64,000 bases of DNA from contig CAZQLH010000001.1 in assembly GCA_964594155.1 (NCBI GenBank), forward strand, positions 74,132 through 138,131, in the 5' to 3' direction. The DNA comes from an uncultured Candidatus Saccharibacteria bacterium. GTDB lineage: Bacteria > Patescibacteriota > Minisyncoccia > Portnoybacterales > UBA2143. Positions 1 through 64,000 of this stretch are shown piece by piece; within the stretch, counting starts at the first letter, position 1; each line of letters begins with the position of its first letter. The translations under genes were made by a program, and so were the position numbers. The notes under the pieces were generated by a model. The model was not told the DNA's origin. It did no database searches and saw only the letters and a program-made list of their open reading frames with translations.

Positions 1-1057
1 AGTTCTTAGCATTAGCAGACATTTTTTGAGATATTTCCAGGTTTTCCAGGATCTTGGAAATTTCATTAAGAAGCATATGCGAGGTTAAATTAGCTTGTTC
101 TAAAACAACGGTTGCGCCAGCTCGGGCATAAGCAAAAGCGTTTTCTCTTTGATGGTCAGAAGCAGCATTAGGTAAAGGGATTAAAATACTTGGTTTGCTG
201 CAAACAGCAATTTCAGAAATACTGCCTGCGCCAGCTCTGGAAATAACGAGGTTAGCTGAAGTATAAGCAGCAGTTATTTGTTGTTCGTCTAAGAAATGAT
301 AAAGATGATATCCGTTTAATTGGCCTGTTTTTTCTTTAATTTGTTCAAAGTTTTTAAAACCGCATTGATGAATAATCTCATATTTTTCTAAAAGCCGGGA
401 AAGAGTTGATAAAATAAGTTCGTTGATTTTCTGCGCTCCCTGACTGCCGCCTAAGATAAAAATAATTGGTTTTTGGCTAGTGACGCCAAAAATATTTTTG
501 GCTTTTTCTTTTTCTCCTAAGTTAGTTAAAGCGCAAGTTTGAATGATTTCTGGACGGATTGGATTGCCTATTAAAGCTGTTTTTTTAGCAGGAAAATATT
601 CTCCAGATGAAGCAAAAGAAATAGCAATTCTTTTGGAAAATTTAGCTGCCAAACGATTAGCTAAACCAGGGACTGTATCTGATTCATGGATTAAAATAGG
701 AATTTGATAAAGCCAGCCCATTAAAACAACTGGCACGCTGCCATAACCTCCTTTGCTGAAAATAGCATCTGGCATCCAAATGTATAAATACCAAAGCGCT
801 TGGAGAAATCCAAATGGCATTTTAAATAAATCAAAAATATTCTTAATAGAAAGATACCGCCTTATTTTCCCAGCTAAAATTATTTTAACTCTAATCCCCT
901 CTTTTTCTAAAACACTTTTAGAAAAATCATCTGGCCCTAAAAAAAACATTTCTAAATTTTCCTCATTTTGAGGATAAATGTTTCTCAATTGTCTAGCAAC
1001 GGCAACTAAAGGAAAAAGATGTCCGCCTGTGCCGCCGCCTGTGAATAATATTCTCAT
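1..1057 (-). CDS. murG: UDP-N-acetylglucosamine--N-acetylmuramyl-(pentapeptide)-PP-undecaprenol GlcNAc transferase MurG; C-terminus cut by the window edge
   Basis: The minus-strand ORF starts MRILFTGGGTGGHLFPL with ATG at 1057-1055, forming an ATGA overlap with the ftsW stop. The G-rich loop GGGTGGH is the MurG/GT28 N-terminal signature. The gene lies directly downstream of ftsW, as in dcw clusters. Confidence 0.9.
   Translation of the reverse strand, partial: MRILFTGGGTGGHLFPLVAVARQLRNIYPQNEENLEMFFLGPDDFSKSVLEKEGIRVKIILAGKIRRYLSIKNIFDLFKMPFGFLQALWYLYIWMPDAIFSKGGYGSVPVVLMGWLYQIPILIHESDTVPGLANRLAAKFSKRIAISFASSGEYFPAKKTALIGNPIRPEIIQTCALTNLGEKEKAKNIFGVTSQKPIIFILGGSQGAQKINELILSTLSRLLEKYEIIHQCGFKNFEQIKEKTGQLNGYHLYHFLDEQQITAAYTSANLVISRAGAGSISEIAVCSKPSILIPLPNAASDHQRENAFAYARAGATVVLEQANLTSHMLLNEISKILENLEISQKMSANAKN
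753..971 (+). other. Spurious ORF antisense to murG
   Basis: Low-complexity translation that fully overlaps the well-supported murG frame. Confidence 0.1.
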
Positions 1058-2160
1058 ATTTTTGTATATTTTGAAATATTAACTAATATTCCTATGCCAA
1101 TCAATGAAACAACTAAAGCTGAGCCGCCATAGCTAATAAAAGGCAAAGGCATGCCAGTTAGAGGTATTAAGCCGGTAATAGCCGCTATATTAATAAACGC
1201 CTGAAGAAACAACCAGCTAGTGATTCCGCCAGCTAATAAATAGCCAAATTTATCAGGAATGTTTTTAGCAATTTTAAGCCCACGACAAGATAAAGCAATG
1301 AAAAGAATTATTAAAATTCCAGCTCCAATTAATCCCAATTCTTCAGCTGTTATAGCAAAAATAGAATCGCCAATTACTTCTGGCAAGTATTTCCATTTTT
1401 GAATACTATGACCAAGCCCTAATCCAAAAAGACCGCCTGAGCCAATAGCTAAAAGAGCCTGATTAATCTGATACCCGATTCCTTGCGGATCTGTTTCTGG
1501 ATGCAAAAAAACAGTTAATCTGCTCATTCGGTAAGAATTTGTTTTTATTAAAACATAAAAGCCAGACATAAGAAGTAATCCTATAAAAGCAAGATGCGAT
1601 ATTCTTATTCCAGCTAAAAAATAAATAGCAATTATAATGAGAATAATAATTCCTAAATCGCTTGTATTGGGCTGAAGAAGAACTAAGAGGCCAATAATGC
1701 CCATAATTATCAAACAAGGAATAATGCTTTTCTTGATAACTTTTTGGGTTTCCCCTTTTTTACTTAGCAAAGCAGATAAGTAAATAATACTGGTTAATTT
1801 AACAATTTCAAATGGCTGAATGGAAAAAGAACCTATAGCAACCCATCGCTTGGCCCCGCCATGGCTATACCCTATTGCTGGAACAAAAACTAAAGATAAA
1901 AGAACTAAGCTGAAAATCATTAAAGGAAAAGCAAATTTCTGCCAAGTTTGGTAATTAACTCTTTGAATAACAAAGAAAAATATTAAACCCAAAGACAATC
2001 CGTAAATCAATTGATGCTTTAAGAAATAGTAATTTTCATTAAAAGTGTCTTGGGAAATAACTACTGAAGCGCTGGAAAGAATAACCAATCCCATAAAGAT
2101 AAGAATAAAAACAATAAAAATAAGGATATAATCAGGTTGATGAGATTTTTTTATTATCAT
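1054..2160 (-). CDS. ftsW: SEDS-family peptidoglycan polymerase FtsW/RodA
   Basis: The 368-aa polytopic membrane protein has SEDS-like motifs (GxxxSRL, PETDPxG-like HPETDPQG). Its position between mraY and murG is typical for ftsW. Confidence 0.85.
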   Translation of the reverse strand: MIIKKSHQPDYILIFIVFILIFMGLVILSSASVVISQDTFNENYYFLKHQLIYGLSLGLIFFFVIQRVNYQTWQKFAFPLMIFSLVLLSLVFVPAIGYSHGGAKRWVAIGSFSIQPFEIVKLTSIIYLSALLSKKGETQKVIKKSIIPCLIIMGIIGLLVLLQPNTSDLGIIILIIIAIYFLAGIRISHLAFIGLLLMSGFYVLIKTNSYRMSRLTVFLHPETDPQGIGYQINQALLAIGSGGLFGLGLGHSIQKWKYLPEVIGDSIFAITAEELGLIGAGILIILFIALSCRGLKIAKNIPDKFGYLLAGGITSWLFLQAFINIAAITGLIPLTGMPLPFISYGGSALVVSLIGIGILVNISKYTKI

Positions 2161-3203
2161 AATATTTTTTCAATAAATATTATAATCAAGCCAATTACAG
2201 CCATTACTCCGTTAATCATCCAAAAACGCATGGTAATCTTTGATTCAGGCCATCCTTTTCCTTCAAAATGATGATGAATAGGCGCAGATAAAAAAACTTT
2301 TTTATTTCTAATCTTTCTAGAGGTTATCTGGATAATTACTGAAAGAGATTCCATAACCGGAATAAAGAAAATAAAGGGCAAAATTAGAAAAGCATTGGTT
2401 AGCATAGCAATAATTCCCAAAGTAATTCCCAAAGACATAGCTCCGGTATCTCCCATAAAAAAACGTGCCGGATAAATATTAAACCATAAAAAAGCCACTA
2501 AAGCGCCGATAATCACTCCGCAAAAAGCAGCTAAATCCATTTTTCCTTGAGCAAAGGCAATTACTCCATAAGAAGCAAAAGCAATTAAAAGTATTCCTCC
2601 GACTAATCCGTCTAATCCGTCTGTTTCATTTGTTGAAAAAGCAGTTGCTACTAAGACAAAAACAAAAATAAGAATATACCACCAGCCAATGTTAAAATCA
2701 CCAATAAAAGGAACATGAATCAAATCCCAGTCCAGTTTATAAAAAAACCACCAAGCGCCAAAAACAGCAATAAAAGCATAGATCAAAAGACGGTGTCTAA
2801 TTTTTAATCCGCCTCCATTAGGCCCTATTTTTAAAATCCCAAGAAGATCATCGCCTAATCCAACCAAAGCTGAAGCTATTAGGGCGCCCAAAGGCAAAAG
2901 GGTTTCCTTGCGAGTTAAAAAGTTGAAATTTTCTAAAATACTTCCTTCGCCTATTTGAGCTAAAAACCAAAAAAGCAAAGTTAGGAATAAAACAGTCCCC
3001 CAAATCAAGATACCGCCCATAGTTGGCGTGCCTTCTTTTTTCTTGTGAAATTTAGCAAAAACAGGCACTCCTTTGGTTCTAATTTGCTTGCCTAAACGGT
3101 ACTTATAGAGAAAATGAGTTAAAACTGGCGTCCAGGCCAAAGCAAAAATAAAGGAAATAGCTGCTAAGCCCAAAACGCGGGAAATGTAAAAAATATCAGG
3201 CAT
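2157..3203 (-). CDS. mraY: Phospho-N-acetylmuramoyl-pentapeptide transferase MraY
   Basis: 348-aa membrane protein with the MraY motifs FFMGDTGAMSLG and HHHFE, placed upstream of ftsW. Confidence 0.9.
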   Translation of the reverse strand: MPDIFYISRVLGLAAISFIFALAWTPVLTHFLYKYRLGKQIRTKGVPVFAKFHKKKEGTPTMGGILIWGTVLFLTLLFWFLAQIGEGSILENFNFLTRKETLLPLGALIASALVGLGDDLLGILKIGPNGGGLKIRHRLLIYAFIAVFGAWWFFYKLDWDLIHVPFIGDFNIGWWYILIFVFVLVATAFSTNETDGLDGLVGGILLIAFASYGVIAFAQGKMDLAAFCGVIIGALVAFLWFNIYPARFFMGDTGAMSLGITLGIIAMLTNAFLILPFIFFIPVMESLSVIIQITSRKIRNKKVFLSAPIHHHFEGKGWPESKITMRFWMINGVMAVIGLIIIFIEKIL

Positions 3204-3204
3204 A

Positions 3205-4128
3205 TTACCAAAGGTATGCTTTTTGAACCCAATTAATTAATCTTTCTGTTTGAAGAAATCTTTCTTGGGCTCCTAAAACAATTGTAATTAAATATTTATT
3301 ATTAGTTTCAATGACCAAGACCAAACATCCTTGAGCTTCTTCAGTATAGCCGGTTTTTCCGCCGACAATATTAGGCAAACGATTCAATAATTCATCAGTA
3401 TTAACCCAATGATGATTAATCTTTCCATCAGCTGAAGATAAATCAATGACTGGCGTTTTCATAATCTGCCAAATAATTGGATGGCTAAAACTATATTCAA
3501 CTAACTGAGCTATATCCTCAACAGTTGAAACATTTCCTGAATCATAGCCGCTTGAATCAATAAAATGAGTATTTTTCAATCTTAGCTTTTCAGCTTTTTG
3601 ATTCATTAGATCAATAAAATTTTTATCTACTTTCTGCTGTGTAATTTCAGCTAAAGATGCTGCTGCATCATTGCTTGATTCCATTAAAAGAGCATAAAGC
3701 AAACTCTTAACTGAAATTTTTTCATCAATCACTAATCCGCCCTTATCCCCATAAGCAGTAATAGCTTCTTTAGAAACAACTGCTATTTCTTCTAAATCTA
3801 TATTCTCAACAACAATTAAAGCGGTCATTAATTTAGTTAAACTAGCGATTGGCAGAACTTGATTAATGTTTTTTTGATAGAGAATTTTATTCTTATCTGG
3901 AATAAAAACTAAAGCTGCTTTTGCTTCAACTTCCGGCTCAGTTATATTCCAATCGCGAATAGGCAAAAAATTAGGATTAGCAAACCACAAGGCTGAAAAC
4001 AAAGAATGTTCCCATTTATTTAATTGAGTTTTTTCTTCTGTAAAAACATCTGAAGAAATCGGTTGCCCAATCAAAAAAGAAAAAGGATTCAAAAAAAGTA
4101 AAATAGTGATTAATGATTTAGCTAACAT
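3205..4128 (-). CDS. Serine-type D-Ala-D-Ala carboxypeptidase (peptidase S11, PBP5-like, short form)
   Basis: Carries the S11 active-site triad motifs SxxK (ASLTKLMT), SxN (ESSNDAA) and KTG (GKTGYT), with an N-terminal signal/anchor. Confidence 0.8.
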   Translation of the reverse strand: MLAKSLITILLFLNPFSFLIGQPISSDVFTEEKTQLNKWEHSLFSALWFANPNFLPIRDWNITEPEVEAKAALVFIPDKNKILYQKNINQVLPIASLTKLMTALIVVENIDLEEIAVVSKEAITAYGDKGGLVIDEKISVKSLLYALLMESSNDAAASLAEITQQKVDKNFIDLMNQKAEKLRLKNTHFIDSSGYDSGNVSTVEDIAQLVEYSFSHPIIWQIMKTPVIDLSSADGKINHHWVNTDELLNRLPNIVGGKTGYTEEAQGCLVLVIETNNKYLITIVLGAQERFLQTERLINWVQKAYLW

Positions 4129-4171
4129 ATAACTTTAAGCAAGTAAGTTGAGGTCCGACCTTATTAATTCG

Positions 4172-5572
4172 TTATTTAACAATCTTTATGCCCAACTCAT
4201 TTAATTGCCCTGAATCAACCTTGCTTGGCGCGCCCATCATTAAATCGCGCCCATCGCCTGTTTTAGGAAAAGCTATTACTTCCCTAATATTTTCTTCATT
4301 TAAAAACATGGCTAATAAACGATCTAATCCCAAGGCAATACCGCCGTGAGGAGGCGCTCCGTATTCAAAAGCTTCTAATAAATGACCGAACTTTTCTTCT
4401 ATTTCTTCTTTAGTTAATCCAACTAATTTAAATATTTTTTCTTGAATGTCTTTTTGATGAATTCTAATGCTTCCTCCAGCTACTTCTACGCCGTTTAATA
4501 CTAAATCATATTGCTGAGAAAGAACCTCTAATGGTTCTGTGTTTAATAAAGGAATATGCTTTTTTTTAGGCGCGGTAAAAATATGATGGCAAGGGTCATG
4601 TCTTTTTTCTTCGTCATTCCATTCAAAAAGAGGAAAATTAACAACCCAAACAAATGCCAACTCATCAGGATCTTTTTTATCTTCTCTTAAATCAGGGCTA
4701 TCAGTGCCATATTTTTCCATTGCCTCTTGATAATCCAATTTTAAAAAGGGTTTAAAAGTAAGTTTTTTAGATAATTTTTCATCAAAAACAACTAATTCTT
4801 GAATGGTTTTAATAATAAGCTTTTCAATTAAATTAATAACTTTTTTCTGATTAACAAAAGACATTTCCACATCTAATTGGGTAAACTCTGGCTGTCTATT
4901 GCCTCTCAAATCTTCATCTCTAAAACACCTGGCAATTTGAAAGTATTTTTCCAAGCCAGCTACCATTAACAATTGCTTTAGTTGCTGAGGAGCTTGCGGC
5001 AAGGCATAGAATTCTCCTTGATGAAAATGAGTTGGCACTAAAAAATCTCTGGCTCCTTCTGGAGTTGATTTAGTTAAAATCGGCGTTTCTACTTCAATAA
5101 ATCCTTTCTTATCCATAAAATCTCTGATTAATTTAATTACTTTGTGCCTAAGAACTAAATTATTTTTCATTTTATGACGCCTTAAATCTAAATAACGATA
5201 TTTTAAACGAACTTCCTCTCCAACTTCCTTATACTCAGCAATTTCAAAAGGAGTTGTTTTAGCTTTATTTAATACTTTTAATTCCTTAACTTCTATTTCT
5301 ACTTGGCCAGTAGAAATTTTATCATTAATCATTCCATTGGGTCTCTTATTAATTTGCCCTATCACTTCAATCACCCATTCATTTCTTAAAGAATTAGCTA
5401 ATTTATAGCAATCTTTGTTATCTGGAGCAAATACTAACTGGATTAATCCTTTTTTATCGCGAAGGTCAATAAAAATAATCTGGCCATGATCTCTGCGCGC
5501 ATGAACCCAGCCAGCTAATCTAACCCTGTCCCCTATTTTTTCAATTGTTTTAACAGATAAAATACGCTTCAT
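4172..5572 (-). CDS. aspS: Aspartyl-tRNA synthetase, bacterial-type sequence but only 466 aa (no GAD insertion domain)
   Basis: N-terminal OB-fold anticodon-binding domain. Motif 2 [24 protein letters not shown] matches the E. coli AspRS [25 protein letters not shown]. Motif 3 [18 protein letters not shown] is present. Confidence 0.85.
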   Translation of the reverse strand: [466 protein letters not shown]

Positions 5573-5617
5573 ATACTTAATATATTACCACTTTCCAATA
5601 CAACAATCAATTGTGAA

Positions 5618-5650
5618 TAAAAAAAAACAGGCGATTTCTCGCGCTGTTTT
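5618..5650 (-). terminator. Rho-independent terminator downstream of tRNA-Lys, bidirectional in form
   Basis: GC-rich hairpin acaggcga-tttc-tcgcgctgt at 5627-5647. On the plus strand it is preceded by an A9 run and followed by TTTT, so on the minus strand the hairpin is followed by T9. Confidence 0.6.
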
Positions 5651-5657
5651 ATATTAG

Positions 5658-5730
5658 TACCCCGTGAGGGAATCGAACCCACGACACATTGGTTAAAAGC
5701 CAACTGCTCTACCGACTGAGCTAACGGGGC
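5658..5730 (-). tRNA. tRNA-Lys (anticodon TTT)
   Basis: The reverse complement reads GCCCCGTTAGCTCAGTCGGTAGAGCAGTTGGCTTTTAACCAATGTGTCGTGGGTTCGATTCCCTCACGGGGTA. It has a D-loop, an anticodon loop CTTTTAA, a TTCGATT T-loop and no encoded CCA. It resembles E. coli tRNA-Lys. Confidence 0.85.
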
Positions 5731-5782
5731 ATATTAATATTTTACCCGAACTTAAAATAAAAATCAAGTTAAAGCACAAACT

Positions 5783-5844
5783 AAGGAACGTCCTTAAAAT
5801 ATACGTCCTTATGCACAAGGACGTATATTTTAAGGACGTTCCTT
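5783..5844. repeat. 62-bp perfect palindrome (28-bp arms, 6-nt loop atgcac); copy 1 of the AAGGAACGTCCTT repeat family
   Basis: The arm aaggaacgtccttaaaatatacgtcctt is followed by atgcac and then by the exact reverse complement of the arm. The element is intergenic between tRNA-Lys and the 5857-6408 gene. Confidence 0.9.
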
Positions 5845-5856
5845 GAGCTTAATAAT

Positions 5857-6408
5857 CTATTTATCTTTATCTAACTTTCTTTTTCTTCGTATTAAAACCA
5901 TTGTTAAAATCGGCAGAAGAATCCAGACAAACTGAGCTTCAGAACCAGTAAGTATTTTTCTGATTGGAGAAGAAAGAGTATCTATTGCTTCTTGTGGCAA
6001 AAAAGAAAGAATAACCATGGCTAATAAACCAACCTGAACAACGCTTAAGGTAAAAAGCTGCAGCCAAGAAGCATACCCTCTTTTCCTAATTCTTAAAGTT
6101 GAGCTTAATACTGAACGAGGAATTAAAAAATAGAATAATAAGATAAGACATAAGAAAATCAAAGTTCTTAAAGAAGATGAGGGTTCCTGTCCGATTCCCA
6201 GCCACCCATAAGAAGTTATTCTTTGCCAAGGAACAGCTTGAACAATAGCTAAGGAAAAATAACTGCCTAAAAGCAAGATTATCATCCGATTGCGGCCAAG
6301 AAAAAAACCATAAACAAGAACCGTAACTAAGAAAATTAAAATAATAAACAAATCCCAGCCTGAAGCTGATCCTATGTGTAAATTAGTTAAAAAATCACGA
6401 AAAGCCAT
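5857..6408 (-). CDS. Hypothetical polytopic membrane protein
   Basis: 183 aa with 4-5 hydrophobic segments and a basic C-terminal tail. Its start overlaps the dnaJ stop (ATGA). No recognisable family motif. Confidence 0.4.
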   Translation of the reverse strand: MAFRDFLTNLHIGSASGWDLFIILIFLVTVLVYGFFLGRNRMIILLLGSYFSLAIVQAVPWQRITSYGWLGIGQEPSSSLRTLIFLCLILLFYFLIPRSVLSSTLRIRKRGYASWLQLFTLSVVQVGLLAMVILSFLPQEAIDTLSSPIRKILTGSEAQFVWILLPILTMVLIRRKRKLDKDK

Positions 6409-7493
6409 TATGTTTTCCCTAGTTCTTTAATAATTTTCTTTTGTTGACGAGATGGTTTCTTAGGAACATTAACTTGAATTTTAACAATTAAACTTCCTTG
6501 TCCTTGTCCATACAATCTTGACATGCCTTTATTCTTTAATTCTATCATTTCTCCGGGTTGAATACCAGCTGGAATTTTTAATTTAACTTTTCCATCTAAT
6601 ATTGGTATTTCTATTTTATCGCCTAAAACTGCTTGGGCAAAGTTAATATTCAGATTAAAAACCAAATCATCTCCTTGTCGTTGAAATTGCTTATGAGGCT
6701 TAACATGAACATTGATAAATAAATCGCCGGCTGGTCCGCCATAAGGCCCTGCTTCTCCCTGATTAGACATTTTCAATGTCTGTCCATTATTAATGCCAGC
6801 TGGAATAGTAATTTTAATCTTGCTGATTTTTTTTATTCTTCCCTGACCGCGACATTCAGGACAAGTTTTCTCTGGCATCTCTCCGCGTCCATGACATTTA
6901 GAACATTGTCTTTGCTGAATAAACATTCCGAACAAACTACTGCTTCTTATTTGCTCATAACCGCTTCCTTGGCAATTAGAGCACTTTTTTAAAGATTTAC
7001 CGCCTTTTCCATCGCATTTTTCACAAACATTCATTTTTTTTAATTCTATCTCTTTTTTAACTCCATGAAAAGCGTCTTCTAAATCTATTTCTGTATCTAT
7101 AATAATATCTTGGCCATATTGAACAGTTTGTCTGGGTCTGGCCCCAAAGCCGAACATTTGTTCAAAAATCCGTCCAAAACCAAGATCTTCAAAAATATCC
7201 TGACCGCCAAAAGCATCGTAAAAAGAACCAAAATCCTGTTGGGAAAATCCCTGGCCAAAAGGCGCTCCTTCAAATACTTGACCATATTGATCATATTGGT
7301 CTTTCTTGTTTTTATCAGAAAGAACGCTATAGGCCTTACTAATTTCTTTAAATTTTTTTTCGTATTCTTTTTTCTTACTTTCAGGAGCCCGATCAGGATG
7401 GTATTTTAAAGCTAATTTTCGATAAGCTTTTTTGATTTCACTCTCTGAAGCGCTGCGAGGAACCCCTAAAACTTCATAATAATCTTTTGCCAT
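6408..7493 (-). CDS. dnaJ: Chaperone DnaJ
   Basis: J-domain with HPD (KYHPDRAP), a G/F-rich linker, four CxxCxGxG zinc-finger repeats and a C-terminal peptide-binding domain. Confidence 0.9.
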
Positions 7494-7507
7494 ATATTAA
7501 TTAAACC

Positions 7508-8260
7508 CTATAACTCTATTACTTCCTTTAAAACTGATCGTTCTTGTATTTTTACCGCTCCTAAAAAAACTAAAATCTTGAAAATCAGCATACTTAATAA
7601 AATAACTAACCACATAAAAGGAACACTGATTGTTTTTATTGCAAAAAAAATACCCAAAGACAAGCCAATTGGAAAATATTCTTTATAGGGCTGACTGCGT
7701 TTATTAATTTCTTGATTCAAAGTTTGATAAATTGCATCCTCAATGCTTTCTTCGCCTAATAAGGAAGTATACGGCTTAACTGCTATATCAAATAAAGGGC
7801 GAGGGATTTCAATTTGGCCTTGTCCTTTAAGAGATAATGGGGAAAAATAATAAGCTGAAGCGATAATTAAAGATAAAGCTGTCAAAATATACGGCAATCC
7901 CCGTTTAAGAATTCTAAATACTTGAATTTTAACTCTAATATTTTTTTCTTCAATTGCGCGCAAAGAACCAAAATAGAAAAGAAGGAAAGCAGTAAAAAGA
8001 ACAGCTAAATATTCCAATTTAAAACTAAAAGAAAGCAAAAAGGAAACCAAAACAACAATTAGGGTAACTAATAATATTGGCTTTGATTCAGCTAACAGCC
8101 AAGCTAAACTTAAAAAGACCACTAAAATTAAAAAGCCCAAGCTTGGCCAAATCCAACTTCCATTTTCAAATAAGATGTTTTTTAACCCAGACCAACTAAC
8201 AGCGGCCACTAAAGTGGCCAAACCTACAATAACTGATTGAGTAACACGATTAGTAGTCAT
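7508..8260 (-). CDS. Hypothetical integral membrane protein
   Basis: 250 aa with multiple TM helices and no diagnostic motif. It lies adjacent to the glycosyltransferase locus. Confidence 0.35.
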   Translation of the reverse strand: MTTNRVTQSVIVGLATLVAAVSWSGLKNILFENGSWIWPSLGFLILVVFLSLAWLLAESKPILLVTLIVVLVSFLLSFSFKLEYLAVLFTAFLLFYFGSLRAIEEKNIRVKIQVFRILKRGLPYILTALSLIIASAYYFSPLSLKGQGQIEIPRPLFDIAVKPYTSLLGEESIEDAIYQTLNQEINKRSQPYKEYFPIGLSLGIFFAIKTISVPFMWLVILLSMLIFKILVFLGAVKIQERSVLKEVIEL

Positions 8261-8279
8261 ATTCTTATTCTACTACAAT

Positions 8280-9395
8280 TTAAACGTATTTCAAAGTTAT
8301 TTTTTCCACAACTTCATTCCAGTTATAGTTTTGCTTGCAGTATTTTTGAATTTTTACGCCTCTTTGATAAGAAGAAGAAGAATTATCTAAGATCAATCTA
8401 AGCTTGTTTTTTAAATCCTTAACACTTTTATTTTTAAAAAAGAAAGGTAAATTGCCAAACATATCTTGATGCGATTGAATTTTTGAAAGTATAAGCGAAT
8501 TTCCAAAACTGCCTGCTTCCATTACTGCTAAAGATAAGCCTTCTTGTTCTGAAGGATTAACAAAAACATAAGCATTGCTAAAAAGTTCTTTTAGAATTTT
8601 CCCTTGTTGAGCTCCCAAGAAAAGGATTTTTGGATTATCTTTAGCTATTTTTTTTAACTCCTTTTCATAATCCTGAGTGTAAAAAGCAGGGCCAACAATA
8701 ACCAATTTCTTTTCTGTATCAATTTTTTTATACGCTTTAATCAAATAATGAAGGCCTTTGTGGCGAATTAAACGGCTAACAGCTAAAATATAATTGTTCT
8801 TTTTCAATCCCCATCTTTTAATGGATTTTGCTGGTATATTTTTTTCTCTATTAACTCCATGTGGGATAAATTTAACAGACTGATTGTATTTTATCTTAAT
8901 ATATTTTTCCAATTCAACAGATACTGGAATAATTTCATCAGCTAAATAACAGCCAATCATTTCCCCTGCTTTTAAAGACAGTTGGGCAAATTTCCCCCAT
9001 TTTTGATGAAAATAATCCTGACAATGAAAAGTAAAAATAACTTTAGTTTGAGGACTGAAAAGCTTAGGTATCCAAAGACATAAAGCTGGACCAACTCCAT
9101 GATAATGAATTACATCAGGTTTAAGCTTAAAAACAGCATGCCAACTAGCTAAAAAAACATGGGTAATGGTGTCTAAATGCTTTGTTCTGATGCTAGGCAA
9201 ATGTATAACATTTACTTTTTTGTGTTTTTTAACTGTTTTTGGCGTATAATATGATCGAGCATAAACAAAAACCTGATATAAAGAGCCAGTCAAATCCATT
9301 TTTTTAACTAAACAACAAGACACCTCCTCAACATGACGCTCTATTCCTCCAAAAAGAGCTGGTATTCCTTTTTGGCCAATCATTGCTATTTTCAT
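8280..9395 (-). CDS. Glycosyltransferase, GT4 family (GT-B fold)
   Basis: 371 aa. The N-terminal Gly-rich loop IGQKGIPALFGGIERH and the C-terminal EGLSLAVMEAGSFG EX7E-like motif are typical of GT4. Confidence 0.7.
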   Translation of the reverse strand: MKIAMIGQKGIPALFGGIERHVEEVSCCLVKKMDLTGSLYQVFVYARSYYTPKTVKKHKKVNVIHLPSIRTKHLDTITHVFLASWHAVFKLKPDVIHYHGVGPALCLWIPKLFSPQTKVIFTFHCQDYFHQKWGKFAQLSLKAGEMIGCYLADEIIPVSVELEKYIKIKYNQSVKFIPHGVNREKNIPAKSIKRWGLKKNNYILAVSRLIRHKGLHYLIKAYKKIDTEKKLVIVGPAFYTQDYEKELKKIAKDNPKILFLGAQQGKILKELFSNAYVFVNPSEQEGLSLAVMEAGSFGNSLILSKIQSHQDMFGNLPFFFKNKSVKDLKNKLRLILDNSSSSYQRGVKIQKYCKQNYNWNEVVEKITLKYV

Positions 9396-10720
9396 TTTTC
9401 AAAAGAGATTATCCCCTCCCAGTCATTATTAATAATTTCTTCCTTTGTATATTCCTTTTGATTATTATTCAAAATTATTTTAAAAGATAAACTGTCTATG
9501 CCTGATTGTTTTTGGACTAAAATTCTGTAATCTGCTTCTTTAATAATATGGCCAGGTAAAAAATATGTCAATTCAATTATTTTTTCTTGGCCAGTTGGAA
9601 CTACAATCCAATGCCCAAATGCTGTTTTGCCTAAATCTTCAAAGAATTTTGCTTCGCTATTAACATTATTTGCGCTTATTAATTGAGATCCAGCCGGCGC
9701 ATAAACTCTTAAATAGGCCTGGTAATCCCGGCTAAACCAATTTTTTTCTTTACCATTATGTAAATATTTTATTTTAAGATTAACTTCTGGTTTTTCTTTA
9801 TCTAAATTAACAAAATATTCCACCTCTCTTTTAACAAAAGCATTGCTTTTCATAGCGCCAAAGTTGGCTTCATTTACCATTAAATAGTCGTTTGGATATG
9901 GTTGATTAACTTGCCCGCTCCAATTAAATTCTGAGATCATTTTCTGATCTTTAATATCTTTGGTAAAAATAAGAATGTTTTTTCTGTCTAATTCTAATAA
10001 AACCAAATCTTTTAGCTTATTCTGCTCCCAAAAGCTTTTTTGGGTTAATTGATTTAAAATTTCTTTAACCAATGCCTTAAAAATCGTCTTTCTTTCACCG
10101 CGGCTAATTCCTCTTTCAATATATGCTTTTTCTACTTCGTATTCCAATTGATAAAGAGCGTCTTCTGATTTAAATTCTTTATCAAATTTTTCTAAATAAA
10201 CAGGTCCGATAAATTCCAACAAGCTTGGCAAAATTGCAGCGTTAATTCCAATTATTCCGTCAAATTCTTCATGGCCTGATTGAAGATGGTAAAAATACTC
10301 TGCTTGCTGAGCTGATATTGGCCAATCAGGCGACCAATTGCTGTCTCTCATTTGCCAGTTAGCAACGCCTAAATAATCCTTCATTGGCTGAGGCGGCTCT
10401 GTTTGAATTTTTCCAAACCCGTCAAAAATATTAGTATCATGAATTTCAAAAGCAATTGGCTGTCCATTTTTCACTTTTATAATGCCAAAACTGCCAAGGA
10501 ATCCGCCAGTCGGGCGCAATTCTAAATTATTTTGAAAAAGCAAAAGATAGGTCTTTTCTCCGGAAAATCCAGCTAATTTAGAAAATAATTTCAAAAGAGA
10601 AATCTGATCAATTTTATCTTGGCTTGTTAACCATCCCTGATTCCAAAACAAAAATCCGCCTGTAATTATTAAGATTAAAGAAAGTATAATTAGAGTTTTA
10701 ATTGTTTTGGATTCGTTCAT
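9392..10720 (-). CDS. Membrane-anchored extracytoplasmic protein, DUF4012-like
   Basis: An N-terminal TM segment is followed by LLLFQNNLELRPTGGFLGSFG, which resembles the conserved core of DUF4012 proteins found in cell-surface polysaccharide loci. This assignment is from memory and is tentative. Confidence 0.4.
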   Translation of the reverse strand: MNESKTIKTLIILSLILIITGGFLFWNQGWLTSQDKIDQISLLKLFSKLAGFSGEKTYLLLFQNNLELRPTGGFLGSFGIIKVKNGQPIAFEIHDTNIFDGFGKIQTEPPQPMKDYLGVANWQMRDSNWSPDWPISAQQAEYFYHLQSGHEEFDGIIGINAAILPSLLEFIGPVYLEKFDKEFKSEDALYQLEYEVEKAYIERGISRGERKTIFKALVKEILNQLTQKSFWEQNKLKDLVLLELDRKNILIFTKDIKDQKMISEFNWSGQVNQPYPNDYLMVNEANFGAMKSNAFVKREVEYFVNLDKEKPEVNLKIKYLHNGKEKNWFSRDYQAYLRVYAPAGSQLISANNVNSEAKFFEDLGKTAFGHWIVVPTGQEKIIELTYFLPGHIIKEADYRILVQKQSGIDSLSFKIILNNNQKEYTKEEIINNDWEGIISFEK

Positions 10721-11933
10721 ATATCTTAATTATCTTTTTATAATGCTTTTCTGAATTATATTTTTCCAAAGCTTGTTTTTGGGCATTCTTACCCATTTGT
10801 CTTATTTCTTTTTTATGGTTAATCGCCCAAATAATCTTATCTGTTAAATCTTTTTGATTATTTAGTTTGAATAATATGCCAGTTTTCTTGTCTTTAATTA
10901 ATTCTGGAATACCGCCAACTTTAGCTGCTAAAACTGGCTTAGCTAAAGATAAGCTTTCTAAAATGCTAAAAGGCAAATTATCCGGCCAAATTGAAGCAAG
11001 AACTGTTAAATAAGATTTAGAAATTATTTCTTTTAACTGGCTTCTTTGTTTTCTGCCTAAAAATTCTATATTTTTATTATTTTCAGCTAATCTTTTTAAT
11101 TCATCTTTTTCTGGGCCATTACCAGCTATCTTTAATTTCCACTTAGGGAATTTATCTGAAACATCTAAAAATGATTTAATTAAAAGCTTAATTCCTTTTT
11201 CCCGGCTTAACCGCCCAAAGTATAATAAATATGGATTTTCTTTTGAAGATGAACTTTGTTTTTTATCTTTAGAAACAAAATACGGCAAATGAATAACTTT
11301 TTTCACTGGTATGCCTGCTTCTAACGCCTTTTTTTTCATAAACCTGCTTGGCGCTAAGAAAACGTCTATTTTATCTGTTGCTTTTAAAATATCTTTTTGT
11401 GATTTTGCTTCTAAATAACCGATTAAACTTTTAATATATGAATCTTTAATGCATTTTTTATACAAACAGGAACGAAAGTTTCTTTTTTCTAAACAATCAA
11501 AACATATTTTTCCTTGGGAAAACAACTGATAATTTGGACAAAACAACTTATAATCATGCAAAGTCATTGCTATTGGAATATTATATTTTTTTAATGTAAA
11601 AATTATTGACAGAGAAAGATGGCTCATAAAATTATGCAGATGAGCAATATCTGGTTTTTCTCTTTTAATAATCTTTTCTAATTTCTTAGCTGCTTCTTTA
11701 TTCCAAAAAATTCTTTTTACTTTCTTAAAATCCTTGAAAAATCCTTCGTGTTTGGAAAAATCACTGAATTGAGCAAAATCCTTTAAACCAGGAAAAGAAA
11801 AGTTCTTTGGGTGTTGGACGCTCCAAACTATAACCTGATGGCCTTTTTCAGATAAAAGATCTGATAAGTCAAAAAAGTGCCTCTCTGATCCTCCTTTTAA
11901 AAAGAAAAATTTATTTATCTGAAGTATTTTCAT
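10698..11933 (-). CDS. Glycosyltransferase, GT4 family
   Basis: 411 aa. The C-terminal motif AAKVGGIPELIKDKKTG (E-x7-E region) is typical of GT4 retaining glycosyltransferases. Confidence 0.75.
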   Translation of the reverse strand: MKILQINKFFFLKGGSERHFFDLSDLLSEKGHQVIVWSVQHPKNFSFPGLKDFAQFSDFSKHEGFFKDFKKVKRIFWNKEAAKKLEKIIKREKPDIAHLHNFMSHLSLSIIFTLKKYNIPIAMTLHDYKLFCPNYQLFSQGKICFDCLEKRNFRSCLYKKCIKDSYIKSLIGYLEAKSQKDILKATDKIDVFLAPSRFMKKKALEAGIPVKKVIHLPYFVSKDKKQSSSSKENPYLLYFGRLSREKGIKLLIKSFLDVSDKFPKWKLKIAGNGPEKDELKRLAENNKNIEFLGRKQRSQLKEIISKSYLTVLASIWPDNLPFSILESLSLAKPVLAAKVGGIPELIKDKKTGILFKLNNQKDLTDKIIWAINHKKEIRQMGKNAQKQALEKYNSEKHYKKIIKIYERIQNN

Positions 11934-12955
11934 CTGAAATACAAATTAGTTTGTTTTATTGAGAATTTTTGTCTTGTGATGAATAAGTAAAACTTTTCTT
12001 GCAAAATCCATCTGACAACCTTAAACCAATTCTTCTTAATTGCTTGTCTGACGGTGCAAATCATCCAGCTTACTGGAGGATTCTCTGATAAAATCTTTTG
12101 CCTGGCCTGATTAGAAAACTTAGACCAATTTTTTATTTTATGAAGCCGGCCTATTTTCAAATTCCAGACATTAGATGGATAAATATAGCCAAAAGGATCA
12201 ATAAATAATGAATTTAACCCGGAATAATCCGGCAAAATTCTTTGTCTGTTTTTTAAAAAATTGATTGTTCCCCAGATAAAATAAGCTCTTAACCATTTCT
12301 TAGGGGAAAAACTTCTTAATTCTTGGCTAATCAGCCAGTTTAATTCTCTTTCTATTTGTCTTAAATTATGAATTCTGTTATCTTGTTTTTTAAAATAATG
12401 GGAAGAATTATGATAAACAGACAAGCTAAATTCTGTTTTTAATTCCTTGCTTAGCTGATAAATCCTTTTCAACTGATTAATATTATGACTTCCTAAAGTA
12501 AAAGCAATCTTTAAATCTCTTATTCCTAACTCTTTTAACAGCCGAATGGTCTCTAAAGCCAAGCTAAAGCCTCCTGGAAATCTTCTTAATTCCTCATGAG
12601 CCCTGCCAAATCCGTCTAATGAAACAGCTATTCCAATATTTTTCCTAAACTTAATAACTCTCTGCATTGTTTCTTTTATCTTACTAGGCAGAAAACCATT
12701 GGTGGAAATAACGATTTTAGCTTTTGGGCATTGACGGCTAATATTTTTAATAATTTCTAATAAATCCTGCCTTAAAAATGGTTCTCCTCCACTAATATTG
12801 ACGTTTTCAAGATTTCGTGGTAGATTTTTATAATCAATCGGTTTACAAGAAAAAAACTCCTGATTTTGCCAAATATTACAAAATCGGCAATGGCTATTAC
12901 ACTGATAAGTTACTGCTAAAACCACGTCCTTAATTGTTGAATTAAATCTATTCAT
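11930..12955 (-). CDS. Radical SAM protein inside the polysaccharide locus
   Basis: The CxxxCxxC motif CNSHCRFCNIW lies near the N-terminus, and a GGEP-like motif NISGGEPFL follows. Its substrate is unknown. Confidence 0.7.
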   Translation of the reverse strand: MNRFNSTIKDVVLAVTYQCNSHCRFCNIWQNQEFFSCKPIDYKNLPRNLENVNISGGEPFLRQDLLEIIKNISRQCPKAKIVISTNGFLPSKIKETMQRVIKFRKNIGIAVSLDGFGRAHEELRRFPGGFSLALETIRLLKELGIRDLKIAFTLGSHNINQLKRIYQLSKELKTEFSLSVYHNSSHYFKKQDNRIHNLRQIERELNWLISQELRSFSPKKWLRAYFIWGTINFLKNRQRILPDYSGLNSLFIDPFGYIYPSNVWNLKIGRLHKIKNWSKFSNQARQKILSENPPVSWMICTVRQAIKKNWFKVVRWILQEKFYLFITRQKFSIKQTNLYFR

Positions 12956-12997
12956 ATATAAAATATATCTCTTAAGACCGTTACTTTACCAGAATAT

Positions 12998-14215
12998 ATG
13001 AAAAAAGTCAATAATAAAAATAGAAAAAAAACTTTTTACTTTTTACTTAGCTTGGTCTTATTAAGGCCATCTTTGGATATTTTTAGCCAAATAGAATTTC
13101 AAATTCATCCTAATTTGCCTATTTTTAATATTAATATTATTATTGGCGGATTAGTTTTTTTAATTTGTCTGCTATTTTTTAGTAAAAATATAAAAAATAT
13201 TTATTCTACGCCGCTTTTTTATCCTATTTTACTATTTTTAGGACTATGTTTTGCCAGTATTTTTTATTCTATTGATCCATTTAACAGTATTAGAGAATTT
13301 ATTAGAATTATTACGATTTTTCTTCTTTATTTTCTATCTTATCAATTGATTGAGAGTAAAAAAGATTTCTGGCTATTAATAAAAATTATTCTAATAAGCT
13401 ATATTTTGCCTGGTATTTTTGCCTTAATTCAGCTTATTTTTGGCTTAGGCCTGCCTGATGACTTTGGCGGATTTAAAAGAATTTACGGCACTTTTGCCCA
13501 TCCTAATCCTTTTGCTTTTTACACTTTTTTCATCTTAGGATTAGCCCTTGCTTTAACTCTGTCAAAAACACGCATTAATGTTACGTCTTGGTTTTTAATT
13601 ATTATTTTAACCTTTCTTCTTTTCTCTACTCATACTAGAAGCGCAATTGCTTGTTTTTTTATCTTTATTATTATTTTCGGGGTTTTTAAATACAGGCAAA
13701 TTCTTTTGGCTGGAATCATGATTTTCTTTTTTGCTTATTTCTTTTCTGAAATCTTTCAACAGCGCCTTTGGGAATTAATTGCTTTAGATCCATACAGTTC
13801 AGTTGTTTGGCGATTTCGCCTTTGGAAAGATATAATTCCAATTTCTATGTGGCAGCCATGGCTTGGCTATGGAACTGGAACTTTTACAAACTTAGTTGAA
13901 TTTTACAGGGGTTTTAAATGGGGCAGCTTAGAAGCGCATAATGATTATTTAAAAATATTTGTTGAAAACGGCATTTTGGGCTTAATCGCCTATTTTTGGC
14001 TTATTGCCAGCTTATTATTTTATTTGCTTAAAATATTCAAAAAAACTATTAATCAAGATAAAATTCTAACTTTGGGGATTTTAGTTATTTGTATAAGCTT
14101 ATTTGCCGCTAGTTTTTTTGACAATATTCTACGCGAAACAGCCCTTCAGTGGAATCTTTGGATTCTTTTAGCTGGCTGGTTAAAAATCCAATTAAAAAAC
14201 CCTGCATCTTTTTAG
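12998..14215 (+). CDS. O-antigen ligase / polymerase-like membrane protein (Wzy_C-like)
   Basis: 405 aa with about 10 TM helices and a central extracytoplasmic loop carrying the conserved His/Arg-rich region (FAHPN, HTRS, H-N-DYL) typical of the WaaL/Wzy superfamily. Confidence 0.6.
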   Translation: MKKVNNKNRKKTFYFLLSLVLLRPSLDIFSQIEFQIHPNLPIFNINIIIGGLVFLICLLFFSKNIKNIYSTPLFYPILLFLGLCFASIFYSIDPFNSIREFIRIITIFLLYFLSYQLIESKKDFWLLIKIILISYILPGIFALIQLIFGLGLPDDFGGFKRIYGTFAHPNPFAFYTFFILGLALALTLSKTRINVTSWFLIIILTFLLFSTHTRSAIACFFIFIIIFGVFKYRQILLAGIMIFFFAYFFSEIFQQRLWELIALDPYSSVVWRFRLWKDIIPISMWQPWLGYGTGTFTNLVEFYRGFKWGSLEAHNDYLKIFVENGILGLIAYFWLIASLLFYLLKIFKKTINQDKILTLGILVICISLFAASFFDNILRETALQWNLWILLAGWLKIQLKNPASF

Positions 14216-14237
14216 ATACAGGGTCTTTTTGTTTTTT
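14200..14237 (+). terminator. Rho-independent terminator overlapping the stop of the Wzy-like gene, bidirectional in form
   Basis: Hairpin ccctgcatct-tttt-agatacaggg (one mismatch) is followed by tctttttgtttttt. An A-run precedes it, so it can also terminate minus-strand transcription. Confidence 0.65.
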
Positions 14238-14264
14238 AATCCCTCCTAACTATCATTATTATCT

Positions 14265-14391
14265 CGGGCGGCAATGCCTATCCCTTGAAAATGACAAAGT
14301 CCTTTAGATGATAATATAATAATCTATTCTCTTCCTAAATAGCAATGCTTGTTTAGGAAAGAATTTGCGAATAAATAGCAATGCTTGTTTA
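14265..14391 (-). promoter_or_regulatory. Orphan copy of the leader/operator motif set shared with 18009-18050 (GGCAATGCC palindrome plus two AATAGCAATGCTTGTTTA direct repeats)
   Basis: cgggcggcaatgcctatccc (14265-14284) is about 90% identical to cggacggcaatgcctatcca at 18009-18028. A 19-bp direct repeat aaatagcaatgcttgttta occurs at 14337-14355 and 14373-14391, and tagcaatgctt recurs at 18036-18045. Confidence 0.5.
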
Positions 14392-14414
14392 TTCTGAAAG
14401 TTTGTTGAGAGATT

Positions 14415-15029
14415 TTATTCAGCCAATTCTGGATGCCGGCCTTGTTTTAATTTTCCCAGGCCAAGCGATTTCAGAGGAATCGTGGGCTTATTTGGATACA
14501 TTACCAAGCCAATGGCTAATGTGTCCATAACAACTGCCCCAAGATCCATTTCATAAATAATCCATTTATTTTTTGGATCAAGAAGGAAAAATCCAACATC
14601 ATTGTCTGCTGATTCAGCATATCCCCAAATATGCTCCACAACCGGCTCTTTAACGCCTTTGGCATAATTGGGCAAACTGAATTCAGCTCTGCCTTTTTTT
14701 ACAACAATGTCCGCAAAATAAAAATTTCTTTTGCCAGCCGCATGAAGGATGCCAGAAGCCAGTTTAATTCTGACAGCTGATTTTACCTTTTTTTTCATTG
14801 ACGCCATTGCCGGATTAAGAATAGTAACATGAACTCTGTCGCCTATATCCTTAACCTTAATTGAAAACTTGGCCATTGGCGCCATATCAGCTGTTGGCGC
14901 AGTAAGCTTGCTGTCTTTCATTAAAGCGCGAATCTCATCAGCGGTTTCTGGATGCTTCATCTGTTCTGCGCTGACAAAAACGGGAAATAACCAGAAAATC
15001 GCCAACACTATGAATAATGTTCTTTTCAC
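14415..15029 (-). CDS. Secreted hypothetical protein (signal peptide)
   Basis: N-terminal MKRTLFIVLAIFWLFPVFVSAEQ (signal peptide with AxA-like cleavage region). The rest is hydrophilic with no known motif. The gene reads GC-richer than its surroundings. Confidence 0.45.
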   Translation of the reverse strand: MKRTLFIVLAIFWLFPVFVSAEQMKHPETADEIRALMKDSKLTAPTADMAPMAKFSIKVKDIGDRVHVTILNPAMASMKKKVKSAVRIKLASGILHAAGKRNFYFADIVVKKGRAEFSLPNYAKGVKEPVVEHIWGYAESADNDVGFFLLDPKNKWIIYEMDLGAVVMDTLAIGLVMYPNKPTIPLKSLGLGKLKQGRHPELAE

Positions 15030-15035
15030 TCTACA

Positions 15036-16616
15036 TCACCTCCTTTTTTTTAATTTCTGTTTTAAAATATTCCAGATTTCCTGTTCTGCTTTTTCTGTGT
15101 CAATAACTGAAATCGGGATACTTCTTTTACTCTTGCTAAAAATTTGATGATAAAGATTATACAAGCTAATCTCGCCGTAAAGACCAGTAGAACTTGTATT
15201 TCCTTTGCTACTCTTCCAATCTGTATAACCAGCGCCTATTTTAAAAGAACCATTAAAACATGACAGGCCGATTTTGCCTCCGGTTCCCAATTTGCTGTTT
15301 TCAGCATAATAGGTTCCGCGGGTCTCGCTCCAAACCTGTAAATCTTTGCCAATGATATCAAAGACATCAGCATAAACCGCCAGATTATAAGCGCCTTTAT
15401 TGTCTGGTTCTCCATTTAACGGCTGTTGTCCGTTCCATTGATCAGTCCAATAATCGTTTTTCTGATGATTTATGTCTATTTCCACTTCACCAGAAACACG
15501 AATCTTGGAAAACCATTTTTCATTAGCCCGTCCATTGTATTCAGCAGAAGAATAGAAATTCATAATATCTGTTTTCTGCTCCACGCTGTACTGGCCAAAC
15601 TGATTATTCAGATAACCCTGATCCTTGCGCTGGCCTAAGCCAGCCCTGCCAAGAACTTCCCAATTTCTTTTCTGGTCGCGGAAACGCCCGGCTATAGCCC
15701 AGATATCCGCATCGCCTTTGTAATGAAACGGATTGCTTTCTCCGGTTTCGCCTGACCAATTTCTGGCCGTGTAATTCAACCCAAATGCCCATTCATTTCC
15801 GTCATAATCATCAAAAACAACCGGGTAAAGAGTTGACGACTGCCACCAGCCACTTACATTATTGCCGTCTTTATAGCTTTCGCTATATCCGCCCCAAGTT
15901 GAATCCCAGTCCCATTTATGTTTTTTAACTTTTGCTGGAATTTCCAACCTATCTGCTAAAAAGAATGGAAATGGCGGCGGTATTGGGGGTATTGGCGGAG
16001 GCAAAAGTAAAGCTATTTTTTTCTTTTGCTTGATTGCCCAATTTCCGCAATAAATCGGATACCAAAGCTCGCGGCCGTTATCAAGCTGATAAACCCGGGC
16101 TGCTTGTTTTTTGCCTTTCCAATCAACAACAACATTTCTCCAGATATGAAATTTCTTTCCGAAAAGCATTTTCACAAACTCATCTTTTTCCTTGATAATA
16201 TCCCAGCGAAATCCTTTTTGGGATTTTTCCAAGGCATCCATATGAATGGAAATGACTTTCTCGGTTTGCTCTATGGTTAATCCAAGAGTTCTTAATCCCT
16301 GAATGTCCCGAAGCAGTTGCTTTTCAGAATCAGCTGGAAATCTTTTAAAAGGATTTCTATTGAAATCTTTCCAAATTGATTTAGCATTAATATCCAGAAG
16401 ATCGCTTAAATGAATCTTCTGATTAGGAAAAATAGAATTCCTTTTTCTTGCCTCTGTCCTGACTTTTGCCCAAGGAATATGAAAAACCTTGATAGCGATT
16501 TTATAAATACTATCGCCTTTCTTTACCGTGTAAACCCTGTCATCTGATTGAAAAGCAGAGGCAGAATTTACAATGGCAAAGAATACAATTATTGTTAAGA
16601 GTATTCTTTTTATCAT
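15036..16616 (-). CDS. Secreted LysM-domain protein with Pro-rich linker and Gly/aromatic-rich C-terminal domain
   Basis: Signal peptide MIKRILLTIIVFFAIVNSASA. LysM-like segment YTVKKGDSIYKIAIKVF...IHLSDLLDI. PPPIPPIPPPFPFF linker. The C-terminal 300 aa are rich in W/Y/G/N with alternating-pattern stretches (beta-rich, barrel- or wall-binding-like). Confidence 0.5.
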   Translation of the reverse strand: MIKRILLTIIVFFAIVNSASAFQSDDRVYTVKKGDSIYKIAIKVFHIPWAKVRTEARKRNSIFPNQKIHLSDLLDINAKSIWKDFNRNPFKRFPADSEKQLLRDIQGLRTLGLTIEQTEKVISIHMDALEKSQKGFRWDIIKEKDEFVKMLFGKKFHIWRNVVVDWKGKKQAARVYQLDNGRELWYPIYCGNWAIKQKKKIALLLPPPIPPIPPPFPFFLADRLEIPAKVKKHKWDWDSTWGGYSESYKDGNNVSGWWQSSTLYPVVFDDYDGNEWAFGLNYTARNWSGETGESNPFHYKGDADIWAIAGRFRDQKRNWEVLGRAGLGQRKDQGYLNNQFGQYSVEQKTDIMNFYSSAEYNGRANEKWFSKIRVSGEVEIDINHQKNDYWTDQWNGQQPLNGEPDNKGAYNLAVYADVFDIIGKDLQVWSETRGTYYAENSKLGTGGKIGLSCFNGSFKIGAGYTDWKSSKGNTSSTGLYGEISLYNLYHQIFSKSKRSIPISVIDTEKAEQEIWNILKQKLKKRR

Positions 16617-16632
16617 AATTCTGCCCCTTTTT

Positions 16633-17469
16633 TTAATCTTGCTTCATGCGCAATTGCAGCCATTCTTTATAATCGCGTTCGTACTGTTCTTTTTTTTGTT
16701 GATAATCCTGCATTTCTTTATTCCACTTATTAAATCCGAGCTTTTCAAGAGTCAAGCCAAGCTGAAATCTATCCACTAAGGCTGTGTCGTAATACGGCAG
16801 GTATAAATCAGCTTTTTGGACAATCGCTTGAACAAGCGACCAAATCCTAACGCCGAAAATGCCGAATAAAGAAGAAAAATCAGTTGCCCCGGCCAAAATT
16901 ATATCATCTGTGGTAATTTTGGCTACCTGGGACATAACCCGGTCAAAAAGGCCTGGAATTTTCTGATTGTCTAAGCCTTTTCCGATATTAATTAAAATAG
17001 TTTGTATTTGCTTATCCTGTTCAGAATCTAATTTAATATTTTCCCAAATCTCAATCCCGGTTTCGCCCAATAACTTAATCTTAGACCAATCTAATTTTGG
17101 AACTAAATAGCCATTTTTGGAAAAGATATTTTTTCCATCAACAGTATAAAAGTTCCTGCCGCTTCGTGAAGAAATAATGCATTTTTGATTAGAAAGATCT
17201 GCTTCAGCTATTATTAATAACCGATTTTTAACCCTGACGCCAGAAAATGATTTCTTGTTATCTAATGGTTGTTCCAAAAATAAATTATGGCGTACCCCTG
17301 ATCCTTCTGATAAAAAAAGAACAGGATGTATTTCCAACCAATAGACATTATAAGATAGAAAAGCTTGTTCTTCTATCTTATTTATATCTTTTTCCGGCAT
17401 TATGAATTGCCGATTAGCGCAGGCGCTCAAAGAAAGCGCCAGCATTAACATTATTGTTAATCTTTTCAC
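16633..17469 (-). CDS. Putative lipoprotein, hypothetical
   Basis: The N-terminus MKRLTIMLMLALSLSACANRQ has an LSAC lipobox-like motif. No further family motif. The stop overlaps the start of the upstream gene by 4 nt, which fits co-transcription. Confidence 0.45.
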   Translation of the reverse strand: MKRLTIMLMLALSLSACANRQFIMPEKDINKIEEQAFLSYNVYWLEIHPVLFLSEGSGVRHNLFLEQPLDNKKSFSGVRVKNRLLIIAEADLSNQKCIISSRSGRNFYTVDGKNIFSKNGYLVPKLDWSKIKLLGETGIEIWENIKLDSEQDKQIQTILINIGKGLDNQKIPGLFDRVMSQVAKITTDDIILAGATDFSSLFGIFGVRIWSLVQAIVQKADLYLPYYDTALVDRFQLGLTLEKLGFNKWNKEMQDYQQKKEQYERDYKEWLQLRMKQD

Positions 17470-17993
17470 ACTGTCACCTCCTTGAATGATTTTAGCTCTT
17501 CGTTTTGTTTATAGTGCAGTTTAAGATGTTTTGCCACCCTATGAGGGTTTTTATTCCTAAATTTACAAATAGGACAGCAAATCATTTCTTTTTCCATAAA
17601 GCATTTAACTTCAAATACCCTCTTATTGGCAAAACCCAATCTAATAATTTTCTGGCTTTTCTGAGTTGTTTTTATTCTTTTTCTACGTATATAGAAAAAA
17701 ACAACAATCAAGAAAAAAATAGACACAATTCCTGACATAATTTCTAAAAAAGAATTATTTGAAATAATATCTTTTTTCTTTTCAAAAACCGGAATCTTAA
17801 GGCCCTCGCCAGCAAAAATAGTGTCTTTTATAGTGCGATTATTTATTTTTGCCAGTTCATCCATTGGAATTTTATACTTTACAGCAATAATTCCCCATGT
17901 TTCTTTTGGCTGGACTACATGAATCTTGTATTCCTGCGCAAAGCCCAAAGAATAACAAAACAACGCCACAAAACAAATCAATATCTTTTTCAT
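17466..17993 (-). CDS. Single-pass membrane protein with extracytoplasmic LysM domain and cytoplasmic C2H2-type zinc finger
   Basis: The start is taken at MKKILICF (ATG 17993-17991) because GAGAGG lies 8 nt upstream; the ORF track begins 12 codons earlier. Signal peptide, then LysM YKIHVVQPKETWGIIAVKYKIPMDELAKINNRTIKDTIFAGEGLKIP, then TM helix IMSGIVSIFFLIVVFFYI + RRKR, then CPICKFRNKNPHRVAKHLKLH (C-x2-C-x12-H-x3-H). Confidence 0.5.
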   Translation of the reverse strand: MKKILICFVALFCYSLGFAQEYKIHVVQPKETWGIIAVKYKIPMDELAKINNRTIKDTIFAGEGLKIPVFEKKKDIISNNSFLEIMSGIVSIFFLIVVFFYIRRKRIKTTQKSQKIIRLGFANKRVFEVKCFMEKEMICCPICKFRNKNPHRVAKHLKLHYKQNEELKSFKEVTV

Positions 17994-18008
17994 TTCAAAC
18001 CTCTCTTT

Positions 18009-18050
18009 CGGACGGCAATGCCTATCCATTATAGTAGCAATGCTTTCTAT
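18009..18050 (-). promoter_or_regulatory. Leader/operator motifs upstream of the LysM cassette (GGCAATGCC palindrome, TAGCAATGCTT site, TATAAT -10)
   Basis: On the minus strand: AAGCATTGCTACTATAATGGATAGGCATTGCCGTCCGAAAGAGAGGTTTGAAATG. TATAAT lies at 18033-18028 and the RBS GAGAGG follows. The motifs are shared with 14265-14391. Confidence 0.5.
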
Positions 18051-18087
18051 TTAATTTTCAAGGAACTCCTCCTTAAAAACCTCCTCT

Positions 18088-18726
18088 TTAGATATAAAAA
18101 TCATTTCTATCCAAAAAGGAAGTTTCTTTTTTTAAAACCCAGATTATGCCAATTAAAAATCCTGCTAAAGCGCCTAAAATTGAACCTACCCACAGCTGAA
18201 TAACAACTGGTTTTTGACTGACTAACGGCTCATTTAAAATCTTTAATTCAACATTTTGTCCGCCGCCATGATAAAACCAATGTTCATCTGCTAATGTATT
18301 GATAATTGCCCGGCTGATTTGTTCAGCTTTTTCTTTTTGAGGATAAAAAACATCTATCTCTATTATTCCTAAATCGCGGATTATTGTTGTTTTAACTGTT
18401 TTTTGCCATTGTTTCCGTCTTTTTTTGATTTGAGGTGAAAAGCCATCTGCTTCCACTTGATAAGACGATTGCGTAACTTTTTCAAAAAAACTATCAGAAT
18501 AAATTCCTTGTTTTAAAATACGGGAAAGATATTGAGCTGATTTAGAAATACTATAAATATCCTGGCCAGATACTTGTTTTTGAACAACTAATATCTTAGA
18601 ACTGGATTTATATTGCGGTGTTTGAATAACAGCCAAATCAAAAACTAAAACAGCCCCTAAAACAGTCAGCCAAAAGATTAGCCATTTCTTTTTATAAAGC
18701 GTTTTGATTGTTTGTTTAAAAGTCAT
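18088..18726 (-). CDS. Polysaccharide chain-length determinant (Wzz/PCP-like, short form)
   Basis: 212 aa. An N-terminal TM segment is followed by VIQTPQYKSSSKILV (the PxY.S...I Wzz signature region), and a C-terminal second TM GSILGALAGFLIGIIW follows. This N- and C-terminal TM topology is typical of PCP proteins. Confidence 0.5.
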   Translation of the reverse strand: MTFKQTIKTLYKKKWLIFWLTVLGAVLVFDLAVIQTPQYKSSSKILVVQKQVSGQDIYSISKSAQYLSRILKQGIYSDSFFEKVTQSSYQVEADGFSPQIKKRRKQWQKTVKTTIIRDLGIIEIDVFYPQKEKAEQISRAIINTLADEHWFYHGGGQNVELKILNEPLVSQKPVVIQLWVGSILGALAGFLIGIIWVLKKETSFLDRNDFYI

Positions 18727-18751
18727 AAAAAAATTGCCTTATCACAGGCAA
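18727..18751 (-). terminator. Hairpin plus T-run immediately upstream of the Wzz-like start codon; likely terminator of the dnaK transcript
   Basis: Minus strand reads ttgcctgtgataaggcaa then TTTTTTT then ATG of the 18088-18726 gene. No Shine-Dalgarno sequence lies between. Confidence 0.5.
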
Positions 18752-18802
18752 TAATATTATAACCAAATTCTATCTTGTTTGTCAAATTTTGTCAAGCGAA
18801 TT

Positions 18803-18864
18803 CAAGGACCGTCATAGAAAATGATGTTCTTGGAACAAGGACGTCATTTTCAGGACGGTCCTTA
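18803..18864. repeat. Degenerate copy of the AAGGAC...GTCCTT palindromic repeat family, immediately downstream of dnaK
   Basis: aaggaccgtc ... gacggtcctt form 10-bp perfect outer arms. The inner arms are imperfect and the centre is a cttg-gaa-caag mini-hairpin. The right half aaggacgtcattttcaggacggtcctt is close to the right arm of the copies at 5783 and 50134. Confidence 0.75.
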
Positions 18865-18867
18865 AAA

Positions 18868-20715
18868 TTATTCCTTCTTTTCCTCCTCTTTAACTTCCTC
18901 ATATTCCCCCTTAACAGTATCTTTTCCCTTTATCTCTGGTTCTGACTGTTCGGCTTTCTCCTCCTCAACCTTTTTATATAATTGAGCGCCAATTTTTTGA
19001 ATTACTTGAGATAATTCATCAATTGCCTTTTTAAGCTCTTCAATCTCATTGCTGTCTTTTAATTTCTTTAATGCTTCTAATTTTTCATCAACTTCTTTTT
19101 TATCTTCTGCTTTTACTTTATCTCCAGATTCTTTAAGCGCTTTTTCAGTAGAAAAAATCAATGTATCAGCCTGATTGCGAACTTCAATTAATTCCTTTTT
19201 CTTTCTATCCTCAACTGAATGAGTTTCTGCTTCTTTTTTCATTTTTTCAATTTCTTCTTTAGAAAGAGCTGAAGAATCAGTAATAGTAATCTGCTGTTCC
19301 TTATTAGTTGCTTTATCTTTTGCCTTAACATTCAAAATACCATTAGCGTCAATATCAAAAGAAACTTCAATTTGAGGCGCGCCTCGCGGAGCTGGCGGAA
19401 TCCCGTCTAAAATAAATCTGCCTAAAGTCCGATTGTCGGATGCTATTGGCCTTTCTCCTTGTAAAATATGAATATCTACTGCTGGCTGATTATCAGCTGC
19501 TGTGGAAAAAATCTGGATTTTGGAAGCTGGAATAGTTGTATTGCGTTCAATCAAAGGCGTCATTACTTGCCCTAATGTTTCAATTCCTAAAGTCAAAGGA
19601 GTAACATCCAACAAAAGCACGTCTTTTGTCTCGCCAGTTAAAATACCTCCTTGAATACCTGCGCCCATAGCAACGCATTCCATTGGATCAACTCCTCTTT
19701 CTATTTTCTTTCCAGCATAATCTTCAACAAATTTATGAACAATCGGCATCCTGGTTGGTCCGCCAACCAAGATAATTTTAGTAATATCATTTGGAGTTAA
19801 TTTAGCGTCTTTTAAGGCCTGTTCCATTGGCTGTTGGCACTTATTAATAATCGGCTTAACTAATTCTTCTAATTTAGCCCTGGTAATTTTCATAGTTAAA
19901 TGCTTTGGACCAGCATCATCAGCGCTAATAAAAGGAAGATTAATATCTGTTTCTAAAGTTGAAGAAAGTTCAATCTTAGCTTTTTCCGCTCCTTCTTTAA
20001 GCCGCTGTAAAGAGGTCTTATCTTGCTTTAAGTCAATCTTATTTTCTTTTTTAAACTCTTCAGCTAAATAATCAATCAAAACTTCATCCATATCAGTCCC
20101 GCCTAATTGAGTATCTCCAGAAGTTGATTTTACTTCAAAAACTCCTTCGCCAAAATCCATAATTGTTACATCAAGCGTCCCTCCGCCAAGATCAAAAACA
20201 AGAATCTTTTCTTCTTGGTCTGCCTTGTCAATTCCATAAGCCAAAGAAGCAGCAGTTGGTTCATTAATAATTCTAACTACTTCTAATCCTGCTATCGCGC
20301 CTGCGTCTTTAGTTGCCTGTCTTTGGGCATCGTTAAAATAGGCTGGGGCGGTAATAACTGCTTTTTGTATTGGCTCGCCTAAAAATGCTTCTGCGTCTTT
20401 TTTAATTTTTTGCAAAATAAAAGCAGAAAGCTGTTGAGGAGTATATTCCTTGCCATTCAAAGCATACTTCTCTTTGGTCCCCATCTTTCTTTTAAACGCA
20501 GATGCAGTATTCTCTGGATTGGTAACTGCTTGGCGGCGAGCTGGCTCGCCAACTAAAAGATTGTTGTCTTTGTCAAAAGACACATATGATGGAAAGGCCT
20601 TGCCTCCGCCAACTACTGTTCCTTCAGCTGAAGGAATAATTGTTGGCTTGCCTGCTTCAACAACTGAAGCAGCTGAATTAGATGTTCCTAAGTCAATGCC
20701 AATTATTTTACTCAT
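18868..20715 (-). CDS. dnaK: Chaperone DnaK (Hsp70)
   Basis: 615 aa. Motifs [18 protein letters not shown] and [11 protein letters not shown] are present, with a C-terminal [10 protein letters not shown] tail. Confidence 0.95.
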
Positions 20716-20723
20716 ATTTTTAT

Positions 20724-21164
20724 TTATTTAATTTCAATCGGAATCTTTTTTGTTTTGGAAATAGCTTTAGCTACTTTGGGAATAGAGATTACAAGAATGC
20801 CGCCTTTGCTTTCAGCAACTGCTTTATTCCCTTTTACTTCCACTGGCAATTCAATTACCCGGCGAAAAGATCCTTTTTTAATTTCTTTTCTTAAATAATC
20901 TTTTTTCTTGATTTCCTTCTCTTCTTCGCTTTTTCCTTGGATAACTAAAATATTATCATCAATAGAAATCTCTACATTCTCTGGCTTTATTCCAACTAAA
21001 GGTATTTCTACGTAAAGATTATTTTTATCCTGATAAATATCTATAGATGGCTCTTCAGCTCTTTGAGTTGGCAAAAAAGGCATCCAATCTTCTTCAGGAA
21101 CAGGCATTCTTGGAAGATTTAAAGGCCTTTCTGGTTCTTTAAATGGCTGCCACTTGATAGGCAT
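20724..21164 (-). CDS. Small heat-shock protein (Hsp20/alpha-crystallin family)
   Basis: 146 aa. The alpha-crystallin domain pattern [39 protein letters not shown] is followed by [10 protein letters not shown] and the conserved C-terminal I-x-I motif (KKIPIEIK). It lies between grpE and dnaK. Confidence 0.85.
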
Positions 21165-21180
21165 AATTATATCTCCTTTC

Positions 21181-21684
21181 TTATTTAGCTACTTTTTTAG
21201 CTACTTTAACTTTACTTGTTCTTAATATTTTTCCGTTTAATAGATATCCTTTTTGCGCTTCTTCAATAATTATTCCTTGTTTTTCTTTTGATTCAACTTG
21301 TTCAACTGCCTCATGAAATTCTGGATTAAATTCTTCGCCAATTGCTTTAATTTCTTCTATATTACATTCTTTTAAAACGCTTATCATTTGTTCCTTGATT
21401 TTCTTAACATCTTTATTTTTTTCGGCTCCAGCTTCTAAGCTGTCTAAAACAGGTAATATTTTATTAATTACGCTAGCCTGACCGATTGCTACTATTCCAG
21501 GTATAATCTTTTCTTCTTGTCTTTTTCGATAATTAATTAAATCAGCCCGGACTCGCTGAGCTTGGATTAAGTACTCCTCCTTTTCTTTTTGGCATTCTTT
21601 AAGCTTTGCCTTAAATTCTTTTATTTTATCTCTTGGCTCTTTAGATTCTTCAGAAATATATTTAAGTTTTTTTTTCTTAATCAT
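21181..21684 (-). CDS. grpE: Nucleotide exchange factor GrpE
   Basis: 167 aa. A coiled-coil N-terminus is followed by the GrpE core (RADLINYRKR; the C-terminal beta domain ends FNPEFHEAV). The gene is upstream of dnaK. Confidence 0.85.
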   Translation of the reverse strand: MIKKKKLKYISEESKEPRDKIKEFKAKLKECQKEKEEYLIQAQRVRADLINYRKRQEEKIIPGIVAIGQASVINKILPVLDSLEAGAEKNKDVKKIKEQMISVLKECNIEEIKAIGEEFNPEFHEAVEQVESKEKQGIIIEEAQKGYLLNGKILRTSKVKVAKKVAK

Positions 21685-21782
21685 TCTATGTATTAATTTA
21701 TCATTTTTTTAAAAATTTGTAAACACCAATTTGCTCTTTATATAAAAAATGTGGTAGAATAAAATGGAAAGGAAATAAATCA

Positions 21783-22694
21783 ATGAAAAAAATAACCGCT
21801 AATAATATAACTTGGATTGATATTGAAAATCCAACCCAAAAAGATCTTGATGAATTAAATGAAAAATTCAATCTTCACCCTTTTATTGTTAAACAATTTC
21901 TTCCGCCTATCCACCGTCCTGAAATAGAAGAATACCCTGATCAGCTTTTTATCGCCCTTCACTTTCCTGTTTATAACTCTAAAAGCAAAGAAACAAAAAC
22001 AGTAGAAATAGATTTTATTGTTACTCCAGATGCTTTAATTACCAGCCATAAAGATAAAGTTCCTGACTTGGAAACTTTTTTTAATGATTGTGAGCTTCAA
22101 GATCACTACCAAAATCAATTCTTTAAAAGCAGCGGGTATTTACTGCTTGGCCTGCTTGACTGGCTAATTGATTCTTGTCTGCCAATGCTTGATCATATTA
22201 GTGAAAAAATTGAAAAGATTGAAGACAATGTTTTCAAAGGCAAAGAAAAAGAAATGCTTTTAGAAATTGCTATGGTTAAAAAAGATTTAATCAACTTTCG
22301 CAAAGCTGTTAAGCCTCAGCGCTCTGTTTTAGAAATTTTAGGCAAAAAGTCAATCCGTCTTTTTGGCCAGGAATCAAGGCCTTTAGCTCAAGAAGTGGTT
22401 GGCTCTATTATCCGCGTCTGGAATGTTTTGGAAAACCACCGTGAATTAATTAATTCAATTGAACAAACTAATAATTCCCTGCTTTCATATAAATTAAGCG
22501 ATATCATGAAATTTCTGACTGTGGTTTCTTTTATTACTTTCCCTTTAAGCATTATTGTGGGATTTTTTGGAATGAACATCTTTTCTAATATTCCAATAAT
22601 TCAGCATTCTTTTTCTTGGATGGTTATTCTTATCTTTATGGCCATGACAGCCATTATTATGGTTATTTATTTTAAAAAGAAAAAATGGATTTAA
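21783..22694 (+). CDS. corA: CorA-family Mg2+/Co2+ transporter
   Basis: 303 aa. The cytoplasmic N-domain is followed by two C-terminal TM helices with the GMN signature in the first (FFGMNIF). Confidence 0.8.
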   Translation: MKKITANNITWIDIENPTQKDLDELNEKFNLHPFIVKQFLPPIHRPEIEEYPDQLFIALHFPVYNSKSKETKTVEIDFIVTPDALITSHKDKVPDLETFFNDCELQDHYQNQFFKSSGYLLLGLLDWLIDSCLPMLDHISEKIEKIEDNVFKGKEKEMLLEIAMVKKDLINFRKAVKPQRSVLEILGKKSIRLFGQESRPLAQEVVGSIIRVWNVLENHRELINSIEQTNNSLLSYKLSDIMKFLTVVSFITFPLSIIVGFFGMNIFSNIPIIQHSFSWMVILIFMAMTAIIMVIYFKKKKWI

Positions 22695-24022
22695 AATTAT
22701 ACAACACCCTAACTCGCAAAAAAGAAACCTTTAAGCCGATTAAAAAAGATTCGGTTTCTTTTTATGCTTGCGGTCCGACCGTTTATGACAGAGTCCATAT
22801 TGGCAACCTTAGAACTTATATTTTTGAAGATATTCTTAAAAAAACACTTGAATATAATAATTATCAAGTAAAATATGTAATGAATATTACTGATATTGAA
22901 GATAAAATTATTAAGAAAATGAAAGATGAAAATAAAACCTTAAAAGAAGCCACCCAGCCTTATACTGATATATTTTTCAAAGATATCAAAGAATTAAACA
23001 TAGCTGAGGCAAATCACTACCCTAAGGCCACTGAACACATAAAAGAAATGATAAAATTAATAGAAACATTGTTAAAAAAAGATATTGCTTACAAAGGCAA
23101 TGATGGTTCTATTTATTTTAACATAAAGAAGTTTGAAAATTACGGAGCCTTATCCAGGCTTGAACAAAGAGATTTAAAACATGGCGCCAGAATTGAAACA
23201 GATGAATATAATAAAGAAAATGCTGGAGATTTTGTTCTTTGGAAGGCTATTAGCGAAAACGAACCATCATGGGAAGCTCCCTTTGGCAAAGGCCGGCCAG
23301 GCTGGCACATTGAATGTTCAGCTATGAGTTCAAAATATCTAGGCAAAACTTTTGACATTCATGCTGGCGCTGTAGATTTAATTTTTCCCCATCATGAAAA
23401 TGAAATTGCTCAATCTGAAGCAGCTAATGAAGCTAAATTTGTCAATTACTGGATAGAAGGAGAACATCTTTTAGTCAATAATCAAAAAATGGCAAAATCA
23501 CTTCGGAATTTTTACACTATTGAAGACATTAAAAAGAAAAACTTTTCGCCATTAGTCTTCCGCTATCTAATTCTAGGCGCGCACTATCGTTCAAAATTAA
23601 ATTTTACCTGGGAATCATTAGAAACAGCCAAAAACTCTTACAAACGATTAAAAAACATTACTTCAAAAATCAAAAATGATAAAAAAATAAACAAAAAATA
23701 TCTAAAAGAATTTGAAAATAATATAAATGATGATTTAAATGCGCCTCAAGCATTATCTGTATTATGGAATTTAATTAGAGATAAAAAAGCTGACGGAAAA
23801 TACAAAACAATTGAAAAAATAGATCAAATTTTCAGCTTGGACTTGCTTAAAAAAGAAAAAATAATTATTCCTCAAGAGATTAAAGAGCTTATCCAAAAAA
23901 GAGAAAAAGCCAGAAAAAATAAAAAGTGGGAACAAGCTGATCAAATCAGAAAACAAATAAAACAAAAAGGATATCAAGTAGAAGATACTGAACAAGGCCA
24001 AAAAGTTTCCCCAAAATATTAA
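22685..24022 (+). CDS. cysS: Cysteinyl-tRNA synthetase
   Basis: HIGH motif ([17 protein letters not shown]), the Zn-binding Cys context and KMSKS (KMAKSLRN), with a C-terminal DALR-like helical domain. Confidence 0.9.
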
Positions 24023-24070
24023 CAGGATTTCCTCTTGCCTTGTAGAAGAATTTAAGATTAAAATAATAAT

Positions 24071-25423
24071 ATGTCTAAAAAAACAGAAGGCCGCTTGCCG
24101 CCGCAAAACATTGAAGCTGAACAATCTGTTCTAGGCTCTTTAATGCTGGACAAAGAAGCAATTATTAGAGTAGCTGATCTTCTTAAGCCAGATGATTTTT
24201 ATCGCGGCATCCATGGCATTGTTTATCAGATAATGCTTGGTCTTTATGAAAAAAATGAACCAATTGACTTGCTTAGTTTAACTAACAGATTAGAAGAAAA
24301 AAACAAATTAGAAGAAATTGGCGGCCATACTTATTTAACCAGCTTAGTTAATATGGTTCCTACAGCTGCTCATGTTACTCATTACGCCAAGATTGTTAGA
24401 AATAAAAAAACTCTCCGCGATTTAATTGATACTTCTCATAAAATTACTGAGTTAAGCTATCAAGAACCAGAAGATATAGAAAGCTTGGTTGATGAAGCTG
24501 AACAAAAAATATTTGGCGTTTCCCAGCAATCAATCAGCCAGAAATTTATGCCGGTTAAAGAAAGCTTAGAAGGAGCTTTTGAAAGAATTGACAAGCTTCA
24601 TCGCGGAGACGAGGTTACCAGGGGCATACCAACTGGATTTAGCGATTTAGACAATTACTTGGCTGGTTTTCAAAAATCAGACCTGATTATCTTAGCAGCC
24701 CGCCCATCGCTCGGCAAAACCAGCATGGCTTTGGATTTTGTCCGTCACGCAGCTACTAAGAATAAAACGCCAATAGCTTTCTTTAGCATTGAAATGTCTA
24801 AAGAACAATTAGTTGACCGGCTTATTTGTTCCCAAGCTGAAGTTGATCTTTGGCGAATGAGAACCGGACGCTTGTCAGGAGAAGGCCCTGACAATGATTT
24901 TCAAAGAATTCAACGTTCTTTGGATGAACTATCAGCTGCTCCTATCTTTATTGATGACACCCCTTCTCCAACAGTTATTCAAATGAGAGCTATGGCTCGC
25001 CGTTTGCAAGCTGAACACAAATTAGGCCTAATTGTCATTGATTATCTTCAAATGATTCAACCTCGCAATCCCAATGATTCCCCGGTTCAGCAAGTAACAG
25101 AAATATCGCGTAACCTCAAGGCCTTAGCGCGTGAAATTAATGTTCCAGTCCTTGCTCTTTCCCAGCTTTCCCGCGCTGTTGAAAACCGATCCCCAGCTAT
25201 TCCCAAGCTTTCTGACCTTCGCGATTCTGGATCAATAGAACAAGATAGCGATGTAGTGCTTATGATATATAGAGAGGATAAAGATAAGCGCGACTCTGAA
25301 AGAAAAAATATTGCTGAACTAATTATTGCCAAACATCGCAACGGGCCAATTGGAAAAATTGAACTCTTCTTTAATGAAAGCCATGTAAGCTTTAAAACCC
25401 TTGAAAGACACCTTGGAGAATAA
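24071..25423 (+). CDS. dnaB: Replicative DNA helicase DnaB
   Basis: N-terminal PQNIEAEQSVLGSLML. Walker A ARPSLGKTS, H2 IDYLQ and H4 SQLSRAVE are all typical of DnaB. Confidence 0.9.
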   Translation: MSKKTEGRLPPQNIEAEQSVLGSLMLDKEAIIRVADLLKPDDFYRGIHGIVYQIMLGLYEKNEPIDLLSLTNRLEEKNKLEEIGGHTYLTSLVNMVPTAAHVTHYAKIVRNKKTLRDLIDTSHKITELSYQEPEDIESLVDEAEQKIFGVSQQSISQKFMPVKESLEGAFERIDKLHRGDEVTRGIPTGFSDLDNYLAGFQKSDLIILAARPSLGKTSMALDFVRHAATKNKTPIAFFSIEMSKEQLVDRLICSQAEVDLWRMRTGRLSGEGPDNDFQRIQRSLDELSAAPIFIDDTPSPTVIQMRAMARRLQAEHKLGLIVIDYLQMIQPRNPNDSPVQQVTEISRNLKALAREINVPVLALSQLSRAVENRSPAIPKLSDLRDSGSIEQDSDVVLMIYREDKDKRDSERKNIAELIIAKHRNGPIGKIELFFNESHVSFKTLERHLGE

Positions 25424-25427
25424 ACAC

Positions 25428-26021
25428 ATGTTTCCTGAATCAATCCAAAACCTAATTAAACAATTAAGCAAACTGCCTGACATTGGCCCCCGAGCTGCTA
25501 CTCGGCTGGTTTTTTATTTAATCAGCCAAAACCAGGAAGATTTAGATGATTTATCATTATCAATTAAAGATTTAAAAACAAAAATTAATCTTTGCAATAA
25601 TTGCTATAATATCACAACTAATGAAAACCAGTTCTGCTCTATTTGCTCAGATCAGAAAAGAAATAAAGATGCTATTTGTATTGTTGAAACAATTTTAAAT
25701 ATTCCACCAATAGAAAAAACAAAACAATTTAACGGACTATATCATGTTTTAGGCGGATTAATTTCTCCAATTGACGACATTGGACCAGAAAAATTAAAGA
25801 TTGATGAGTTAATTAAAAAAACCAAATCATTAAATATAAAAGAAATAATTTTTGCTTTGAGTCCAACTACTGAAGGCGATACCACCGCCTTATACATTGA
25901 ACGCTTGCTTAAACCGTTAGAAATAAAAATAAGCCGCTTGGCTCGCGGCTTGTCAACTGGCAGTGATTTAGAATACATAGATGAAAATACTTTAACTAGC
26001 GCTTTTCGCGGACGAAGATAG
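25428..26021 (+). CDS. recR: Recombination protein RecR
   Basis: The start is taken at MFPESIQNLIKQLSKLPDIGPRAATRL (the HhH signature region of RecR). A C4 zinc-finger CNNCYN...CSIC is present, followed by a Toprim domain. The ORF track begins 9 codons earlier, inside the dnaB 3' end. Confidence 0.85.
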   Translation: MFPESIQNLIKQLSKLPDIGPRAATRLVFYLISQNQEDLDDLSLSIKDLKTKINLCNNCYNITTNENQFCSICSDQKRNKDAICIVETILNIPPIEKTKQFNGLYHVLGGLISPIDDIGPEKLKIDELIKKTKSLNIKEIIFALSPTTEGDTTALYIERLLKPLEIKISRLARGLSTGSDLEYIDENTLTSAFRGRR

Positions 26022-26178
26022 ACCTCTTGCAAGATAATTTTTCGTGATAAAAAATTAATAGTTTTGAGCGAAAATTATAAAAACGAGAAGCTTATATGGT
26101 GAATATAGGCGACGAGTTTTGAACAATTTGCAGCCAAAAATATTAATTTGTAATAGAAAATATTATTTTATAAGAGGT

Positions 26179-26490
26179 CTACACTATCTTTAATATTTCC
26201 ACTTCTGTATAGGGCTGACGATGCCCTTTTTTCTTTTGATATCTTTTCTTTGGCTTATACTTAAAAACAATTATTTTTTTAGCTCTATCTTGTTTAATAA
26301 CCTTAGCTTTAACTTTAGCGCCTTTTACTAAAGGATCGCCGATTTTTACAGTTTTTTTGCCGCTAACCACTAACAAAACTTCGTCAAAGACGACTTCTTT
26401 CTTTTCTTCTACATTTAACTTCTCTACTTTAATTTTGTCACCTGGGGAAACCAAATACTGCTTTCCCCCGGTTCTTATTACTGCAAACAT
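26179..26490 (-). CDS. rplU: 50S ribosomal protein L21
   Basis: 103 aa beginning [25 protein letters not shown], the L21 signature. Confidence 0.9.
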
Positions 26491-26535
26491 AGATTTAATC
26501 TTAAACTATTTAAAAACAAAAATCAATATTAAAGC

Positions 26536-26760
26536 TTATTTCTTAGATAATCTTATAAACTCCCTTACTGTAATTTCAGAGTCTCTTAACAACTTTCTTA
26601 AAAGTCCTTTGCCTAAAGTTTTGTGATTTGGCACAGTTAAAGACTCTTTATTTGGATGATATAAACGAAAATGACTACCTTTTTTTCTAATAACTTGGTA
26701 GCCAATTTTACTAAATATTTTAATAGCTTTCTTTCCTGAAATTGAAGGAAGTTTTACCAT
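26536..26760 (-). CDS. hicA: Type II toxin HicA (mRNA interferase, YcfA-like)
   Basis: 74 aa reading ...GYQVIRKKGSHFRLYHPNK... This is the HicA fold signature (G-x-x-x-x-x-KGSH). The gene starts 3 nt after the hicB stop. Confidence 0.75.
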   Translation of the reverse strand: MVKLPSISGKKAIKIFSKIGYQVIRKKGSHFRLYHPNKESLTVPNHKTLGKGLLRKLLRDSEITVREFIRLSKK

Positions 26761-26762
26761 AA

Positions 26763-27011
26763 TTAAAGAGTAATAGCATGAAGGCTTAATTCTTGCGGCT
26801 TATATGACTTTAAAACTTCTTGATTTTCTTTTTCTTCCAAACAAAGCTCAATAACCTCTTTAATATTTTTCAAAGCATCATCTACGCTTTTTCCTTGAGA
26901 ATAACAACCTCTAAAAAGAGGACACTCAACCACATAAAAACCATCCTCGTCTTTTTCAATAACAACAGGAAACCTGCTTTTTTTAATTTTTGATAAAAGC
27001 GTCTTGTTCAT
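26763..27011 (-). CDS. hicB: Type II antitoxin HicB (UPF0150 family)
   Basis: 82 aa reading FPVVIEKDEDGFYVVECPLFRGCYSQGKSVDDALKNIKEVIELCLE, the HicB N-terminal RNase-H-like domain signature. It lies immediately upstream of hicA. Confidence 0.7.
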   Translation of the reverse strand: MNKTLLSKIKKSRFPVVIEKDEDGFYVVECPLFRGCYSQGKSVDDALKNIKEVIELCLEEKENQEVLKSYKPQELSLHAITL

Positions 27012-27067
27012 ATATTTTTATTTTACTAAAGATTAAATTAAGTGTCAAATAAAATATTGATTTTTTG

Positions 27068-28150
27068 TTAATTATCATCTAAATCTAATAATGGCCTTTC
27101 TAAATCTTCAGTTTCTATCTTTGGCTTGCCGCTAATAATCTTAGCTGTATCCTTGTCTATTTTTTTAAGCTCTTGATTGCTTCTATTGTACATATTAACA
27201 GTTGTATTAATGCTATTGCCTAATTTCTTATGATATGAACTATAGCCCTTAACATGCCTGTCTAACTTGCCTACTAATTTAATAATTTCCTTGGTTGATT
27301 CTTCAATTTGCATCCCTCTTAATCCTTCTAAAATTGTTTGTAAATACGCATAGAAAGATGTAGGCGAAACTATATGAACATGTTTTTCTCTAATTGCATA
27401 ATCTAACAAGCTTCTAGTATTAGCTTTAATTGCTCCAATTTTATTAACTAATAAGTCATAATATATTGCTTCAGCTGGAATAAACATAAAAGCAAATTCA
27501 TAAGTTCCTTCTTTGGGCTTAATATATTTAGCTGTTTCATCAATCCTTGTTTTTAAATCCTGCTTAAATGCTTTTTCTAATTTCTCTCTTTTATTTGGAT
27601 CATTTTCCCCTATAATCCTATTATAATTCTCTAATGAAAATTTAGAATCAATTGGAATTATTTTATCTTTTAGGAATATAACAGCATCAACAATCTGGCC
27701 GTCTTTAAAGCTATATTGCATCTGATACTGGCTAGGATTAAAAATATTCTTTAATAATTCCTCTAAATAATATTCGCCTAAAACGCCTCTGCGCTTGGGA
27801 TTTGTTAAAATATTTTCCAAAGATTGCAGCTGCTCAGCAAAGCTAACTACTTGCTTATTAGTATTTTTTAATTCAGTCAATCCTTGAGTAACATTTTTAA
27901 TAATCTTAGCGCTCTCGCTAAACTGACTTTGAACAGATTTAGCTGATTCAGAAAGCTTGTTATCTAAAACCTGGCTTAGCTGATTCATCTGCTGTTGAAG
28001 CATTAATAATGATTGATTATCTTCTTGTTCTGGTTTTTTCTTTAATAATAAAAAAAATAAGAAACCTAGCCCGACAACTATTAATATTAAGAGAAAAATA
28101 ATAAAAGTTTCCATAGAAATTATTTTAACACAAATTAGACAAAAGAACAA
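27068..28150 (-). CDS. rmuC: DNA recombination protein RmuC
   Basis: 360 aa. An N-terminal TM segment, a long coiled coil and a C-terminal RmuC nuclease-like domain (...AFMFIPAEAIYYDLL...HVHIVSPTSFYAYLQTI). Confidence 0.8.
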   Translation of the reverse strand: MFFCLICVKIISMETFIIFLLILIVVGLGFLFFLLLKKKPEQEDNQSLLMLQQQMNQLSQVLDNKLSESAKSVQSQFSESAKIIKNVTQGLTELKNTNKQVVSFAEQLQSLENILTNPKRRGVLGEYYLEELLKNIFNPSQYQMQYSFKDGQIVDAVIFLKDKIIPIDSKFSLENYNRIIGENDPNKREKLEKAFKQDLKTRIDETAKYIKPKEGTYEFAFMFIPAEAIYYDLLVNKIGAIKANTRSLLDYAIREKHVHIVSPTSFYAYLQTILEGLRGMQIEESTKEIIKLVGKLDRHVKGYSSYHKKLGNSINTTVNMYNRSNQELKKIDKDTAKIISGKPKIETEDLERPLLDLDDN

Positions 28151-28152
28151 AT

Positions 28153-28189
28153 AAAAAAACCTGGATTTGTTAAAAAACAGGTTTTTTTT
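28153..28189 (-). terminator. Rho-independent terminator downstream of ugd, bidirectional in form
   Basis: aacctgg-atttgttaaaaaa-caggtt hairpin at 28158-28183, flanked by an A7 run upstream and a T8 run downstream on the plus strand. Confidence 0.6.
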
Positions 28190-28207
28190 ATTTGTTTTTT
28201 TTTGCTT

Positions 28208-29542
28208 TTATGGCCTTCCCATGCAAATATATTCAATTCCTTTATTTCTTATTGTTTTAGGATCAAATATATTTCTTCCATCAATTATCCGGGGAACTTT
28301 CATTAATGCTTTTATCTTGCCAAAATCTACTTCTTGAAAGTCTGACCATTCGGTTAAAATAAGGAGAAGATCAGCATTTTTAAGAGCTTCATATTTATCA
28401 TCGCAAAAAACAGTAGAAGGATGATCTAATTTTACAATTTTTTTAAGTTCTTTTTTAAACTTATAAACAGCCACTGGATCATATACAAATATCTCTGCGC
28501 CTTCTTTTAAAAGCGCAGGAACTATATCCAAAGACGGCGCCTCTCTTACATCGTCAGTATTGGGCTTAAAAGAAAGCCCCCAGACTGCTATTTTCTTATT
28601 CTTAACGCGCTTCCAAAGAGTTGTTTTTATTTTTTCTACAAATAATTCTCTTTGCTTCTGGTTAATCTCAAGCACGCTTCTAATTATTTCAGCAGGTACT
28701 CTGTATTTTTTCTCTGACTTACGCAATAAACTCCTGATATCTTTTGGAAAACAACTTCCGCCAAATCCTAAACCAGCTTTAAGAAAATGGGGTCCAATTC
28801 TTTTATCCATGCCTACTCCTGCCATTACCTCTTCAACATCAGCGTTATTTTTTTCACAGATTTGAGCAACAAAATTTGTTGCTGAAATACGAAGGGCTAA
28901 GAAAAAATTGCTTATCTCTTTAATCATTTCAGCATTTCTAATGCTAGTCATGATATAAGGCGCAGGATTTGGAGAATCTATAAGAGGAGCGTATATTTTA
29001 AGAAAAATATTTTCTACAACTTCTTCGTCAGCACCAAAAATAAGGCGGTCTGGATTATTGAAATCAAAAACAGCGCTTCCTTCTCTTAATGTTTCTGGAT
29101 TTGAGCCAGTATAAAACTTTATCTCTGGATTAAAAGTAGATAATGCTCTTTTAATTTCATCTCCAGTGCCAGCAGGAACAGTTGACTTGCTAATAACAAT
29201 TAAGTTATCTTTTTTTACATTTTCAGCAATCTCTCTAGCGCTTTCAAAAACATAAAAAAGATAGTGATTGCCTTTTTCATCTGAAGGAGTTCCCACGCAA
29301 ATAAATATCACCTCTGGATTTTCCTTAAGACCGTCAATAATATTATTATGAAAACTCCATCTGTTATAATGCTCAACAAGCAAATCCTCAACTCCAGGCT
29401 CGTAAATATGGCTCTTTTTTTTATTTAACTTATCTAATTTTTCTTTATCAATATCAACTCCTATTACCTGATGCCCCCATTTAGCAAAGCATACCCCTGT
29501 TACCAAACCAACATACCCCAATCCAACAATCATAATCTTCAT
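28208..29542 (-). CDS. ugd: UDP-glucose 6-dehydrogenase (UDP-glucose/GDP-mannose dehydrogenase family)
   Basis: N-terminal Rossmann motif MKIMIVGLGYVGLVTG and catalytic Cys motif GFGGSCFPKD. Confidence 0.85.
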   Translation of the reverse strand: MKIMIVGLGYVGLVTGVCFAKWGHQVIGVDIDKEKLDKLNKKKSHIYEPGVEDLLVEHYNRWSFHNNIIDGLKENPEVIFICVGTPSDEKGNHYLFYVFESAREIAENVKKDNLIVISKSTVPAGTGDEIKRALSTFNPEIKFYTGSNPETLREGSAVFDFNNPDRLIFGADEEVVENIFLKIYAPLIDSPNPAPYIMTSIRNAEMIKEISNFFLALRISATNFVAQICEKNNADVEEVMAGVGMDKRIGPHFLKAGLGFGGSCFPKDIRSLLRKSEKKYRVPAEIIRSVLEINQKQRELFVEKIKTTLWKRVKNKKIAVWGLSFKPNTDDVREAPSLDIVPALLKEGAEIFVYDPVAVYKFKKELKKIVKLDHPSTVFCDDKYEALKNADLLLILTEWSDFQEVDFGKIKALMKVPRIIDGRNIFDPKTIRNKGIEYICMGRP

Positions 29543-29642
29543 AACCTAATACCCCCTTTATTTTTTCTATTCTATTTTTAAAAAACCTTTTATCAATAAT
29601 AACTATTAAAGTATCATAACATTAATTTACAAAAAGTAAATA

Positions 29643-30596
29643 CTAAAAAAACAAAACTTCTGTTAAAACAAAAACAAAATAAATCAATAAAAGAAAAATC
29701 GCTTCTTTTTTGGTAATCTTTTTATCAGTTCGCAGAAAGATCAAGAAAAATACTGCTGAAACAATTAAGAAAAATCGCCCGATAGCAAAAGGCGAAAAAC
29801 TGCTAATTCTAATCGGACAAATTAAAGCCACAATTCCTAAAACCAAAGTAGCTGGGATAATAACTGAACCCATTAAATTGCCAACCACCATCCAATCATT
29901 CTCTTTTTTAGCCGCCTGAATACTGAAAAATATCTCTGGCATAGCATTGCCTAAACCAATAATTAAAATTCCAATTAAAGCAACGGGTAAATTCAGAGAT
30001 GCTGAAAAAAAAGTAGCTGATCTGACAATTCCCTCAGCTGACAAGAAAAGCAAAATTATTACTCCAAGAAGAATGCCTAAATTGCTAAAAATATCCTTAA
30101 ATCTCATTGGCTTTTTTATATGATCATATATCTTGCTAAATCTTTCTTTTTTGCTAAAAAGCCAAGTAATGTAAATAATAAAAGCAATAATTAAAATCAG
30201 GCCGTCTGCCCGGGAAATCACCTTGTCAAATATTAAAAGCAAGGGCAAAATGGCAATAATTAGAGTAAAAATAGCGCTTCCTTGAACAACCCGGCTATGC
30301 AAGCTTAATTCTTTCCTTGAAATTAAAACTGCCAAAGCCACAGCTAAAGTCAAATCAATAATATTTCCGCCAACAATTTCACCAAAAGAAAGCTGGGGAA
30401 TTTTATGCAAAGCAGAACTTATCCCTACAGAAAGATTAGGCACAGCCCCAGCTAAAGCCATAGTAAAAAAAGCCACGACAAATTCTTTCCAGCCTAAAAA
30501 CTTAGCTATTCTGGTTAATACCACTACCAGCCATTTGCTGGAATAAGCCAAAACAATGAATGAAACTATGAAAATAAAAAAATAAAATAGAGTCAT
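29643..30596 (-). CDS. Ca2+/cation antiporter (CaCA family, YrbG-like)
   Basis: 317-aa polytopic membrane protein with two alpha-repeat regions containing GEIVGGNI and LGNAMPEIF (GNxxPE). Confidence 0.75.
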   Translation of the reverse strand: MTLFYFFIFIVSFIVLAYSSKWLVVVLTRIAKFLGWKEFVVAFFTMALAGAVPNLSVGISSALHKIPQLSFGEIVGGNIIDLTLAVALAVLISRKELSLHSRVVQGSAIFTLIIAILPLLLIFDKVISRADGLILIIAFIIYITWLFSKKERFSKIYDHIKKPMRFKDIFSNLGILLGVIILLFLSAEGIVRSATFFSASLNLPVALIGILIIGLGNAMPEIFFSIQAAKKENDWMVVGNLMGSVIIPATLVLGIVALICPIRISSFSPFAIGRFFLIVSAVFFLIFLRTDKKITKKEAIFLLLIYFVFVLTEVLFF

Positions 30597-30600
30597 CTGA

Positions 30601-33204
30601 TTAAAGCTTCTTTTTTATAAACGCCCATTTAGTCACTTCAATTAAAAAGATATTTAATAATCCTAATCCTAAAATTAAACTCCAATCAAAAAGATTAAGA
30701 GATGTTGTTTTAAGAAGTGTCTGCAAAAACGGAATATAAAGAGCTGACAACAACATTAAAATTCCAAATAACCAAGCTAAAAGTAAAAACTTATTAGACC
30801 AAAGATCAATCTCCCATAGATTGCGCCGCAAGCTTTTACAGGAAAAAATATAGAAAAGCGAATCAATAGTCAGTCCGGCAAAAATAACTGATCTAATATG
30901 CCCAATCTCATAATTAGAATAATTTAAAAGATAAAAGAAAAGCCCTAATAAGAGAAAATCAGTAATTAGTCCAATTATCAGAATAAGGACCTTCATTTCT
31001 TTATTTAAAAGAAAAAGTCCGAAATCATCAGGGCTTCGCTCCATAATGTCTTTTTCTTTTTCTTCAAAAGCCAAACTAATTCCCAAAGGCCCGTCTTCTA
31101 TTAAATTAACCCATAGAATTTGACCAGCTAAAATTGGCAAAGGCCAACCAAAGAATAAGCTGACACCAACCAAAACAATCTCAGTAAAACTATCTGAAAG
31201 CAAATAAGTAATAATTTTTCTGATATTATCAACAATCACCCGCCCTTCTTCAACTGCTGATTCAATAATACTAAAATTATCAGTTAAAAGAACTAAATCA
31301 GAAACTTCTTTAGCCACATCAATTCCAGACCCTAAAGCTATGCCAATGTCAGCTTTTTTTAAAGCTGGCGCGTCATTAATTCCATCGCCAGTCATAGCCA
31401 CAACTTCTCCTTGTTTTTGCCAGGCCTGAACAATTCTTAATTTTTGGCTTGGCTCAACTCTGGCGTAAACCTGAATATGTTTTAATCTTTTTTCAAATTC
31501 TTTATCGCTTAATTTATCTATATCTTTACCCTCGCAAATATTTTCTTTTTTAGTTTTAAATCCTAATTTCTCAGCTACTGCTATTGCAGTTAATTTATGA
31601 TCGCCAGTAACAATAATTGGCCTCATGCCTGCTTTTCGGCAAATATCCATTACCTCTTTTGTTCCTTTTCTAATTGGATCATGCAGGGCAAAAAAACCAA
31701 CTGAAACCATTTCTTTTATTTCCTCTTCTTGATCTTTATTTATCTTCTCATCTTTAGTTTCTCGATAAGCCGCTGCAATAACCCGGAAACCTTCGCGAGT
31801 CAGTTTTTCATATCTTTCTTTTAATCTTTTGAAATCAGATAAAAGCAGCTTTTTTTTCTTTCCATTAATGTCAATATAGGAAGACATTGATAAGATTTTT
31901 TCCGGAGAACCAACTGTATATAAAATATTACTGTATGAATTAAGCTTATGCAAACTAGCTGCGTATTTGTAATTTGAATCAAAAAGAAACCTATCAATCA
32001 ATGGCTGTTTTTTTTCAAGCTCTTTTTTTGAAAAACCTGCTTGAATACCAGCCAAAAACAATGCTCGTTCAGTTGGTCTGCCCCTGATAATCCATCTTTC
32101 AGTCGGCTCTTCAATATTTTCAATAAAGGACTCGTTGCAAAGCATAGCAATTTTTAAAGCTAAAGCGCGTGACTGAGAAAAGATCTTAGCTACTTCCATC
32201 TTAGCTTCGGTTAAAGTACCGGTTTTGTCAGTAAGAATTATTGAAGTGCTGCCCAGTGTCTCAGCTGAAGCTAATTTGCGAACCAATCCTTTTTTCTTTA
32301 AAATCTTTTGCATTCCTAAAGCTAAAATAACTGTCATAGCTACTGGCAGTCCTTCAGGAATAGCTGCTACAATAATAGCAATAGAAGTAGTAAATATTTC
32401 AATAAATTTCCCTCCAGTGACCATTCCTTCAATAAAAATAATTGAAGAAATAATTACAATAATTATCCCAACAACCTTGCTAAAACGGAACAGCTTCTTT
32501 TGATAAGGAGTTTTTTCTTCTTTTGTTTCTTTTATAATTCTTGCTATTTTCCCAATCTCTGTTTTTAATCCAGTAGCCACAACCATTGCTTTGCCCCAAC
32601 CGCTTTCAATAATTGTTCCCATATAGGCCATATTGTCTCTGTCAGCCAAAGAAATTCCTTTTGATAAAACATCTGTGTTTTTTTCAGCAGCTAACCATTC
32701 GCCAGTCAAGGCTGATTCATTGATTTTTAAATTATGATTATCAATTATTCGAACATCAGCTGGAACCTTATTGCCAGCCCTTAAAAAAACAACATCTCCA
32801 GGAACAAGATATTTCTGAAAAACCTCTCTTTCTTGGCCATTGCGAAAAACAATTGCTTTTAACTGAAGGATTTTTTTAAGATTGCCTAATGCTTGGCTGG
32901 CTTTATTTTCCTGTAAATAACCTATCCAGGTATTTAGAATAACTGCTCCAAAAATAATAATGCTGTCAGTATATTCTTTCAAAGCCAAAGCAGTAATTCC
33001 CGCAATGAGCAGAATATAAACTAAAGGACTCATTATCTGTCCTAAAAGTAATTTTAATCTATGAAATGATTTTTCTTCAGGAAGATTATTTAATCCATAT
33101 TTACCCAATCTTTTCTTAGCTTCTGTCTCGTTTATTCCTCTTGCCCCTGATTTCAATTCCTGAAAAACTTTTTTAATTGAAAAACTATGCCATGCTTTTT
33201 GCAT
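30601..33204 (-). CDS. P-type cation-transporting ATPase (type IIA, Ca2+-ATPase-like)
   Basis: 867 aa. Phosphorylation motif DKTGTLT and hinge motif VAMTGDGINDAPALKKADIGIALG. The N-terminal cation-ATPase domain is present, followed by 10 TM segments. Confidence 0.9.
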   Translation of the reverse strand: MQKAWHSFSIKKVFQELKSGARGINETEAKKRLGKYGLNNLPEEKSFHRLKLLLGQIMSPLVYILLIAGITALALKEYTDSIIIFGAVILNTWIGYLQENKASQALGNLKKILQLKAIVFRNGQEREVFQKYLVPGDVVFLRAGNKVPADVRIIDNHNLKINESALTGEWLAAEKNTDVLSKGISLADRDNMAYMGTIIESGWGKAMVVATGLKTEIGKIARIIKETKEEKTPYQKKLFRFSKVVGIIIVIISSIIFIEGMVTGGKFIEIFTTSIAIIVAAIPEGLPVAMTVILALGMQKILKKKGLVRKLASAETLGSTSIILTDKTGTLTEAKMEVAKIFSQSRALALKIAMLCNESFIENIEEPTERWIIRGRPTERALFLAGIQAGFSKKELEKKQPLIDRFLFDSNYKYAASLHKLNSYSNILYTVGSPEKILSMSSYIDINGKKKKLLLSDFKRLKERYEKLTREGFRVIAAAYRETKDEKINKDQEEEIKEMVSVGFFALHDPIRKGTKEVMDICRKAGMRPIIVTGDHKLTAIAVAEKLGFKTKKENICEGKDIDKLSDKEFEKRLKHIQVYARVEPSQKLRIVQAWQKQGEVVAMTGDGINDAPALKKADIGIALGSGIDVAKEVSDLVLLTDNFSIIESAVEEGRVIVDNIRKIITYLLSDSFTEIVLVGVSLFFGWPLPILAGQILWVNLIEDGPLGISLAFEEKEKDIMERSPDDFGLFLLNKEMKVLILIIGLITDFLLLGLFFYLLNYSNYEIGHIRSVIFAGLTIDSLFYIFSCKSLRRNLWEIDLWSNKFLLLAWLFGILMLLSALYIPFLQTLLKTTSLNLFDWSLILGLGLLNIFLIEVTKWAFIKKKL

Positions 33205-33226
33205 ATTATTATTATACCATACTTAA

Positions 33227-33256
33227 ATAAAAAAACTGACAAAACTCAAGTCAGTT
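33227..33256 (-). terminator. Rho-independent terminator downstream of the 33288-33554 gene
   Basis: aactgac-aaaactcaa-gtcagtt hairpin, preceded by A7 on the plus strand (T7 follows on the minus strand). Confidence 0.55.
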
Positions 33257-33287
33257 ATGCTCTTAATACAAATTTTTCATACTCTAA

Positions 33288-33554
33288 TTATTCTGTTATT
33301 TTATAAACCTCATCACCTTCTCTGGCTTGCTGATCAACTTTTAACCCGGCTGATTGTCCTTTTTTGGCTTTTTCTACATTTTCATGCTCTATTTGCAATG
33401 ACTCAATTTTTTGTTCAAAATCGCTAGTAGCTCCTTTAATATGAATCTTATCGCCTATTTTTAATTCTCCATTAGTAACCTCAACCACTGCCACGCCAAT
33501 ATTAGTGAAGTAATGAGTAACTTTGCCAACTAATTTTTCTTCCATAACTTTCAC
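33288..33554 (-). CDS. Small hypothetical protein, possibly an EF-Tu domain-2-like beta-barrel
   Basis: 88 aa. VGKVTHYFTNIGVAVVEVTNGELKIGDKIHIKG resembles the small beta-barrel of translation-factor domain 2. This is weak, motif-level similarity only. Confidence 0.35.
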   Translation of the reverse strand: MKVMEEKLVGKVTHYFTNIGVAVVEVTNGELKIGDKIHIKGATSDFEQKIESLQIEHENVEKAKKGQSAGLKVDQQAREGDEVYKITE

Positions 33555-33565
33555 CTCCTTTCATG

Positions 33566-33637
33566 TAGCCCCACGGGGAATCGAACCCCGGTTACCAGAC
33601 TGAGAACCTGGCGTCCTAACCACTAGACGATGGGGCC
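33566..33637 (-). tRNA. tRNA-Glu (anticodon CTC)
   Basis: The reverse complement GGCCCCATCGTCTAGTGGTTAGGACGCCAGGTTCTCAGTCTGGTAACCGGGGTTCGATTCCCCGTGGGGCTA aligns with E. coli tRNA-Glu. The anticodon loop is TTCTCAG and the T-loop is TTCGATT. Confidence 0.8.
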
Positions 33638-33662
33638 ATCGTCTTTAGTGTGCCATAAATAA

Positions 33663-34940
33663 TTAATTCTGTCCAACTAATAATTCATTGGCTCTTTCTG
33701 GTTCAGCCATAATTTCTTTAACAATTTTTTCCATTTTTATTGAACGCGATCCTTTTATTAAAATAATATCGCCTTTTTTAATTTCTTGCTGAAGAGGAAT
33801 ACATGCTTCACTTGATTGAGAGAATTCAAAAACCTTATCTTTGGATAATCCTTGTTTTTTAGCTTCGTCAGATATAAAGATAGATCTCTGGCCAACTGTA
33901 AAAAGCAGATCAACAACTGAAGCAACCTTTTGTCCAACTTGCCGATGCCCATTTTCTGTTTCTTCTCCTAATTCCATCATATCCCCTAAAACAGCTATTT
34001 TTCTACCCTCTTGGCCTGCGCCTGCTGCGTCTAAAATATCCAAAGCTGCTAAAACAGCCAATGGCGAAGCATTATAGCTGTCATCAATAATCCACACACC
34101 TTTAACTCCTTTAATAATATTAGTTCGCCCAGGCAAATAATAATGCTCTCTAAAAATTTCTGAAACTTCAACTAAATTAATATTAAAAAACGAACCAACG
34201 CTGGCTGCGGCTGCTATTGCGTAAACCTGTTGTTTGCCTAAGGCCTTTAATAATCTTACTGGAACAATACTTCCTTTATAATCCATTTTAAAGTTTATCC
34301 CAAAATCTCCTTTGTTAAAATCATTAATTTCCAATTCAAAGTTATCAATTCGCAAATCAGCTCCTTGGCCAAAACCATAGTTAATCTTTTTAATTTTTTC
34401 AGGCAATTCATCGCCTGCCATCCTAATAGACAAATCATCATAATTTAAAACAGCTAAACCGTCTTTGGGCAAAGATTTAACTAACAAAGCTTTTTCTTCA
34501 ACTAACCTGCCTTTTTCTGGAAAAAACTCTATATGAACTGGAAATTCGCCAATAGCTGTAAAAACGCCTACTTTAACCGGTATAAAACTTGTTAAATACT
34601 TCATATCGCCTGGCCGGTCAACTCCCATTTCTAAAACTAAAATCTTTGGGTAGTTTCTTTGCCAAATAATTGTTTTTATTGTTTTTAGAAAAATAATCAT
34701 CCAGGCAAATATTGAAGATCTTCCTGTTTCTAATCCTAAAATAGTTAAAGGCGCTCCTATCTCATTATTATAGCTCCCTATATTTCTCCTTACCTGAAAT
34801 CTTTTTTTTAAAACAAGGTAGATTGCTTCTTTGGTGCTGGTTTTGCCAACACTGCCAGTCACAGCCACAACAATTGGCTTGTAACGCCAAAGAACAATCT
34901 TGGCTAATATTTTAAGAATGTATTCTAAAATTTTTATCAT
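33663..34940 (-). CDS. murF: UDP-MurNAc-tripeptide--D-alanyl-D-alanine ligase MurF
   Basis: The P-loop VAVTGSVGKTSTKE and Mur ligase central and C-terminal domains are present. It lies downstream of ftsI. Confidence 0.85.
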   Translation of the reverse strand: MIKILEYILKILAKIVLWRYKPIVVAVTGSVGKTSTKEAIYLVLKKRFQVRRNIGSYNNEIGAPLTILGLETGRSSIFAWMIIFLKTIKTIIWQRNYPKILVLEMGVDRPGDMKYLTSFIPVKVGVFTAIGEFPVHIEFFPEKGRLVEEKALLVKSLPKDGLAVLNYDDLSIRMAGDELPEKIKKINYGFGQGADLRIDNFELEINDFNKGDFGINFKMDYKGSIVPVRLLKALGKQQVYAIAAAASVGSFFNINLVEVSEIFREHYYLPGRTNIIKGVKGVWIIDDSYNASPLAVLAALDILDAAGAGQEGRKIAVLGDMMELGEETENGHRQVGQKVASVVDLLFTVGQRSIFISDEAKKQGLSKDKVFEFSQSSEACIPLQQEIKKGDIILIKGSRSIKMEKIVKEIMAEPERANELLVGQN

Positions 34941-34941
34941 A

Positions 34942-36666
34942 TTATTGAGGCGGTATTTCTAAATAATTAAACAGGTATTCAGCCAATCTCTTAAAAACCG
35001 GTCCAACTGAATCAGAAGCAAATCGAATCCCCTGCGGCTTGTCTATTTTGATTAAAATAATAAACTTAGGATTAAAAGCCGGGGCAAATCCAACAAAAGT
35101 ATGAATGGTTTCTTCTTCAAAATAGCCTCCTTTTTCTAAATCAGGGATTTGAGCAGTGCCGGTTTTCCCAGCTATATTATAGCCGCTTACCCGCGCTGGT
35201 CTGCCAAAACCGTTTTCTGTCACGCTAACCATCATTTTGGTCAATTCTTTAGCTGTTTTTGAAGAAATAGGCTCTCCAACAATTTCTGGCTTAGTGATTA
35301 TTTCTGTTCCATCTGAATAAACTATTTTCTTAACTAAGAAAGGACGCATTATTTTTCCATTATTGGCAATAGATCCAAGCGCAGTAATTAATCCTAAGGG
35401 AGTAACAGTAATCCCTTGCCCAAAAGAAATAGTTGCTAAGTTTATTTCCCGCTTGGTAAATAAATTAGAAATATCTCCGCCAACTTCGCCATTTAAATCT
35501 ATTTTGGTTGGCTTATGAAAATTAAACCTTTGAATATATTCTTTAAAAATATCTTGGCCTATTTTCTGCTGAACAAAAACTGCTCCTGTGTTTAATGACT
35601 TTTCTAAAACCTCAGTCATGGTCTGCTGGTTATAGGCCTTGCCGTCAACATTTCTAATAACGCTTCCTTTAATTCTAACCTGTCCTGTATCCTGATAAGC
35701 AGTTTGAGGAGTAACTTTACGGCTGTCTATTCCAATAGCCATGGTAATAGGCTTAAAAACCGACCCTGGCTCGTAAACTTTTTGAATTGACGGATTTAAA
35801 AAAACATTAATATTTTCCACCATATTATACTCATTTGGATCAAAGGCCGGCCAATTAGCCATAGCTAGAATAGCTCCGCTGTCTGGCTCCATAATAATAA
35901 TGCTTCCTGATTCAGCTTTTCTCTGTTCAATTGTCTGAATTAATTCTTTTTCTGCCTTAAACTGAATATTTTGATCAATAGTTAAAATCAATTTTGCGCC
36001 GTCTTTAGCTGATTCTAATCTTTGATTAAAAGAAGGAATTCCATAGCCAGTTGTGTCTTTTTCTCCTGTTAAAAAACCGATTTGTCCTTTTAATTCATCT
36101 TCATAATATCCTTCTAAGCCATACTGGCCGATTTTCTTTTCATTGGCTTCTCCTACAAAACCCATTACATGACTAGCAAGTGTATTGTTAGGATAATAGC
36201 GCCAAGTTTCTGGAGCTAATCCTAACCCTTTAAAAGATAATTCCTTAATCTGATTAGCTGTTTCTTGATCAACTTTATGCTTTAATGGCTCATAAGGATC
36301 ATCTTGCTTGTTTACTCTTTGTAAAATAAGTTCTTTGTCTAAATCAAGCAAATCAGACAACTGATTGGCTAAATCATCTTTTTCCTCTTCAATGGCTTTT
36401 TTAGGAATAAGATAGACCTGTTGAAATTCCTTGTTAACAGCTAAAGGATAATAGAATTCATCTTTATTTCTCCGGCTTACTGATAAATCTTGAAGAAATA
36501 TTTCTCCCCGTTCAGGAAAAAGCGTTTTATAAAGTTGGTGCTGGTCTTGAGCTAAAGCGCTATAATAGTCATACTGTAAAATCTGGAGAGAAAATAAGCG
36601 GGCTAAAACCCCGCCACCTACTAAAAAGACAATAATTAACAATAAATAAATGCGCCAATATCTCAT
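34942..36666 (-). CDS. ftsI: Penicillin-binding protein 2B/3 (FtsI-like transpeptidase)
   Basis: N-terminal TM, a PBP dimerisation domain and a transpeptidase domain carrying the SxxK (SVFKPIT), SxN (SLNTGAVF) and KTGT (AGKTGTAQI) motifs. Confidence 0.85.
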   Translation of the reverse strand: MRYWRIYLLLIIVFLVGGGVLARLFSLQILQYDYYSALAQDQHQLYKTLFPERGEIFLQDLSVSRRNKDEFYYPLAVNKEFQQVYLIPKKAIEEEKDDLANQLSDLLDLDKELILQRVNKQDDPYEPLKHKVDQETANQIKELSFKGLGLAPETWRYYPNNTLASHVMGFVGEANEKKIGQYGLEGYYEDELKGQIGFLTGEKDTTGYGIPSFNQRLESAKDGAKLILTIDQNIQFKAEKELIQTIEQRKAESGSIIIMEPDSGAILAMANWPAFDPNEYNMVENINVFLNPSIQKVYEPGSVFKPITMAIGIDSRKVTPQTAYQDTGQVRIKGSVIRNVDGKAYNQQTMTEVLEKSLNTGAVFVQQKIGQDIFKEYIQRFNFHKPTKIDLNGEVGGDISNLFTKREINLATISFGQGITVTPLGLITALGSIANNGKIMRPFLVKKIVYSDGTEIITKPEIVGEPISSKTAKELTKMMVSVTENGFGRPARVSGYNIAGKTGTAQIPDLEKGGYFEEETIHTFVGFAPAFNPKFIILIKIDKPQGIRFASDSVGPVFKRLAEYLFNYLEIPPQ

Positions 36667-36669
36667 AAG

Positions 36670-37005
36670 CTATTCTTTCATAGCCATTTCTCTTTCTGTT
36701 TTTAAATAAATTACCTGTCCTGATTCAATCATTCCCAATGATTTAACTATTTCTTCTAAATTAATAGGTGATTGTGATTTAGCAATTTCCATTTCCATAT
36801 TTTGATTTTCTGCTTGAAGTTTTTTAAGATGCTCTTTTTGTTGTCTAATTTCATAACTGCAGCTAACCAAACTATTGGTTTGGATTAGGTATAAGAAGCC
36901 AAAAATTAAAACAGTGGAAATAATTAAAATATTCAAAATAGCCAAGCCGCGATTACGGCTGAACCTTTGGAATTTTTTAGATTTAATGTAAGTCATATAA
37001 GTCAT
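36670..37005 (-). CDS. ftsL: Cell-division protein FtsL-like (septum formation initiator family)
   Basis: 111 aa with a single N-terminal TM followed by a coiled coil (LKKLQAENQNMEMEIAK). It lies between rsmH and ftsI. Confidence 0.5.
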   Translation of the reverse strand: MTYMTYIKSKKFQRFSRNRGLAILNILIISTVLIFGFLYLIQTNSLVSCSYEIRQQKEHLKKLQAENQNMEMEIAKSQSPINLEEIVKSLGMIESGQVIYLKTEREMAMKE

Positions 37006-37880
37006 AATTTTTCAACAGCTCTAAGCTTGGCGCTTCGGCTTCGAATATTTAATTGTATTTCTTCTTGATTAGCTCTAATTGGCTTCTTAAATAAAATCTT
37101 TACATATCCATCTTTACCTGATTGACGAAAAAAATGTTTAACAATCCTATCTTCTAAAGAATGAAAAGAAATCACCACTAACCTGCCATTTGTTTCTAAA
37201 ACTTCTAAAGCTTGCGGCAAGGCCTTTTCTAAATTATCCAATTCATTATTAACAGCTATTCGCAAGGCCTGAAATATTCGCGTAGCAAAATGAATCCGTC
37301 CATATCTATACCTATTAGGAATCGCTTGTTTAATAATTTCTACTAATTGATCAGTTGTTTTAATTGGCTTAATCTTTCTTTTTTGACAAATCAATTTAGC
37401 AATTGAACGAGAATATCTTTCTTCTCCGTATTCTTTAAATACTTCCATTAATTCATTTTCTGTCCATTGATTAACTATTTCTTCAGCTGTTAAATCATTT
37501 CCAGAATAATTCATTATTAATGGCTCGTTTTTTTGAAAAGAAAATCCTTTTTTGCTTTTTTCAAAATGCCAGGATGATATTCCTAAATCAAGCAAAATTC
37601 CATTAACTAAAGCAAATTCATTCTCCTTTGTTATTTCCTTTAAATCAGCAAAATTTCCATGGGTTAAAATCAATCTCTGATTAGAAGCTTTTTTCTTTAA
37701 AATTTCTAAAATCCTTTTATCAGAATCAATTCCTAAAACTTTTCCATCTGGCTTGTTTTTTTCCAAAATTGATAAAGCATGCCCTCCAAATCCAACTGTG
37801 CAATCAATAAAATTCTTATTAAAAGACGGATTAAGATATTCTAAAACCTCTTTTAAGAGTACTGGCTGGTGCATAATCAA
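37002..37880 (-). CDS. rsmH: 16S rRNA (cytosine1402-N4)-methyltransferase RsmH (MraW)
   Basis: MIMHQPVLLKEVLEYL...DCTVGFGGHA is the RsmH N-terminal signature, and ISFHSLEDRIVK is the RsmH C-terminal motif. Confidence 0.9.
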   Translation of the reverse strand: MIMHQPVLLKEVLEYLNPSFNKNFIDCTVGFGGHALSILEKNKPDGKVLGIDSDKRILEILKKKASNQRLILTHGNFADLKEITKENEFALVNGILLDLGISSWHFEKSKKGFSFQKNEPLIMNYSGNDLTAEEIVNQWTENELMEVFKEYGEERYSRSIAKLICQKRKIKPIKTTDQLVEIIKQAIPNRYRYGRIHFATRIFQALRIAVNNELDNLEKALPQALEVLETNGRLVVISFHSLEDRIVKHFFRQSGKDGYVKILFKKPIRANQEEIQLNIRSRSAKLRAVEKL

Positions 37881-38308
37881 AACCCTAACTCTCCCAATTT
37901 AGCCGCTAAATCGCCAACTTCTTTTTCAGCTTGTTGCTTATATGACTCCCACTTATCTTCAGACCATATTTCTAAACGAGTATAAAGGCCGATAACAACA
38001 GCATTTTTTTTTAAGAAAGCATAATTCTTAAGATAGTCTGGGATAAGAATTCTGCCCAATCTGTCAAATTTAACCGACATAGCCCCTGCTAACATTACCC
38101 TGGCAAAACTTCGCGCTTCAACTTGACTTGATGGCAATTGTCCCAACTTTTTAGCTGTGTTTTCCCATTCCTTTGATGAGTAAAGAACCAAACAACTATC
38201 AATGCCGCGAGTAATAACCGCTCCCTGCTTAAAAGCGCGTCTAAACTTAGCTGGAATAGCTAATCTTTTTTTAGTATCAATTGTATGTTTGTATTCGCCA
38301 ATTAGCAT
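37877..38308 (-). CDS. mraZ: Transcriptional regulator MraZ
   Basis: 143 aa with two SpoVT/AbrB-like repeats (DTKKRLAIPAKFR and KFDRLGRILIPDYLKNYA). It is the first gene of the dcw half-cluster. Confidence 0.85.
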   Translation of the reverse strand: MLIGEYKHTIDTKKRLAIPAKFRRAFKQGAVITRGIDSCLVLYSSKEWENTAKKLGQLPSSQVEARSFARVMLAGAMSVKFDRLGRILIPDYLKNYAFLKKNAVVIGLYTRLEIWSEDKWESYKQQAEKEVGDLAAKLGELGF

Positions 38309-38313
38309 AGTTT

Positions 38314-38350
38314 TCCACAGTTTTACCTATTTATCCCCACCTTTATCCAC
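38314..38350 (-). promoter_or_regulatory. MraZ-box-like direct repeats GTGG(A/G) in the mraZ 5' UTR
   Basis: On the minus strand, GTGGA (38350-38346), GTGGGG (38340-38335) and GTGGA (38318-38314) are spaced about 10 and 21 bp apart, downstream of the promoter. This matches the known MraZ operator architecture (TGGGN direct repeats). Confidence 0.5.
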
Positions 38351-38369
38351 AATTGTTCTTTACACTCCC

Positions 38370-38398
38370 ATTATATGTCACTTTATATCTTGTGTCAA
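38370..38398 (-). promoter_or_regulatory. Consensus sigma70-type promoter of the mraZ operon
   Basis: Minus strand reads TTGACA (38398-38393), a 17-nt spacer, then TATAAT (38375-38370), about 60 nt upstream of the mraZ ATG. Confidence 0.7.
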
Positions 38399-38431
38399 AC
38401 ACTTCAAATTCAAGGATTTTTAAGATTGGAT

Positions 38432-38459
38432 AAAATAAAAAATGGCTTGTTTAAGCCAT
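38432..38459 (-). terminator. Rho-independent terminator downstream of the 38514-38948 gene
   Basis: atggctt-gtt-taagccat hairpin at 38442-38459; on the minus strand it is followed by TTTTTTATTTT. Confidence 0.65.
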
Positions 38460-38513
38460 ACTTTTAATTCTAATCTTTTTTCTCTCCACAGATTATCCCC
38501 AATAATCAAAAAT

Positions 38514-38948
38514 TTAAAATATTATAAATAAAATAGCTATTGTAGAAACAGTTAGTATTGCTGGAATTCCTTGCGCAAAAGAAAGATGTTTCCAAAAATG
38601 AATCTTATGATGAAAATCAGATAAAAATTGTAATTGTTTAACTTTGAAATTTTTATAAATAAACTCTAAGAAATCAGGCAAAAGAGCAGAAACTACCGCA
38701 ATCGCAATAATCAGCTTATTAGGCAAATTCCAAACTAAAAAAAGAACCATAATGGTTCCAATAATAAAATCCAGAAATATTTTTAAAAAATCTTCTAATT
38801 TGTTAATTCTTATTTCTTTTAAATAATCCCAGTGAGGCAAAAAATCAATCAAGTAATGACTAAGAAGTCCAAAACAAAAAGCTGTCCAAGGATTAGACGC
38901 TTTAACGCCAATAGCTGCCCCAACTAACATATGCGGAGTAATAAACAT
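38514..38948 (-). CDS. Small polytopic membrane protein, possibly a DUF457/YdjM-like metal-dependent hydrolase
   Basis: 144 aa. The N-terminus MFITPHMLVGAAIG is followed by His-containing motifs (LSHYLIDFLPHWDY). The family call is tentative. Confidence 0.35.
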   Translation of the reverse strand: MFITPHMLVGAAIGVKASNPWTAFCFGLLSHYLIDFLPHWDYLKEIRINKLEDFLKIFLDFIIGTIMVLFLVWNLPNKLIIAIAVVSALLPDFLEFIYKNFKVKQLQFLSDFHHKIHFWKHLSFAQGIPAILTVSTIAILFIIF

Positions 38949-38949
38949 T

Positions 38950-39525
38950 CTAAAGTCTTAATTTGTTAATTAACTTCTCATGTGGTTTTTCCAAAACATC
39001 TCGGATAAACCTATCAAACATATCATAGCGATATTTGAAATCATTAGTAGATAAAACAACATAATCAATCTCCTTGCCTGTTTCTGCTTCTAAATCTTTA
39101 AAAAAAGAAGAGGTCTTGTTTTTCTTAATGCCATCGCCAACTATTAAAAGATCTACTCTGGCATTATCAGTGTTCATAAAAATACCAGAAAGAATAGCTA
39201 AATTAACTCTGCCCAGTCCCCTTATCCGTTTTACTATTTTCTTTTTTGAAGCAGGACTGGATTTTAAAACTAAAGTTCTTAATTCTTTGTAAAAATCAAA
39301 TTTAGGATCTACAGCATAACCCTTTTTTCCGGACTTTACCCTGGTTTTAAGAAACTTAATGCTTTCCAGTCTATTTATTTGACTGCGACAAGAAGATGAA
39401 TCGCTTTTAGTTTTTTTAGTTATTTCTGATAAAGTAAAAAACTGATCTGGATTTCTTAAAAACATCTTAAGCAATTTTACTTTGACTGGTGAATCAAAAA
39501 GTTTTTCTAAAATTTCTTTAGACAT
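38950..39525 (-). CDS. Hypothetical protein with an N-terminal winged-helix-like segment
   Basis: 191 aa. The N-terminal FTLSEITKKT region is wHTH-like. No confident family motif. Confidence 0.3.
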   Translation of the reverse strand: MSKEILEKLFDSPVKVKLLKMFLRNPDQFFTLSEITKKTKSDSSSCRSQINRLESIKFLKTRVKSGKKGYAVDPKFDFYKELRTLVLKSSPASKKKIVKRIRGLGRVNLAILSGIFMNTDNARVDLLIVGDGIKKNKTSSFFKDLEAETGKEIDYVVLSTNDFKYRYDMFDRFIRDVLEKPHEKLINKLRL

Positions 39526-39533
39526 TGTTTTTA

Positions 39534-40010
39534 TTATTTAAGCTCAACAGATGCTCCTGCTTGTTCCAATTTCTTTTTCATTTCTTCTGCTTCTTCTTTT
39601 TTAATTCCTTGTTTAATTACCTTAGGCGCGCCATCAACTAAGTCCTTGGCTTCTTTAAGGCCTAAATCAGTAATTTCTTTAACTGCTTTAATAACCGCTA
39701 TTTTTTGCTCGCCAGCTGTTTTAAGCTCTACGTCAAAAGCGCTTTTTTCAGCAGCTTTTTCTCCTCCTTCATCTGAGGCTCCAGCTGCTGCTGGAGCAGT
39801 CCCGCTGTACTGCGGAACGCTAACGCCAAACTTCTCTTCTAAAACTTTAACTAATTCTGCTAAATCTAAAACGCTTAGTTCTTCAATTTGTTTAACTAAG
39901 TCCTTAAATTTAGCTGGAACTTTAACTTTTTCTTTTTTTTCTTTTTCTTTCCCGACGTCTTTTGAGTCGGGATCCCGATCTTGCGTCGGGGCTTTTTTTT
40001 CTTCCGCCAT
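39534..40010 (-). CDS. rplL: 50S ribosomal protein L7/L12 with an unusual ~35-aa Lys/Glu-rich N-terminal extension
   Basis: The core [29 protein letters not shown] is followed by an Ala/Gly hinge and the C-terminal domain ...[55 protein letters not shown]. No alternative start codon lies inside the extension. Confidence 0.8.
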
Positions 40011-40072
40011 AAAATTTTTCTTTATAACTTATTACTTGTAGCTTATATTATTTTAACTTAAATTACAAGTTA

Positions 40073-40597
40073 TTAGTTATAAGATTTTAATATAAAAATT
40101 AGTTTTCTTAAATTGCCTTGCAAGGCATTATTCAAATTATACATCGGCGCTGAAACGCTATTAATTAATTTAGCTAATAATTCTTTCTTAGTTGGCAGCT
40201 TAGCTAAGCTTATCACTGATTCGTTTTCTAAATATTCTTGCTGAATCAAACCAGTCATAATTTTTAAATCTTCATTTTTTTTGGAAAAATCATATAAAAT
40301 CTTAGCTGGTAACACTTCATCATCGTATCCAAAAACTAAAGCTATTTGGCCTGGCAAATCCCTAATCTTAAGATTCTTAAAAGCAGCTTCTTTTGAAGCA
40401 GCTTTTTCTAAAGCTAAATCAATTAAGCTTTTTTTAACTACTACGCAATCAATATTTTCTTCTCTTAATTTCTCGCGCAATTCCTGAAATTGATTAACTT
40501 TTAATCCAGTGTAATCAAAGAAAATAACTGACTTCTGGCGAGACAGCTTATCAATTAAATCATTAACTATTTCTTTTTTCTTTTCTTTGGTGATCAT
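40073..40597 (-). CDS. rplJ: 50S ribosomal protein L10
   Basis: 174 aa. MITKEKKKEIVNDLIDKLSRQKSVIFFDYTGLKVNQFQELREKL is the typical L10 N-terminus. It lies upstream of rplL. Confidence 0.85.
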   Translation of the reverse strand: MITKEKKKEIVNDLIDKLSRQKSVIFFDYTGLKVNQFQELREKLREENIDCVVVKKSLIDLALEKAASKEAAFKNLKIRDLPGQIALVFGYDDEVLPAKILYDFSKKNEDLKIMTGLIQQEYLENESVISLAKLPTKKELLAKLINSVSAPMYNLNNALQGNLRKLIFILKSYN

Positions 40598-40746
40598 GGT
40601 TCGATAAACTCACCATAAATTAAAAAATCTATGGATTAACCATAGACAAAAAATACTCTGCCTTAATAGGATTTATCTGTATCAACACCTATTGTCTACG
40701 GCTATGTATACTTACATCTTATTTTATCTTAAAAAGATTGTCAACC

Positions 40747-41718
40747 TTAATTCAAATACTTAGCCTTATTTTCCTTATGCTCTTCAAAAGTTTTGCTGAA
40801 AACTGTTTCTCCGTCAGGTTTTGATAAAAAGAAATTGTAATCGCTTTTTTTAGGGTAAATAGCCGCCTTAATTGCTTCCAACCCAGGATTAGAAATCGGA
40901 CCAGGCGGCAAGCCAATATTCTTATATGTATTATACGGCGAATCAATTTCAGTATCTTCAGTAGAATAAATCCATTTATCTATCTCTAAAATATAGGCAA
41001 TAGTAGCGCAGGACTGTAAAGGATAATCAATGGCTATTCTTTTCCAAAAAATACCAGCTGCTATTTGACGATCTTCATAAAGCGGAACTTCTTTTTCCAA
41101 TAAACTGGCCATGATAATTATTTGTTCAATTGTTTTTCCTTGCTTGGCTATTTCCTGTTTTAATTCTTGGTCCAGTTTTGTATTAAAATTTTCTTTCATA
41201 ATCTCAATAATTTCCTCTAAACTTATATTCTTGCTGAATTCATAAGTATCAGGAAATAAATAACCTTCTAATTCTGATTGCTGGGCTAATTCGCCTAATT
41301 CAATCAGCCCTGCTTTGGCTAATCTGGCGTCAATCTGTTTTAAGGTAAAACCCTCTGGAATAGTTATTAATACTTCTGAAGAAATAATTTCTCCTTTGAC
41401 TATTTTCCGAGATATTTGAAAAACACTCCAAGCAGGATTTAAAGAATACTCGCCAGCTTGCAATTGAGCTGCCCAGCCCTTATAGAAAATATAGGCCATG
41501 AACCAAGTCTTGTTTTTAATTAATTCTGCTTCTTCTAAATTAGCAGTAATTTCTTTTAATCCTTGGCCTTGTTTAATAATAAATATTTGTTCAGTTCCTT
41601 TAACAGCTAAAGGAGTTGTAATTTGATAATATATAAAAAAACCAATACTCAAACAAAAAATAACTAAAATAATAATTAGGCAAAATAAAATAAATCTTTT
41701 TTTATTAACTATTTTCAT
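40747..41718 (-). CDS. mltG: Endolytic murein transglycosylase MltG (YceG-like)
   Basis: N-terminal TM followed by a YceG domain with conserved GLPPGPISNPG and YNTYxxxGLPP motifs. Confidence 0.8.
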   Translation of the reverse strand: MKIVNKKRFILFCLIIILVIFCLSIGFFIYYQITTPLAVKGTEQIFIIKQGQGLKEITANLEEAELIKNKTWFMAYIFYKGWAAQLQAGEYSLNPAWSVFQISRKIVKGEIISSEVLITIPEGFTLKQIDARLAKAGLIELGELAQQSELEGYLFPDTYEFSKNISLEEIIEIMKENFNTKLDQELKQEIAKQGKTIEQIIIMASLLEKEVPLYEDRQIAAGIFWKRIAIDYPLQSCATIAYILEIDKWIYSTEDTEIDSPYNTYKNIGLPPGPISNPGLEAIKAAIYPKKSDYNFFLSKPDGETVFSKTFEEHKENKAKYLN

Positions 41719-42347
41719 AGTTTATCGCTAATTAACGGCACAAAAACAAATCCTGGATACTCTTTTTCTTCAAATTGATTTTCTTTCTTCTTTATTAACA
41801 GCCAAATACTGTTTTCAACTGGCGTTACTAACCGTCCATTAACCTTTAATTGTTTTTTCCAAGCTTGTGGTATTTCTCTGGCTGAAGCTGCTGCGATAAT
41901 TTTATCAAAAGGAGCTTGTTCTTCTAATCCTTTTGAGCCGTCTCCGCAAATAAATTCAACATTCTTAAAATTATACTTAGAAACATTATCCTGGCCAAAA
42001 TCCCTTAATTCTGGAATTATTTCGATAGCGTGAACAAATCCTTGGGGACCAACTATTTGACACAACATTGCTGTTTGCCAGCCAGAACCAGAACCAATAT
42101 CTAAAATTTTATCTCCTTGTTTTGGCTGAAGCAGTTCCAGTATAAAAGCCACTGTTAATGGCTGTGAAATGGTCTGGCCATAACCAATAGACAAAGGAGC
42201 GTTAAATTCATTAACAAATTCTTTTCCTTTTTCCCTTGTTATCTCCTTAGGAACAAAATCAGCCCGTTTGATTTTCTTAAAGGCATTAATAATCAACGGG
42301 CTTTTTAAATACTTCTGTTCAATTAATTCATCAATTAGTTTATTCAT
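41715..42347 (-). CDS. pcm: Protein-L-isoaspartate O-methyltransferase
   Basis: 210 aa. The SAM-binding motif ILDIGSGSGWQTAML and the PCMT-like N-terminus (FVPKE...GQTISQP) are present. Confidence 0.8.
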   Translation of the reverse strand: MNKLIDELIEQKYLKSPLIINAFKKIKRADFVPKEITREKGKEFVNEFNAPLSIGYGQTISQPLTVAFILELLQPKQGDKILDIGSGSGWQTAMLCQIVGPQGFVHAIEIIPELRDFGQDNVSKYNFKNVEFICGDGSKGLEEQAPFDKIIAAASAREIPQAWKKQLKVNGRLVTPVENSIWLLIKKKENQFEEKEYPGFVFVPLISDKL

Positions 42348-42352
42348 TTTAA

Positions 42353-43072
42353 TTACTTTCCTTTTCTTCTTTCTCTTTTTTGGTATTCCTTAATTGCTTT
42401 AATAAACTCACTACGTCCAAAATCAGGATACATTGTATTAGTGAAATACAATTGACTGTTAGCTGTATGCCACATCATAAAGCCAACGCTGTTATGAGGA
42501 TCGCTCTTACTGCCAGTCCTGATTACTAAATCAACTGGCGGCAAATCATGAGTCCAAAGATGATTTTCTAATACTTTTTTAGTTATTCTTAAATTCTTAT
42601 TCTTTCTCGCCTCTTTAACAATGCTTCTAACAGCCGCAATCATTTCATCAGTTCCATTATATCCAATAAAAAAATTAAGCTTGCGATGATTATGATTCTT
42701 AGTTTTTTCAATTATTTCTTTTGCTGTTTTAATTCCTGTTTTAGGCAAAAGCTCTTGCCAGCGGCCAATCACATTGACTTTAATTTGATTATCATAAATT
42801 TTTTTGTTATTAATCAATTTGCGAATATATTGTTCATATATTTTAAAAAGCGCTTTGATTTCTATTAGAGAACGCTTGGTTAGATTATTCCAGGAACCGC
42901 CCCACAAGGAAAGACACTCAATATTTAAATCAAGCGCTGTTTGGAGTATTTCTTTTGTTTTTTCTGCCCCGGCTATATGTCCTTGCCAAGGTAATAAATT
43001 TCTTTTTTTTGCCCAGCGCCGATTAGCGTCTGGAATAATAGCTATATGCTTCGGGAAATTTTCTTTATTCAT
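42353..43072 (-). CDS. uppS: Undecaprenyl diphosphate synthase (cis-isoprenyl transferase)
   Basis: HIAIIPDANRRWAKK matches the E. coli UppS HVAIIMDGNGRWAKK, and the C-terminal RTGSKS...SDFxxW region matches R-x-G-E-x-R-x-S. Confidence 0.85.
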   Translation of the reverse strand: MNKENFPKHIAIIPDANRRWAKKRNLLPWQGHIAGAEKTKEILQTALDLNIECLSLWGGSWNNLTKRSLIEIKALFKIYEQYIRKLINNKKIYDNQIKVNVIGRWQELLPKTGIKTAKEIIEKTKNHNHRKLNFFIGYNGTDEMIAAVRSIVKEARKNKNLRITKKVLENHLWTHDLPPVDLVIRTGSKSDPHNSVGFMMWHTANSQLYFTNTMYPDFGRSEFIKAIKEYQKRERRKGK

Positions 43073-43134
43073 TATTTTAATAATTAATTTTATATAATCT
43101 TATCACAAACAATTACGACAAGCAACCTTGTCTC

Positions 43135-43163
43135 TTGACTTCTTGATCGCAACAATTTATAAT
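43135..43163 (+). promoter_or_regulatory. Sigma70-type promoter of the RRM-protein gene
   Basis: TTGACT (43135-43140), a 17-nt spacer, then TATAAT (43158-43163). The implied 5' UTR is about 125 nt. Confidence 0.6.
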
Positions 43164-43292
43164 CTAAATAATAAACGTAAGTAAGTTTTCTCTTTCCTTA
43201 TGCAAACTTTATCCTGATGAATATCGGGAAGCGTAGGTCAAGCAGAAACTCTAAAAAAGTCGGCTTACGCTAAAAATTATATAAGGAAAAAT

Positions 43293-43586
43293 ATGGCTAA
43301 AAAACTATATGTTGGCGGTTTGTCTTATGACACATCTGAAGATTCTTTAAAAGAAGCTTTTGCTAAAGCTGGAACAGTTGAATCAGCAATTATCATTACT
43401 GATAAAATGTCTGGTCGTTCAAAAGGATTTGGCTTTGTTGAAATGTCTTCTGAAGAAGAAGCTCAAAAAGCTATAGAAATGTGGAATGGGAAAGAGCTTG
43501 ACGGCAGAAATCTTACTGTTAACGAAGCTCGTCCTATGGAAGAGCGCCCGCGAAGAGATTTTAATCGCGGCGGAGACAGAAGCTAA
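43293..43586 (+). CDS. RNA-binding protein with a single RRM domain (glycine-rich RBP type)
   Basis: RNP-2 motif LYVGGL and RNP-1 motif KGFGFVEM, with a C-terminal RGG-like tail (RRDFNRGGDRS). Confidence 0.8.
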   Translation: MAKKLYVGGLSYDTSEDSLKEAFAKAGTVESAIIITDKMSGRSKGFGFVEMSSEEEAQKAIEMWNGKELDGRNLTVNEARPMEERPRRDFNRGGDRS

Positions 43587-43609
43587 CCGCATAAACACAG
43601 AAATAAAAA

Positions 43610-43636
43610 CACTCTGCAGTACTGCAGAGTGTTTTT
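43610..43636. terminator. Bidirectional rho-independent terminator between the RRM gene and tRNA-Trp
   Basis: Perfect hairpin cactctgcag-ta-ctgcagagtg flanked by AAAAA upstream and TTTTT downstream, so it can serve both strands. Confidence 0.75.
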
Positions 43637-43652
43637 AGTTGTTTAATTTAAT

Positions 43653-43727
43653 TGGCAGGCGCGGAGGGACTCGAACCCCCAGGATCGGCTTTGGAGGCCG
43701 ACCGTTTACCAATTAACGGACGCGCCC
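43653..43727 (-). tRNA. tRNA-Trp (anticodon CCA), 3' CCA encoded
   Basis: The reverse complement GGGCGCGTCCGTTAATTGGTAAACGGTCGGCCTCCAAAGCCGATCCTGGGGGTTCGAGTCCCTCCGCGCCTGCCA has anticodon loop CTCCAAA and is similar to E. coli tRNA-Trp. Confidence 0.85.
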
Positions 43728-43734
43728 ATATATT

Positions 43735-43893
43735 TTACTTTTTCATCTCCTTATGTAATGTATGCTTTCTACACCACTTGCAAAACTTCTTCAGTTCTAA
43801 TTTATCCTGAATTGTTTTCTTGTTTTTGCGAGAATAATAATTTATTCTTTTGCACTCGCTGCATTGAAATTTAATTAAATTATCTTGTGACAT
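43735..43893 (-). CDS. rpmG: 50S ribosomal protein L33 (absent from the supplied ORF track)
   Basis: Hand translation gives MSQDNLIKFQCSECKRINYYSRKNKKTIQDKLELKKFCKWCRKHTLHKEMKK (52 aa). It carries the L33 pattern C-x2-C...NY...KN...LEL.K(F/Y)C.xCRKHTLHKE. Confidence 0.75.
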   Translation of the reverse strand: MSQDNLIKFQCSECKRINYYSRKNKKTIQDKLELKKFCKWCRKHTLHKEMKK

Positions 43894-43903
43894 AGTTTTT
43901 CAG

Positions 43904-43976
43904 AGCCGATGCTCGGATTCGAACCGAGGACCTACTCCTTACCATGGAGGCGCTCTACCAACTGAGCTACATCGGC
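43904..43976 (-). tRNA. tRNA-Thr (anticodon GGT)
   Basis: The reverse complement GCCGATGTAGCTCAGTTGGTAGAGCGCCTCCATGGTAAGGAGTAGGTCCTCGGTTCGAATCCGAGCATCGGCT aligns with E. coli tRNA-Thr(GGU). The anticodon loop is ATGGTAA. Confidence 0.8.
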
Positions 43977-43989
43977 TTTTTTTATTATG

Positions 43990-44071
43990 TGGGCGGTGCA
44001 GGACTCGAACCTGCGAAGTCCGAAGACGCGAGATTTACAGTCTCGAGCAATTGCCGCTATGCGAACCGCCC
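43990..44071 (-). tRNA. tRNA-Tyr (anticodon GTA), type II with long variable arm
   Basis: The reverse complement GGGCGGTTCGCATAGCGGCAATTGCTCGAGACTGTAAATCTCGCGTCTTCGGACTTCGCAGGTTCGAGTCCTGCACCGCCCA has anticodon loop CTGTAAA and a long extra arm. Confidence 0.8.
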
Positions 44072-44072
44072 A

Positions 44073-44147
44073 TGGAGCCAGCGAAGGGAATCGAACCCCC
44101 AACCTACTGTTTACAAAACAGTTGCTCTGCCATTGAGCTACGCTGGC
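44073..44147 (-). tRNA. tRNA-Thr (anticodon TGT), 3' CCA encoded
   Basis: The reverse complement GCCAGCGTAGCTCAATGGCAGAGCAACTGTTTTGTAAACAGTAGGTTGGGGGTTCGATTCCCTTCGCTGGCTCCA has anticodon loop TTTGTAA. Confidence 0.85.
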
Positions 44148-44150
44148 AAT

Positions 44151-44822
44151 CTATTTATTAATATCCATTTTTTTAAGTTCTTGTAAAATCTCTTTAACTT
44201 TTTTATCCTTGGAGCCGAGCTTAACAGCCATTTCTAATGATGCCTTGGCATCATGATAATTATGCTGTTTCCAGTATAGAATTCCTAAAAATTTATAAGC
44301 AGTAATATTATCAGGGTTTTCAATAATTAAATCAATCCATCTTTGTTCTTCCTTGATTGGTTTTTTAAGCTCTTCAATAGGAAGATCATCTTCGTCCAAT
44401 TCTGGCAAATGATCTGCTGTTTCTTCTTTGTTGATTTTAATAGAAACTTCTTCTTCTGCCTTAACAGAAGCATCTTTTTTGACTTCTCGGCGCTTAGCTT
44501 CTTTTTGCCTAATCCATTCCTTTGATTTCTGGGTCATTATTTGAGATCTGTTTCTTAACCAGCTAATCCATTTGGTAAGCAAGTTCTCTATCTTCAAAAA
44601 TATTATCTTTATCTTTCTTAGAAATTTCTCTAAGAAGATTATAAGGTTGAGCCAGTGCTGCTTGTAATTTACTTCTTTAATTCTATGAATAACTCCTTTT
44701 TTTCTGCTTAGAATAGTTATTTCTTCTTCAGATAAATTAGCTAAAGCAGGAATCTTTTGATAAACAATGATTCCCAGCCAAATAAAGCTGAAAAAGATAA
44801 ATAAGTAAAGAATGATACTCAT
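44151..44822 (-). CDS. Hypothetical membrane-anchored protein with a C-terminal TPR-like repeat
   Basis: 223 aa. An N-terminal TM, a charged coiled region and a C-terminal AYKFLGILYWKQHNYHDAKASLEMAVKL TPR-like motif. The stop overlaps tsf. Confidence 0.4.
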   Translation of the reverse strand: MSIILYLFIFFSFIWLGIIVYQKIPALANLSEEEITILSRKKGVIHRIKEVNYKQHWLNLIIFLEKFLRKIKIIFLKIENLLTKWISWLRNRSQIMTQKSKEWIRQKEAKRREVKKDASVKAEEEVSIKINKEETADHLPELDEDDLPIEELKKPIKEEQRWIDLIIENPDNITAYKFLGILYWKQHNYHDAKASLEMAVKLGSKDKKVKEILQELKKMDINK

Positions 44823-45268
44823 ATTTCTAATCTTACAAACTTGCCTATTTTAATATTCTCCCCTAATTTTCCAACCGCTTCAGCAATTAAGTCCTGAATG
44901 GTCTTTTGTTCATCTTTAATAAATGGCTGTGATAAAAGCTCTTTTGTGTCATTAGGATTCATAGCGGTAATATGCATTGCTATATCGCGAGTCAATTGCT
45001 TAAATTCCTCGTTCCGAGCCACAAAATCTGTCTCACAGTTTAATTCTAAAATAACGCCTATTTTATTATTACTATGAATATAGGCATCAATTAAACCTTG
45101 TTTAACTTCTCTGTCTGATTTCTTAATTGCTTTTTCCGCTCCTTTTTTCTCTAAGATTTTTAAAGCTTCTTTTTCATTGCCTTTGGTCTTTTCCAAGGCT
45201 TTTTTACATTCCATGATTGAAAGGTTTGTTTTTTTACGAAGCTGTTTAACTTGATCAATTGAAATCAT
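44819..45268 (-). CDS. tsf: Elongation factor Ts, minimal form (149 aa)
   Basis: The N-terminal UBA-like IDQVKQLRKKTNLSIMECKKALEKTKGNEKEALKIL is followed by the core motif LNCETDFVARNEEF. It is downstream of rpsB. It is far shorter than the ~280-aa bacterial EF-Ts. Confidence 0.8.
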   Translation of the reverse strand: MISIDQVKQLRKKTNLSIMECKKALEKTKGNEKEALKILEKKGAEKAIKKSDREVKQGLIDAYIHSNNKIGVILELNCETDFVARNEEFKQLTRDIAMHITAMNPNDTKELLSQPFIKDEQKTIQDLIAEAVGKLGENIKIGKFVRLEI

Positions 45269-45269
45269 A

Positions 45270-46022
45270 TTACTTTAATACTTTAGCTACTGCGCCTAAA
45301 ATCATTCTTAAAGACGAAATAGCGTCATCATTAGATGGAATTGGATAATCAATAATGCTTGGATCTGCATTAGTGTCGCATAAGCCAACTATAGGAATAT
45401 TTTTCATATTAGCTTCTTTAACAGCTAGTTTTTCTTTGTAGGTATCCACCACAAACAAAACATCAGGCAATTTAATTATTTCCTTAATGCCGCTAAACTG
45501 CCGGCTTAATTTCTGTAATTCAATACCAAATTCATGTTGTTCTTTTTTGGTATATTTTTTTAATTCGCCTGTATTCTTTTTTTTCTCTAAATCCCTGAAA
45601 TGCTCTAAGCGTTTGGAAATAACGCCAAAATTAGTTAAAGTTCCGCCTATCCATTTCTCTGTAACATAAGGCATTTTAACTTCTTGAGCAGTTTTCTGAG
45701 TAATCTCTTTAACAGCTATTTTTGTGCCAACAAAAAGAATAATTTCTTTTTTTAATTTAATCTTTTGAAGAAATTCCAATGCTTGTTTTAATTTTTCCTG
45801 TGTTTTTTTCAAATCAATAACATGAACATTGTTTCGAACAGTAAAAATATATTGATCCATTTTTGGGTTTTTTCGGGACGTCCGATGCCCAAAATGCACT
45901 CCAGCTTTTAGCATTTCTTCCAAATCAGGAATCTCCTTGTCTATTTTAACAGATTTTTTAACAACAGCTGCAGCTGTTTTTGTTTTTTTGATTGTTTTTT
46001 TTGTTTTTTTCTCTTTAATCAT
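45270..46022 (-). CDS. rpsB: 30S ribosomal protein S2
   Basis: 250 aa. MLKAGVHFGHRTSRKNPKMDQYIF is the S2 signature. A Lys-rich N-terminal extension is present. Confidence 0.9.
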   Translation of the reverse strand: MIKEKKTKKTIKKTKTAAAVVKKSVKIDKEIPDLEEMLKAGVHFGHRTSRKNPKMDQYIFTVRNNVHVIDLKKTQEKLKQALEFLQKIKLKKEIILFVGTKIAVKEITQKTAQEVKMPYVTEKWIGGTLTNFGVISKRLEHFRDLEKKKNTGELKKYTKKEQHEFGIELQKLSRQFSGIKEIIKLPDVLFVVDTYKEKLAVKEANMKNIPIVGLCDTNADPSIIDYPIPSNDDAISSLRMILGAVAKVLK

Positions 46023-46117
46023 AAACTACTAAAAAACGCGTCTTAAAACGACACTATTAATTTATCTATTTACTTACATACAAAAATTATATCATATTAG
46101 AAAATAAAAGCAATATC

Positions 46118-46146
46118 TTGATAATTTCTTAATAATCTATTATACT
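46118..46146 (+). promoter_or_regulatory. Sigma70-type promoter for rpmE-prfA-trpS
   Basis: TTGATA (46118-46123), a 17-nt spacer, then TATACT (46141-46146), 8 nt before the rpmE ATG region. Confidence 0.55.
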
Positions 46147-46153
46147 GAAACTA

Positions 46154-46393
46154 ATGAAAAAAGATATACATCCAAAATATTATCCTAAAGCTAAAATCAA
46201 GTGCGCTTGCGGCGCTGTTTTTGAAATTGGCTCAACCCAACCTGAAATAGATGTAGAAATTTGTTCTCAATGCCATCCTTTTTACACAGGCAAGGAAAGA
46301 ATTATTGAAACTGGCCAAGTAGAAAGGTTTAGACAGCGATTAGCTAAAAAACCCGCCTTTGCTAAAGCTTCGGCGAGGCGAAGAAAGAAATGA
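46154..46393 (+). CDS. rpmE: 50S ribosomal protein L31
   Basis: 79 aa reading [28 protein letters not shown]...[10 protein letters not shown], the L31 Zn-ribbon signature. Confidence 0.9.
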
Positions 46394-47127
46394 ATAAAGC
46401 TATTATTATGGAAATCAGAGCTGGCGCAGGCGGAGAAGAAGCAGCTCTTTTTGCAGCTGATCTTTTTCAAATGTATTCCCGTTTTGCTGAAAAACAAAAT
46501 TGGCCTACCTTTCTTATTGGAAATAATCCTACTGGCTTAGGCGGTTACCGGGAAATCATTTTTGAAATTAAAGGAAAAGAAGCTTATATTAAACTCAGAC
46601 AAGAAGCTGGCGTTCATCGGGTCCAGCGCATTCCAACTACTGAAAAATCTGGCCGGGTTCATACTTCTACTGTTTCTGTGGCTGTATTGCCGATAGCTAA
46701 TGAAACAGAGATTAAAATTAATCCCCAGGATTTAAGAATTGATGTTTTAAGGGCTTCTGGACCAGGCGGCCAGCATGTTAATAAGATTGAATCAGCTGTT
46801 AGAATCACTCACTTGCCTACTGGCTTGGTAGTCAATTGCCAAAAAGGAAGATCTCAACAACACAATAAGGAAAAAGCTATGCAGGTTTTAAGAGCTCGTC
46901 TTTTATCTAAAAAACAAAAAGAAGAATTAGGACAAAGAAGCGCTAACCGCCGCGAGCAAATTGGCACTGCTGACCGTTCTGAAAAAATCCGCACCTATAA
47001 CTTTCCTCAAAACAGGATTACTGACCATAGAATTAAAAAATCCTGGCATAATTTAGATAAAATAATTGATGGCGATTTAAAACCAATCATTAAAGTTTTT
47101 GAAAAAATTAAAAAAAAGGAGGAATAA
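46390..47127 (+). CDS. prfA: Class-I peptide chain release factor, RF1-like, lacking N-terminal domain 1 (245 aa)
   Basis: It begins at the domain-2 segment [27 protein letters not shown]. The [17 protein letters not shown] (PxT-type) tripeptide region and the GGQ motif ([23 protein letters not shown]) are present. An in-frame TAA 27 nt upstream of the ATG rules out an N-terminal extension. Confidence 0.75.
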
Positions 47128-47128
47128 A

Positions 47129-48112
47129 ATGAAAAAACGAATCTTTAGCGGTGTTCGACCAAGCGGATCAATTCACATTGGCAATTATTTAGGCGCGATT
47201 AAAAACTGGGTTGAAATTCAGAAAAAGCATGATTCTGTTTTTTGCATTGTTGATTTGCATGCCTTAACTACTTCTTATCAACCTAAAGAATTAACAAAAA
47301 ATACTTTGGGAACAGCTGCTGCTTATTTAGCTCTTGGACTTGATCCTAAAAAAAATATAATCTTTATTCAATCGCATGTTCCAGAACATACTGAAATGAC
47401 CTGGCTGTTAAACACTATTGTTAAAATCCAAGAACTGCAACGAATGACGCAATTTAAAGATAAATCCAAAGAAAAACCGTTTAATATTAATGCTGGTCTT
47501 TTAAATTATCCAGTTTTAATGGCAGCTGATATTTTATTATACAACACAGATGTTGTTCCAGTTGGCCAAGACCAAAAACAGCATGTTGAATTAGCAAGAA
47601 CCTTAGCGCGCAGATTTAACCGGCTTTATGGAAAAACCTTAACTGTGCCTGACGTTTTAATCAAAAAAGAAGGAGCTAAGATTATGCGCCTTGATAATCC
47701 TTTGAAAAAAATGGCTAAAAGCGCTGCTAATCCATACAATGCTATTGCTTTAACTGACTCGCCTGCTTTAATTAAAGACAAAGTTAAAAAAGCTGTAACT
47801 GATTCTGGAAAAGAAATAAAATACAATTCCAAAAAACCAGCTATTGCTAATTTAATGGCTATTTATCATTGTTTTTCTGAAATGTCTTTTAATGAAATTG
47901 AGAATAAGTATAAAAATAAAAACTATGCTGATTTTAAGAAAGATTTAGCTGATATAATTATCAAAGGATTAGCTTCATTCCAGAAAAAGAAAAAAGATCT
48001 GGAAAAGAATCCAGATCAGATTAAGAAAATCTTAGACAATGGAGCTAAACAAGCGCAAACTATTGCTCAGAAAACATTAAAAGATGTTAAAAAGAAAATG
48101 GGATTGATTTAA
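47129..48112 (+). CDS. trpS: Tryptophanyl-tRNA synthetase
   Basis: The start is taken at MKKRIFSGVRPSGSIHIGNYLG (HIGH-type motif), with AGGAGG 6 nt upstream. KMSKS-like KMAKS is present. The ORF track begins 10 codons earlier, inside the prfA 3' end. Confidence 0.9.
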   Translation: MKKRIFSGVRPSGSIHIGNYLGAIKNWVEIQKKHDSVFCIVDLHALTTSYQPKELTKNTLGTAAAYLALGLDPKKNIIFIQSHVPEHTEMTWLLNTIVKIQELQRMTQFKDKSKEKPFNINAGLLNYPVLMAADILLYNTDVVPVGQDQKQHVELARTLARRFNRLYGKTLTVPDVLIKKEGAKIMRLDNPLKKMAKSAANPYNAIALTDSPALIKDKVKKAVTDSGKEIKYNSKKPAIANLMAIYHCFSEMSFNEIENKYKNKNYADFKKDLADIIIKGLASFQKKKKDLEKNPDQIKKILDNGAKQAQTIAQKTLKDVKKKMGLI

Positions 48113-48149
48113 TCCCAATTCAAGGACTGTCCTTAAAAAAAGCTATTTT

Positions 48150-48926
48150 TTATTTACTTTCAAAATACTCCAGTAAAAACCCGACTAACAATTCCCCGCC
48201 TAATTCATCTAATTTGGGCTCAATAAAATACTCTGCCTTAACCCTGTCTGATTTTACAGAAACGCCTTTTCCAATCTGTAACATCTCCTCATCATTATAA
48301 TTATTCCCAGTAGTCATAATTTGTTTTGGTTTAATATTAAGTTTTTCAGCCAAATTACTAATTGCCTTGCCCTTAGACATTTCTTTACTGCCAATATCAT
48401 AACCTTCATTAGTCCAAAGGCAATACAAACTATCTTTAGATGTTTCTTTAACTAAATTAGGTATTTCTTCCATTTGCTCGCAATGCACAGTTAGAATAAA
48501 CAGCTTTGGCTCAAATCCCCTAATTCTTGAATCGTTCTTTTTCATTTCTTTAATCTTTTCTTTCAAATCTCTTAATTGATCAAAATACTCATCTGGATAT
48601 ACTGGATGAGTTATTTTATTATTCAGCCAAGTAATATTGCCGTTTTCCGCTTGAAGAACGGTTTGTTTGTCAAAAATCTCATTAACTAAACTTTTAAGAT
48701 AAAGAATATTCCTGCCTGAAGAAAAATTAATCCGAATATATTTTTCAAGCTTTTTTAAATTTTCTATAAACTCTTGTGAAATCTGTTTTGATTTTATAAA
48801 CAATTCTGTGCCATCTTGGTTCTCTCTTAATTCAGTGCCTACTGGAATAATCACCCCGTCAATATCAAAAGTAACTACCTTAATATTATCTAATTCTTCT
48901 TTTGTAATTTCTTTAATATTTTTCAT
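48150..48926 (-). CDS. HAD-superfamily hydrolase (Cof/SPP-like)
   Basis: The N-terminal motif I VVTFDIDGVII (DxDG) is present. Motif III/IV-like GNNYNDEEM lies near the C-terminus. Confidence 0.5.
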   Translation of the reverse strand: MKNIKEITKEELDNIKVVTFDIDGVIIPVGTELRENQDGTELFIKSKQISQEFIENLKKLEKYIRINFSSGRNILYLKSLVNEIFDKQTVLQAENGNITWLNNKITHPVYPDEYFDQLRDLKEKIKEMKKNDSRIRGFEPKLFILTVHCEQMEEIPNLVKETSKDSLYCLWTNEGYDIGSKEMSKGKAISNLAEKLNIKPKQIMTTGNNYNDEEMLQIGKGVSVKSDRVKAEYFIEPKLDELGGELLVGFLLEYFESK

Positions 48927-48944
48927 AAGTATATTATAACATAA

Positions 48945-50123
48945 CTATCCAAACATTAAAATTTCCGGCCTGAAGATTAAAAGCAGGCCAAGAATGAAAA
49001 TTAGCAAACCGCCGATTAATGTGCTCCATTTGATATATTTATCTGTAAAGCCAATCTGACTTAAAGTTATTACTGCTATTCCAAAAATAATTAAGTCGTC
49101 TATCATGAAAATAAAAGTGTATAGTAAAAGATACGAATAATAACTAAGAGAACTTAATTCATTTAATGACAATATTCGGGTATAAATAGCTGGCAAGCCA
49201 GCTGAACAGAAAAACTCAATTAAATTAACTCCTAAAGCTAATGCAATAATTCCAAGTAAAGTAGCTGGCAAGGCGCTTGACTGAACTACTTGCTTAGCTT
49301 TTTCTGTTAATTTTTCTTGTCTTTTGCCGCCTGCTGGCGCTACTTCGCAAGTTCCAGGCTTGTAAAGGGTAAAATTCCTAATTTGCCAAATACCAGCTCC
49401 TAAGGCAATTATGCCAATGATTATTCTAGTTAATCCAACATAACTAATAGCTAAGAATAAATTAAGCCAAGCTGTTAAAAGTAGATAATAAACTACACCT
49501 GAGGCAAGAATGAAAGTTCCGCCTACTAACCACATTTTCTTCCGAGATTTAACATTAATTAACAAAGCAATCAAGAAAAGCAAAACCCACATAGCGCAAG
49601 GATTAAATCCATCCAAAGCTGCCAATATTACAGTTAAAACCGGTAAAGATAATTTAGAAAGATTAATTTGCCCGATAATAGGATAATTAATAATTTCATC
49701 CTTTTTTTCTTTTTTCTCACACTTTAATTTTTCTAAAGGATTAAAACATTCTTTTGTTAAACAATTTAAAACTGCTTCTTCAATAGCTTTACCAGTAGTT
49801 TCATCATTTAAATAACCAATAATTGCTTCATCTCCGATAAATATAGCTGGAACTCTAACCACTTCTTCTTCTCCGCAAGATTTAAGAAATTCAAGCAATA
49901 ATTTAGCATTATCCTTATTACTATAAACTTCATATGTATTTATTTTAATTGAAGGATATCTTTCCTGAAGATCTTTTAAAAAAACTGCTGGTTTTTTGCA
50001 ATGAGGACAAGTACTGCCATAGAAGAAATGAATTTCTACTTGATTATCTTCTTGAGCAAAAGCAAAATTAGCTAGGCCTAAAAAAACAAACGATATTAAA
50101 ATTAAAACAATAAATTTTTTCAT
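48945..50123 (-). CDS. Thiol:disulfide oxidoreductase: secreted thioredoxin-fold domain (CPHC) fused to a CcdA/DsbD-like transmembrane domain
   Basis: Signal peptide, then FFYGSTCPHCKK (CxxC). The C-terminal 6-8 TM helices have Cys in NPCAMW and FFCSAG, like the DsbD beta-domain and CcdA. Confidence 0.5.
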   Translation of the reverse strand: MKKFIVLILISFVFLGLANFAFAQEDNQVEIHFFYGSTCPHCKKPAVFLKDLQERYPSIKINTYEVYSNKDNAKLLLEFLKSCGEEEVVRVPAIFIGDEAIIGYLNDETTGKAIEEAVLNCLTKECFNPLEKLKCEKKEKKDEIINYPIIGQINLSKLSLPVLTVILAALDGFNPCAMWVLLFLIALLINVKSRKKMWLVGGTFILASGVVYYLLLTAWLNLFLAISYVGLTRIIIGIIALGAGIWQIRNFTLYKPGTCEVAPAGGKRQEKLTEKAKQVVQSSALPATLLGIIALALGVNLIEFFCSAGLPAIYTRILSLNELSSLSYYSYLLLYTFIFMIDDLIIFGIAVITLSQIGFTDKYIKWSTLIGGLLIFILGLLLIFRPEILMFG

Positions 50124-50133
50124 AGTTAATTCT

Positions 50134-50195
50134 AAGGAACGTCCTTAAAATATACGTCCTTTTGCATAAGGACGTATATTTTAAGGACGTTCCTT
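50134..50195. repeat. 62-bp perfect palindrome (28-bp arms, loop ttgcat); copy 2 of the AAGGAACGTCCTT repeat family
   Basis: The arms are identical to the 5783-5844 copy; only the 6-nt loop differs. The element is intergenic between mnmA and the DsbD-like gene. Confidence 0.9.
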
Positions 50196-50198
50196 GAT

Positions 50199-51278
50199 TC
50201 ATTCCTTGATTTCCCCACCACCAAGACAAATATCCCCTTGATAAAAAACCGCCCATTGGCCCGGAGTAATTGCTTTTTGCGGATTATCAAAAACTAATTT
50301 CTTGCCTCTTAGATAAAGCTTAGCTGGAGACAATGATTGATTAAAACGCGTCTTAGCTTCAACTTTAATTGCTTTTTTTGGCGCTTGACCAGAAATAAAA
50401 TGAGGTTTGGAAATAATAATTGTTTTTTTAAAAAGACCTAAGTCATCTTCCTGATTAGTAACAATAAGCTGATTTTTTTTCCTATTAAAACCAATCACCC
50501 ACCAGGGACCGCCTGGAACTGTAATTCCCCGGCGCTGGCCAATGGTATAAAAATGCAACCCTTGATGCTGGCCTAAAACATTATTTTCCTGATCAATAAT
50601 TTCTCCTGATTCAAAGCCGATTTCTTCTTCTAAATAAGAAGTTATTGATTGCTTAGCCACAAAACAAAGATCCTGGCTCTGCTTTATCTTGCTGAAAAAA
50701 TCAAGGCCTTCTTTTTTAGCTATCTTATAAACATGCTCTTTTGTATATCCTCCTAATGGAAAAACTATATTCTTCAACTGTTTCTGAGTTAAAAGACAAA
50801 GAAAATAGCTTTGATCTTTTCTTTCATCTTTTCCTCTAAGAAGTTCATATTTCTTTGTTTCTTTATTCTCTCTTACTCGAGCATAATGACCAGTAGCTAC
50901 ATACTTAATCCCCTTTTTCTTAGCAAAATCAAATAGCTTATTAAATTTTACCAAGCGATTGCAAACCAAACAAGGATTAGGAGTTTTCTTTTCTTTAAGA
51001 ACTCTTAAAAAATATCCAATTACTTTTTCTTTAAAATCAAGTTGCTCATCAATGATATAATATGGGACTTTTAGTTTTTGGCAAATTTCTTTGGCAATAC
51101 TAAACGATTCTGCTGAACAGCAAACATTTTCTCTAAGAATATTTCTTTTATTCTCCCAAATAGAATATTTTAATGAAACGCCAATTGGCTGATATCCTTG
51201 TTTTTTTAACAATAACAAAGAAATCGAGGAATCAACCCCGCCTGACAAGCCAACAACTATTTTTTTTGATTTCTTCAT
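50199..51278 (-). CDS. mnmA: tRNA-specific 2-thiouridylase MnmA
   Basis: The PP-loop VVGLSGGVDSS and the catalytic Cys context are present. The C-terminal domain reads ...GQWAVFYQGDICLGGG. Confidence 0.85.
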   Translation of the reverse strand: MKKSKKIVVGLSGGVDSSISLLLLKKQGYQPIGVSLKYSIWENKRNILRENVCCSAESFSIAKEICQKLKVPYYIIDEQLDFKEKVIGYFLRVLKEKKTPNPCLVCNRLVKFNKLFDFAKKKGIKYVATGHYARVRENKETKKYELLRGKDERKDQSYFLCLLTQKQLKNIVFPLGGYTKEHVYKIAKKEGLDFFSKIKQSQDLCFVAKQSITSYLEEEIGFESGEIIDQENNVLGQHQGLHFYTIGQRRGITVPGGPWWVIGFNRKKNQLIVTNQEDDLGLFKKTIIISKPHFISGQAPKKAIKVEAKTRFNQSLSPAKLYLRGKKLVFDNPQKAITPGQWAVFYQGDICLGGGEIKE

Positions 51279-51279
51279 A

Positions 51280-52542
51280 TTATTCCTTTCTCATTGCCTC
51301 AACTGGGCTTAATTTGGCTGCTTTGCGAGCTGGATAAATGCCAAAAATTAATCCAATAGCCATAGAAACAAAGAAAGCAAGTATAATAGCCAGCCAAGAA
51401 ACATCCACTGGCCAACTGCTTAATCCTTGTGATCTAGCTACAAAGCTGCCTATTAGAAAATTACCAATTCCTAAAACAATTCCAATTACTCCGCCTAAAA
51501 CAGTAATAATTAAACTTTCAATCAAAAACTGCCAAAGAATATTTTTCTTAGTTGCGCCTAATGACTTTCGCAATCCAATTTCATGAGTTCTCTCGCTAAC
51601 TGAAACCAGCATAATATTCATAATGCCGATTCCGCCGACTAATAAGGAAATAGCCGCTAAAAATCCCAATAAAAGATTTAAAATAATACTTATTTCCTGA
51701 ACCTTGCTGATAACTTCCTCCATAGTAGTAATCTGGAAATCATCTTTGGTTGGATCTTTAATATTATGATGACGGCGGAGCATTTGAGAAATTTCCTCAA
51801 TTGCCTGAACAGAATAGCTTTCATCTTTAATGGTTAAAATTATCTCTAATAGATAATCAATTCCTAAAACCTCTTTAAGAGTTGTATTAATAGGAACATA
51901 CATAAAATCATTCATATCAACTCCGCCAAATGAAAAGCCTCCCATTGGCTCTAAGGCGCCAACAATTTTAAAGCTTTGACCCTTTAGCTTAATTTTCTTG
52001 CCTATGGGATCTGCTAACCCAAAAAACTCTTCAGCTAAATTACTGCCTAAAACAGCTACTTTAGCTAATGTCTCATCTTCTGTGTCAGTAAAAAAACGTC
52101 CTTTATCTATTTTAGCTGTCTTCATTACCAAGGGAAAATCAGCATTAGCTCCAAAAAGCAAAACTTTTTTTTCTTTATCCCTGTAAACAGCCCATTCTTG
52201 GGCAAAAGTTTCTCCAGTTACTGCTTCAATATATGGAAATCTTTCTTTATCTTTAAGCGCTTTAATGTCTTTTATCTTAAGAGTTGTTATCTTGATTCCC
52301 TGCATTATGGAAATAGCTGATCCAACTTCGCTTGCTTCCGGCACTTTAACTGCAATATCAAGTATTCCTGGGCCAAATGCTTCAATCTCATTAGTAACAA
52401 AACCTTTTAAGCTTTGCCCTAATGAAAGAATAATTACCACAGCTGATACTCCAATAACAATTCCTAAAATAGAAAAGAAACTGCGCAGTTTATTCGCCTT
52501 TAGAGCAATAATTGATTGTTTGATAATGGAAAAAAGATTCAT
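51280..52542 (-). CDS. ABC transporter permease, MacB/FtsX family (paralogue 2)
   Basis: The start is taken at MNLFSIIKQ..., which aligns with the start of the upstream paralogue; the ORF track begins 22 codons earlier, inside the intergenic palindrome. N-terminal TM, a large periplasmic domain, and a C-terminal FtsX domain with GIGIMNIMLVSVSERTHEIGLRKSLGA. Confidence 0.75.
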   Translation of the reverse strand: MNLFSIIKQSIIALKANKLRSFFSILGIVIGVSAVVIILSLGQSLKGFVTNEIEAFGPGILDIAVKVPEASEVGSAISIMQGIKITTLKIKDIKALKDKERFPYIEAVTGETFAQEWAVYRDKEKKVLLFGANADFPLVMKTAKIDKGRFFTDTEDETLAKVAVLGSNLAEEFFGLADPIGKKIKLKGQSFKIVGALEPMGGFSFGGVDMNDFMYVPINTTLKEVLGIDYLLEIILTIKDESYSVQAIEEISQMLRRHHNIKDPTKDDFQITTMEEVISKVQEISIILNLLLGFLAAISLLVGGIGIMNIMLVSVSERTHEIGLRKSLGATKKNILWQFLIESLIITVLGGVIGIVLGIGNFLIGSFVARSQGLSSWPVDVSWLAIILAFFVSMAIGLIFGIYPARKAAKLSPVEAMRKE

Positions 52543-52553
52543 GATATCAAGCC

Positions 52554-52582
52554 GCAATTCGGCTATCGGATAGCCGAATTGC
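52554..52582. repeat. Perfect GC-rich 29-bp palindrome between the two paralogous FtsX permease genes
   Basis: GCAATTCGGCTATC-g-GATAGCCGAATTGC has 14-bp arms and a 1-nt centre. It lies within the 43-bp spacer between the upstream permease's stop (52586) and the downstream permease's start (52542). Confidence 0.85.
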
Positions 52583-52585
52583 GAA

Positions 52586-53818
52586 TTACTCGTAACGCAA
52601 CGCCTCAATTGGATTTAATTTAGAAGCGCGATTAGCCGGCCAAAGTCCGAATATTAAGCCAACAATAACAGCAACTGTTGTAGAAAGAATAACAGAAAAA
52701 GGCGTCACAATAAATCGCCAGTCATAGTCAAAATAATTAACTCCAATAGATATAACCAAGGCAATCAAAATTCCTAAAACAACACCTATTATTCCTCCGA
52801 TTAAAGTCATAATAGCGCTTTCTATTAAAAACTGGATTAAAATATCTTTTCTTCTGGCGCCAATTGCCTTGCGCAAGCCAATCTCTCTGGTTCTTTCATT
52901 AACTGCTACAAACATAATATTCATAATGCCGATTCCGCCGACTAATAAAGAAATAGCTGCTACAGCTACTAAAAACATTTTAAGCGCTTGAGTAATTGAT
53001 CCTAAAATATCCAAAGCTTGAGCAGTGCTTTTAACTCCAAAATCATCTTTAGCTGGATCTTTAATATGATGTTGATAACGAATAGTTGATTTAACTTGGC
53101 TAATAGTCAAGTTAATATTTTCTGGCTTATCAATTTTGGCTCGAATAAATGTTAAATGATCAACTCCTAAAAGAAGTTTTTGGGCTGTTTTCAAAGGAAC
53201 AAAAACCTGTTCATCTTGATTTTGAAAAGTAACCACTCCTCTTTCTTTCATAACGCCAACAACTTTAAAACTAACTTGATTTATTTTAATTCTTTTATTT
53301 ATAGCGCTATCTTGACCAAATAATTTTTCTTTAACACTACTACCTAAAACAACTACCCTGTCCATTCCATTAACTTCTTCTGGTTTTATAAACCGGCCTG
53401 ATTCAACCGATGTGTCTTCAACTGATGTATATCCCGAAGTAACGCCAGTATAATCAAAATTCTTTGATTTGTTAAAATAACTTATTGTGCCTTGTCCTTT
53501 AATATATGAACAAACTGCCACAATGTGTGACAGTTCTTCTATTGCCAAAGCATCTTCATGTTTAAGAGTGGTTATTTCAATGCCAAAAGCAGAAGCTGGC
53601 GGACCAGCTTCATCAGCAGCTCCTGGCAAAACACCTATTAGATTGCTTCCCATTGCGCTAACTTGGGATAAAAGCAAATCCTGAGCGCTTGCTCCCACTG
53701 CCATAATTGAAATTACTGCGGCTACGCCAATAACAATTCCCAGCATTGTCAAAAAAGAACGGCTCTTTTGTAATAATAAATTATCAAAAGTTAATTTTAA
53801 AACATTAAATAGATACAT
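52586..53818 (-). CDS. ABC transporter permease, MacB/FtsX family (paralogue 1)
   Basis: 410 aa with the same architecture as paralogue 2. The FtsX motif is GIGIMNIMFVAVNERTREIGLRKAIGA. Confidence 0.75.
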   Translation of the reverse strand: MYLFNVLKLTFDNLLLQKSRSFLTMLGIVIGVAAVISIMAVGASAQDLLLSQVSAMGSNLIGVLPGAADEAGPPASAFGIEITTLKHEDALAIEELSHIVAVCSYIKGQGTISYFNKSKNFDYTGVTSGYTSVEDTSVESGRFIKPEEVNGMDRVVVLGSSVKEKLFGQDSAINKRIKINQVSFKVVGVMKERGVVTFQNQDEQVFVPLKTAQKLLLGVDHLTFIRAKIDKPENINLTISQVKSTIRYQHHIKDPAKDDFGVKSTAQALDILGSITQALKMFLVAVAAISLLVGGIGIMNIMFVAVNERTREIGLRKAIGARRKDILIQFLIESAIMTLIGGIIGVVLGILIALVISIGVNYFDYDWRFIVTPFSVILSTTVAVIVGLIFGLWPANRASKLNPIEALRYE

Positions 53819-53820
53819 AA

Positions 53821-54537
53821 TTATTTCTCCAAACCATCTTTAGCTGCATGCTGATTAGCTACTCTTTGATCAGAAATAATTTGACCGTCTTTTAAGATTA
53901 TAATCCGTCGGGCGCATTCAGCCACATATTTTTCATGAGTAACCATTAAAATAGTATGGCCTTCTTCATTTAAATCCTGTAAAACTTCCATTACTTCCTG
54001 GCCTGATTTGCTGTCTAAATTACCAGTTGGCTCATCAGCTAAAATTAAGCGCGGTTGATTAATTAAAGCCCTTACAATTGCCACTCTTTGCTGTTCTCCT
54101 CCAGAAAGCTGATTAGGATGATGATTAACCCTATGAGACAAACCTACTTTATCTAAAAGCTGCCTAGCTTTTTCTTCAACTTCTTTTTTGTCTATATCTG
54201 GAGTATAAATGGTTGGCAAAAGAACATTATCTAAAACAGAAGTTCTAGCCAAAAGATTATATGATTGAAAGATAAAACCAACTCTTTGATTTCTAATTTG
54301 AGCTAATTTATCATCATCAAACTCATTTATATCCTCATTATCAAAAAAATACTCGCCAGATGTTGCCCTGTCTAAAAATCCAATTATATGCATTAAGGTT
54401 GATTTTCCTGAACCAGAAGAACCCATTACCGCGATAAACCCTCCTTGCTTAATATCAAAAGAAACCCCGCGTAAAGCCGGGGTAACTAATTCTTCATTAA
54501 CATAATCCTTGGTAATATTTTCTAATTTTATAAGCAT
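53821..54537 (-). CDS. ABC transporter ATP-binding protein (MacB/LolD-type)
   Basis: Walker A GSSGSGKST, Q-loop, ABC signature LSGGEQQRVA, Walker B ILADEPTGNLD and the H-loop are all present. Confidence 0.9.
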   Translation of the reverse strand: MLIKLENITKDYVNEELVTPALRGVSFDIKQGGFIAVMGSSGSGKSTLMHIIGFLDRATSGEYFFDNEDINEFDDDKLAQIRNQRVGFIFQSYNLLARTSVLDNVLLPTIYTPDIDKKEVEEKARQLLDKVGLSHRVNHHPNQLSGGEQQRVAIVRALINQPRLILADEPTGNLDSKSGQEVMEVLQDLNEEGHTILMVTHEKYVAECARRIIILKDGQIISDQRVANQHAAKDGLEK

Positions 54538-54554
54538 CTAATTTAATATATATC

Positions 54555-54630
54555 CCTAAACGAATATTCTGAAATTTTTGAGACGCGTCGGAGCCCTTTA
54601 GGGTAAAGCGCGAATAAATTTTAGAATATG
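54555..54630 (-). promoter_or_regulatory. Structured GC-rich element between the HlyD and ATPase genes
   Basis: The imperfect inverted repeat aatattctgaaattt / aaattttagaatat encloses the GC-rich core gagacgcgtcggagccctttagggtaaagcgcg. The core contains the GACGCGTC and CCC-ttta-GGG mini-palindromes. Confidence 0.4.
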
Positions 54631-54647
54631 AGTTTAATAAATTTATT

Positions 54648-56261
54648 CTATCTCTCTATAATCACTTCTTCGTTCTCTCCTAATCCGCTAAGAATTTCTA
54701 CTCTTGTTTCTCCTTCTAATCCAGTGGCTATTGTTTTTTCTTTTCTCTTTCCATTTTCAATAACTACAACATATTTCCGCCCATTTGTTTCTTTAATGCT
54801 GTAATAAGGCAGATATAAAATATTTTCTTTTTTATCTGTTTCAATATCTAAATTAACTGTCATGCCTGATTTAATCCTTTCATCTTCTGCGTCAAAAATA
54901 GAAGTTGCTTTATAGTAAATTACCCCAGAAACAATTGTTTCAGCTGGATTAATTTTAATAATCTTGCCAGTAAATTTTTCATCCGGACCTAAAGCATCTA
55001 AGGTCATATCTATTTTATCCCCTAAATTAACTTTAGCAATTTCTGTTTCTGAAATATTAGCTTCAATTTGGAAATTGCTTGTGCTAATCATTGAAACAAT
55101 TATTGAATTAGCTTGGGCTGTTTCTCCTTCTTCCTTTTCTATAACAGTAATAATTCCGTTAGTTGGAGCTTTTAAAATAGTTTTATTTATTTTTTCATAA
55201 ATCTGAAGCACATTTGCCTGAGCTTGATTAACTTCAGCTTGAGCTAAATCAATATCAGTTTGCCTAGGGCCGGCTTTTTTCAAAACTAATTCATCTTGAG
55301 CTTTTTTTAGATTGGTTTTAGTTGTATCTAAATTAGCTTCAGCTGTATTAATATTTGTCTGATTAGTTATTTTAGTTGAGCTAATTGATTGTTCAGCTGA
55401 AGTTAAATTAACCAATTGATTATCAATACTAGCTCTTTCTGTATCAATATTTGTTTCATCAGCTGAAGAAACTGAATTGCTGACGCTTGGATCATCTAAA
55501 GCTGCCCTTAAATAAGCCAAAGCATTTCTAGCGCTAATAACAGCTGTTTTCATCGCGTCTAAAGCTGAATCAATATTGCTATGCGTAGGATTGTTATCAG
55601 CTACATCTAAATAATCTTCAGCTATAGATAAATCGTTTTGAGCTACGCTTTCTTTGCTTTTAACAGCAATAGATAATTGGCTGCTGCCATTAAAATAGTT
55701 TTTTCTAACTCCAGCAAAAATTATTAATAAGGCCTGATCAGTTACTGTATAAGCTGTCTTAACAGTATCTAAAGCGTCTTCATAAGAAGCATCCAAATCA
55801 TTATCTGCGTCAGCTTGCGCGTCAATCAATGCCTGCTCTTTATTAGATACTTCTATTTGAGCATTATCAACTGCTGTTTGATAAACTTGAATATCTTCTG
55901 GCCTGCTGCCAGCTAAAGTTTGAGCTAATTTTGCTTGAGCAATATCTAAAGCTGCTTGATTAGATTTAAGCTGAGCGTTTAATTCACCTGTATTTAATCT
56001 AATTAAAACCTGATTAGTTGAAACTCTATCGCCAACTTTTGTTTCAATCCTGCTTATTTTCCCCTGATTCTCAAATTGTAAATCTATTTGCTTGGCTGGA
56101 ATAACTGTGCCAGTAACTGAAACATTCTGAATAACATCTCCTTTAGAAACAACTTCTGTGGTATATGGCAGTTCTTTTTCTCCAAAAATTCCCTGATAGG
56201 CAAAATAAAGGCCGATGAAAACAATAATAATACTGATAATAATAATTATTTTCTTTTTCAT
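54648..56261 (-). CDS. HlyD/MacA-family periplasmic adaptor protein
   Basis: N-terminal TM, a lipoyl/beta-barrel segment (VSVTGTVIPAKQIDL), a very long coiled-coil hairpin (about 250 aa) and a C-terminal beta-barrel. Confidence 0.75.
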   Translation of the reverse strand: MKKKIIIIISIIIVFIGLYFAYQGIFGEKELPYTTEVVSKGDVIQNVSVTGTVIPAKQIDLQFENQGKISRIETKVGDRVSTNQVLIRLNTGELNAQLKSNQAALDIAQAKLAQTLAGSRPEDIQVYQTAVDNAQIEVSNKEQALIDAQADADNDLDASYEDALDTVKTAYTVTDQALLIIFAGVRKNYFNGSSQLSIAVKSKESVAQNDLSIAEDYLDVADNNPTHSNIDSALDAMKTAVISARNALAYLRAALDDPSVSNSVSSADETNIDTERASIDNQLVNLTSAEQSISSTKITNQTNINTAEANLDTTKTNLKKAQDELVLKKAGPRQTDIDLAQAEVNQAQANVLQIYEKINKTILKAPTNGIITVIEKEEGETAQANSIIVSMISTSNFQIEANISETEIAKVNLGDKIDMTLDALGPDEKFTGKIIKINPAETIVSGVIYYKATSIFDAEDERIKSGMTVNLDIETDKKENILYLPYYSIKETNGRKYVVVIENGKRKEKTIATGLEGETRVEILSGLGENEEVIIER

Positions 56262-56265
56262 AAGG

Positions 56266-56763
56266 TTATCTAATCGCTCTTAAAAATGGCTGAATTATTT
56301 TATCAACAAATTCCAAACAGCTTTCTCTGTCTATGTAAAACCAGCCAATAAAACCCAGAATTAAAACAAGAATTAATATTCCTAAAAATGAACGGCTGAT
56401 AAAAAGGCGGAATATTTTGCTAATCCAAAGTTTTCTTTCTGATTTTTCCATTTTATCTAATTTTCTTTCCAAGCTGAAATCATAATACTTATAAAATTCA
56501 ACTTTGTCAATTAAAAATTTCTTTAGATTGTTTTGATAAAACCTGCTATCAGGATTTTGCTCTAACAACAATAAAAGACCAGCAAATTTAATTGCTTCTG
56601 TATTATCAATATTCTCTAAAATTATTTTAATTTCAGAAGACCATTGAAACCATTTGGTCTTATCTTCTTTTAATGAATCTAAAAGCTCTTTTCTGCTTTC
56701 TATTTCAAGAAACTTTTTAGAAAGCTTTTCTAATTTTTTAACTAATTTTTTCTTAGAAAACAT
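56266..56763 (-). CDS. Hypothetical protein with a C-terminal TM anchor, first gene of the export operon
   Basis: 165 aa. It is hydrophilic with a C-terminal TM (GILILVLILGFIGWFYI). No family motif. Confidence 0.3.
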   Translation of the reverse strand: MFSKKKLVKKLEKLSKKFLEIESRKELLDSLKEDKTKWFQWSSEIKIILENIDNTEAIKFAGLLLLLEQNPDSRFYQNNLKKFLIDKVEFYKYYDFSLERKLDKMEKSERKLWISKIFRLFISRSFLGILILVLILGFIGWFYIDRESCLEFVDKIIQPFLRAIR

Positions 56764-56904
56764 AATGCTATTATTTTACCATAATTATAAATTAATTGAA
56801 AGATTAAAAGGCCTTACACATTGCCAAATTAATTTGACAAATATAATTATATTTAATATAATAATATTAGTTTTTATAATAATTAATAAAAAAGGAGGGG
56901 GAAA

Positions 56905-57132
56905 TTGACAACAAGAAAAGAATTAGAAAAAAAGATAGTTGACTTAGAAGCCGAACTTGCGCAGATTAAACAAATATTAAGTATTTGCGCAAGCTGCCAC
57001 AAAATTCGCGAAGAAAAAGAATGGTATCCAGTCGCAGATTTTCTTACAAAAAAATTCGGAATAATATTCAGCCACAGCATCTGTCCTGAATGCGTAAAAA
57101 AAACTCTACCGTTTGTGTCTTACAAAAAATAA
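56905..57132 (+). CDS. Small coiled-coil / Cys4 zinc-ribbon protein, TTG start
   Basis: 75 aa. A strong RBS GGAGGGGG lies 6 nt upstream of the TTG. The N-terminal coiled coil KELEKKIVDLEAELAQIKQ is followed by ICASCHKIR...SHSICPEC (CxxC...CxxC). It is the only plus-strand gene in the 48-64 kb stretch. Confidence 0.45.
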   Translation: MTTRKELEKKIVDLEAELAQIKQILSICASCHKIREEKEWYPVADFLTKKFGIIFSHSICPECVKKTLPFVSYKK

Positions 57133-57917
57133 ATTGAACCAATCACCAACAGCCCAAAAATCAACACAAAATAGCCAAAGTTAATTCTTTTGGCTATTTT
57201 TAATAGCATATCAATGGTTAATAAGCCGAAAATAAAAGAGAAAATTAATCCCAAAATTAATTCAGCTGAAAAGATTAAATTATTAAAATTAAGAATAATA
57301 TTGCCTGCTAAAACAATTGGCAAGCTCATTAAAAAACTCAACCTTAAAGCGTCTTGATCATCAAACTTTCTTAAAAGCAAAGCTGAAACAGTTAATCCAG
57401 AACGGGATAATCCTGGCAAAACAGCCAACCCCTGCATTAAGCCTAATAAAATACTATCTGTATTTTTCAAATCATTTGGCTTCTTATACCCCTGCTTAGA
57501 CGATTTAATTTGCAGATAAGCAGTAATAAGAAGAAGCAAGCCAATCACTAAAGTAATTGCTTTAGCTGATAAAGATAATTGCTCTTCCAAGTTAATAAAG
57601 ATTTTAAGCAGAGCAAATCCTAAAAATCCGCTGATTAAAAAACTTATAAAAAGAAACTTAAAGATTTTCTGTGTTTCAGTATTAGCTGATTTGTAATTAA
57701 ACATCGTTTTAATCAAAGATAAAACATCTTTGCGAAAATATACTAAAGCAGCTAAAAATGTTCCTAAATGAAGAAACAGCGCTTGTTTAACTGCTATTTC
57801 TATAGTTATTCCGTCTTTTAAAAAATTCTCTGTAATCAGAACTATTACTCCTTCAGAGCTAACTGGAAGCCATTCAGTAATTCCTTGAACAATGCCTAAA
57901 ATTATTTGTTCTAACAT
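57120..57917 (-). CDS. uppP: Undecaprenyl-diphosphatase UppP (BacA)
   Basis: 265-aa membrane protein with the BacA motifs GITEWLPVSSEG and PGLSRSG. Confidence 0.85.
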   Translation of the reverse strand: MLEQIILGIVQGITEWLPVSSEGVIVLITENFLKDGITIEIAVKQALFLHLGTFLAALVYFRKDVLSLIKTMFNYKSANTETQKIFKFLFISFLISGFLGFALLKIFINLEEQLSLSAKAITLVIGLLLLITAYLQIKSSKQGYKKPNDLKNTDSILLGLMQGLAVLPGLSRSGLTVSALLLRKFDDQDALRLSFLMSLPIVLAGNIILNFNNLIFSAELILGLIFSFIFGLLTIDMLLKIAKRINFGYFVLIFGLLVIGSIYFL

Positions 57918-57938
57918 AACAACTTATCTAATATTTTC

Positions 57939-58124
57939 TTAACTATTTTTACCAAAAGATGCCTTGGATCTTCTTGTTGCATAATTAATTTTATCGCTAT
58001 CTAAGCTTTTACCTAAACGCCATAACAAAGAAGCAATTTCAATTTTCCTATCAGCTGACATTTTTTTAAAAATCTCATCTTGAATTTCTTGAGCTGTTTT
58101 GTTTTTAGGATATTTCTTTTTCAT
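57939..58124 (-). CDS. Small basic hypothetical protein
   Basis: 61 aa, Lys/Arg-rich, with no motif. It is a plausible short gene given the tight spacing, but unsupported. Confidence 0.25.
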   Translation of the reverse strand: MKKKYPKNKTAQEIQDEIFKKMSADRKIEIASLLWRLGKSLDSDKINYATRRSKASFGKNS

Positions 58125-58163
58125 ACCTGTATTTTAACATCAAAAGACCGCCCTGAACAATGC

Positions 58164-58472
58164 TTAAATTGCTAAAATAATTATTATAATCGCAATAATG
58201 CCTAAACAATAAAGCAAAGTATAGGCAAAAATAGATATTCCATCTTTAATTTTTCCATTAAGAGCTAAATAAGCTGGATAGCCAAAAACTATGGCCCCGG
58301 TTACTGCAGCTGAAAAAACAAGAATAGTCAGCATTAAAGCCGCTATTAAAAAATTAGGCGGGGTTATAGCAATCTTTTCCATGGCCCAGAAAAAACCGCT
58401 GATTAAAAAACAATAAGCAGTTACTCCCAAGGCCTGCAAAAGCCCGATTAAAGATTGTCTTGTTTTATCCAT
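58164..58472 (-). CDS. Small membrane protein, hypothetical
   Basis: 102 aa with three hydrophobic segments. Confidence 0.3.
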   Translation of the reverse strand: MDKTRQSLIGLLQALGVTAYCFLISGFFWAMEKIAITPPNFLIAALMLTILVFSAAVTGAIVFGYPAYLALNGKIKDGISIFAYTLLYCLGIIAIIIIILAI

Positions 58473-58576
58473 AATATTATTCTCCTTTCTATCTATATTA
58501 TATCAGAAAGTTGATATTAATAAAATAAAAAAGCCATGCTGTCTTCATAACAACATAGCTTTTTTTTGAAAATTCT

Positions 58577-58921
58577 TTATTCTGGAACAGAATTCCGATA
58601 AAGCGCGCGAAAAACATTGCGAGCGTCTTCAAGAGAATGATTTCTACAGCTCCAAATCATGACTCCATTCTCAAATTGACAACCATGAAAAAGAGAAAAC
58701 TCAACATCAGTCATTAAATTAATATAAGATATCAAAGCAGGAATTTCTTGTTTGCCAAAAAAATAGATGTCTATAAATCCCCATACAGGACTATAAACTA
58801 CTACTGTATTGACATATTTTCCCATCTCTGATTTTTGAAATTCAATTCTATTAAAATTTTCTTCCCAAAATCCAACCTGAGGAAGAGTTCCCCTTACCTC
58901 CATATATCTATACTTATCCAT
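58577..58921 (-). CDS. Hypothetical protein
   Basis: 114 aa with no recognisable motif. A hairpin followed by a T-run (about 58531-58568) lies downstream on the minus strand. Confidence 0.3.
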   Translation of the reverse strand: MDKYRYMEVRGTLPQVGFWEENFNRIEFQKSEMGKYVNTVVVYSPVWGFIDIYFFGKQEIPALISYINLMTDVEFSLFHGCQFENGVMIWSCRNHSLEDARNVFRALYRNSVPE

Positions 58922-58985
58922 AGTCCCCCCTTAATATTTAAAATTAAAATAACTAAAAAACATAATAACAAATCCTGCTGTTCTG

Positions 58986-60155
58986 TCAATTATATTCAAT
59001 AACTTCTATTTCTCTAATAGCTTTTGAAATTAATTTATCTAAATCTAATTCTTTTTCTAATTCCTTGATTATTTCTAATTTAGCTGCAGCGGTCTGTCGC
59101 TTGGGGACAAATAAAGTGCAGCAATCTTCCTGGGGTTTAATAGAAATATTAAAAGTTTTAATTTGTTCAGCTAAAGAAATTATTTCTTCTTTATCCATCC
59201 CAATTAATGGCTGGAAAATAGGGATCATTATATTCTCCTGGGTTATCTGGAAATTAGGCAAGGTTTGAGAACTAACCTGACCTAAGCTTTCTCCAGTAAC
59301 CAAAGCCTGATAATTTTCCTTTTGAGCAATGTCTTGGGCAATTTCTAACATTAATTTCCTGTAGAAAATAACTCGGTACTTAGCTAAGATTTTTATTTTT
59401 ATTTCCTTTTGAATTTCTGAAAAAGGAATAAGATAAAGTTTTAATTTTGACTGGTAATTTAAAAATACTTTAGCTAATTCTTTTGTCTTTTCAATGCTTG
59501 CCTTGGAAACCAAAGGAAAACTATGAAAATGAAGCCAAATATTTTCTGCGCCTCTTTTAGCTATTAAATAAGCAGCCACTGGAGAATCTATTCCCCCGGA
59601 AATTAAAGTTAATACTTTTCCTTGACTGCCTACTGGCAAACCGCCAGATCCTTTTTGTTTTTTAAAATAAATAAACCAGCCATGTTTTCTTCCTTCAATA
59701 AAAATTTCTTTTTTAGGATTATCAAGATTAACCTTTCTCTCTATATTCTCGGCAATCTCTTTTATTGCTTGCTCTGTTCTTTTTTTAACCAAAGGCCCCT
59801 TTTTAATCCTTAAAGCAAAACTTTCGTCTTTTTTAATCCAATCTTGGTAATTCTCTTTGACAAAATTATTCATTTGTTCAAAGCTTGCTTCTTCTAAAAA
59901 GCAAGCTTGAGCAAACCAAACAAGACCAAAAACCTTCTCTAAAACAGATGAAGTTTTTTTAAAATCTTTTGTTTTAACAAAGATTCTTTCACGCCAAGGA
60001 TAAATCTCAAACTCAATCTTTTGTTTTTTTAATAAAGAAGAAAGATTATTATTTAATCTCTTCTTTAATATCTTTTGAACTCCTTCTGACTTTAAAAAAA
60101 GCTCTCCAAAAGCCAAAATAAACCCTTGTTTTATTTTATTATCTTTATTATCCAT
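58986..60155 (-). CDS. thiI: tRNA sulfurtransferase ThiI (s4U8 synthase; THUMP + PP-loop ATPase)
   Basis: 389 aa with a THUMP-like N-terminal half and the PP-loop LISGGIDSPVAAY. The rhodanese domain is absent (short form). Confidence 0.8.
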   Translation of the reverse strand: MDNKDNKIKQGFILAFGELFLKSEGVQKILKKRLNNNLSSLLKKQKIEFEIYPWRERIFVKTKDFKKTSSVLEKVFGLVWFAQACFLEEASFEQMNNFVKENYQDWIKKDESFALRIKKGPLVKKRTEQAIKEIAENIERKVNLDNPKKEIFIEGRKHGWFIYFKKQKGSGGLPVGSQGKVLTLISGGIDSPVAAYLIAKRGAENIWLHFHSFPLVSKASIEKTKELAKVFLNYQSKLKLYLIPFSEIQKEIKIKILAKYRVIFYRKLMLEIAQDIAQKENYQALVTGESLGQVSSQTLPNFQITQENIMIPIFQPLIGMDKEEIISLAEQIKTFNISIKPQEDCCTLFVPKRQTAAAKLEIIKELEKELDLDKLISKAIREIEVIEYN

Positions 60156-60159
60156 AATC

Positions 60160-60450
60160 TTATTTTATATTAAATTTATTTTTATAAACTTCTTCTAATA
60201 TTTCTAAGGACGCTTGAACTGATGGGTTGTCAGTATTCTTTAATACCAACCTATCTTTGTATTTATTGTACAAAAAACCCAAAAACTCATCACCCCAAGA
60301 TGGTGTAAAAGTTATAACGCCCTCAAAGTCAACAATAATTTTTTCATCTTTTTTAACTTCTCTTAGAGAAGACTTAAAAGCAGTAATTGATTCCCTGCCA
60401 AATTGCCGACTATTTAAAGTTGTGCCGAATTTTTTAAGATATATAGTCAT
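60160..60450 (-). CDS. Small STAS-like / DUF4325-like protein (putative partner of the adjacent GHKL kinase)
   Basis: 96 aa reading KIIVDFEGVITFTPSWGDEFLG, which resembles STAS/anti-sigma-antagonist-like domains. It starts 4 nt after the upstream gene's stop. The family call is tentative. Confidence 0.35.
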   Translation of the reverse strand: MTIYLKKFGTTLNSRQFGRESITAFKSSLREVKKDEKIIVDFEGVITFTPSWGDEFLGFLYNKYKDRLVLKNTDNPSVQASLEILEEVYKNKFNIK

Positions 60451-60454
60451 TTTT

Positions 60455-61195
60455 TTAAAATTTAATTAATGCTAAACAACCTTGTAAATAAATATTTGAT
60501 TTTTCGATATTTAAATTAACCCTACTTTTATTAATTTTAAGCTTTGCATCACCAGTTTGAAAAATCAAATTTATTTCATTGTCAGCAACAACATTTCTAA
60601 CAAACTTTAATCCATTACCGCGATGCTCTGGAGCGCGTCCAGAGATTACTTCGTTAAAGGCAACATCTAACGCCTTCTGATGAGTTGATAATTTTGGTCT
60701 AACTTTTTTCAACGTTGCCAATATTCCCTGGCCTCTATCTGCTAAAACTATCTTTTTTCCATGTAAATCATAGGCAAAAAATACACCTGGAATATCTGGC
60801 CATTTACCTAAATTATGATCAAAAGAATTATTACCGATTTCGCCTGTAATAGCCGAAATCAAAGGGAATATTTTACCTAATTCTCTTATTTCCCCTAATT
60901 TACCTTCTAATTTTACTAATCGTGCTTGGAATACCGAACTATCAAGGCAATAAAAATCAGGATAGAATTCTGTCTTTAAATCACTTACAACCCAACTTCT
61001 TGCTAATTTAACAAGTAAACTTCTTGTATTATTTTTTATATAATTATCAACATCACTTCTTCTATAATATCTATGTCCAGTTATTCCTTTGCGAACTGAA
61101 GATAACTTATCAATATCATCCCACCGCCGTAAAGTTTGAATAGAAACGCCAAATATTTTAGACACTTGACCAATTGTTAGTAATTTTGAATTCAT
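60455..61195 (-). CDS. MerR-family HTH fused to a GHKL (RsbW/SpoIIAB-like) serine-kinase / anti-sigma ATPase domain
   Basis: The N-terminal LLTIGQVSKIFGVSIQTLRRWDDIDKL is a MerR HTH. The N-box is EIGNNSFDHN, the G1 box is ADRGQGI (DxGxG) and the G2 box is GNGLKFV. Confidence 0.6.
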   Translation of the reverse strand: MNSKLLTIGQVSKIFGVSIQTLRRWDDIDKLSSVRKGITGHRYYRRSDVDNYIKNNTRSLLVKLARSWVVSDLKTEFYPDFYCLDSSVFQARLVKLEGKLGEIRELGKIFPLISAITGEIGNNSFDHNLGKWPDIPGVFFAYDLHGKKIVLADRGQGILATLKKVRPKLSTHQKALDVAFNEVISGRAPEHRGNGLKFVRNVVADNEINLIFQTGDAKLKINKSRVNLNIEKSNIYLQGCLALIKF

Positions 61196-61275
61196 AATCT
61201 ATACATTATTATATATATCTATAGTATATTACATATAAATCTTTGTCAAATCTATACATCTATAGTTATCCACAG
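61196..61275 (-). promoter_or_regulatory. Repeated TCTATA(C/G) motifs upstream of the MerR-GHKL gene (candidate operator)
   Basis: tctatacat (61197), tctatagta (61219), tctatacatctatag (61252-61266). CTATAG is palindromic. Confidence 0.35.
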
Positions 61276-61300
61276 AATCAAAATAAAATTAAAGTTATTC

Positions 61301-63679
61301 TTAATACCCTGTATTTTCTATTAATTTCTCTAATAAGCTTCTTGGAAAAATTGGCGGATTTTCTGTTAAGGCCTGATGATACAAAACAGTAGAAGGAGTT
61401 AAAGCAGGCAATGTATTCATTTCAATAATCAATAAATCCCCTGTTTTAATATTAGTAAAAGTATCAATTCGCGAATAGCCTTTTAATTTCATCTTATTAA
61501 CCATTTTCCCTATTAAGGACTTAGTTCTATTTAACGCTTTTTTATTCATAATAGTTTCTGGCGGCGGGGTGATATTTACCCCGGTTCCTCCTTGAAACTT
61601 TTCCTCAACTGTTAAAACCTCGCCTTCAGCCACAGTAATGCTTGGATTAAAAACCCTTAATTTGCCTTTGTCCTCAGCTACCCCTATGGTTGTTTCCAGC
61701 CAACCGCTTCTCTGACGATGTTTTAACTTATTCCCTTTAACCCTTAAAACATCTGTTTCTATGAATTTCTCAAAAAGCAGTTCCTTCATTGGCTCTAATG
61801 GCATTTCTAAAATATCATTCTGGTTTTTAAAAGTGTTCTTAGATACAGAAGTTGCCCTTGATTTAATCACTTCAATGTATTTCCTTAATTCATTAACTGA
61901 AAAAAGATGAACTACTCCGGAAGAACAGCCATCAGCGCGCGGTTTAACCACTATTGTATCAGCGTCTAATTCTTGACGCAGTTTTTTCCAAAAATCTTTT
62001 AATCTATTGTTTCTCAGGTTAAATAAATACTTGGTTTGAACAAGTTTTTTAGGAATAGGATTTAATCCCTTGATTTTTAAGCTTTTAATAAATTCAGCTG
62101 TTTTCCATTTATCCATTCCTAATCTAGAAACTCTTTCATCAGGCCCATTAAACTTAACTTTTTGTTCAGCCAATGTTTTCTGTAAATTTCCGTTTTCTCC
62201 ATCTCCGCCATGCAAAGCAATGAAAATAAAATCTGAATCTTTAATAAATTTATCCAAAGCCATGCCGGTTGGCTCAAAAAAATCCTGTTCATCTTTATCT
62301 TCTGATAAATCTAATCTATTTCTGGCTCTTCTTTCAAACATTCCTAATCTTTCTTTAGCTGTCTGGTAATTCCTGCAATTATCAATAATCTCTTCAACAG
62401 TATGGTTTAAAGTTAAATGATAAGGCAAGTGCCAGACCCGTCCGTCAATATCCCATAAATACGGCTGTGGATCATATTTTTTTGAATTGCGAAGTTTTAA
62501 CCAGGTATTGGTTCCGCTCATTAAAGAAACCTGTCTTTCTGAAGTATCTCCGCCAAAAAGAATATTGATTGGTTTTCTTTTTCTTTTGATTTTTAAATAA
62601 TTCTTGTTTTTCTCTTCTGGAAAACTAATATTATGGCGAAAACAGGCCTGTTTAACAATATATCTTAAAATATCTCTATGACTCATCCCCACTCTTGATG
62701 CTTGCTGGAATAAAAAGCTGTTTTGTTCCATTCCGCTAATCGGATTAAAATCAGAAAACCATATTTTGTTATCAGGCAGAACCCAGCCGTCAAATCTGCC
62801 AAAATCTTCCATTTCTAAAAGAGAAAATAACTGTTCTGCTTGTGTTTGAATTGTTTCTATTGTTTCATTGTTGAACCGAGGCGGACAATGATAAGTTACT
62901 TGTCGAGTAGGCAAATATTTTTTTCTGTAATCAAAAATCTGATGCTTAGTATAATCTGCCTCTATTTCTGTTGGAACTAAAGCCACGGGCAAGCCAAAGC
63001 GATTCTTTAGGATAATCACTGTAAATTCTATGCCTTGAACAAATGGCTCTATCACCACCCGCTTATCCATTCGTTTAGAAAAAAGCAATTTTGCTTTTTC
63101 CAACGCTTCTTCAGGAGTAGACACGGAAAAAACACCAATACTGGAACCGCCAGCAGCCGGCTTAACCACAGCTCGCTTAATATTATGTTTTTCAAAAAAA
63201 CTCTTTATAACTTGCTTATGATTATTATAATGTATTTTCAAAACATCTGAAGGAAAACCAAAAAAACCATGCTGCTTGATAAACTCATTGGCAATATATT
63301 TATCAAAAGCTCTTTTACATGTTTTAGAATCAGAACCAATAAAAGGAATATTATTCTTTTCAAAAAAGCTTTGGATTCCGCCATCTTCGCCAAAAGCGCC
63401 ATGTATCACTGGAAAAGCAATATCTGCTTTTTTAAGCAAGCGAATTAAAGATTGATCAGCCAAAGGCGAAGCAGTCTGTTTTAATTTAAAATCAAAATCT
63501 GAAGGAGTATTAGAATAAAGCTGGGAAATAGAAATCTGATAAGGGTTCTTTTTGGAATCAAAATAAAAAGGGATGATTTCAATTTTATCAGAACTCAAAT
63601 GATCTAAAACAGACCGAGCTGAATTCAATGAAATTCCCCTTTCCAATGAAGGCCCTCCGCAAACCAACGCTACTTTCAT
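61301..63679 (-). CDS. Tandem fusion of two D-alanine--D-alanine ligase-like ATP-grasp modules (792 aa)
   Basis: The Ddl N-terminal signature occurs twice: MKVALVCGGPSLERGISLNSARSV and, at about residue 370, PINILFGGDTSERQVSLMSGTNT. Each is followed by an ATP-grasp-like region. Confidence 0.7.
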   Translation of the reverse strand: MKVALVCGGPSLERGISLNSARSVLDHLSSDKIEIIPFYFDSKKNPYQISISQLYSNTPSDFDFKLKQTASPLADQSLIRLLKKADIAFPVIHGAFGEDGGIQSFFEKNNIPFIGSDSKTCKRAFDKYIANEFIKQHGFFGFPSDVLKIHYNNHKQVIKSFFEKHNIKRAVVKPAAGGSSIGVFSVSTPEEALEKAKLLFSKRMDKRVVIEPFVQGIEFTVIILKNRFGLPVALVPTEIEADYTKHQIFDYRKKYLPTRQVTYHCPPRFNNETIETIQTQAEQLFSLLEMEDFGRFDGWVLPDNKIWFSDFNPISGMEQNSFLFQQASRVGMSHRDILRYIVKQACFRHNISFPEEKNKNYLKIKRKRKPINILFGGDTSERQVSLMSGTNTWLKLRNSKKYDPQPYLWDIDGRVWHLPYHLTLNHTVEEIIDNCRNYQTAKERLGMFERRARNRLDLSEDKDEQDFFEPTGMALDKFIKDSDFIFIALHGGDGENGNLQKTLAEQKVKFNGPDERVSRLGMDKWKTAEFIKSLKIKGLNPIPKKLVQTKYLFNLRNNRLKDFWKKLRQELDADTIVVKPRADGCSSGVVHLFSVNELRKYIEVIKSRATSVSKNTFKNQNDILEMPLEPMKELLFEKFIETDVLRVKGNKLKHRQRSGWLETTIGVAEDKGKLRVFNPSITVAEGEVLTVEEKFQGGTGVNITPPPETIMNKKALNRTKSLIGKMVNKMKLKGYSRIDTFTNIKTGDLLIIEMNTLPALTPSTVLYHQALTENPPIFPRSLLEKLIENTGY

Positions 63680-63694
63680 ATTTTTGCAAAAAAT

Positions 63695-64000
63695 TTAACT
63701 TTTTCTTTTAGCTCTATAAATCAGGAGCAAAGCCGCAGCAGCCAAAACTAAAACAATTATCATCCAGGCATTGCCGTTAGCTTCTTTAATAAAAGCTAAT
63801 AATATTCCTTGGTCAAGCTGGGCAAGATCTGAAAAAGCAAGTTTGGCAAAATATATTTCATTTCCATTTTCTCCTCTTGTATCCTGCCAGACAAAAGCAT
63901 ATTGAGAAGTCCCTAAGGCAATTATTGGCTTGATAGCTTCTTGATTTGTTTGAGAAATTTGAACTAATTCATTTTTCCAATGTCCTTTTTCATCAAGATT
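63695..64000 (-). CDS. Partial ORF (N-terminus outside the window) ending in a C-terminal TM anchor plus basic tail
   Basis: Hand translation gives ...NGNAWMIIVLVLAAAALLLIYRAKRKS with stop at 63697-63695. The frame is open to the window edge. Confidence 0.3.
   Translation of the reverse strand, partial: NLDEKGHWKNELVQISQTNQEAIKPIIALGTSQYAFVWQDTRGENGNEIYFAKLAFSDLAQLDQGILLAFIKEANGNAWMIIVLVLAAAALLLIYRAKRKS

Follow-up and report, generated by a model that had tools for sequence, protein, structure and literature searches.

Sequence and structure of the palindromes

Two palindromes of 62 bp each, at positions 5783-5844 and 50134-50195 of the window (i.e. the whole stretch of 64,000 nucleotides that was analysed), raise the question of what kind of element could carry the same 28-bp arms to two places in one bacterial genome. 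The answer at which we arrived is that they are very probably non-autonomous REPIN-like elements belonging to a REPIN/RAYT ('TIRtron') system. The identity of the arms and the difference between the loops had been pointed out in a sequence-only reading of this DNA, and both were confirmed: the 28-nt arm AAGGAACGTCCTTAAAATATACGTCCTT is present four times in the window, as against 0.00 expected in shuffled sequence, and the loops read ATGCAC in the first copy and TTGCAT in the second. Each arm consists of a 13-mer, AAGGAACGTCCTT, an AT spacer of 7 nt, and an octamer, ACGTCCTT; the 13-mer is itself a quasi-palindrome, AAGGA-ACG-TCCTT. A full element carries four octamers, in the order <- <- -> ->. 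In its other form, AAGGACGT, the octamer was counted 11 times in the window (0.53 expected), eight of these occurrences being inside the two main elements, and the pattern AAGGA-N3-TCCTT was found five times (0.16 expected). The family members in the window are the following.

5783-5810, plus strand: 28-nt arm AAGGAACGTCCTTAAAATATACGTCCTT, exact match
5817-5844, minus strand: 28-nt arm AAGGAACGTCCTTAAAATATACGTCCTT, exact match
50134-50161, plus strand: 28-nt arm AAGGAACGTCCTTAAAATATACGTCCTT, exact match
50168-50195, minus strand: 28-nt arm AAGGAACGTCCTTAAAATATACGTCCTT, exact match
5783-5844: full element, copy 1; left arm 5783-5810 (AAGGAACGTCCTT, spacer AAAATAT, ACGTCCTT), loop ATGCAC, right arm 5817-5844
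50134-50195: full element, copy 2; arms the same as in copy 1, loop TTGCAT
18803-18864: diverged or decayed relative, copy 3; imperfect 62-nt hairpin with a variant 13-mer (AAGGACCGTC... / ...GGACGGTCCTT)
48122-48134: solo 13-mer palindrome AAGGACTGTCCTT, between the convergent trpS and ORF 48150-48926

The degenerate third copy, which had been proposed to lie after dnaK, is a real but imperfect hairpin. It has the inner octamer in common with the main copies, its sole intact octamer being at 18837-18844, and its outer 13-mer is the variant AGGACGGTCCTT. The left end of this copy, AAGGACCGTCATAG, was found again as an outer half-site around elements in three other loci (L001, L019 and L021). 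As for the 13-mer core, which had been said to recur at two further sites, only one of these stands. The solo 13-mer at 48122-48134 is probably a relic or a member of a sister family; the same 13-mer also adjoins an element in L010, and it is paired on both sides of a RAYT gene in L038. The sequence AAGGAACTCCTCCTT does exist at 18062-18076, but it has neither the ACGT core nor the N3 spacing and was rejected as a family member.

RNA folding of the main-copy hairpins gave, on either strand, predicted energies of -46 to -50 kcal/mol with z about -12 to -13, in keeping with the very stable stem that had been anticipated. For copy 3 the corresponding values are -32.8 kcal/mol and z -5.3.

Position relative to genes

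Nearly all genes of the window are on the minus strand and the three copies, in agreement with what had been noticed at first, are all intergenic and situated 3-12 nt past the stop codons of minus-strand genes. Copy 1 lies 12 nt past the stop codon of an ORF of 183 aa (5857-6408), itself downstream of dnaJ; on the 3' side of the copy are a tRNA-Lys gene (5657-5730) and its promoter-like site (5767-5739, minus strand, TTGATT-17-TAAAAT, 9/12). This ORF was considered as a possible transposase gene and rejected, since its product is a multi-pass membrane protein without a Pfam match. Copy 2 starts 3 nt past the mnmA stop codon (50199) and ends 10 nt ahead of the ATG (50123) of a secreted, signal-peptide-bearing thioredoxin-like membrane protein; no promoter-like site was found between the copy and this ATG. 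Copy 3 is 3 nt past the dnaK stop codon (18868) and is followed by a perfect (12/12) sigma-70 promoter, TTGACA-18-TATAAT. The same succession, an element and then a promoter (TTGACA-N18-TATAAT), is seen in L007.

Several known categories of intergenic sequence were considered. The absence of a U-tract directly after the copies was borne out: the sequences downstream are AGUUUGUGC and AGAAUUAAC, and no terminator-like hairpin with a T-run was found at any of the three window copies. Intrinsic (Rho-independent) terminators were rejected on this ground. Ordinary hairpin and T-run terminators exist elsewhere in the window, e.g. at 28141-28201 and 43601-43640. A search of the window with Rfam 15 gave tRNAs as the only hits reaching the gathering score and, with a permissive E-value cutoff, added only generic models of miRNA-precursor hairpins, far below their cutoffs; a known RNA family was rejected, since no Rfam family matches the elements. 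A DNA uptake sequence was rejected as well, because the octamer is about 100 times too rare and almost confined to the elements.

Distribution beyond the window

The pattern AAGGACGT-N7-AAGGACGTTCCTT was searched for in 185,579 species genomes and gave 17 loci, 13 of which are in the Patescibacteria MAG JAHJUH01, one in the Patescibacteria MAG JAHJOV01 and one in a MAG labelled Saccharibacteria. The two others, L006 from Sediminispirochaeta and L009 from Bryobacterales, are unrelated and correspond to 15-nt tandem repeats without palindrome. JAHJUH is a sister of the window genome, the two being 85-92% identical in nucleotide sequence over syntenic stretches (L002 corresponds to window 4591-8156 and L010 to window 49244-55959), and the family occupies at least 14 intergenic sites in it. 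Copy 1 has its orthologue at L002:1193-1252, with flanks that are 85% identical; the orthologue of copy 2, at L010:910-970, belongs to a bulged subfamily ('B', see below) and provides the mnmA stop codon there. A metagenome scan brought nothing new beyond contigs of the sister (JAHJUH) population. There was no match to the family in a viral collection, and a phage origin was rejected for that reason.

When the window, JAHJUH and contigs of the window's own species are taken together, the family is present at 15 unique dispersed intergenic loci, whose positions were tabulated relative to gene 3' ends. All 15 are outside gene bodies and have on their two sides either co-directional genes or a gene and a tRNA, the distance from the upstream stop codon being 0-75 nt and mostly 2-14 nt. 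At several loci the end of the element, ...CCTTAA, provides the stop codon itself, as is the case for mnmA (L010), a miaB-like gene (L001) and a sigma gene (L024). The genes beside the elements in JAHJUH are functionally unrelated: lepA, recJ, RNase H, ftsW/rodA, miaA/miaB-like, pth, fructose-bisphosphate aldolase and transporter genes. Two outcomes envisaged in the sequence-only reading, namely that only the window copies exist or that they derive from a conserved gene segment, do not describe this dispersed, intergenic family shared across genomes. Copy number is modest, with four full copies in about 85 kb of own-species sequence, i.e. roughly one per 20 kb. A lone arm was found only beside a RAYT gene (L015:1845-1872).

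Copying, turnover and flanking sequences

Differences between orthologous regions give indications on how the elements come and go. An element accompanied by a solo 13-mer is present at L010:5919-5978 in JAHJUH and is missing at the orthologous window site, 53818-53821; there, 2 nt separate the genes 52586-53818 and 53821-54537, and the protein encoded upstream has 5 additional residues. This is not a clean insertion, since 100 nt stand in place of 20 nt, and no junction rule can be read from the comparison. The 'B' subfamily, of which JAHJUH has six loci and JAHJOV one, is characterized by two defects, an additional T in one of the spacers and a C>T substitution in one of the 13-mers. The occurrence of the same derived defects at unlinked loci means that the elements would have spread by copy-and-paste. 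The loop variants were also compared, and the type of loop tracks the genome rather than the locus: it is ATGCAC or TTGCAT in the window species and mostly TGCA in JAHJUH, and this holds for the orthologous copies 1 and 2 as well.

In an alignment of the arms, 98.4% of the cells are paired and compensatory changes affect 9 of the 28 pairs, values that none of 500 shuffles reached, this count being a control and not a probability because related sequences can beat every shuffle without any structure. When the register of the alignment was shifted, pairing fell to 34-56%. The clearest compensatory variants are those of the spacers: AAAATAT/ATATTTT, AAAACAT/ATGTTTT and AGAATAT/ATATTCT. Such covariation supports a hairpin; a shared protein-recognition sequence would give the same pattern. 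The 'B' mismatch, which in the sense RNA would be a G.U pair at five loci and A.C at two, does not decide between selection at the RNA level and at the DNA level.

Target-site duplications, which it had been suggested to look for, were not found in any consistent form across the 15 loci. A different regularity is visible in the flanks: the dinucleotide CT adjoins exactly one end of the element at 10 of the 15 loci, when 11.6% would be expected (P = 7e-7), and the opposite end is usually followed by G. The orientation of the CT end relative to transcription (6 to 3) has no significant bias. It is known that TnpA-REP of E. coli cleaves at CT dinucleotides beside REP hairpins (PMC3479197); the parallel with the one-sided CT flank is suggestive only.

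A transposase gene bracketed by the same arms

A candidate for the enzyme that could mobilize these elements is encoded in L015 (JAHJUH010000045.1), where family arms are present on both sides of an ORF of 194 aa (1248-1832, minus strand). One arm, AAGGAACGTCCTTAAAACATACGTCCTT, lies 13 nt ahead of the ATG; an inverted arm encodes the last nine residues of the protein (KDVLFKDVP) together with the stop codon, and a zero-loop dimer comes after it. The product of this ORF has a match to Pfam Y1_Tnp (E 3.5e-14) and passes the NCBIfam equivalog model NF047646, 'REP-associated tyrosine transposase', with 84.5 bits for a cutoff of 80, while it fails the NCBIfam IS200 model (20.6 bits vs a cutoff of 55). 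Its best sequence match in the PDB is E. coli TnpA-REP (4ER8), with which the HUH motif (NHIHLL) and the catalytic-tyrosine helix (YIHFNP; YIxxNP) can be aligned, at an identity of only about 20%. An AlphaFold model of protein P0001, 95% identical to the L015 protein, has a mean pLDDT of 84.4 and gives 4ER8 as top fold match (E 4.3e-8, target TM 0.69), followed by the IS608 and ISDra2 transposases. Conservation of the HUH, Tyr and YxWSS motifs extends over 36 homologues. Relatives retrieved by a homology search number 291; only a few have an organism name, which is then Patescibacteria or Candidatus Pacebacteria, and some of the relatives are labelled by JGI as 'REP element-mobilizing transposase RayT'. 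Judged from its sequence and predicted fold, the protein is an HUH/Y1 enzyme of the RAYT class, encoded at one conserved locus.

No RAYT gene was detected by tblastn within the 64-kb window; its locus, between an rmlC-like gene and an ECF sigma gene, is outside it. The contigs with P0001 come from the same samples (e.g. ERZ23499064 and ERZ23499047) as sequences 100% identical to the window. The organism is present in samples of the SCRA20-1 and SUTE22-1 series and in JGI 3300009106. On the basis of these shared samples and of identical repeat copies, L024-L026 are attributed to the window's own species, on separate contigs. They contain a RAYT gene with the same arm layout and two further full elements; the gene itself was found on the own-species contigs L024-L029. 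The element that follows the ECF sigma gene (11244-11305 in the L024-L026 contigs) has changes in both spacers, AGAATAT/ATATTCT, and L024:16792-16853 is identical to copy 1 of the window. P0001 is annotated with 231 aa, but its first 37 codons are an N-terminal extension spanning the upstream arm, and its Met38 corresponds to the start of all homologues. Arms on both sides of the gene are present in L015, L024-L026 and L036, and likewise in L037 with a changed sequence. The RAYT gene has the rmlC-like and sigma factor genes as neighbours and no tnpB beside it, and every contig with P0001 displays one and the same genomic context. Among the roles that had been listed for the palindromes, that of REP- or MITE-like elements is upheld by this RAYT-class gene, which has the same arms on both sides in the same species and in relatives; that of a dedicated recombination site received no support.

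Enzyme and repeat change together

The RAYT gene is directly before the ECF sigma gene in four genomes, with protein identities that range from 95 to 64%: JAHJUH, the window species, the genome of L036 (74%) and that of L037 (64%). In the window species and in L037, whose contigs extend far enough, the gene after the sigma gene is a DUF5667 gene. In L036, the arms are still of the ACGTCCTT type. In L037, the architecture and the positions are the same, down to the overlap of one arm with the 3' end of the RAYT gene, and the sequences are changed: the 13-mer is AAGGCCGTGCCTT and the octamer ACAACCTT or ACAGCCTT. This genome has its own dispersed full palindrome, at 6499-6558, with a TGCA loop and with the 13-mer/7/octamer layout retained. 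Further away, in the Pacebacteria locus L038, the RAYT protein is 50% identical and pairs of AAGGACTGTCCTT are found on both sides of its gene. That enzyme and repeat change together argues for specific recognition of the repeat by its transposase.

Explanations considered

Taken together, these observations lead us to a model in which each palindrome would, very likely, be made of the left and right terminal repeats of the RAYT locus placed head to head and split only by TGCA or NTGCAN. By analogy with E. coli TnpA-REP, IS608 and the IS200/IS605 enzymes, the element would fold into a hairpin on single-stranded DNA, the transposase would bind it and cut at a flanking dinucleotide, probably the CT beside one end, and would then rejoin or copy the element at a new single-stranded site without target duplication. 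In a very compact genome, copies would survive nowhere but in the gap of a few bases that separates a stop codon from the following promoter or start codon. Once transcribed, the element is predicted to form a very stable 3' hairpin (about -46 to -50 kcal/mol) on the upstream mRNA. Considering its position and stability, such a hairpin could slow 3' decay, draw cutting by RNase III or lower read-through, so that an effect on transcripts is plausible; the role of mRNA 3'-end stabiliser, which had also been listed at first, may thus exist as a secondary one. Complete termination is unlikely at copy 2, where a strong block would shut off the gene that follows.

This last aspect could be taken for the whole story, i.e. 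the palindromes could be cis-acting RNA elements of the host (terminators without a U-tract, 3'-end stabilisers or RNase III sites) whose identity is kept by selection, the link with the transposase being incidental. The position of the copies, 0-75 nt past stop codons and ahead of promoters (12/12 after copy 3, 9/12 after copy 1, and in L007), and the high predicted stability of the RNA hairpins are in favour of it, and REPs of E. coli are described in a preprint as reported regulators acting in 3'UTRs (bioRxiv 10.64898/2026.03.23.713779). However, such a function needs a structure and not a given sequence, yet the 28-nt arms are identical at unrelated loci and defective subfamilies were copied from locus to locus. 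Moreover, the genome has ordinary hairpin and T-run terminators elsewhere in the window, whereas the elements have no T-run; copy 2 ends 10 nt before the next ATG without a promoter, where a strong terminator would silence the gene; and the arms flank the transposase gene in four genomes and diverge alongside it. For these reasons we find the host-RNA explanation improbable. The same can be said, with as little credence, of the idea that the palindromes are MITEs of ordinary selfish, horizontally spreading insertion sequences of the IS200/IS605 type rather than dependents of a single-copy, vertically inherited RAYT gene. The Y1_Tnp fold, with IS608 and ISDra2 transposases as next-best structural matches, the transposon-like bracketing of the gene by inverted arms, and the lack of target-site duplications, as in the IS200/IS605 family, are what one would expect from it. 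But the NCBIfam IS200 model scores far below its cutoff when the RAYT model is passed, the neighbours are the same on every P0001 contig, the RAYT gene is still ahead of the ECF sigma and DUF5667 genes when its protein is only 64% identical, it has no TnpB gene beside it, and the viral collection contains no match.

Finally, the palindromes might be operators in double-stranded DNA, the four AAGGACGT sites being bound by a transcription factor or a nucleoid protein, for which a heat-shock regulator is one candidate. The symmetric <- <- -> -> layout of the four octamers is reminiscent of such sites, and two of the three window copies adjoin chaperone operons (dnaK and dnaJ). Nevertheless, these copies are downstream of the chaperone operons and not at their promoters, and the neighbours in the sister genome are unrelated in function (lepA, recJ, ftsW/rodA, miaB, fructose-bisphosphate aldolase, transporters); on these two grounds, a heat-shock operator was rejected. 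The start-to-start spacing of the octamers, 15 bp, is off the helical repeat, and the association with RAYT accounts for the repeats without an extra factor. We regard operators in general as highly improbable. The role of protein-binding palindrome, which had been among the initial proposals, is retained only insofar as the element is presumably bound by the transposase. A REPIN/RAYT system thus remains our preferred reading, and it is the one compared below with described systems.

Comparison with known systems

The closest described arrangement is the TIRtron, or TIRYT, of Di Nocera, De Gregorio & Rocco (2013, PMC3733652), i.e. RAYT-like genes with long terminal inverted repeats (TIRs) that are unrelated to GTAG REPs. 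As here, a Y1 gene is located within long non-GTAG terminal inverted repeats, one of which overlaps the 3' end of the gene, and the TIR families are moderately abundant, exist as singles and head-to-head dimers and contain partly self-complementary tracts (PMC3733652). TIRtrons differ from the present system by their hosts, which are Proteobacteria, Acidobacteria and others, and by the GGGGWSAS motif that many of them have (PMC3733652), whereas here the host belongs to the Patescibacteria and has 33% GC, the motif is AAGGNNNNNCCTT plus the octamer, and the dimers are near-perfect palindromes of 60-62 bp. Published REPs are found near the 3' ends of upstream ORFs, in unidirectional pairs, and their termini sometimes provide stop codons (PMC3733652), which is the same pattern of genomic position as that of our elements.

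REPIN-RAYT systems of Pseudomonas and Enterobacteria (Bertels & Rainey 2011; Bertels et al. 2017, PMC5581495) resemble the present one in that the most abundant repeat borders a single conserved transposase locus, what replicates is an inverted doublet able to form a long hairpin, the repeats are extragenic, the populations of repeats are genome-specific, and synteny is conserved, which may point to vertical inheritance. The elements described here differ from REPINs by the lack of a GTAG tag, by copies in tens and not hundreds, and by arms that abut with a loop of 4-6 nt instead of a longer spacer. With the REP/BIME elements of E. coli and their TnpA-REP (4ER8; Messing et al. 2012, PMC3479197), the HUH and Tyr motifs and the location at gene 3' ends are shared. 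However, E. coli REPs are imperfect hairpins of roughly 35 nt with a bulge and a 5' GTAG guide, and the biochemistry of TnpA-REP is known while the present system is known from sequence. If the definitions of PMC3733652 and PMC3479197 are used, the classical hallmark of REPs, an unpaired 5' GTAG at the foot of a short bulged hairpin, is absent from the elements, CGTC being present only inside the paired stem. Lastly, the IS200/IS605 elements and palindrome-rich MITEs have in common with our system the Y1 HUH fold and the absence of target duplication; their chemistry depends on single-stranded DNA hairpins, and the same is presumed here by analogy. They differ in having distinct subterminal hairpins at the left and right ends, when the ends here are inverted copies of one sequence and, unlike in IS200/IS605, the gene is not multi-copy in the data seen, has no TnpB and does not satisfy the IS200 model.

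No paper linking RAYT or REPIN to Patescibacteria was found in a literature search. A KEGG hit to RAYT in an archaeon is noted in one preprint, and the large surveys of HUH and RAYT do not mention groups of the candidate phyla radiation (CPR). It appears that neither the repeat family nor its link to the gene has been described; the protein itself has already been named by automatic pipelines.

Significance

On the practical side, identical copies of 62 bp break or mis-join metagenome assemblies, as illustrated by contigs that end inside a copy and by one contig that joins two loci across a copy, and the repeats make gene callers add 37 codons to the transposase ORF. Taken as a series, the related genomes are also a natural data set for the question of how HUH/Y1 enzymes read DNA, since it opposes ACGTCCTT/AAGGAACGTCCTT to ACAGCCTT/AAGGCCGTGCCTT and adds a genome with paired AAGGACTGTCCTT. 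Most work on REPIN/RAYT systems concerns Proteobacteria whose genomes are large, and an intact, syntenic and co-diverging system in CPR genomes of roughly 1 Mb widens their range; it would mean that even strongly reduced genomes keep a self-copying repeat population.

A bolder interpretation may be proposed, which we put forward as possible but doubtful. The RAYT-REPIN partnership would have been inherited vertically and would have co-diversified over an order-level span of ultra-small Patescibacteria, with a recognition module, 13-mer plus octamer, that changes along with the enzyme, and with the C-terminus and stop codon of the enzyme written in its own terminal repeat; copies would have been co-opted as donors of stop codons and as 3' hairpin insulators between tightly packed essential genes. 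If this is true, the system would be a domesticated one, and not a mere tolerated parasite, in genomes that are thought to have shed almost all their repeats.

Boundaries and possible variant forms of the element

At copy 2 of the 62-bp palindromic element, the mnmA 3′ end (window 50196-50222) reads ATCAAGGAA-TGA-ATCAAGGAA followed by CG..., so that 9 nt are directly repeated at the element boundary. The 12-nt unit present there is missing from the sister MAG, JAHJUH01 (L010:971-985), where the last codons and the stop of mnmA come from the element itself. Two readings fit this difference: micro-homology where the element inserted, or a deletion by slippage. The sister-genome copy orthologous to copy 2 carries a 19-nt tandem duplication, AACTCTAAGGAACGTCTTT, at its left end (L010:880-930 and L018:1000-1048).

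Some elements are bracketed by outer half-sites, AAGGACNGTCATAG ... CTATGACNGTCCTT, giving a nested arrangement:

L001:2873-2976, outer half-sites
L019:3865, outer half-sites
L016:6321, outer half-sites
L017, right flank, outer half-sites

In the window, copy 3 carries AAGGACCGTCATAG at its left end (18803-18816), as in these half-sites. The nested arrangement may represent a longer version of the element, or an older one.

Start of the RAYT gene

The database product of the tyrosine transposase gene, P0001, is 231 aa long and includes a 37-residue N-terminal extension (L024:10001-10111, on a contig of the window's own species) which is a read-through of the upstream repeat arm. Since the alignments of all RAYT homologues begin at Met38 of P0001, this extension is probably a gene-calling artefact.

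Effects of the element on assembly

Assemblies of the window organism are broken by the 62-bp repeats. One contig, L035, ends within the element, at window 5812. Another, L034 (ERZ23499047 scaffold_36697), joins window 7249-5783 (100% identity) to L024 16853-15658 (98%), with a junction that runs exactly through the element; it is either an assembly chimera or the product of a real rearrangement between identical element copies.

Other hairpins and palindromes

Further inverted repeats were found in the window and in the sister MAG:

L015:653-695, sister MAG, 46-nt palindrome AAAGGTTAGGGCTTTTAAGGTCCGACCTTAAAAGCCCTAACCTTT directly after the ECF sigma gene
window 18733-18752, minus strand, terminator-like hairpin ATTGCCTGTGATAAGGCAAT, then TTTTTTT
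window 54548-54642, minus strand, second dispersed hairpin repeat
L012:6068-6155, sister MAG, second dispersed hairpin repeat
L014:1580-1660, sister MAG, second dispersed hairpin repeat

The first of these, which occurs once among the retrieved loci, is unrelated to the 62-bp element; the site after the ECF sigma gene is occupied by a ACGTCCTT-type element in the window species (L024:11244-11305) and in a relative, L036. Hairpin ATTGCCTGTGATAAGGCAAT separates the promoter after copy 3 from the ATG of a Wzz-like ORF, and may be a 5′ leader or an attenuator.

The three loci of the second dispersed repeat have in common a 28-nt core, GCGCTTTACCCTAAAGGGCTCCGACGCG, and complementarity is kept in their outer stems despite sequence differences between loci. 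RNA folding gave -18.8 kcal/mol (z -2.6) and -30.4 kcal/mol (z -4.7), and a search of Rfam returned no match. This repeat could represent a further mobile hairpin, or else a small RNA.

Follow-up and report, generated by a model that had tools for sequence, protein, structure and literature searches.

An envelope operon and its two intergenic regions

We focused on a window of 64 kb, meaning the whole stretch of DNA analyzed here, which has a G+C content of 33% and carries the majority of its genes on the minus strand. The names given to homologues suggest an uncultivated bacterium of the Patescibacteria/Parcubacteria type. On that strand lies a five-gene cell-envelope operon, and all gene products of its mRNA are exported. 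In the order of transcription, the operon consists of a Wzz-like gene (18088-18726), a gene for a 175-amino-acid protein with a LysM domain, a transmembrane (TM) helix, and a zinc finger (17466-17993, start codon at 17991-17993), a lipoprotein-like gene (16633-17469), a gene for a LysM protein of 526 amino acids (15036-16616), and a gene for a 204-amino-acid protein (14415-15029). Upstream of Wzz are a perfect σ70 consensus (18756-18785, minus strand) and dnaK (18868-20715, minus strand). The operon transcript ends at a bidirectional intrinsic terminator (14194-14229, both strands), which the operon has in common with the convergent Wzy_C gene (12998-14215, plus strand). The terminator sequence is 67% conserved with respect to L070, the closest of the lineages compared (81% identity overall), and its stem is retained in relatives. 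An earlier note on this DNA had described the locus at 14.3 kb as lying between convergent genes and beside a bidirectional terminator, and this is the arrangement we find, with Wzy_C on the plus strand and the gene for the 204-amino-acid protein on the minus strand. The motif discussed below occurs in two intergenic regions, one of 94 nt between Wzz and the zinc-finger gene (17994-18087; the 5′ region) and one of 199 nt behind the last gene of the operon (14216-14414; the 3′ region). Besides the window, eleven lineages with this gene neighborhood were retrieved, and the comparison as a whole covers about 14 lineages, which, given their shared ancestry, are not phylogenetically independent. 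The same species is found in many metagenomes with identical sequence, and contigs L060 to L069 are identical in both regions.

The product of the second gene contains a signal peptide, a LysM domain (Pfam, E = 2e-7), one TM helix, a cytoplasmic basic stretch, and a single C2H2-like finger, CPICKFRNKNPHRVAKHLKLH. The gene has been annotated elsewhere with an upstream start, which gives a protein of 187 amino acids, compared to 175 here. The finger has the spacing C-x2-C-x12-H-x3-H in the window and in L076, L078, L080, L082, and L085; in L070 and L071, Glu takes the place of the second His, and residues C131, C140, C143, and H156 are conserved. Five C2H2 models from Pfam, all of the eukaryotic type, were matched below threshold (the best with 21.8 bits for a cutoff of 27), as were C2H2 fingers from the PDB. 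AF2 predicts a β-sheet and a helix for residues 114 to 173 (pLDDT of 71 to 85, with a mean of 57 for the whole model), and a Foldseek search of this model against the PDB returned nothing at E ≤ 0.001. The protein family is rare, with 7 representatives among 1.84 billion. Among the relatives, the ectodomain is a LysM domain, an OmpA-like domain, or absent, while the cytoplasmic FxVxC...CPxC...HLK module is constant.

The two intergenic regions contain GGCAATGCC (14270-14278 and 18014-18022), the direct repeat TAAATAGCAATGCTTGTTTA (14336-14355 and 14372-14391), and TAGCAATGCTT (18035-18045). The strings quoted in the earlier note are all present at these positions, and its two direct repeats are indeed exact copies, although their length is 20 bp and not 19 bp. 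Around the two copies of GGCAATGCC, identity reaches tCGGrCGGCAATGCCTATCCmTT, a 23-nt stretch with 2 mismatches. The note had suggested comparing the motif count with the expectation from base composition, and by this measure the bare GCAATGC 7-mer is not enriched, with 11 copies in the window versus 10.0 ± 3.4 expected. Yet 5 of the 11 fall within the 293 nt of the two intergenic regions, all on one strand, for which our own binomial estimate is ∼1e-9; the remaining six are located in coding sequence, without hairpin context. The signal in GCAATGC is one of clustering and context rather than of word count, and word frequency against base composition, used alone as the refutation test, would wrongly discard the finding. 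The motif set was confirmed to be real and nonrandom, and the notion that the two loci have a functional, nonrandom set in common is upheld.

Hairpin architecture, covariation, and strand

Folding placed every intergenic GCAATGC core at the tip of a hairpin of the minus (operon-sense) strand, with stems that vary between copies. In the repeated unit, a lower stem of 3 to 13 bp, which can have any sequence, is followed by an internal loop, (N)A, on the 5′ side and by a top stem of 3 bp (RGC/GCY) that carries a U-rich apical loop of 3 to 5 nt; on the 3′ side, an A or G is left unpaired. Two such hairpins follow each other in tandem in the 5′ region, both on the minus strand: B′ (18031-18050; AUAG AA AGC AUU GCU A CUAU; 30.6 bits and E = 4e-7 in the covariance model described below) and A′ (18010-18027; GGA UA GGC AUU GCC G UCC; 17.5 bits, E = 0.013). 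A′ stops 16 nt short of the AUG of the zinc-finger gene and ∼4 nt short of its Shine-Dalgarno (SD) region, which we read from the sequence as AGAGAGGU (17999-18006, minus strand), and the distance from the 3′ end of A′ to the AUG is 13 to 30 nt across all lineages. The block GAAAGAGAGGUUUGAAAUG in the area of the SD is conserved in L070 and L071. In the predicted folds, the SD is not sequestered by the 5′ hairpins themselves.

Three genes, or 3.7 kb, separate the 3′ cluster from the finger gene and its 5′ pair, and the cluster comprises three to five hairpins per lineage. In the window, these are on the minus strand and are hairpin C (14369-14394; GAAUAAA CA AGC AUU GCU A UUUAUUC; 30.0 bits), hairpin B (14326-14364; AUUCUUUCCUAAA CA AGC AUU GCU A UUUAGGA(A)GAGAAU; 28.6 bits), whose lower stem has 13 bp and one bulge, the variant small hairpin D (14286-14308; RNAalifold columns 115 to 137), and hairpin A (14266-14284; GGG AUA GGC AUU GCC G CCC; 29.3 bits). 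Hairpin C is conserved in L070, and L071 has a UUU loop and an AA internal loop at this position. Hairpin D reads UCUAAA G GAC UUU GUC A UUUAGA in L070 and L071 and has two broken pairs in the window; it is the weakest of the parts described here. When the window, L070, and L071 were folded together with RNAalifold, these elements were predicted to form one structured 3′ untranslated region (3′-UTR) domain of ∼180 nt (14238-14414, minus strand). Its closing helix pairs AAUCUCUC (14407-14414, directly after the stop codon) with the SD-like GGAGGGAUU (14238-14246) and encloses hairpins C and B as well as a long stem bearing D and A, these last two being surrounded by the helix 14310-14324/14248-14263; next comes the terminator. 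The layout of the 3′ region has changed in more distant lineages, but the hairpin unit is retained, with five copies in L078 and three in L085. The short minus-strand RNA that the earlier note had imagined at 14.2 to 14.4 kb comes close to this picture of a predicted, conserved, structured RNA domain of the sense strand that ends at the terminator.

The elements at 18.0 kb had been placed between a TATAAT −10 element and the ribosome binding site. This position holds for GGCAATGCC, whereas TAGCAATGCTT is located on the upstream side of the TATAAT, with which it overlaps. As a −10 element, the TATAAT (18028-18033, minus strand) did not stand up, being absent from all 7 other finger-bearing lineages, and the 3′ arm of a hairpin stem makes up half of it. 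A σ70 promoter at 18.0 kb on the minus strand was rejected, the nearest −35 candidate (TTGAAA) being 22 nt from the TATAAT and unconserved. Given the σ70 consensus upstream of Wzz and the lack of conservation of the TATAAT at 18.0 kb, the hairpins are most simply regarded as intercistronic elements of a transcript running from Wzz to the terminator. They are likely transcribed, as judged by their position within the operon and 5′ of its terminator.

Several other readings of the two regions were tried and rejected. No U-run follows hairpins A, B, C, A′, or B′, which argues against intrinsic terminators, the true terminator being separate (14194-14229). A plus-strand promoter candidate, ATGACA-18-TATAAT (14291-14320), degenerates to TAAGTA in L070, and a σ54 reading of TGGATAGGCATTGCC fails on inspection, the spacing from GG to GC differing between the two copies (11 versus 12). 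As for coding potential, the ATG at 14381 (plus strand) that would start a small open reading frame (ORF) in the 14.3-kb region is AAG in L071, with a 2-nt indel relative to L070 and L071, and the mini-ORF that follows Wzz (MKIK*) is not maintained as a reading frame.

In order to assess the pairing, 16 triloop copies were aligned in a fixed register. Of their cells, 83.6% are paired, versus 64.7% in shuffled alignments (0 of 500 shuffles reach the observed value), and 22 to 51% are paired when the 3′ partner is slid as a control. Three column pairs are complementary in 16 of the 16 copies, namely, 4:21 (GC in 7, AU in 4, CG in 4, and UA in 1), 5:20 (AU in 9, GC in 7), and 9:17 (AU in 8, GC in 5, GU in 2, and UA in 1), and six of the eight pairs vary on both sides. 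Altogether, the 33 hairpin instances from 8 lineages contain 24 distinct lower stems. Substitutions at orthologous positions have the same character. In B′, the stem is AUAG/CUAU in the window, GCAG/CUGC in L070 and L071, and CAG/CUG in L080 and L082; B has two compensatory pairs in L071 (CCUAAA/UUUAGG to CUUAAG/CUUAAG), and the top stem of A changes from GGC/GCC to UGC/GCA in L070, also in a compensatory manner. Elsewhere among the eight finger-bearing lineages compared, the A′ stems are GGAU/AUCC, GAU/AUC, AGAU/AUCU, GGU/ACC, and UUGG/CCAA.

The structure is also specific to one strand. With respect to transcription, all 33 copies point the same way, and all covariance-model matches are operon-sense in every locus. 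Six of the 33 top stems have G:U as their third pair (GGC/GCU in five, GGU/GCC in one) and pair on the sense strand only. The consensus fold of the 3′ region reaches −59.7 kcal/mol in the sense orientation versus −45.2 kcal/mol in the antisense one, which has more broken pairs. Flanking stems of arbitrary sequence would be useless to a reader of double-stranded DNA (dsDNA) and useful to a folded strand, suggesting an RNA structure. On the strength of these sequence comparisons, we take it that the motif is a conserved, covarying, strand-specific RNA structure in the operon transcript and not a dsDNA operator; single-stranded DNA of the operon-sense strand as the folded molecule is much less likely. 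The covariance model was built on a register that we chose ourselves, and its counts lean towards the structure, but the controls with a slid partner, the substitutions between orthologues, and the copies that the model recovered without training on them speak against this bias having produced the signal.

These observations bear directly on the reading favored by the earlier note, that of palindromic operators for a dimeric regulator. In its fullest form, the GCANTGC palindromes would be dsDNA sites for a dimeric transcription factor, perhaps the membrane-tethered finger protein itself in the manner of ToxR or CadC, and the operon would be looped between the two clusters. C2H2 fingers are classic DNA binders, the window has a palindromic core and sites on either side of the operon, and the co-occurrence with the finger reported below would be equally compatible with such an arrangement. 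The half-sites are nevertheless spaced by 3, 4, or 5 nt, corresponding to the loops of 3 to 5 nt, and not every copy is a palindrome, in that the six top stems with a G:U pair are asymmetric in DNA (GGC..GCT or GGT..GCC) yet valid as RNA stems. Variable, covarying flanking stems would have no purpose in dsDNA, the orientation of the copies strictly follows the transcript strand, and the sites lack a conserved promoter, given that the TATAAT is specific to the window and the 3′ cluster is located downstream of the last gene. We therefore consider dsDNA operators improbable.

Conservation points in the same direction as covariation. Without the terminator, the 3′ intergenic region shares 91% identity with that of L070, compared to 75% and 85% for the flanking genes, 64 to 78% for third codon positions, and 44 to 55% for other intergenic regions; in the 5′ region, 95% of the aligned positions are identical. 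Both regions are therefore under purifying selection. The 14.3-kb copy is not the orphan that the earlier note had thought possible, its identity to L070 being 91% next to flanking genes with 75 to 85%.

Distribution of the hairpins and association with the finger gene

To search for further copies, we used a covariance model trained on triloop copies only, since a MAFFT alignment of all 25 hairpins misregistered the loops of 4 to 5 nt; a generic scan for hairpins with a GC..GC core was too permissive, with 65 matches versus 16 in shuffled sequence. In the 64 kb, the model found only the five sites described above (17.5 to 30.6 bits, E = 4e-7 to 0.013), and its next-best match, with 14.3 bits and E = 0.16, was an ordinary terminator at 5622-5652. 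It also recovered untrained copies, i.e., those with longer loops in L078 and triloops in L085. No further hairpin copies were found outside the two positions, either in the 64 kb or in ∼130 kb of DNA from relatives. When the window was searched with Rfam 15, tRNAs alone reached the gathering threshold and the hairpins matched no family; at E values of up to 10, weak, terminator-driven matches appeared at 14.2 kb (Thr_leader, 26.6 bits for a threshold of 55). A scan of 185,579 species genomes for CGGNCGGCAATGCCTATCC, the A core, gave 59 single matches, which we take for chance hits, almost all of them in high-GC genomes and in unrelated contexts, and the sole match in the candidate phyla radiation (CPR), in L014, was located inside dense, coding-like sequence. 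Full-text literature searches returned nothing relevant. We regard the element as a new RNA hairpin motif that is restricted to its lineage and repeated on the 5′ side of the finger cistron and in the 3′ UTR of the operon.

A conserved core combined with variable stems in imperfect palindromes recalls REP or attC elements, and the two A copies have a 23-nt stretch with 2 mismatches in common; on this reading, the clusters would be mobile or repetitive remnants (REP/BIME, MITE, an IS200/IS605 end, or an integron attC) that happened to land twice near the operon. The distribution makes this highly improbable. All five copies in the 64 kb belong to one operon and none occur in the flanks of the relatives, while the same two positions are filled in lineages whose proteins are just 38 to 50% identical. 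Moreover, there is no transposase, RAYT, or integrase nearby, the attC core sites (RYYYAAC ... GTTRRRY) are absent from the hairpins, and the genome-wide scan for the A core yielded chance matches only.

The presence of the hairpins follows that of the finger module. Among the eight lineages that encode it (the window, L070, L071, L076, L078, L080, L082, and L085), 5′ hairpins are found in all eight and 3′ hairpins in all five for which the end of the operon is on the contig. Neither cluster is found in L073 and L075, where the finger gene is absent, in L077 and L083/84, which have a TM stub only, or in L074 and L086, which have a different C2HC variant. These hairpin-less lineages retain the other operon genes and the terminator. 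In a neighbor-joining tree of the 526-amino-acid protein, the finger-bearing L076 is sister to the stub-only L077 and L083, and L075 branches elsewhere; finger-less lineages are interspersed with finger-bearing ones, and the finger and both clusters were therefore lost together at least twice. Given that the 5′ hairpins adjoin the finger gene, their co-occurrence with it is partly trivial, and the 3′ cluster alone constitutes an independent test. As this cluster is separated from the finger gene by 3.7 kb and three genes, its co-loss is not a matter of mere adjacency. Among the lineages compared, both clusters are shown to be exclusively associated with the finger gene, and the link of the motif to the LysM-C2H2 gene proposed in the earlier note extends to both of them.

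The structural and strand evidence would fit equally well with hairpins of the operon mRNA that have nothing to do with the finger, such as RNase sites, blocks to 3′ exonucleases, stabilizers, sites for another protein, or a 3′-UTR-derived small RNA (sRNA) acting in trans. The last of these gains from the 3′ domain being closed and ended by a terminator, as is typical of 3′-UTR sRNAs, and it suits the earlier idea of an sRNA at this locus. Generic stabilizers, however, need neither a conserved apex nor an internal loop that is invariably A-rich, and the 64 kb yielded no further target site for an RNA or protein acting in trans. Moreover, both ends of the operon lose their hairpins whenever the finger domain is lost, even though the terminator and the four remaining genes are retained. 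Taken together, we regard hairpins unrelated to the finger as an explanation that is somewhat unlikely but has to be taken seriously.

A candidate RNA-protein pair and its closest known systems

The explanation that we favor, with about even confidence, is that the elements are cis-acting RNA hairpins bound by the cytoplasmic C2H2-like finger of the protein encoded in the same operon, and that they would serve posttranscriptional control. The co-occurrence of the two suggests that the finger domain of this membrane protein binds the hairpins. A single C2H2 finger alone is usually a weak binder. Binding at A′ and B′, which lie within the ribosome footprint and beside the SD, could repress or otherwise tune the translation of the protein's own cistron and thereby result in autoregulation, the direction of regulation being a guess. 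The multivalent array in the 3′ UTR might act as a cis titrator of the protein or, alternatively, might couple the protein to the stability of the whole mRNA or to its membrane location as a tether. The extracytoplasmic LysM or OmpA-like domain, in turn, could tie this control to the status of the cell wall. It is also possible that the partner is encoded elsewhere in the genome, rather than being this finger protein. The more specific proposal, that a membrane-tethered, peptidoglycan-sensing bacterial C2H2 finger recognizes RNA hairpins by sequence and structure, both at its own ribosome binding site and in the 3′ UTR, and controls the translation, stability, or membrane localization of an envelope mRNA, is put forward only tentatively and is, in our estimation, rather doubtful in its entirety.

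Patescibacteria (CPR) have tiny genomes with few recognizable regulators, and, to our knowledge, their control of gene expression is almost unexplored. If true, the proposal would provide the first zinc-finger/RNA-hairpin regulatory pair and the first transmembrane device for posttranscriptional signaling in bacteria, and this in the reduced genomes of the Patescibacteria. Confirmation of the partner would add C2H2 zinc fingers to the repertoire of bacterial RNA-binding domains and give an example of signaling from the envelope to an mRNA across the membrane. The candidate pair is compact and testable, with a domain of 70 residues and an RNA of 24 nt. Even if the protein partner were wrong, the motif would represent a new candidate RNA family for Rfam-type curation. 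For the annotation of AT-rich genomes, the case illustrates that “operator-like palindromes” can be RNA stems.

As judged by comparison with the closest known systems, the motif belongs to none of the families of iron-responsive elements (IREs) and their proteins (IRPs), coat-protein or ribosomal-protein operators, or CsrA/CsrB, and the likenesses are analogies only. The IRE/IRP system of eukaryotes has one IRE near the translation start in ferritin and a five-copy array in the 3′ UTR of the transferrin receptor. It resembles the present case in layout, with a small hairpin, a conserved apical loop, an unpaired nucleotide between stems, and a 5′ site combined with a 3′-UTR array, but the IRE loop is CAGUGN, IRPs are aconitase-like, there is no sequence relationship, and here the elements reside in one polycistronic bacterial mRNA. 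The MS2/PP7 coat-protein operator, the leaders of ribosomal-protein mRNAs, and the ThrRS operator likewise present a hairpin with a bulged or unpaired A beside the SD of the regulator's own or a neighboring cistron and a cis-encoded binder, which in our case is presumed; unlike them, the hairpin described here is duplicated and repeated in the 3′ UTR, matches no Rfam family, and has a membrane-anchored C2H2-like finger as its presumed binder. CsrB and RsmZ, together with CsrA, also combine a short hairpin at the target SD with a multivalent array. In our lineages, the copy number of the array is 3, 5, and 3, the loops contain no GGA, the array is located in cis in the 3′ UTR, CsrA plays no part, and a function as a decoy is putative.

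On the protein side, Ros and MucR are bacterial proteins that, like the candidate binder, carry a single zinc finger with flanking basic residues, but they are soluble and bind AT-rich DNA, and no sequence match between them and the finger was seen with Pfam. ToxR, CadC, and TcpP are likewise single-pass proteins with an extracytoplasmic sensor and a cytoplasmic nucleic acid-binding domain, encoded beside their target sites. These regulators use an N-terminal winged helix on dsDNA promoters, whereas the protein described here has the reverse topology, with a C-terminal cytoplasmic finger, and a target that appears to be RNA.

Variation of the finger and the hairpin motif among relatives

Among the relatives' loci that share the gene neighbourhood of the operon, L077 and L084 carry, in place of the zinc-finger gene, stubs consisting of the TM segment only (43 aa at L077 3914-4045 and 89 aa at L084 3306-3575). 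Their sister locus, L076, has the finger. The stubs look like natural deletions of the finger domain, and its loss is accompanied by that of both clusters of RGC-NUU-GCY hairpins. Two other loci, L074 and L086, encode a second cytoplasmic finger of the C2HC type (…RHV[IT]KRC[KT]KSP[HY]Y; L074 997-2760 and L086 2715-3431), borne by a membrane protein of OmpA-like or LysM type that occupies the equivalent place in the operon. The hairpin motif is absent alongside the C2HC-type finger at both loci, and the regions upstream of the two genes have in common the string CAGGUGA(A/G)GA, possibly a distinct element that is cognate to the C2HC finger.

The 3' cluster in the window also holds a fourth hairpin (14286-14308, minus strand) with the architecture of the other hairpins of this cluster but a different top stem, GAC/GUC. 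All of its base pairs are intact in L070 and L071; in the window, two of them are broken.

Gene fusions in the operon

Several fusions join operon products to one another (L078 5983-7491, L085 2787-4610 and L074 997-2760). Within this set, one type of fusion joins the zinc-finger protein to the lipoprotein-like 278-aa protein and another joins the 526-aa and 204-aa proteins, which suggests that the operon products act jointly at the envelope.

Candidate transcript signals along the operon

A perfect σ70 consensus (TTGACA-18-TATAAT, 12/12) lies on the minus strand between dnaK and Wzz, within 18733-18785, and is followed by a hairpin and U-run (18733-18752) that reach the Wzz start codon and could constitute a leader or attenuator. 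Elsewhere, the window contains a minus-strand cluster of four tRNA genes (Trp-CCA, Thr-GGT, Tyr-GTA and Thr-TGT; 43653-44147) and lone genes for tRNA-Lys (5657) and tRNA-Glu (33565).

Seven nucleotides past the Wzz stop codon starts a 12-bp hairpin, GGUUUUUAAGGA-GGAGU-UCCUUGAAAAUU (18053-18081, minus strand), with SD-like AGGAGG strings within it. Relatives conserve it, among them lineages that lack the zinc finger or the RGC-NUU-GCY hairpins, and the L074 version shows a G:U to G:C change. With no U-run, the hairpin does not qualify as a classical terminator.

A further SD-like string, AGGAGG(G/A), is located a few nucleotides ahead of the operon terminator or in its loop (window 14238-14247, minus strand; L074 5265-5275; L077 about 7262-7270; L084 about 6816-6824; L086 about 6852-6860). 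No start codon lies downstream of this string, which is retained in all relatives whether or not the hairpin array is present, and which might bind ribosomes as a STAB-SD-type stabiliser.

Follow-up and report, generated by a model that had tools for sequence, protein, structure and literature searches.

In the 64-kb window, the whole stretch of DNA analyzed, a Patescibacteria (CPR) bacterium encodes what is strongly predicted to be a type-I single-pass envelope protein, with a LysM domain outside the cell and a C2H2-like zinc-finger tail inside it. The four-gene block that it opens is bracketed by small motifs that, judged from their sequence, look like RNA hairpins and not like double-stranded DNA operators. 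The best reading, which we hold tentatively, is that the membrane-tethered finger binds hairpins in its own mRNA. A plain protein adaptor is a serious rival.

Patescibacteria have tiny genomes, few recognizable regulators and poorly understood envelopes, and their surface proteins are mostly orphans. To our knowledge, C2H2-like fingers are rare in bacteria, with Ros/MucR as the only studied family, and we know of no description of a membrane-anchored bacterial C2H2-like finger or of one linked to an RNA element.

Architecture and membrane topology

The coding sequence spans 17466..17993 including the stop codon and encodes 175 residues, as delimited by the open reading frame list, homologs and a Shine-Dalgarno sequence; this and all features below lie on the minus strand. 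Read from the sequence, the true start codon is the ATG at 17993. It is preceded at 6 nt by the Shine-Dalgarno sequence GAGAGG (18005..18000), which is kept in the related loci L001 and L086, and the homologs P0002-5, with the N-terminus MKRIL, have the same start point. An ATG at 18029, the start of a 187-aa database call, was rejected because it falls within a hairpin and L001 does not retain it.

Residues 1-20 (17934..17993) form a predicted signal peptide with an MKK start, a hydrophobic core and the cleavage motif GFA/QE, read from the sequence and from a Kyte-Doolittle peak over residues 1-19; an AXA-like motif immediately before LysM is retained across relatives. The LysM domain (residues 22-68; 17790..17930) is matched by Pfam PF01476 over residues 25-68 with 31.5 bits (gathering cut-off 20.9, E=1.8e-7), and all relatives are matched as well. 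Its AF2 model has the β-α-α-β fold (strand 22-26, helix 33-39, helix 44-50, strand 64-68; pLDDT 84-90) and aligns in Foldseek with solved LysM structures at rmsd 0.7-2.2 Å over 45-51 columns, with a probability of 1.0. Extracytoplasmic binding of glycan (GlcNAc of peptidoglycan or chitin) by this domain is putative, its location being read from the signal peptide and the positive-inside rule.

A single transmembrane (TM) helix follows at residues 83-102 (17688..17747; Kyte-Doolittle peak 2.56), within an AF2 helix of residues 79-110, and is succeeded by RRKRIK. The charge after the segment is +7 over 15 residues, while that before it is approximately neutral. Because of the signal peptide and this strong positive-inside bias, the LysM domain is strongly predicted to lie outside and the tail in the cytoplasm; cleavage of the predicted signal peptide would leave LysM on the external side of the membrane, about 14 residues from the bilayer. 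The original prediction of a signal peptide, LysM domain, single TM helix and tail on this gene is thus borne out by Pfam, hydropathy and AF2, as are, by the evidence above, the predicted location of LysM and tail on opposite sides of the membrane and a start codon upstream, not downstream, of the TM helix.

The cytoplasmic tail

Residues 103-175 are strongly basic (pI 10.3; 21 of 73 residues K or R), and a folded domain begins only about 11 residues beyond the membrane. This domain (residues 114-173; 17475..17654) comprises, in the AF2 model, strands 114-120, 126-134, 137-139 and 146-147, a helix at 150-162 and a strand at 170-173. The tail is thus strongly predicted by modelling to be a basic domain of about 60 residues, made up of a β-hairpin, a C2H2-like ββα zinc knuckle with its helix, and a closing strand. 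Modelled alone, the tail reaches a pLDDT of 83.7 and a pTM of 0.68, with a pLDDT of about 90 in the ββα finger part, from shallow alignments of 4-6 sequences; the full-length model gives the same secondary-structure elements.

The finger core reads C140-P-I-C143-x12-H156-x3-H160 (17514..17576; pattern match at 17576), exactly as the original prediction had written it. In the model, strands 137-139 and 146-147 flank CPIC and the helix bears H156 and H160, in line with the zinc-finger fold proposed for the C-terminus. C140, C143 and H156 do not vary even among relatives with as little as 36% identity, and the pattern is therefore not a chance match; it occurs once in the six-frame translation of the window, compared with about 0.015 times per window in composition-preserving shuffles. 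An extra Cys, C131 (codon at 17601..17603), is an invariant column in both tail alignments (A2 and A3), and the modelled β2-β3 hairpin register would place it on the strand facing C140. H160 is replaced by Glu in four of the six aligned sequences (P0002, P0004, P0005 and P0007), and the complete pattern is found in the window protein and P0014. Zinc binding is putative; C140, C143 and H156 are candidate ligands, and a fourth would be supplied by H160/E160 or else by C131. In the alignment, positions +3 and +6 of the helix are K or R throughout, and position +4 is hydrophobic throughout.

The original prediction called this a classical finger. Its spacing and predicted fold agree with that description, but it is not a textbook C2H2 finger: Pfam models stay below their gathering cut-offs, the fourth His is variable, there is an extra invariant Cys, and the finger is embedded in the larger domain. 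In the window protein, zf-C2H2_9 scores 14.4 bits (cut-off 29) and zf-C2H2_16 10.3 bits (cut-off 27); in relatives, zf-Di19 and zf-C2H2_4 score 12.7-14.3 bits (cut-offs 27-27.5). The best PDB profile matches of the finger are all C2H2 proteins (ZNF64 with E=0.047, then CTCF, the TAX1BP1 UBZ and BCL11A) at non-significant levels. Local superposition, also with non-significant E-values, gives 0.7 Å over 22 columns for a BCL11A finger and 2.0 Å over 32 columns for ARS2. A whole-domain fold search with the tail returned nothing significant in the PDB (best E=2.1) or BFVD (best E=0.12).

The dN/dS of the tail is 0.27-0.47, which marks it as a constrained coding region, and falls to 0.15 for the finger core when L001 is compared with L086. 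These values bear on the possibility that the protein is a passive wall-membrane tether, for which LysM and the anchor suffice, with the basic tail acting as a topology plug on anionic lipids and its Cys and His residues stabilizing it. The LysM domain is the best conserved part of the protein (dN 0.14 against 0.28 for the tail, window versus L001), and the strongly basic tail sits near the membrane and is variable or replaced across the wider family, as a tether would allow. However, a confidently modelled, folded tail with 14 invariant positions and purifying selection on its finger core represents more constraint than a charge plug needs, and a tether leaves the co-occurrence of the gene with hairpins (see below) unexplained. 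We consider it improbable.

Organization of the locus

The locus is a wzz...wzy envelope/glycan cassette in which the zinc-tail gene follows a gene for a wzz-like chain-length determinant (18088..18726; Pfam Wzz, 35.1 bits). The best σ70-like promoter match, TTGACA-18-TATAAT (12/12; 18785..18756), lies upstream of wzz. The TTGACAAA element of this promoter region and a downstream hairpin are kept in cassettes with and without the zinc-tail gene. A second TATAAT in the spacer before the gene (18033..18028) was rejected as an internal promoter because it is not conserved in L001.

Downstream of the zinc-tail gene lies a lipoprotein gene (16633..17469; lipobox LSAC), whose GTG start overlaps the TGA stop of the zinc-tail gene and whose Shine-Dalgarno sequence, AAGGAGGTG, coincides with K-E-V codons of the latter. 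The ATGA overlap of the two genes is conserved in L001 and L086. By this arrangement, the lipoprotein gene is translationally coupled to the zinc-tail gene. It is followed by genes for a secreted LysM protein of 526 residues (15036..16616), a constant neighbor of the LysM-TM-tail gene, and for a secreted protein of 204 residues (14415..15029), the last of the block. All four block genes encode signal-peptide proteins, and the three neighbors (278, 526 and 204 residues) are orphans in NCBIfam and PHROGs. An intrinsic-terminator-like hairpin of 16 bp with a T-run (14194..14229), which also appears in the computed fold, closes the transcription unit. An anti-sigma reading of the protein was discarded, there being no sigma factor nearby.

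The gene had been proposed to head the cassette and to be its regulator. It is the first gene of the hairpin-bracketed four-gene block, but wzz and the best promoter match lie upstream of it. The role of a general locus regulator does not hold, because the promoter region is equally conserved without the gene, and the gene is absent from one close cassette (L009) and carries a non-zinc tail elsewhere.

Hairpins bracketing the gene block

Two hairpins occupy the spacer before the gene. The first, W1 (A-type; AUAG-AA-AGC-AUU-GCU-A-CUAU; 18031..18050), is followed by W2 (B-type; UGGA-UA-GGC-AUU-GCC-G-UCCG; 18009..18028), which scores 33.7 bits with a covariance model (CM) and ends 3 nt before the Shine-Dalgarno sequence. 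Downstream of the 204-aa gene, the 3' UTR holds three more, namely W3 (A-type with a 7-bp outer stem; 14369..14394; CM 33.5 bits), W4 (A-type with a 9-bp outer stem; 14331..14360; CM 34.9 bits) and W5 (B-type; 14266..14284; CM 31.8 bits). The MFE fold reproduces W3 and W4, and W5 sits atop a longer predicted stem. W2 and W5 are the two copies of a 23-nt direct repeat, D2.

The consensus is a bulged triloop: an outer stem, an NA bulge, RGC, the loop NUU, GCY, a bulge of 0-1 nt and the closing half of the outer stem. Nine different complementary outer stems occur among 15 hairpin copies. Paired cells amount to 83%, compared with 59% in shuffles, none of which (0/500) reaches 83%, and the covariation score of 0.685 exceeds that of shuffles (0.21) and of slid partners (0.11-0.24). 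The outer stem of W1 reads GCAG/CUGC in both L001 and L086, which amounts to a double compensatory change, and the inner stem of W5 is UGC/GCA in L001, again a compensatory change. Folding of the spacers gives z-scores of -7.25 and -6.82 and recovers the hairpins. Every copy lies on the sense strand, downstream of the promoter and upstream of the terminator. We favor RNA over duplex DNA because the stems covary freely with bulge and loop conserved, and because the motifs are strand-specific and lie within the 5' leader and 3' UTR. No matching family was found in Rfam. Identity with integron attC sites was rejected, as the hairpins are far shorter, have a different conserved core and have no integrase nearby.

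The original prediction regarded the upstream motifs as operator-like, and a membrane one-component transcription factor would follow from it, in which LysM senses peptidoglycan and the finger binds duplex GCATTGC-palindrome operators controlling the cassette. The motifs are real, directly adjoin the gene on its 5' side and are strictly associated with the zinc tail, and their 9-bp cores, RGCATTGCY, are perfect 4+1+4 palindromes beside the gene. Membrane-bound regulators such as ToxR and CadC exist and would provide a precedent by analogy. The tail is basic and C2H2-like, and a further analogy may be drawn with Ros/MucR, where a single prokaryotic finger in a larger domain can bind DNA (PMC9779718). 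However, the outer stems covary in both sequence and length, leaving only bulge, inner stem and loop conserved, and the bulges are strand-asymmetric, a pattern that points to a single strand that folds rather than to an operator in duplex DNA. Of the five copies, three are found in the 3' UTR shortly before the terminator, the sole strong promoter match is that before wzz, in a region conserved regardless of the gene, and the spacer TATAAT is not retained in L001. The membrane tether is also very short, and Pfam gives no Ros/MucR or winged-helix match. A transcription factor acting on DNA operators is therefore unlikely, and we assign it little weight.

Distribution of the gene and the hairpins

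The same architecture was found in only four clusters among 5.8 billion, all from Patescibacteria. Matches in NCBIfam and PHROGs are at the level of LysM only, and literature searches found no description of this architecture. The tail profile (A2) scores 87-136 bits on the query proteins themselves; scans of genome contigs and metagenome contigs by family alignment found no relatives, and a metagenome scan with the big LysM protein found six loci. A scan of genome contigs with DnaK placed the organism within Patescibacteria.

The position of the gene, between wzz and the gene for the big LysM protein, is constant. Sister cassettes such as L006 carry a version with a non-zinc tail at this position, without hairpins. 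An MAFFT alignment suggested homology of the two tails, which we do not claim given an hhalign probability of 1% over nine aligned columns. Two cassettes, L009 and L088, have closer homologs of the neighboring block genes (52% for the big protein and 49% for the lipoprotein). In these cassettes the gene is missing, and so are the hairpins at either position.

The covariance model detects hairpins at the two block borders and nowhere else in the 64-kb window; among 256 kb of related loci, its matches are confined to three with a zinc tail (L001, L086 and L087). The last of these encodes a relative at only 36% identity and has three hairpin copies in a different spacer. The co-occurrence of gene and hairpins amounts to about two independent lineages (window, L001 and L086; L087), compared with five gene-less cassettes, and the hairpins are physically linked to the gene.

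Possible functions

The protein always occurs with the hairpin family in its own transcript, which suggests that the finger binds nucleic acid, probably RNA. The ligand, we infer, would be the bulged triloop hairpin, two copies of which lie 5' of the ribosome-binding site and three in the 3' UTR of the block. The hairpins flank the mRNA of the four-gene block, so the protein would act on its own polycistronic mRNA at the membrane. The finger could keep this message, which encodes four exported proteins, where secretion takes place and, bound beside the Shine-Dalgarno sequence, could repress its own translation. That occupancy of LysM by wall glycan alters hairpin binding is pure speculation. 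In its extended form, this would be a previously undescribed two-part system of a membrane finger with a LysM ectodomain and bracketing RNA hairpins, in which the message is held or repressed at the membrane and the wall status read by LysM might feed back on surface-protein synthesis without a transcription factor; we regard the extended form as doubtful.

Several observations speak against hairpin binding. A single finger offers a small RNA-binding surface, zinc binding is putative and its fourth ligand ambiguous, and no Pfam zinc-finger model reaches its cut-off. Translational coupling to a lipoprotein gene would be expected of a structural subunit more than of a regulator. The sister proteins have a non-zinc tail and no hairpins, and the wider family therefore works without a hairpin ligand.

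The rival adaptor reading is of a structural protein anchored to the wall by LysM, whose zinc-stabilized tail docks a cytoplasmic or membrane partner, for instance the lipoprotein, Wzz/Wzy or a glycosyltransferase encoded in the locus; the hairpins would then be unrelated, lineage-specific elements of mRNA stability or processing. An adaptor would account for the constant gene position, for a stop codon that overlaps the start of the next envelope gene in the window, L001, L086 and also the non-zinc L006, for the replacement of the zinc tail by an unrelated one, for the dispensability of the gene in L009 and for the closeness of the folded domain to the membrane. By analogy, it also has a precedent in RodZ, a bitopic envelope protein whose HTH domain, of a DNA-binding type, binds MreB. 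However, it leaves unexplained why hairpins with a conserved loop and bulge are confined to zinc-tail loci, in two spacers in one lineage and a third in another, and why both hairpin sites are empty in the closest gene-less cassette; nor can a partner be named. We judge the adaptor possible, if on balance somewhat unlikely.

If the tail binds the hairpins, the cell wall would be compactly coupled to the translation or localization of an envelope-protein mRNA, and the finger and hairpin would form a defined protein-RNA pair, accessible to in vitro assays with no need for a culture of the organism. If it does not, the analysis has still delimited, between wzz and wzy, a variable block for surface proteins in which LysM-TM-tail genes come in alternative versions and which is evolving more quickly than its flanks.

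Comparison with known systems

The tail shares with the C2H2 fingers of CTCF, BCL11A, ZNF64 and TFIIIA the C-x2-C-x12-H-x3-H spacing, the predicted ββα fold and a hydrophobic residue at helix position +4, and with CTCF fingers an aromatic residue two positions after the second Cys. In TFIIIA, C2H2 fingers can bind RNA as well as DNA. Unlike these proteins, the window finger is a single copy in a bacterial membrane protein, scores below significance, mostly has Glu for the last His in its family and an extra invariant Cys on a preceding strand, and is buried in a domain of four to five strands.

Ros/MucR proteins of Alphaproteobacteria likewise have a Cys2His2-type site within a larger globular domain. 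Their coordination is plastic, in that the fourth ligand alternates, Asp may stand in for Cys, and zinc is absent from some members (PMC9779718). This plasticity parallels the H160/E160 alternation and the non-zinc sister tails of our family. However, Pfam PF05443 (ROS_MUCR) gives no match at E<=1 to the window protein or its relatives, and an x7/x4 spacing through H151 was not upheld, the residue being Q or I in P0007 and P0014. The window tail differs in its x12/x3 spacing and in the order β-β, β-β-α, β, with one main helix and a C-terminal strand, and Ros proteins are not bound to the membrane but are soluble, oligomeric DNA binders of an H-NS-like kind.

Like ToxR, CadC and TcpP, the window protein combines an extracytoplasmic sensor-type domain, a single membrane pass and a cytoplasmic domain of a nucleic-acid-binding type. 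In ToxR, CadC and TcpP, the N-terminus is inside and forms a winged-helix DNA-binding domain, and the linker is long. The window protein, in contrast, is led by a signal peptide, has its C-terminus inside and its finger close to the membrane, has no Pfam wHTH/Trans_reg_C match, and its candidate target is a folded single strand. In the window protein, as in FtsN (SPOR), RodZ (cytoplasmic HTH), YneA (LysM) and plant LysM receptor kinases, a domain that binds glycan or peptidoglycan lies outside, a small functional domain lies inside, and one TM helix links the two. The window protein differs from them in orientation and cytoplasmic domain and has no kinase, and its glycan cassette provides no divisome or elongasome context.

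On the RNA side, the translational operator of the MS2/R17 coat protein is a bulged-A hairpin, and in RNase Y a single helix anchors an RNA-binding module to the membrane. The resemblance to MS2/R17 lies in a small hairpin with a conserved bulged A and loop bases beside the ribosome-binding site. There is no sequence or fold relationship to either protein, however; the hairpins here are multi-copy and also in the 3' UTR, and their binding is putative. REP/BIME elements are clustered imperfect palindromes in intercistronic regions and 3' regions of operons. The window hairpins are similarly clustered in intercistronic and 3' positions but, unlike REP/BIME, they are not dispersed, are much shorter, and conserve loop and bulge rather than stem sequence.

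Gene order and topology

The host is a low-GC (33%) Patescibacteria/CPR bacterium whose DnaK shares 88-89% identity with the DnaK of MAGs that carry the label Candidatus Saccharibacteria or Patescibacteria group. On the minus strand, grpE, hsp20, dnaK and wzz (18088..18726) lead into a block of four genes for exported proteins: the zinc-tail gene (17466..17993, directly after wzz; 175 aa), a lipoprotein gene (16633..17469), and the genes of a 526-aa secreted LysM protein (15036..16616) and a 204-aa secreted protein (14415..15029). The block is followed by a terminator-like hairpin (14229..14194). Beyond the 204-aa gene lie wzy (convergent), a radical-SAM gene, a GT4 gene, DUF4012, another GT4 gene and dnaJ. 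The sole strong promoter match (12/12) is at 18785..18756, upstream of wzz.

The zinc-tail protein contains a Pfam LysM domain at residues 25-68 (E=1.8e-7; 31.5 bits against a cut-off of 20.9). Hydropathy gives two hydrophobic segments, residues 1-19, a signal peptide that ends between GFA and QE, and residues 83-102, followed by a charge of +7 in 15 residues. The tail has a pI of 10.3, with K or R at 21 of 73 positions. The signal peptide and the charged flank of the second segment point to LysM outside and the tail inside, with or without cleavage of the signal peptide, in agreement with the topology proposed in the original prediction. In public databases the protein appears as P0001, a 187-aa reading that begins at an ATG at 18029. 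We rejected this start, as the codon is absent from the related locus L001 and lies within a conserved hairpin. These two observations, together with a GAGAGG 6 nt upstream of the ATG at 17993 and the MKRIL start of the 66%-identical homologues P0002-P0005 at the equivalent position, favour 17993 as the true start.

Candidate zinc site in the tail

The motif C140-P-I-C143-x12-H156-x3-H160 was found exactly as originally described; translated in six frames, the window contains no other match to this pattern (about 0.015 in shuffles). AlphaFold2 modelled the full-length protein with a mean pLDDT of 76.6 (77-90 in the tail) and residues 109-175 alone with a pLDDT of 83.7 and a pTM of 0.68. The predicted elements are strands 114-120, 126-134 and 137-139, the CPIC knuckle, a short strand 146-147, helix 150-162 and strand 170-173. 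The tail would thus fold as a beta-hairpin, then the anticipated beta-beta-alpha finger, then a closing strand. PDB matches of the tail profile are all C2H2 fingers with weak E-values (ZNF64, 0.047; CTCF, 0.27; TAX1BP1 UBZ, 0.42; BCL11A, 0.56). Foldseek gave no significant whole-domain match to the tail model, nor did a fold search of BFVD; local superpositions gave 0.7 Å over 22 columns for BCL11A and 2.0 Å over 32 columns for the ARS2 finger.

Across six aligned tails (the window protein, P0002, P0004, P0005, P0007 and P0014), C131, C140, C143, F145, H156, L157, K158, Y161, K162 and a few hydrophobic residues are invariant. Position 160 is His in the window protein and P0014 only and Glu in the other four, and H151 is not conserved. 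C131 is on strand 126-134, and the modelled hairpin register would place it opposite C140. The putative family-wide site is therefore Cys-Cys-His with either His/Glu160 or Cys131 as the fourth ligand. The domain was first taken for a classical C2H2 finger; it is C2H2-like but not textbook, as Pfam matches are sub-threshold (zf-C2H2_9, 14.4 bits against 29; zf-C2H2_16, 10.3 against 27), H160 is often Glu and C131 is invariant. The dN/dS values, 0.27-0.47 for the tail and 0.15 for the finger core (L001 versus L086), indicate purifying selection on the tail.

A bacterial precedent for such a plastic coordination site is Ros/MucR, in which the fourth ligand alternates, Asp may replace Cys, and zinc is missing in some members (PMC9779718). 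However, the zinc tail differs in spacing and topology, and no Ros/MucR profile matches it.

Relatives

Searched exhaustively with phmmer, 1.84 billion cluster representatives yielded 1039 matches. Of the best 150, nearly all matched through LysM alone, and within these 150 only P0001, P0007 and P0014 have the zinc tail in common. P0002-P0005 derive from separate searches of a 5.8-billion-cluster set, in which the full-length profile found four clusters only (8 sequences): P0001, P0002 (4 members), P0007 (2 members) and P0014. A wider set (P0153, P0099, P0041, P0046 and L006 9961..10875) shares the layout of signal peptide, very similar LysM, variable-length and sometimes coiled-coil linker, and one TM helix. 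Their cytoplasmic tails are cysteine-free and unrelated to the zinc tail; when the profiles of the two tail types were compared, the probability of homology was 1%. LysM, single-pass anchor and C2H2-like finger are each of a known kind. Their combination is hitherto undescribed, and neither Pfam nor NCBIfam has a family for the zinc tail.

Hairpins in the spacers

The 94-nt spacer between wzz and the zinc-tail gene and the 200-nt spacer past the 204-aa gene both contain copies of AAGCATTGCTA and one copy each of a direct repeat of 23 nt, at 18030..18008 and at 14286..14264, with 91% identity between the two. They hold five hairpins, every one on the sense strand: W1 (18050..18031), W2 (18028..18009), which ends 3 nt before the Shine-Dalgarno sequence, W3 (14394..14369), W4 (14360..14331) and W5 (14284..14266). 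The order of elements is an outer stem of 3-9 bp, a 5' bulge NA, inner stem RGC, triloop NUU, GCY, a 3' bulge of 0-1 nt, and the outer stem. No Rfam family matches this hairpin, which is thus also new.

Fifteen copies have nine distinct outer stems, each fully complementary, and the first inner pair is A-U in seven, G-C in seven and U-A in one. Scored on the same 15 sequences from which the structure was derived, paired cells reach 83% versus 59% in shuffles (0/500 as high), and the covariation score is 0.685, compared with 0.11-0.24 when partners are slid and 0.21 in shuffles. For both long spacers, predicted folding is much more stable than for shuffled sequences (z = -7.25 and -6.82), and the hairpins are present in the minimum-energy folds. 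Stems that covary freely, conservation of loop and bulge, strand asymmetry and location inside the transcription unit argue for a folded single strand, most simply mRNA, rather than a duplex operator. The motifs, originally called operator-like, are real conserved elements but probably not duplex DNA operators, and on these same grounds a transcription factor acting on a DNA operator fits less well and is improbable.

Directly after the wzz stop, a 12-bp hairpin GGUUUUUAAGG/CCUUGAAAAUU (18052..18081, minus strand) holds two Shine-Dalgarno-like AGGAGG boxes, and its flanks are kept in all cassette types. In L087 (2854..3100), a 248-nt spacer with three hairpins is predicted to form a single multi-branched structure with a long-range stem UAGAUUUAAUUGUC...GACAAUUAAAUUUA.

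A covariance model of the hairpin, R1, run unfiltered over the window, recovered four of the five copies (31.8-34.9 bits; W1 overlaps W2 and gets no hit of its own) and no other site above 15.5 bits. In 256 kb of related loci it matched L001, L086 and L087 only; it also matches the L001-like variants L098-L101. All five copies recur in L001; L086 has two, both on the 5' side of the zinc-tail gene, and in L087 three lie in the interval from the zinc-tail gene to the gene of the big LysM protein. No copies were found in non-zinc or LysM-less cassettes. L087 has kept the zinc-tail gene and the hairpins in a block that has diverged strongly (27% identity in the big protein), yet L009, with a closer block (52% identical), has neither the gene nor hairpins at either spacer. 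Presence of the hairpins goes with the zinc-tail gene rather than with the other block genes, in about two independent lineages and with gene and hairpins physically linked.

This co-occurrence is the main argument for a functional link between finger domain and hairpin. On its strength we tentatively favour the reading that the finger, tethered to the membrane, binds the protein's own mRNA. The anchored domain would bind the hairpins in its mRNA, so that the message for four exported proteins may be retained at the membrane, and W2, adjoining the ribosome-binding site, could mediate autorepression. If true, the protein-hairpin pair would be a novel system.

Variation of the wzz-wzy cassette

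The wzz...wzy frame is found again in relatives with varying contents: zinc-tail cassettes (L001, L086, L087, L098-L101), non-zinc-tail cassettes (L006/L090, L094, L095/96, L097), and L009/L088, in which there is no LysM-TM gene but the lipoprotein and the big and small proteins are retained with 45-52% identity. The zinc-tail stop overlaps the lipoprotein start (GTGA in the window, ATGA in L001 and L086). The lipoprotein gene has a perfect AAGGAGGTG ribosome-binding site, formed by the last K-E-V codons of the zinc-tail gene (window 17466..17482; L001 1455..1471; L086 830..846), so that conservation of the zinc-tail C-terminus may be partly imposed by the lipoprotein gene. Such translational coupling, the exchangeability of tails among cassettes and a very short membrane tether would suit an adaptor protein. 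With the hairpin link drawn from so few, physically linked cases, this stays a serious rival, if a less probable one than binding of the own transcript. A passive tether fits less well and seems unlikely.

DNA identity between the window and L001 is 91% in wzz and only 77-80% in the four block genes. Over 14415..18726 identity drops sharply from wzz to the block, and close relatives differ in the genes between wzz and wzy; the pattern suggests an exchangeable block of surface-protein genes that evolves fast. In L098 (1468..2235), the lipoprotein gene is called at only 118 aa and a gap lies between it and the zinc-tail gene, which suggests a deletion or frameshift. The 526-aa protein has a signal peptide, LysM, a conserved FRW...CGNW middle, a proline-rich linker and a C-terminal half rich in Gly, Trp and Tyr, which looks beta-rich; besides LysM, no family or PDB match was found.

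Sequence upstream of wzz is conserved whether or not a cassette has the zinc-tail gene. A promoter-like box TTGACAAA, doubled in the window, is conserved there in L001, L006, L007 and L009. After it, directly 5' of the wzz ATG, comes a terminator-like hairpin (TTGCCT-N6-AGGCAA + T7); box and hairpin lie in 18733..18795 (minus strand) of the window, and both features occur in every cassette type. This hairpin may stop dnaK read-through while the promoter fires at or just after it. The envelope/glycan locus (6408..21684; wzz, the four-gene block, wzy, radical SAM, two GT4 genes and DUF4012), flanked by grpE-hsp20-dnaK and dnaJ, splits the usual chaperone operon. Elsewhere in the window, four tRNA genes cluster at 43656..44147 (minus strand).
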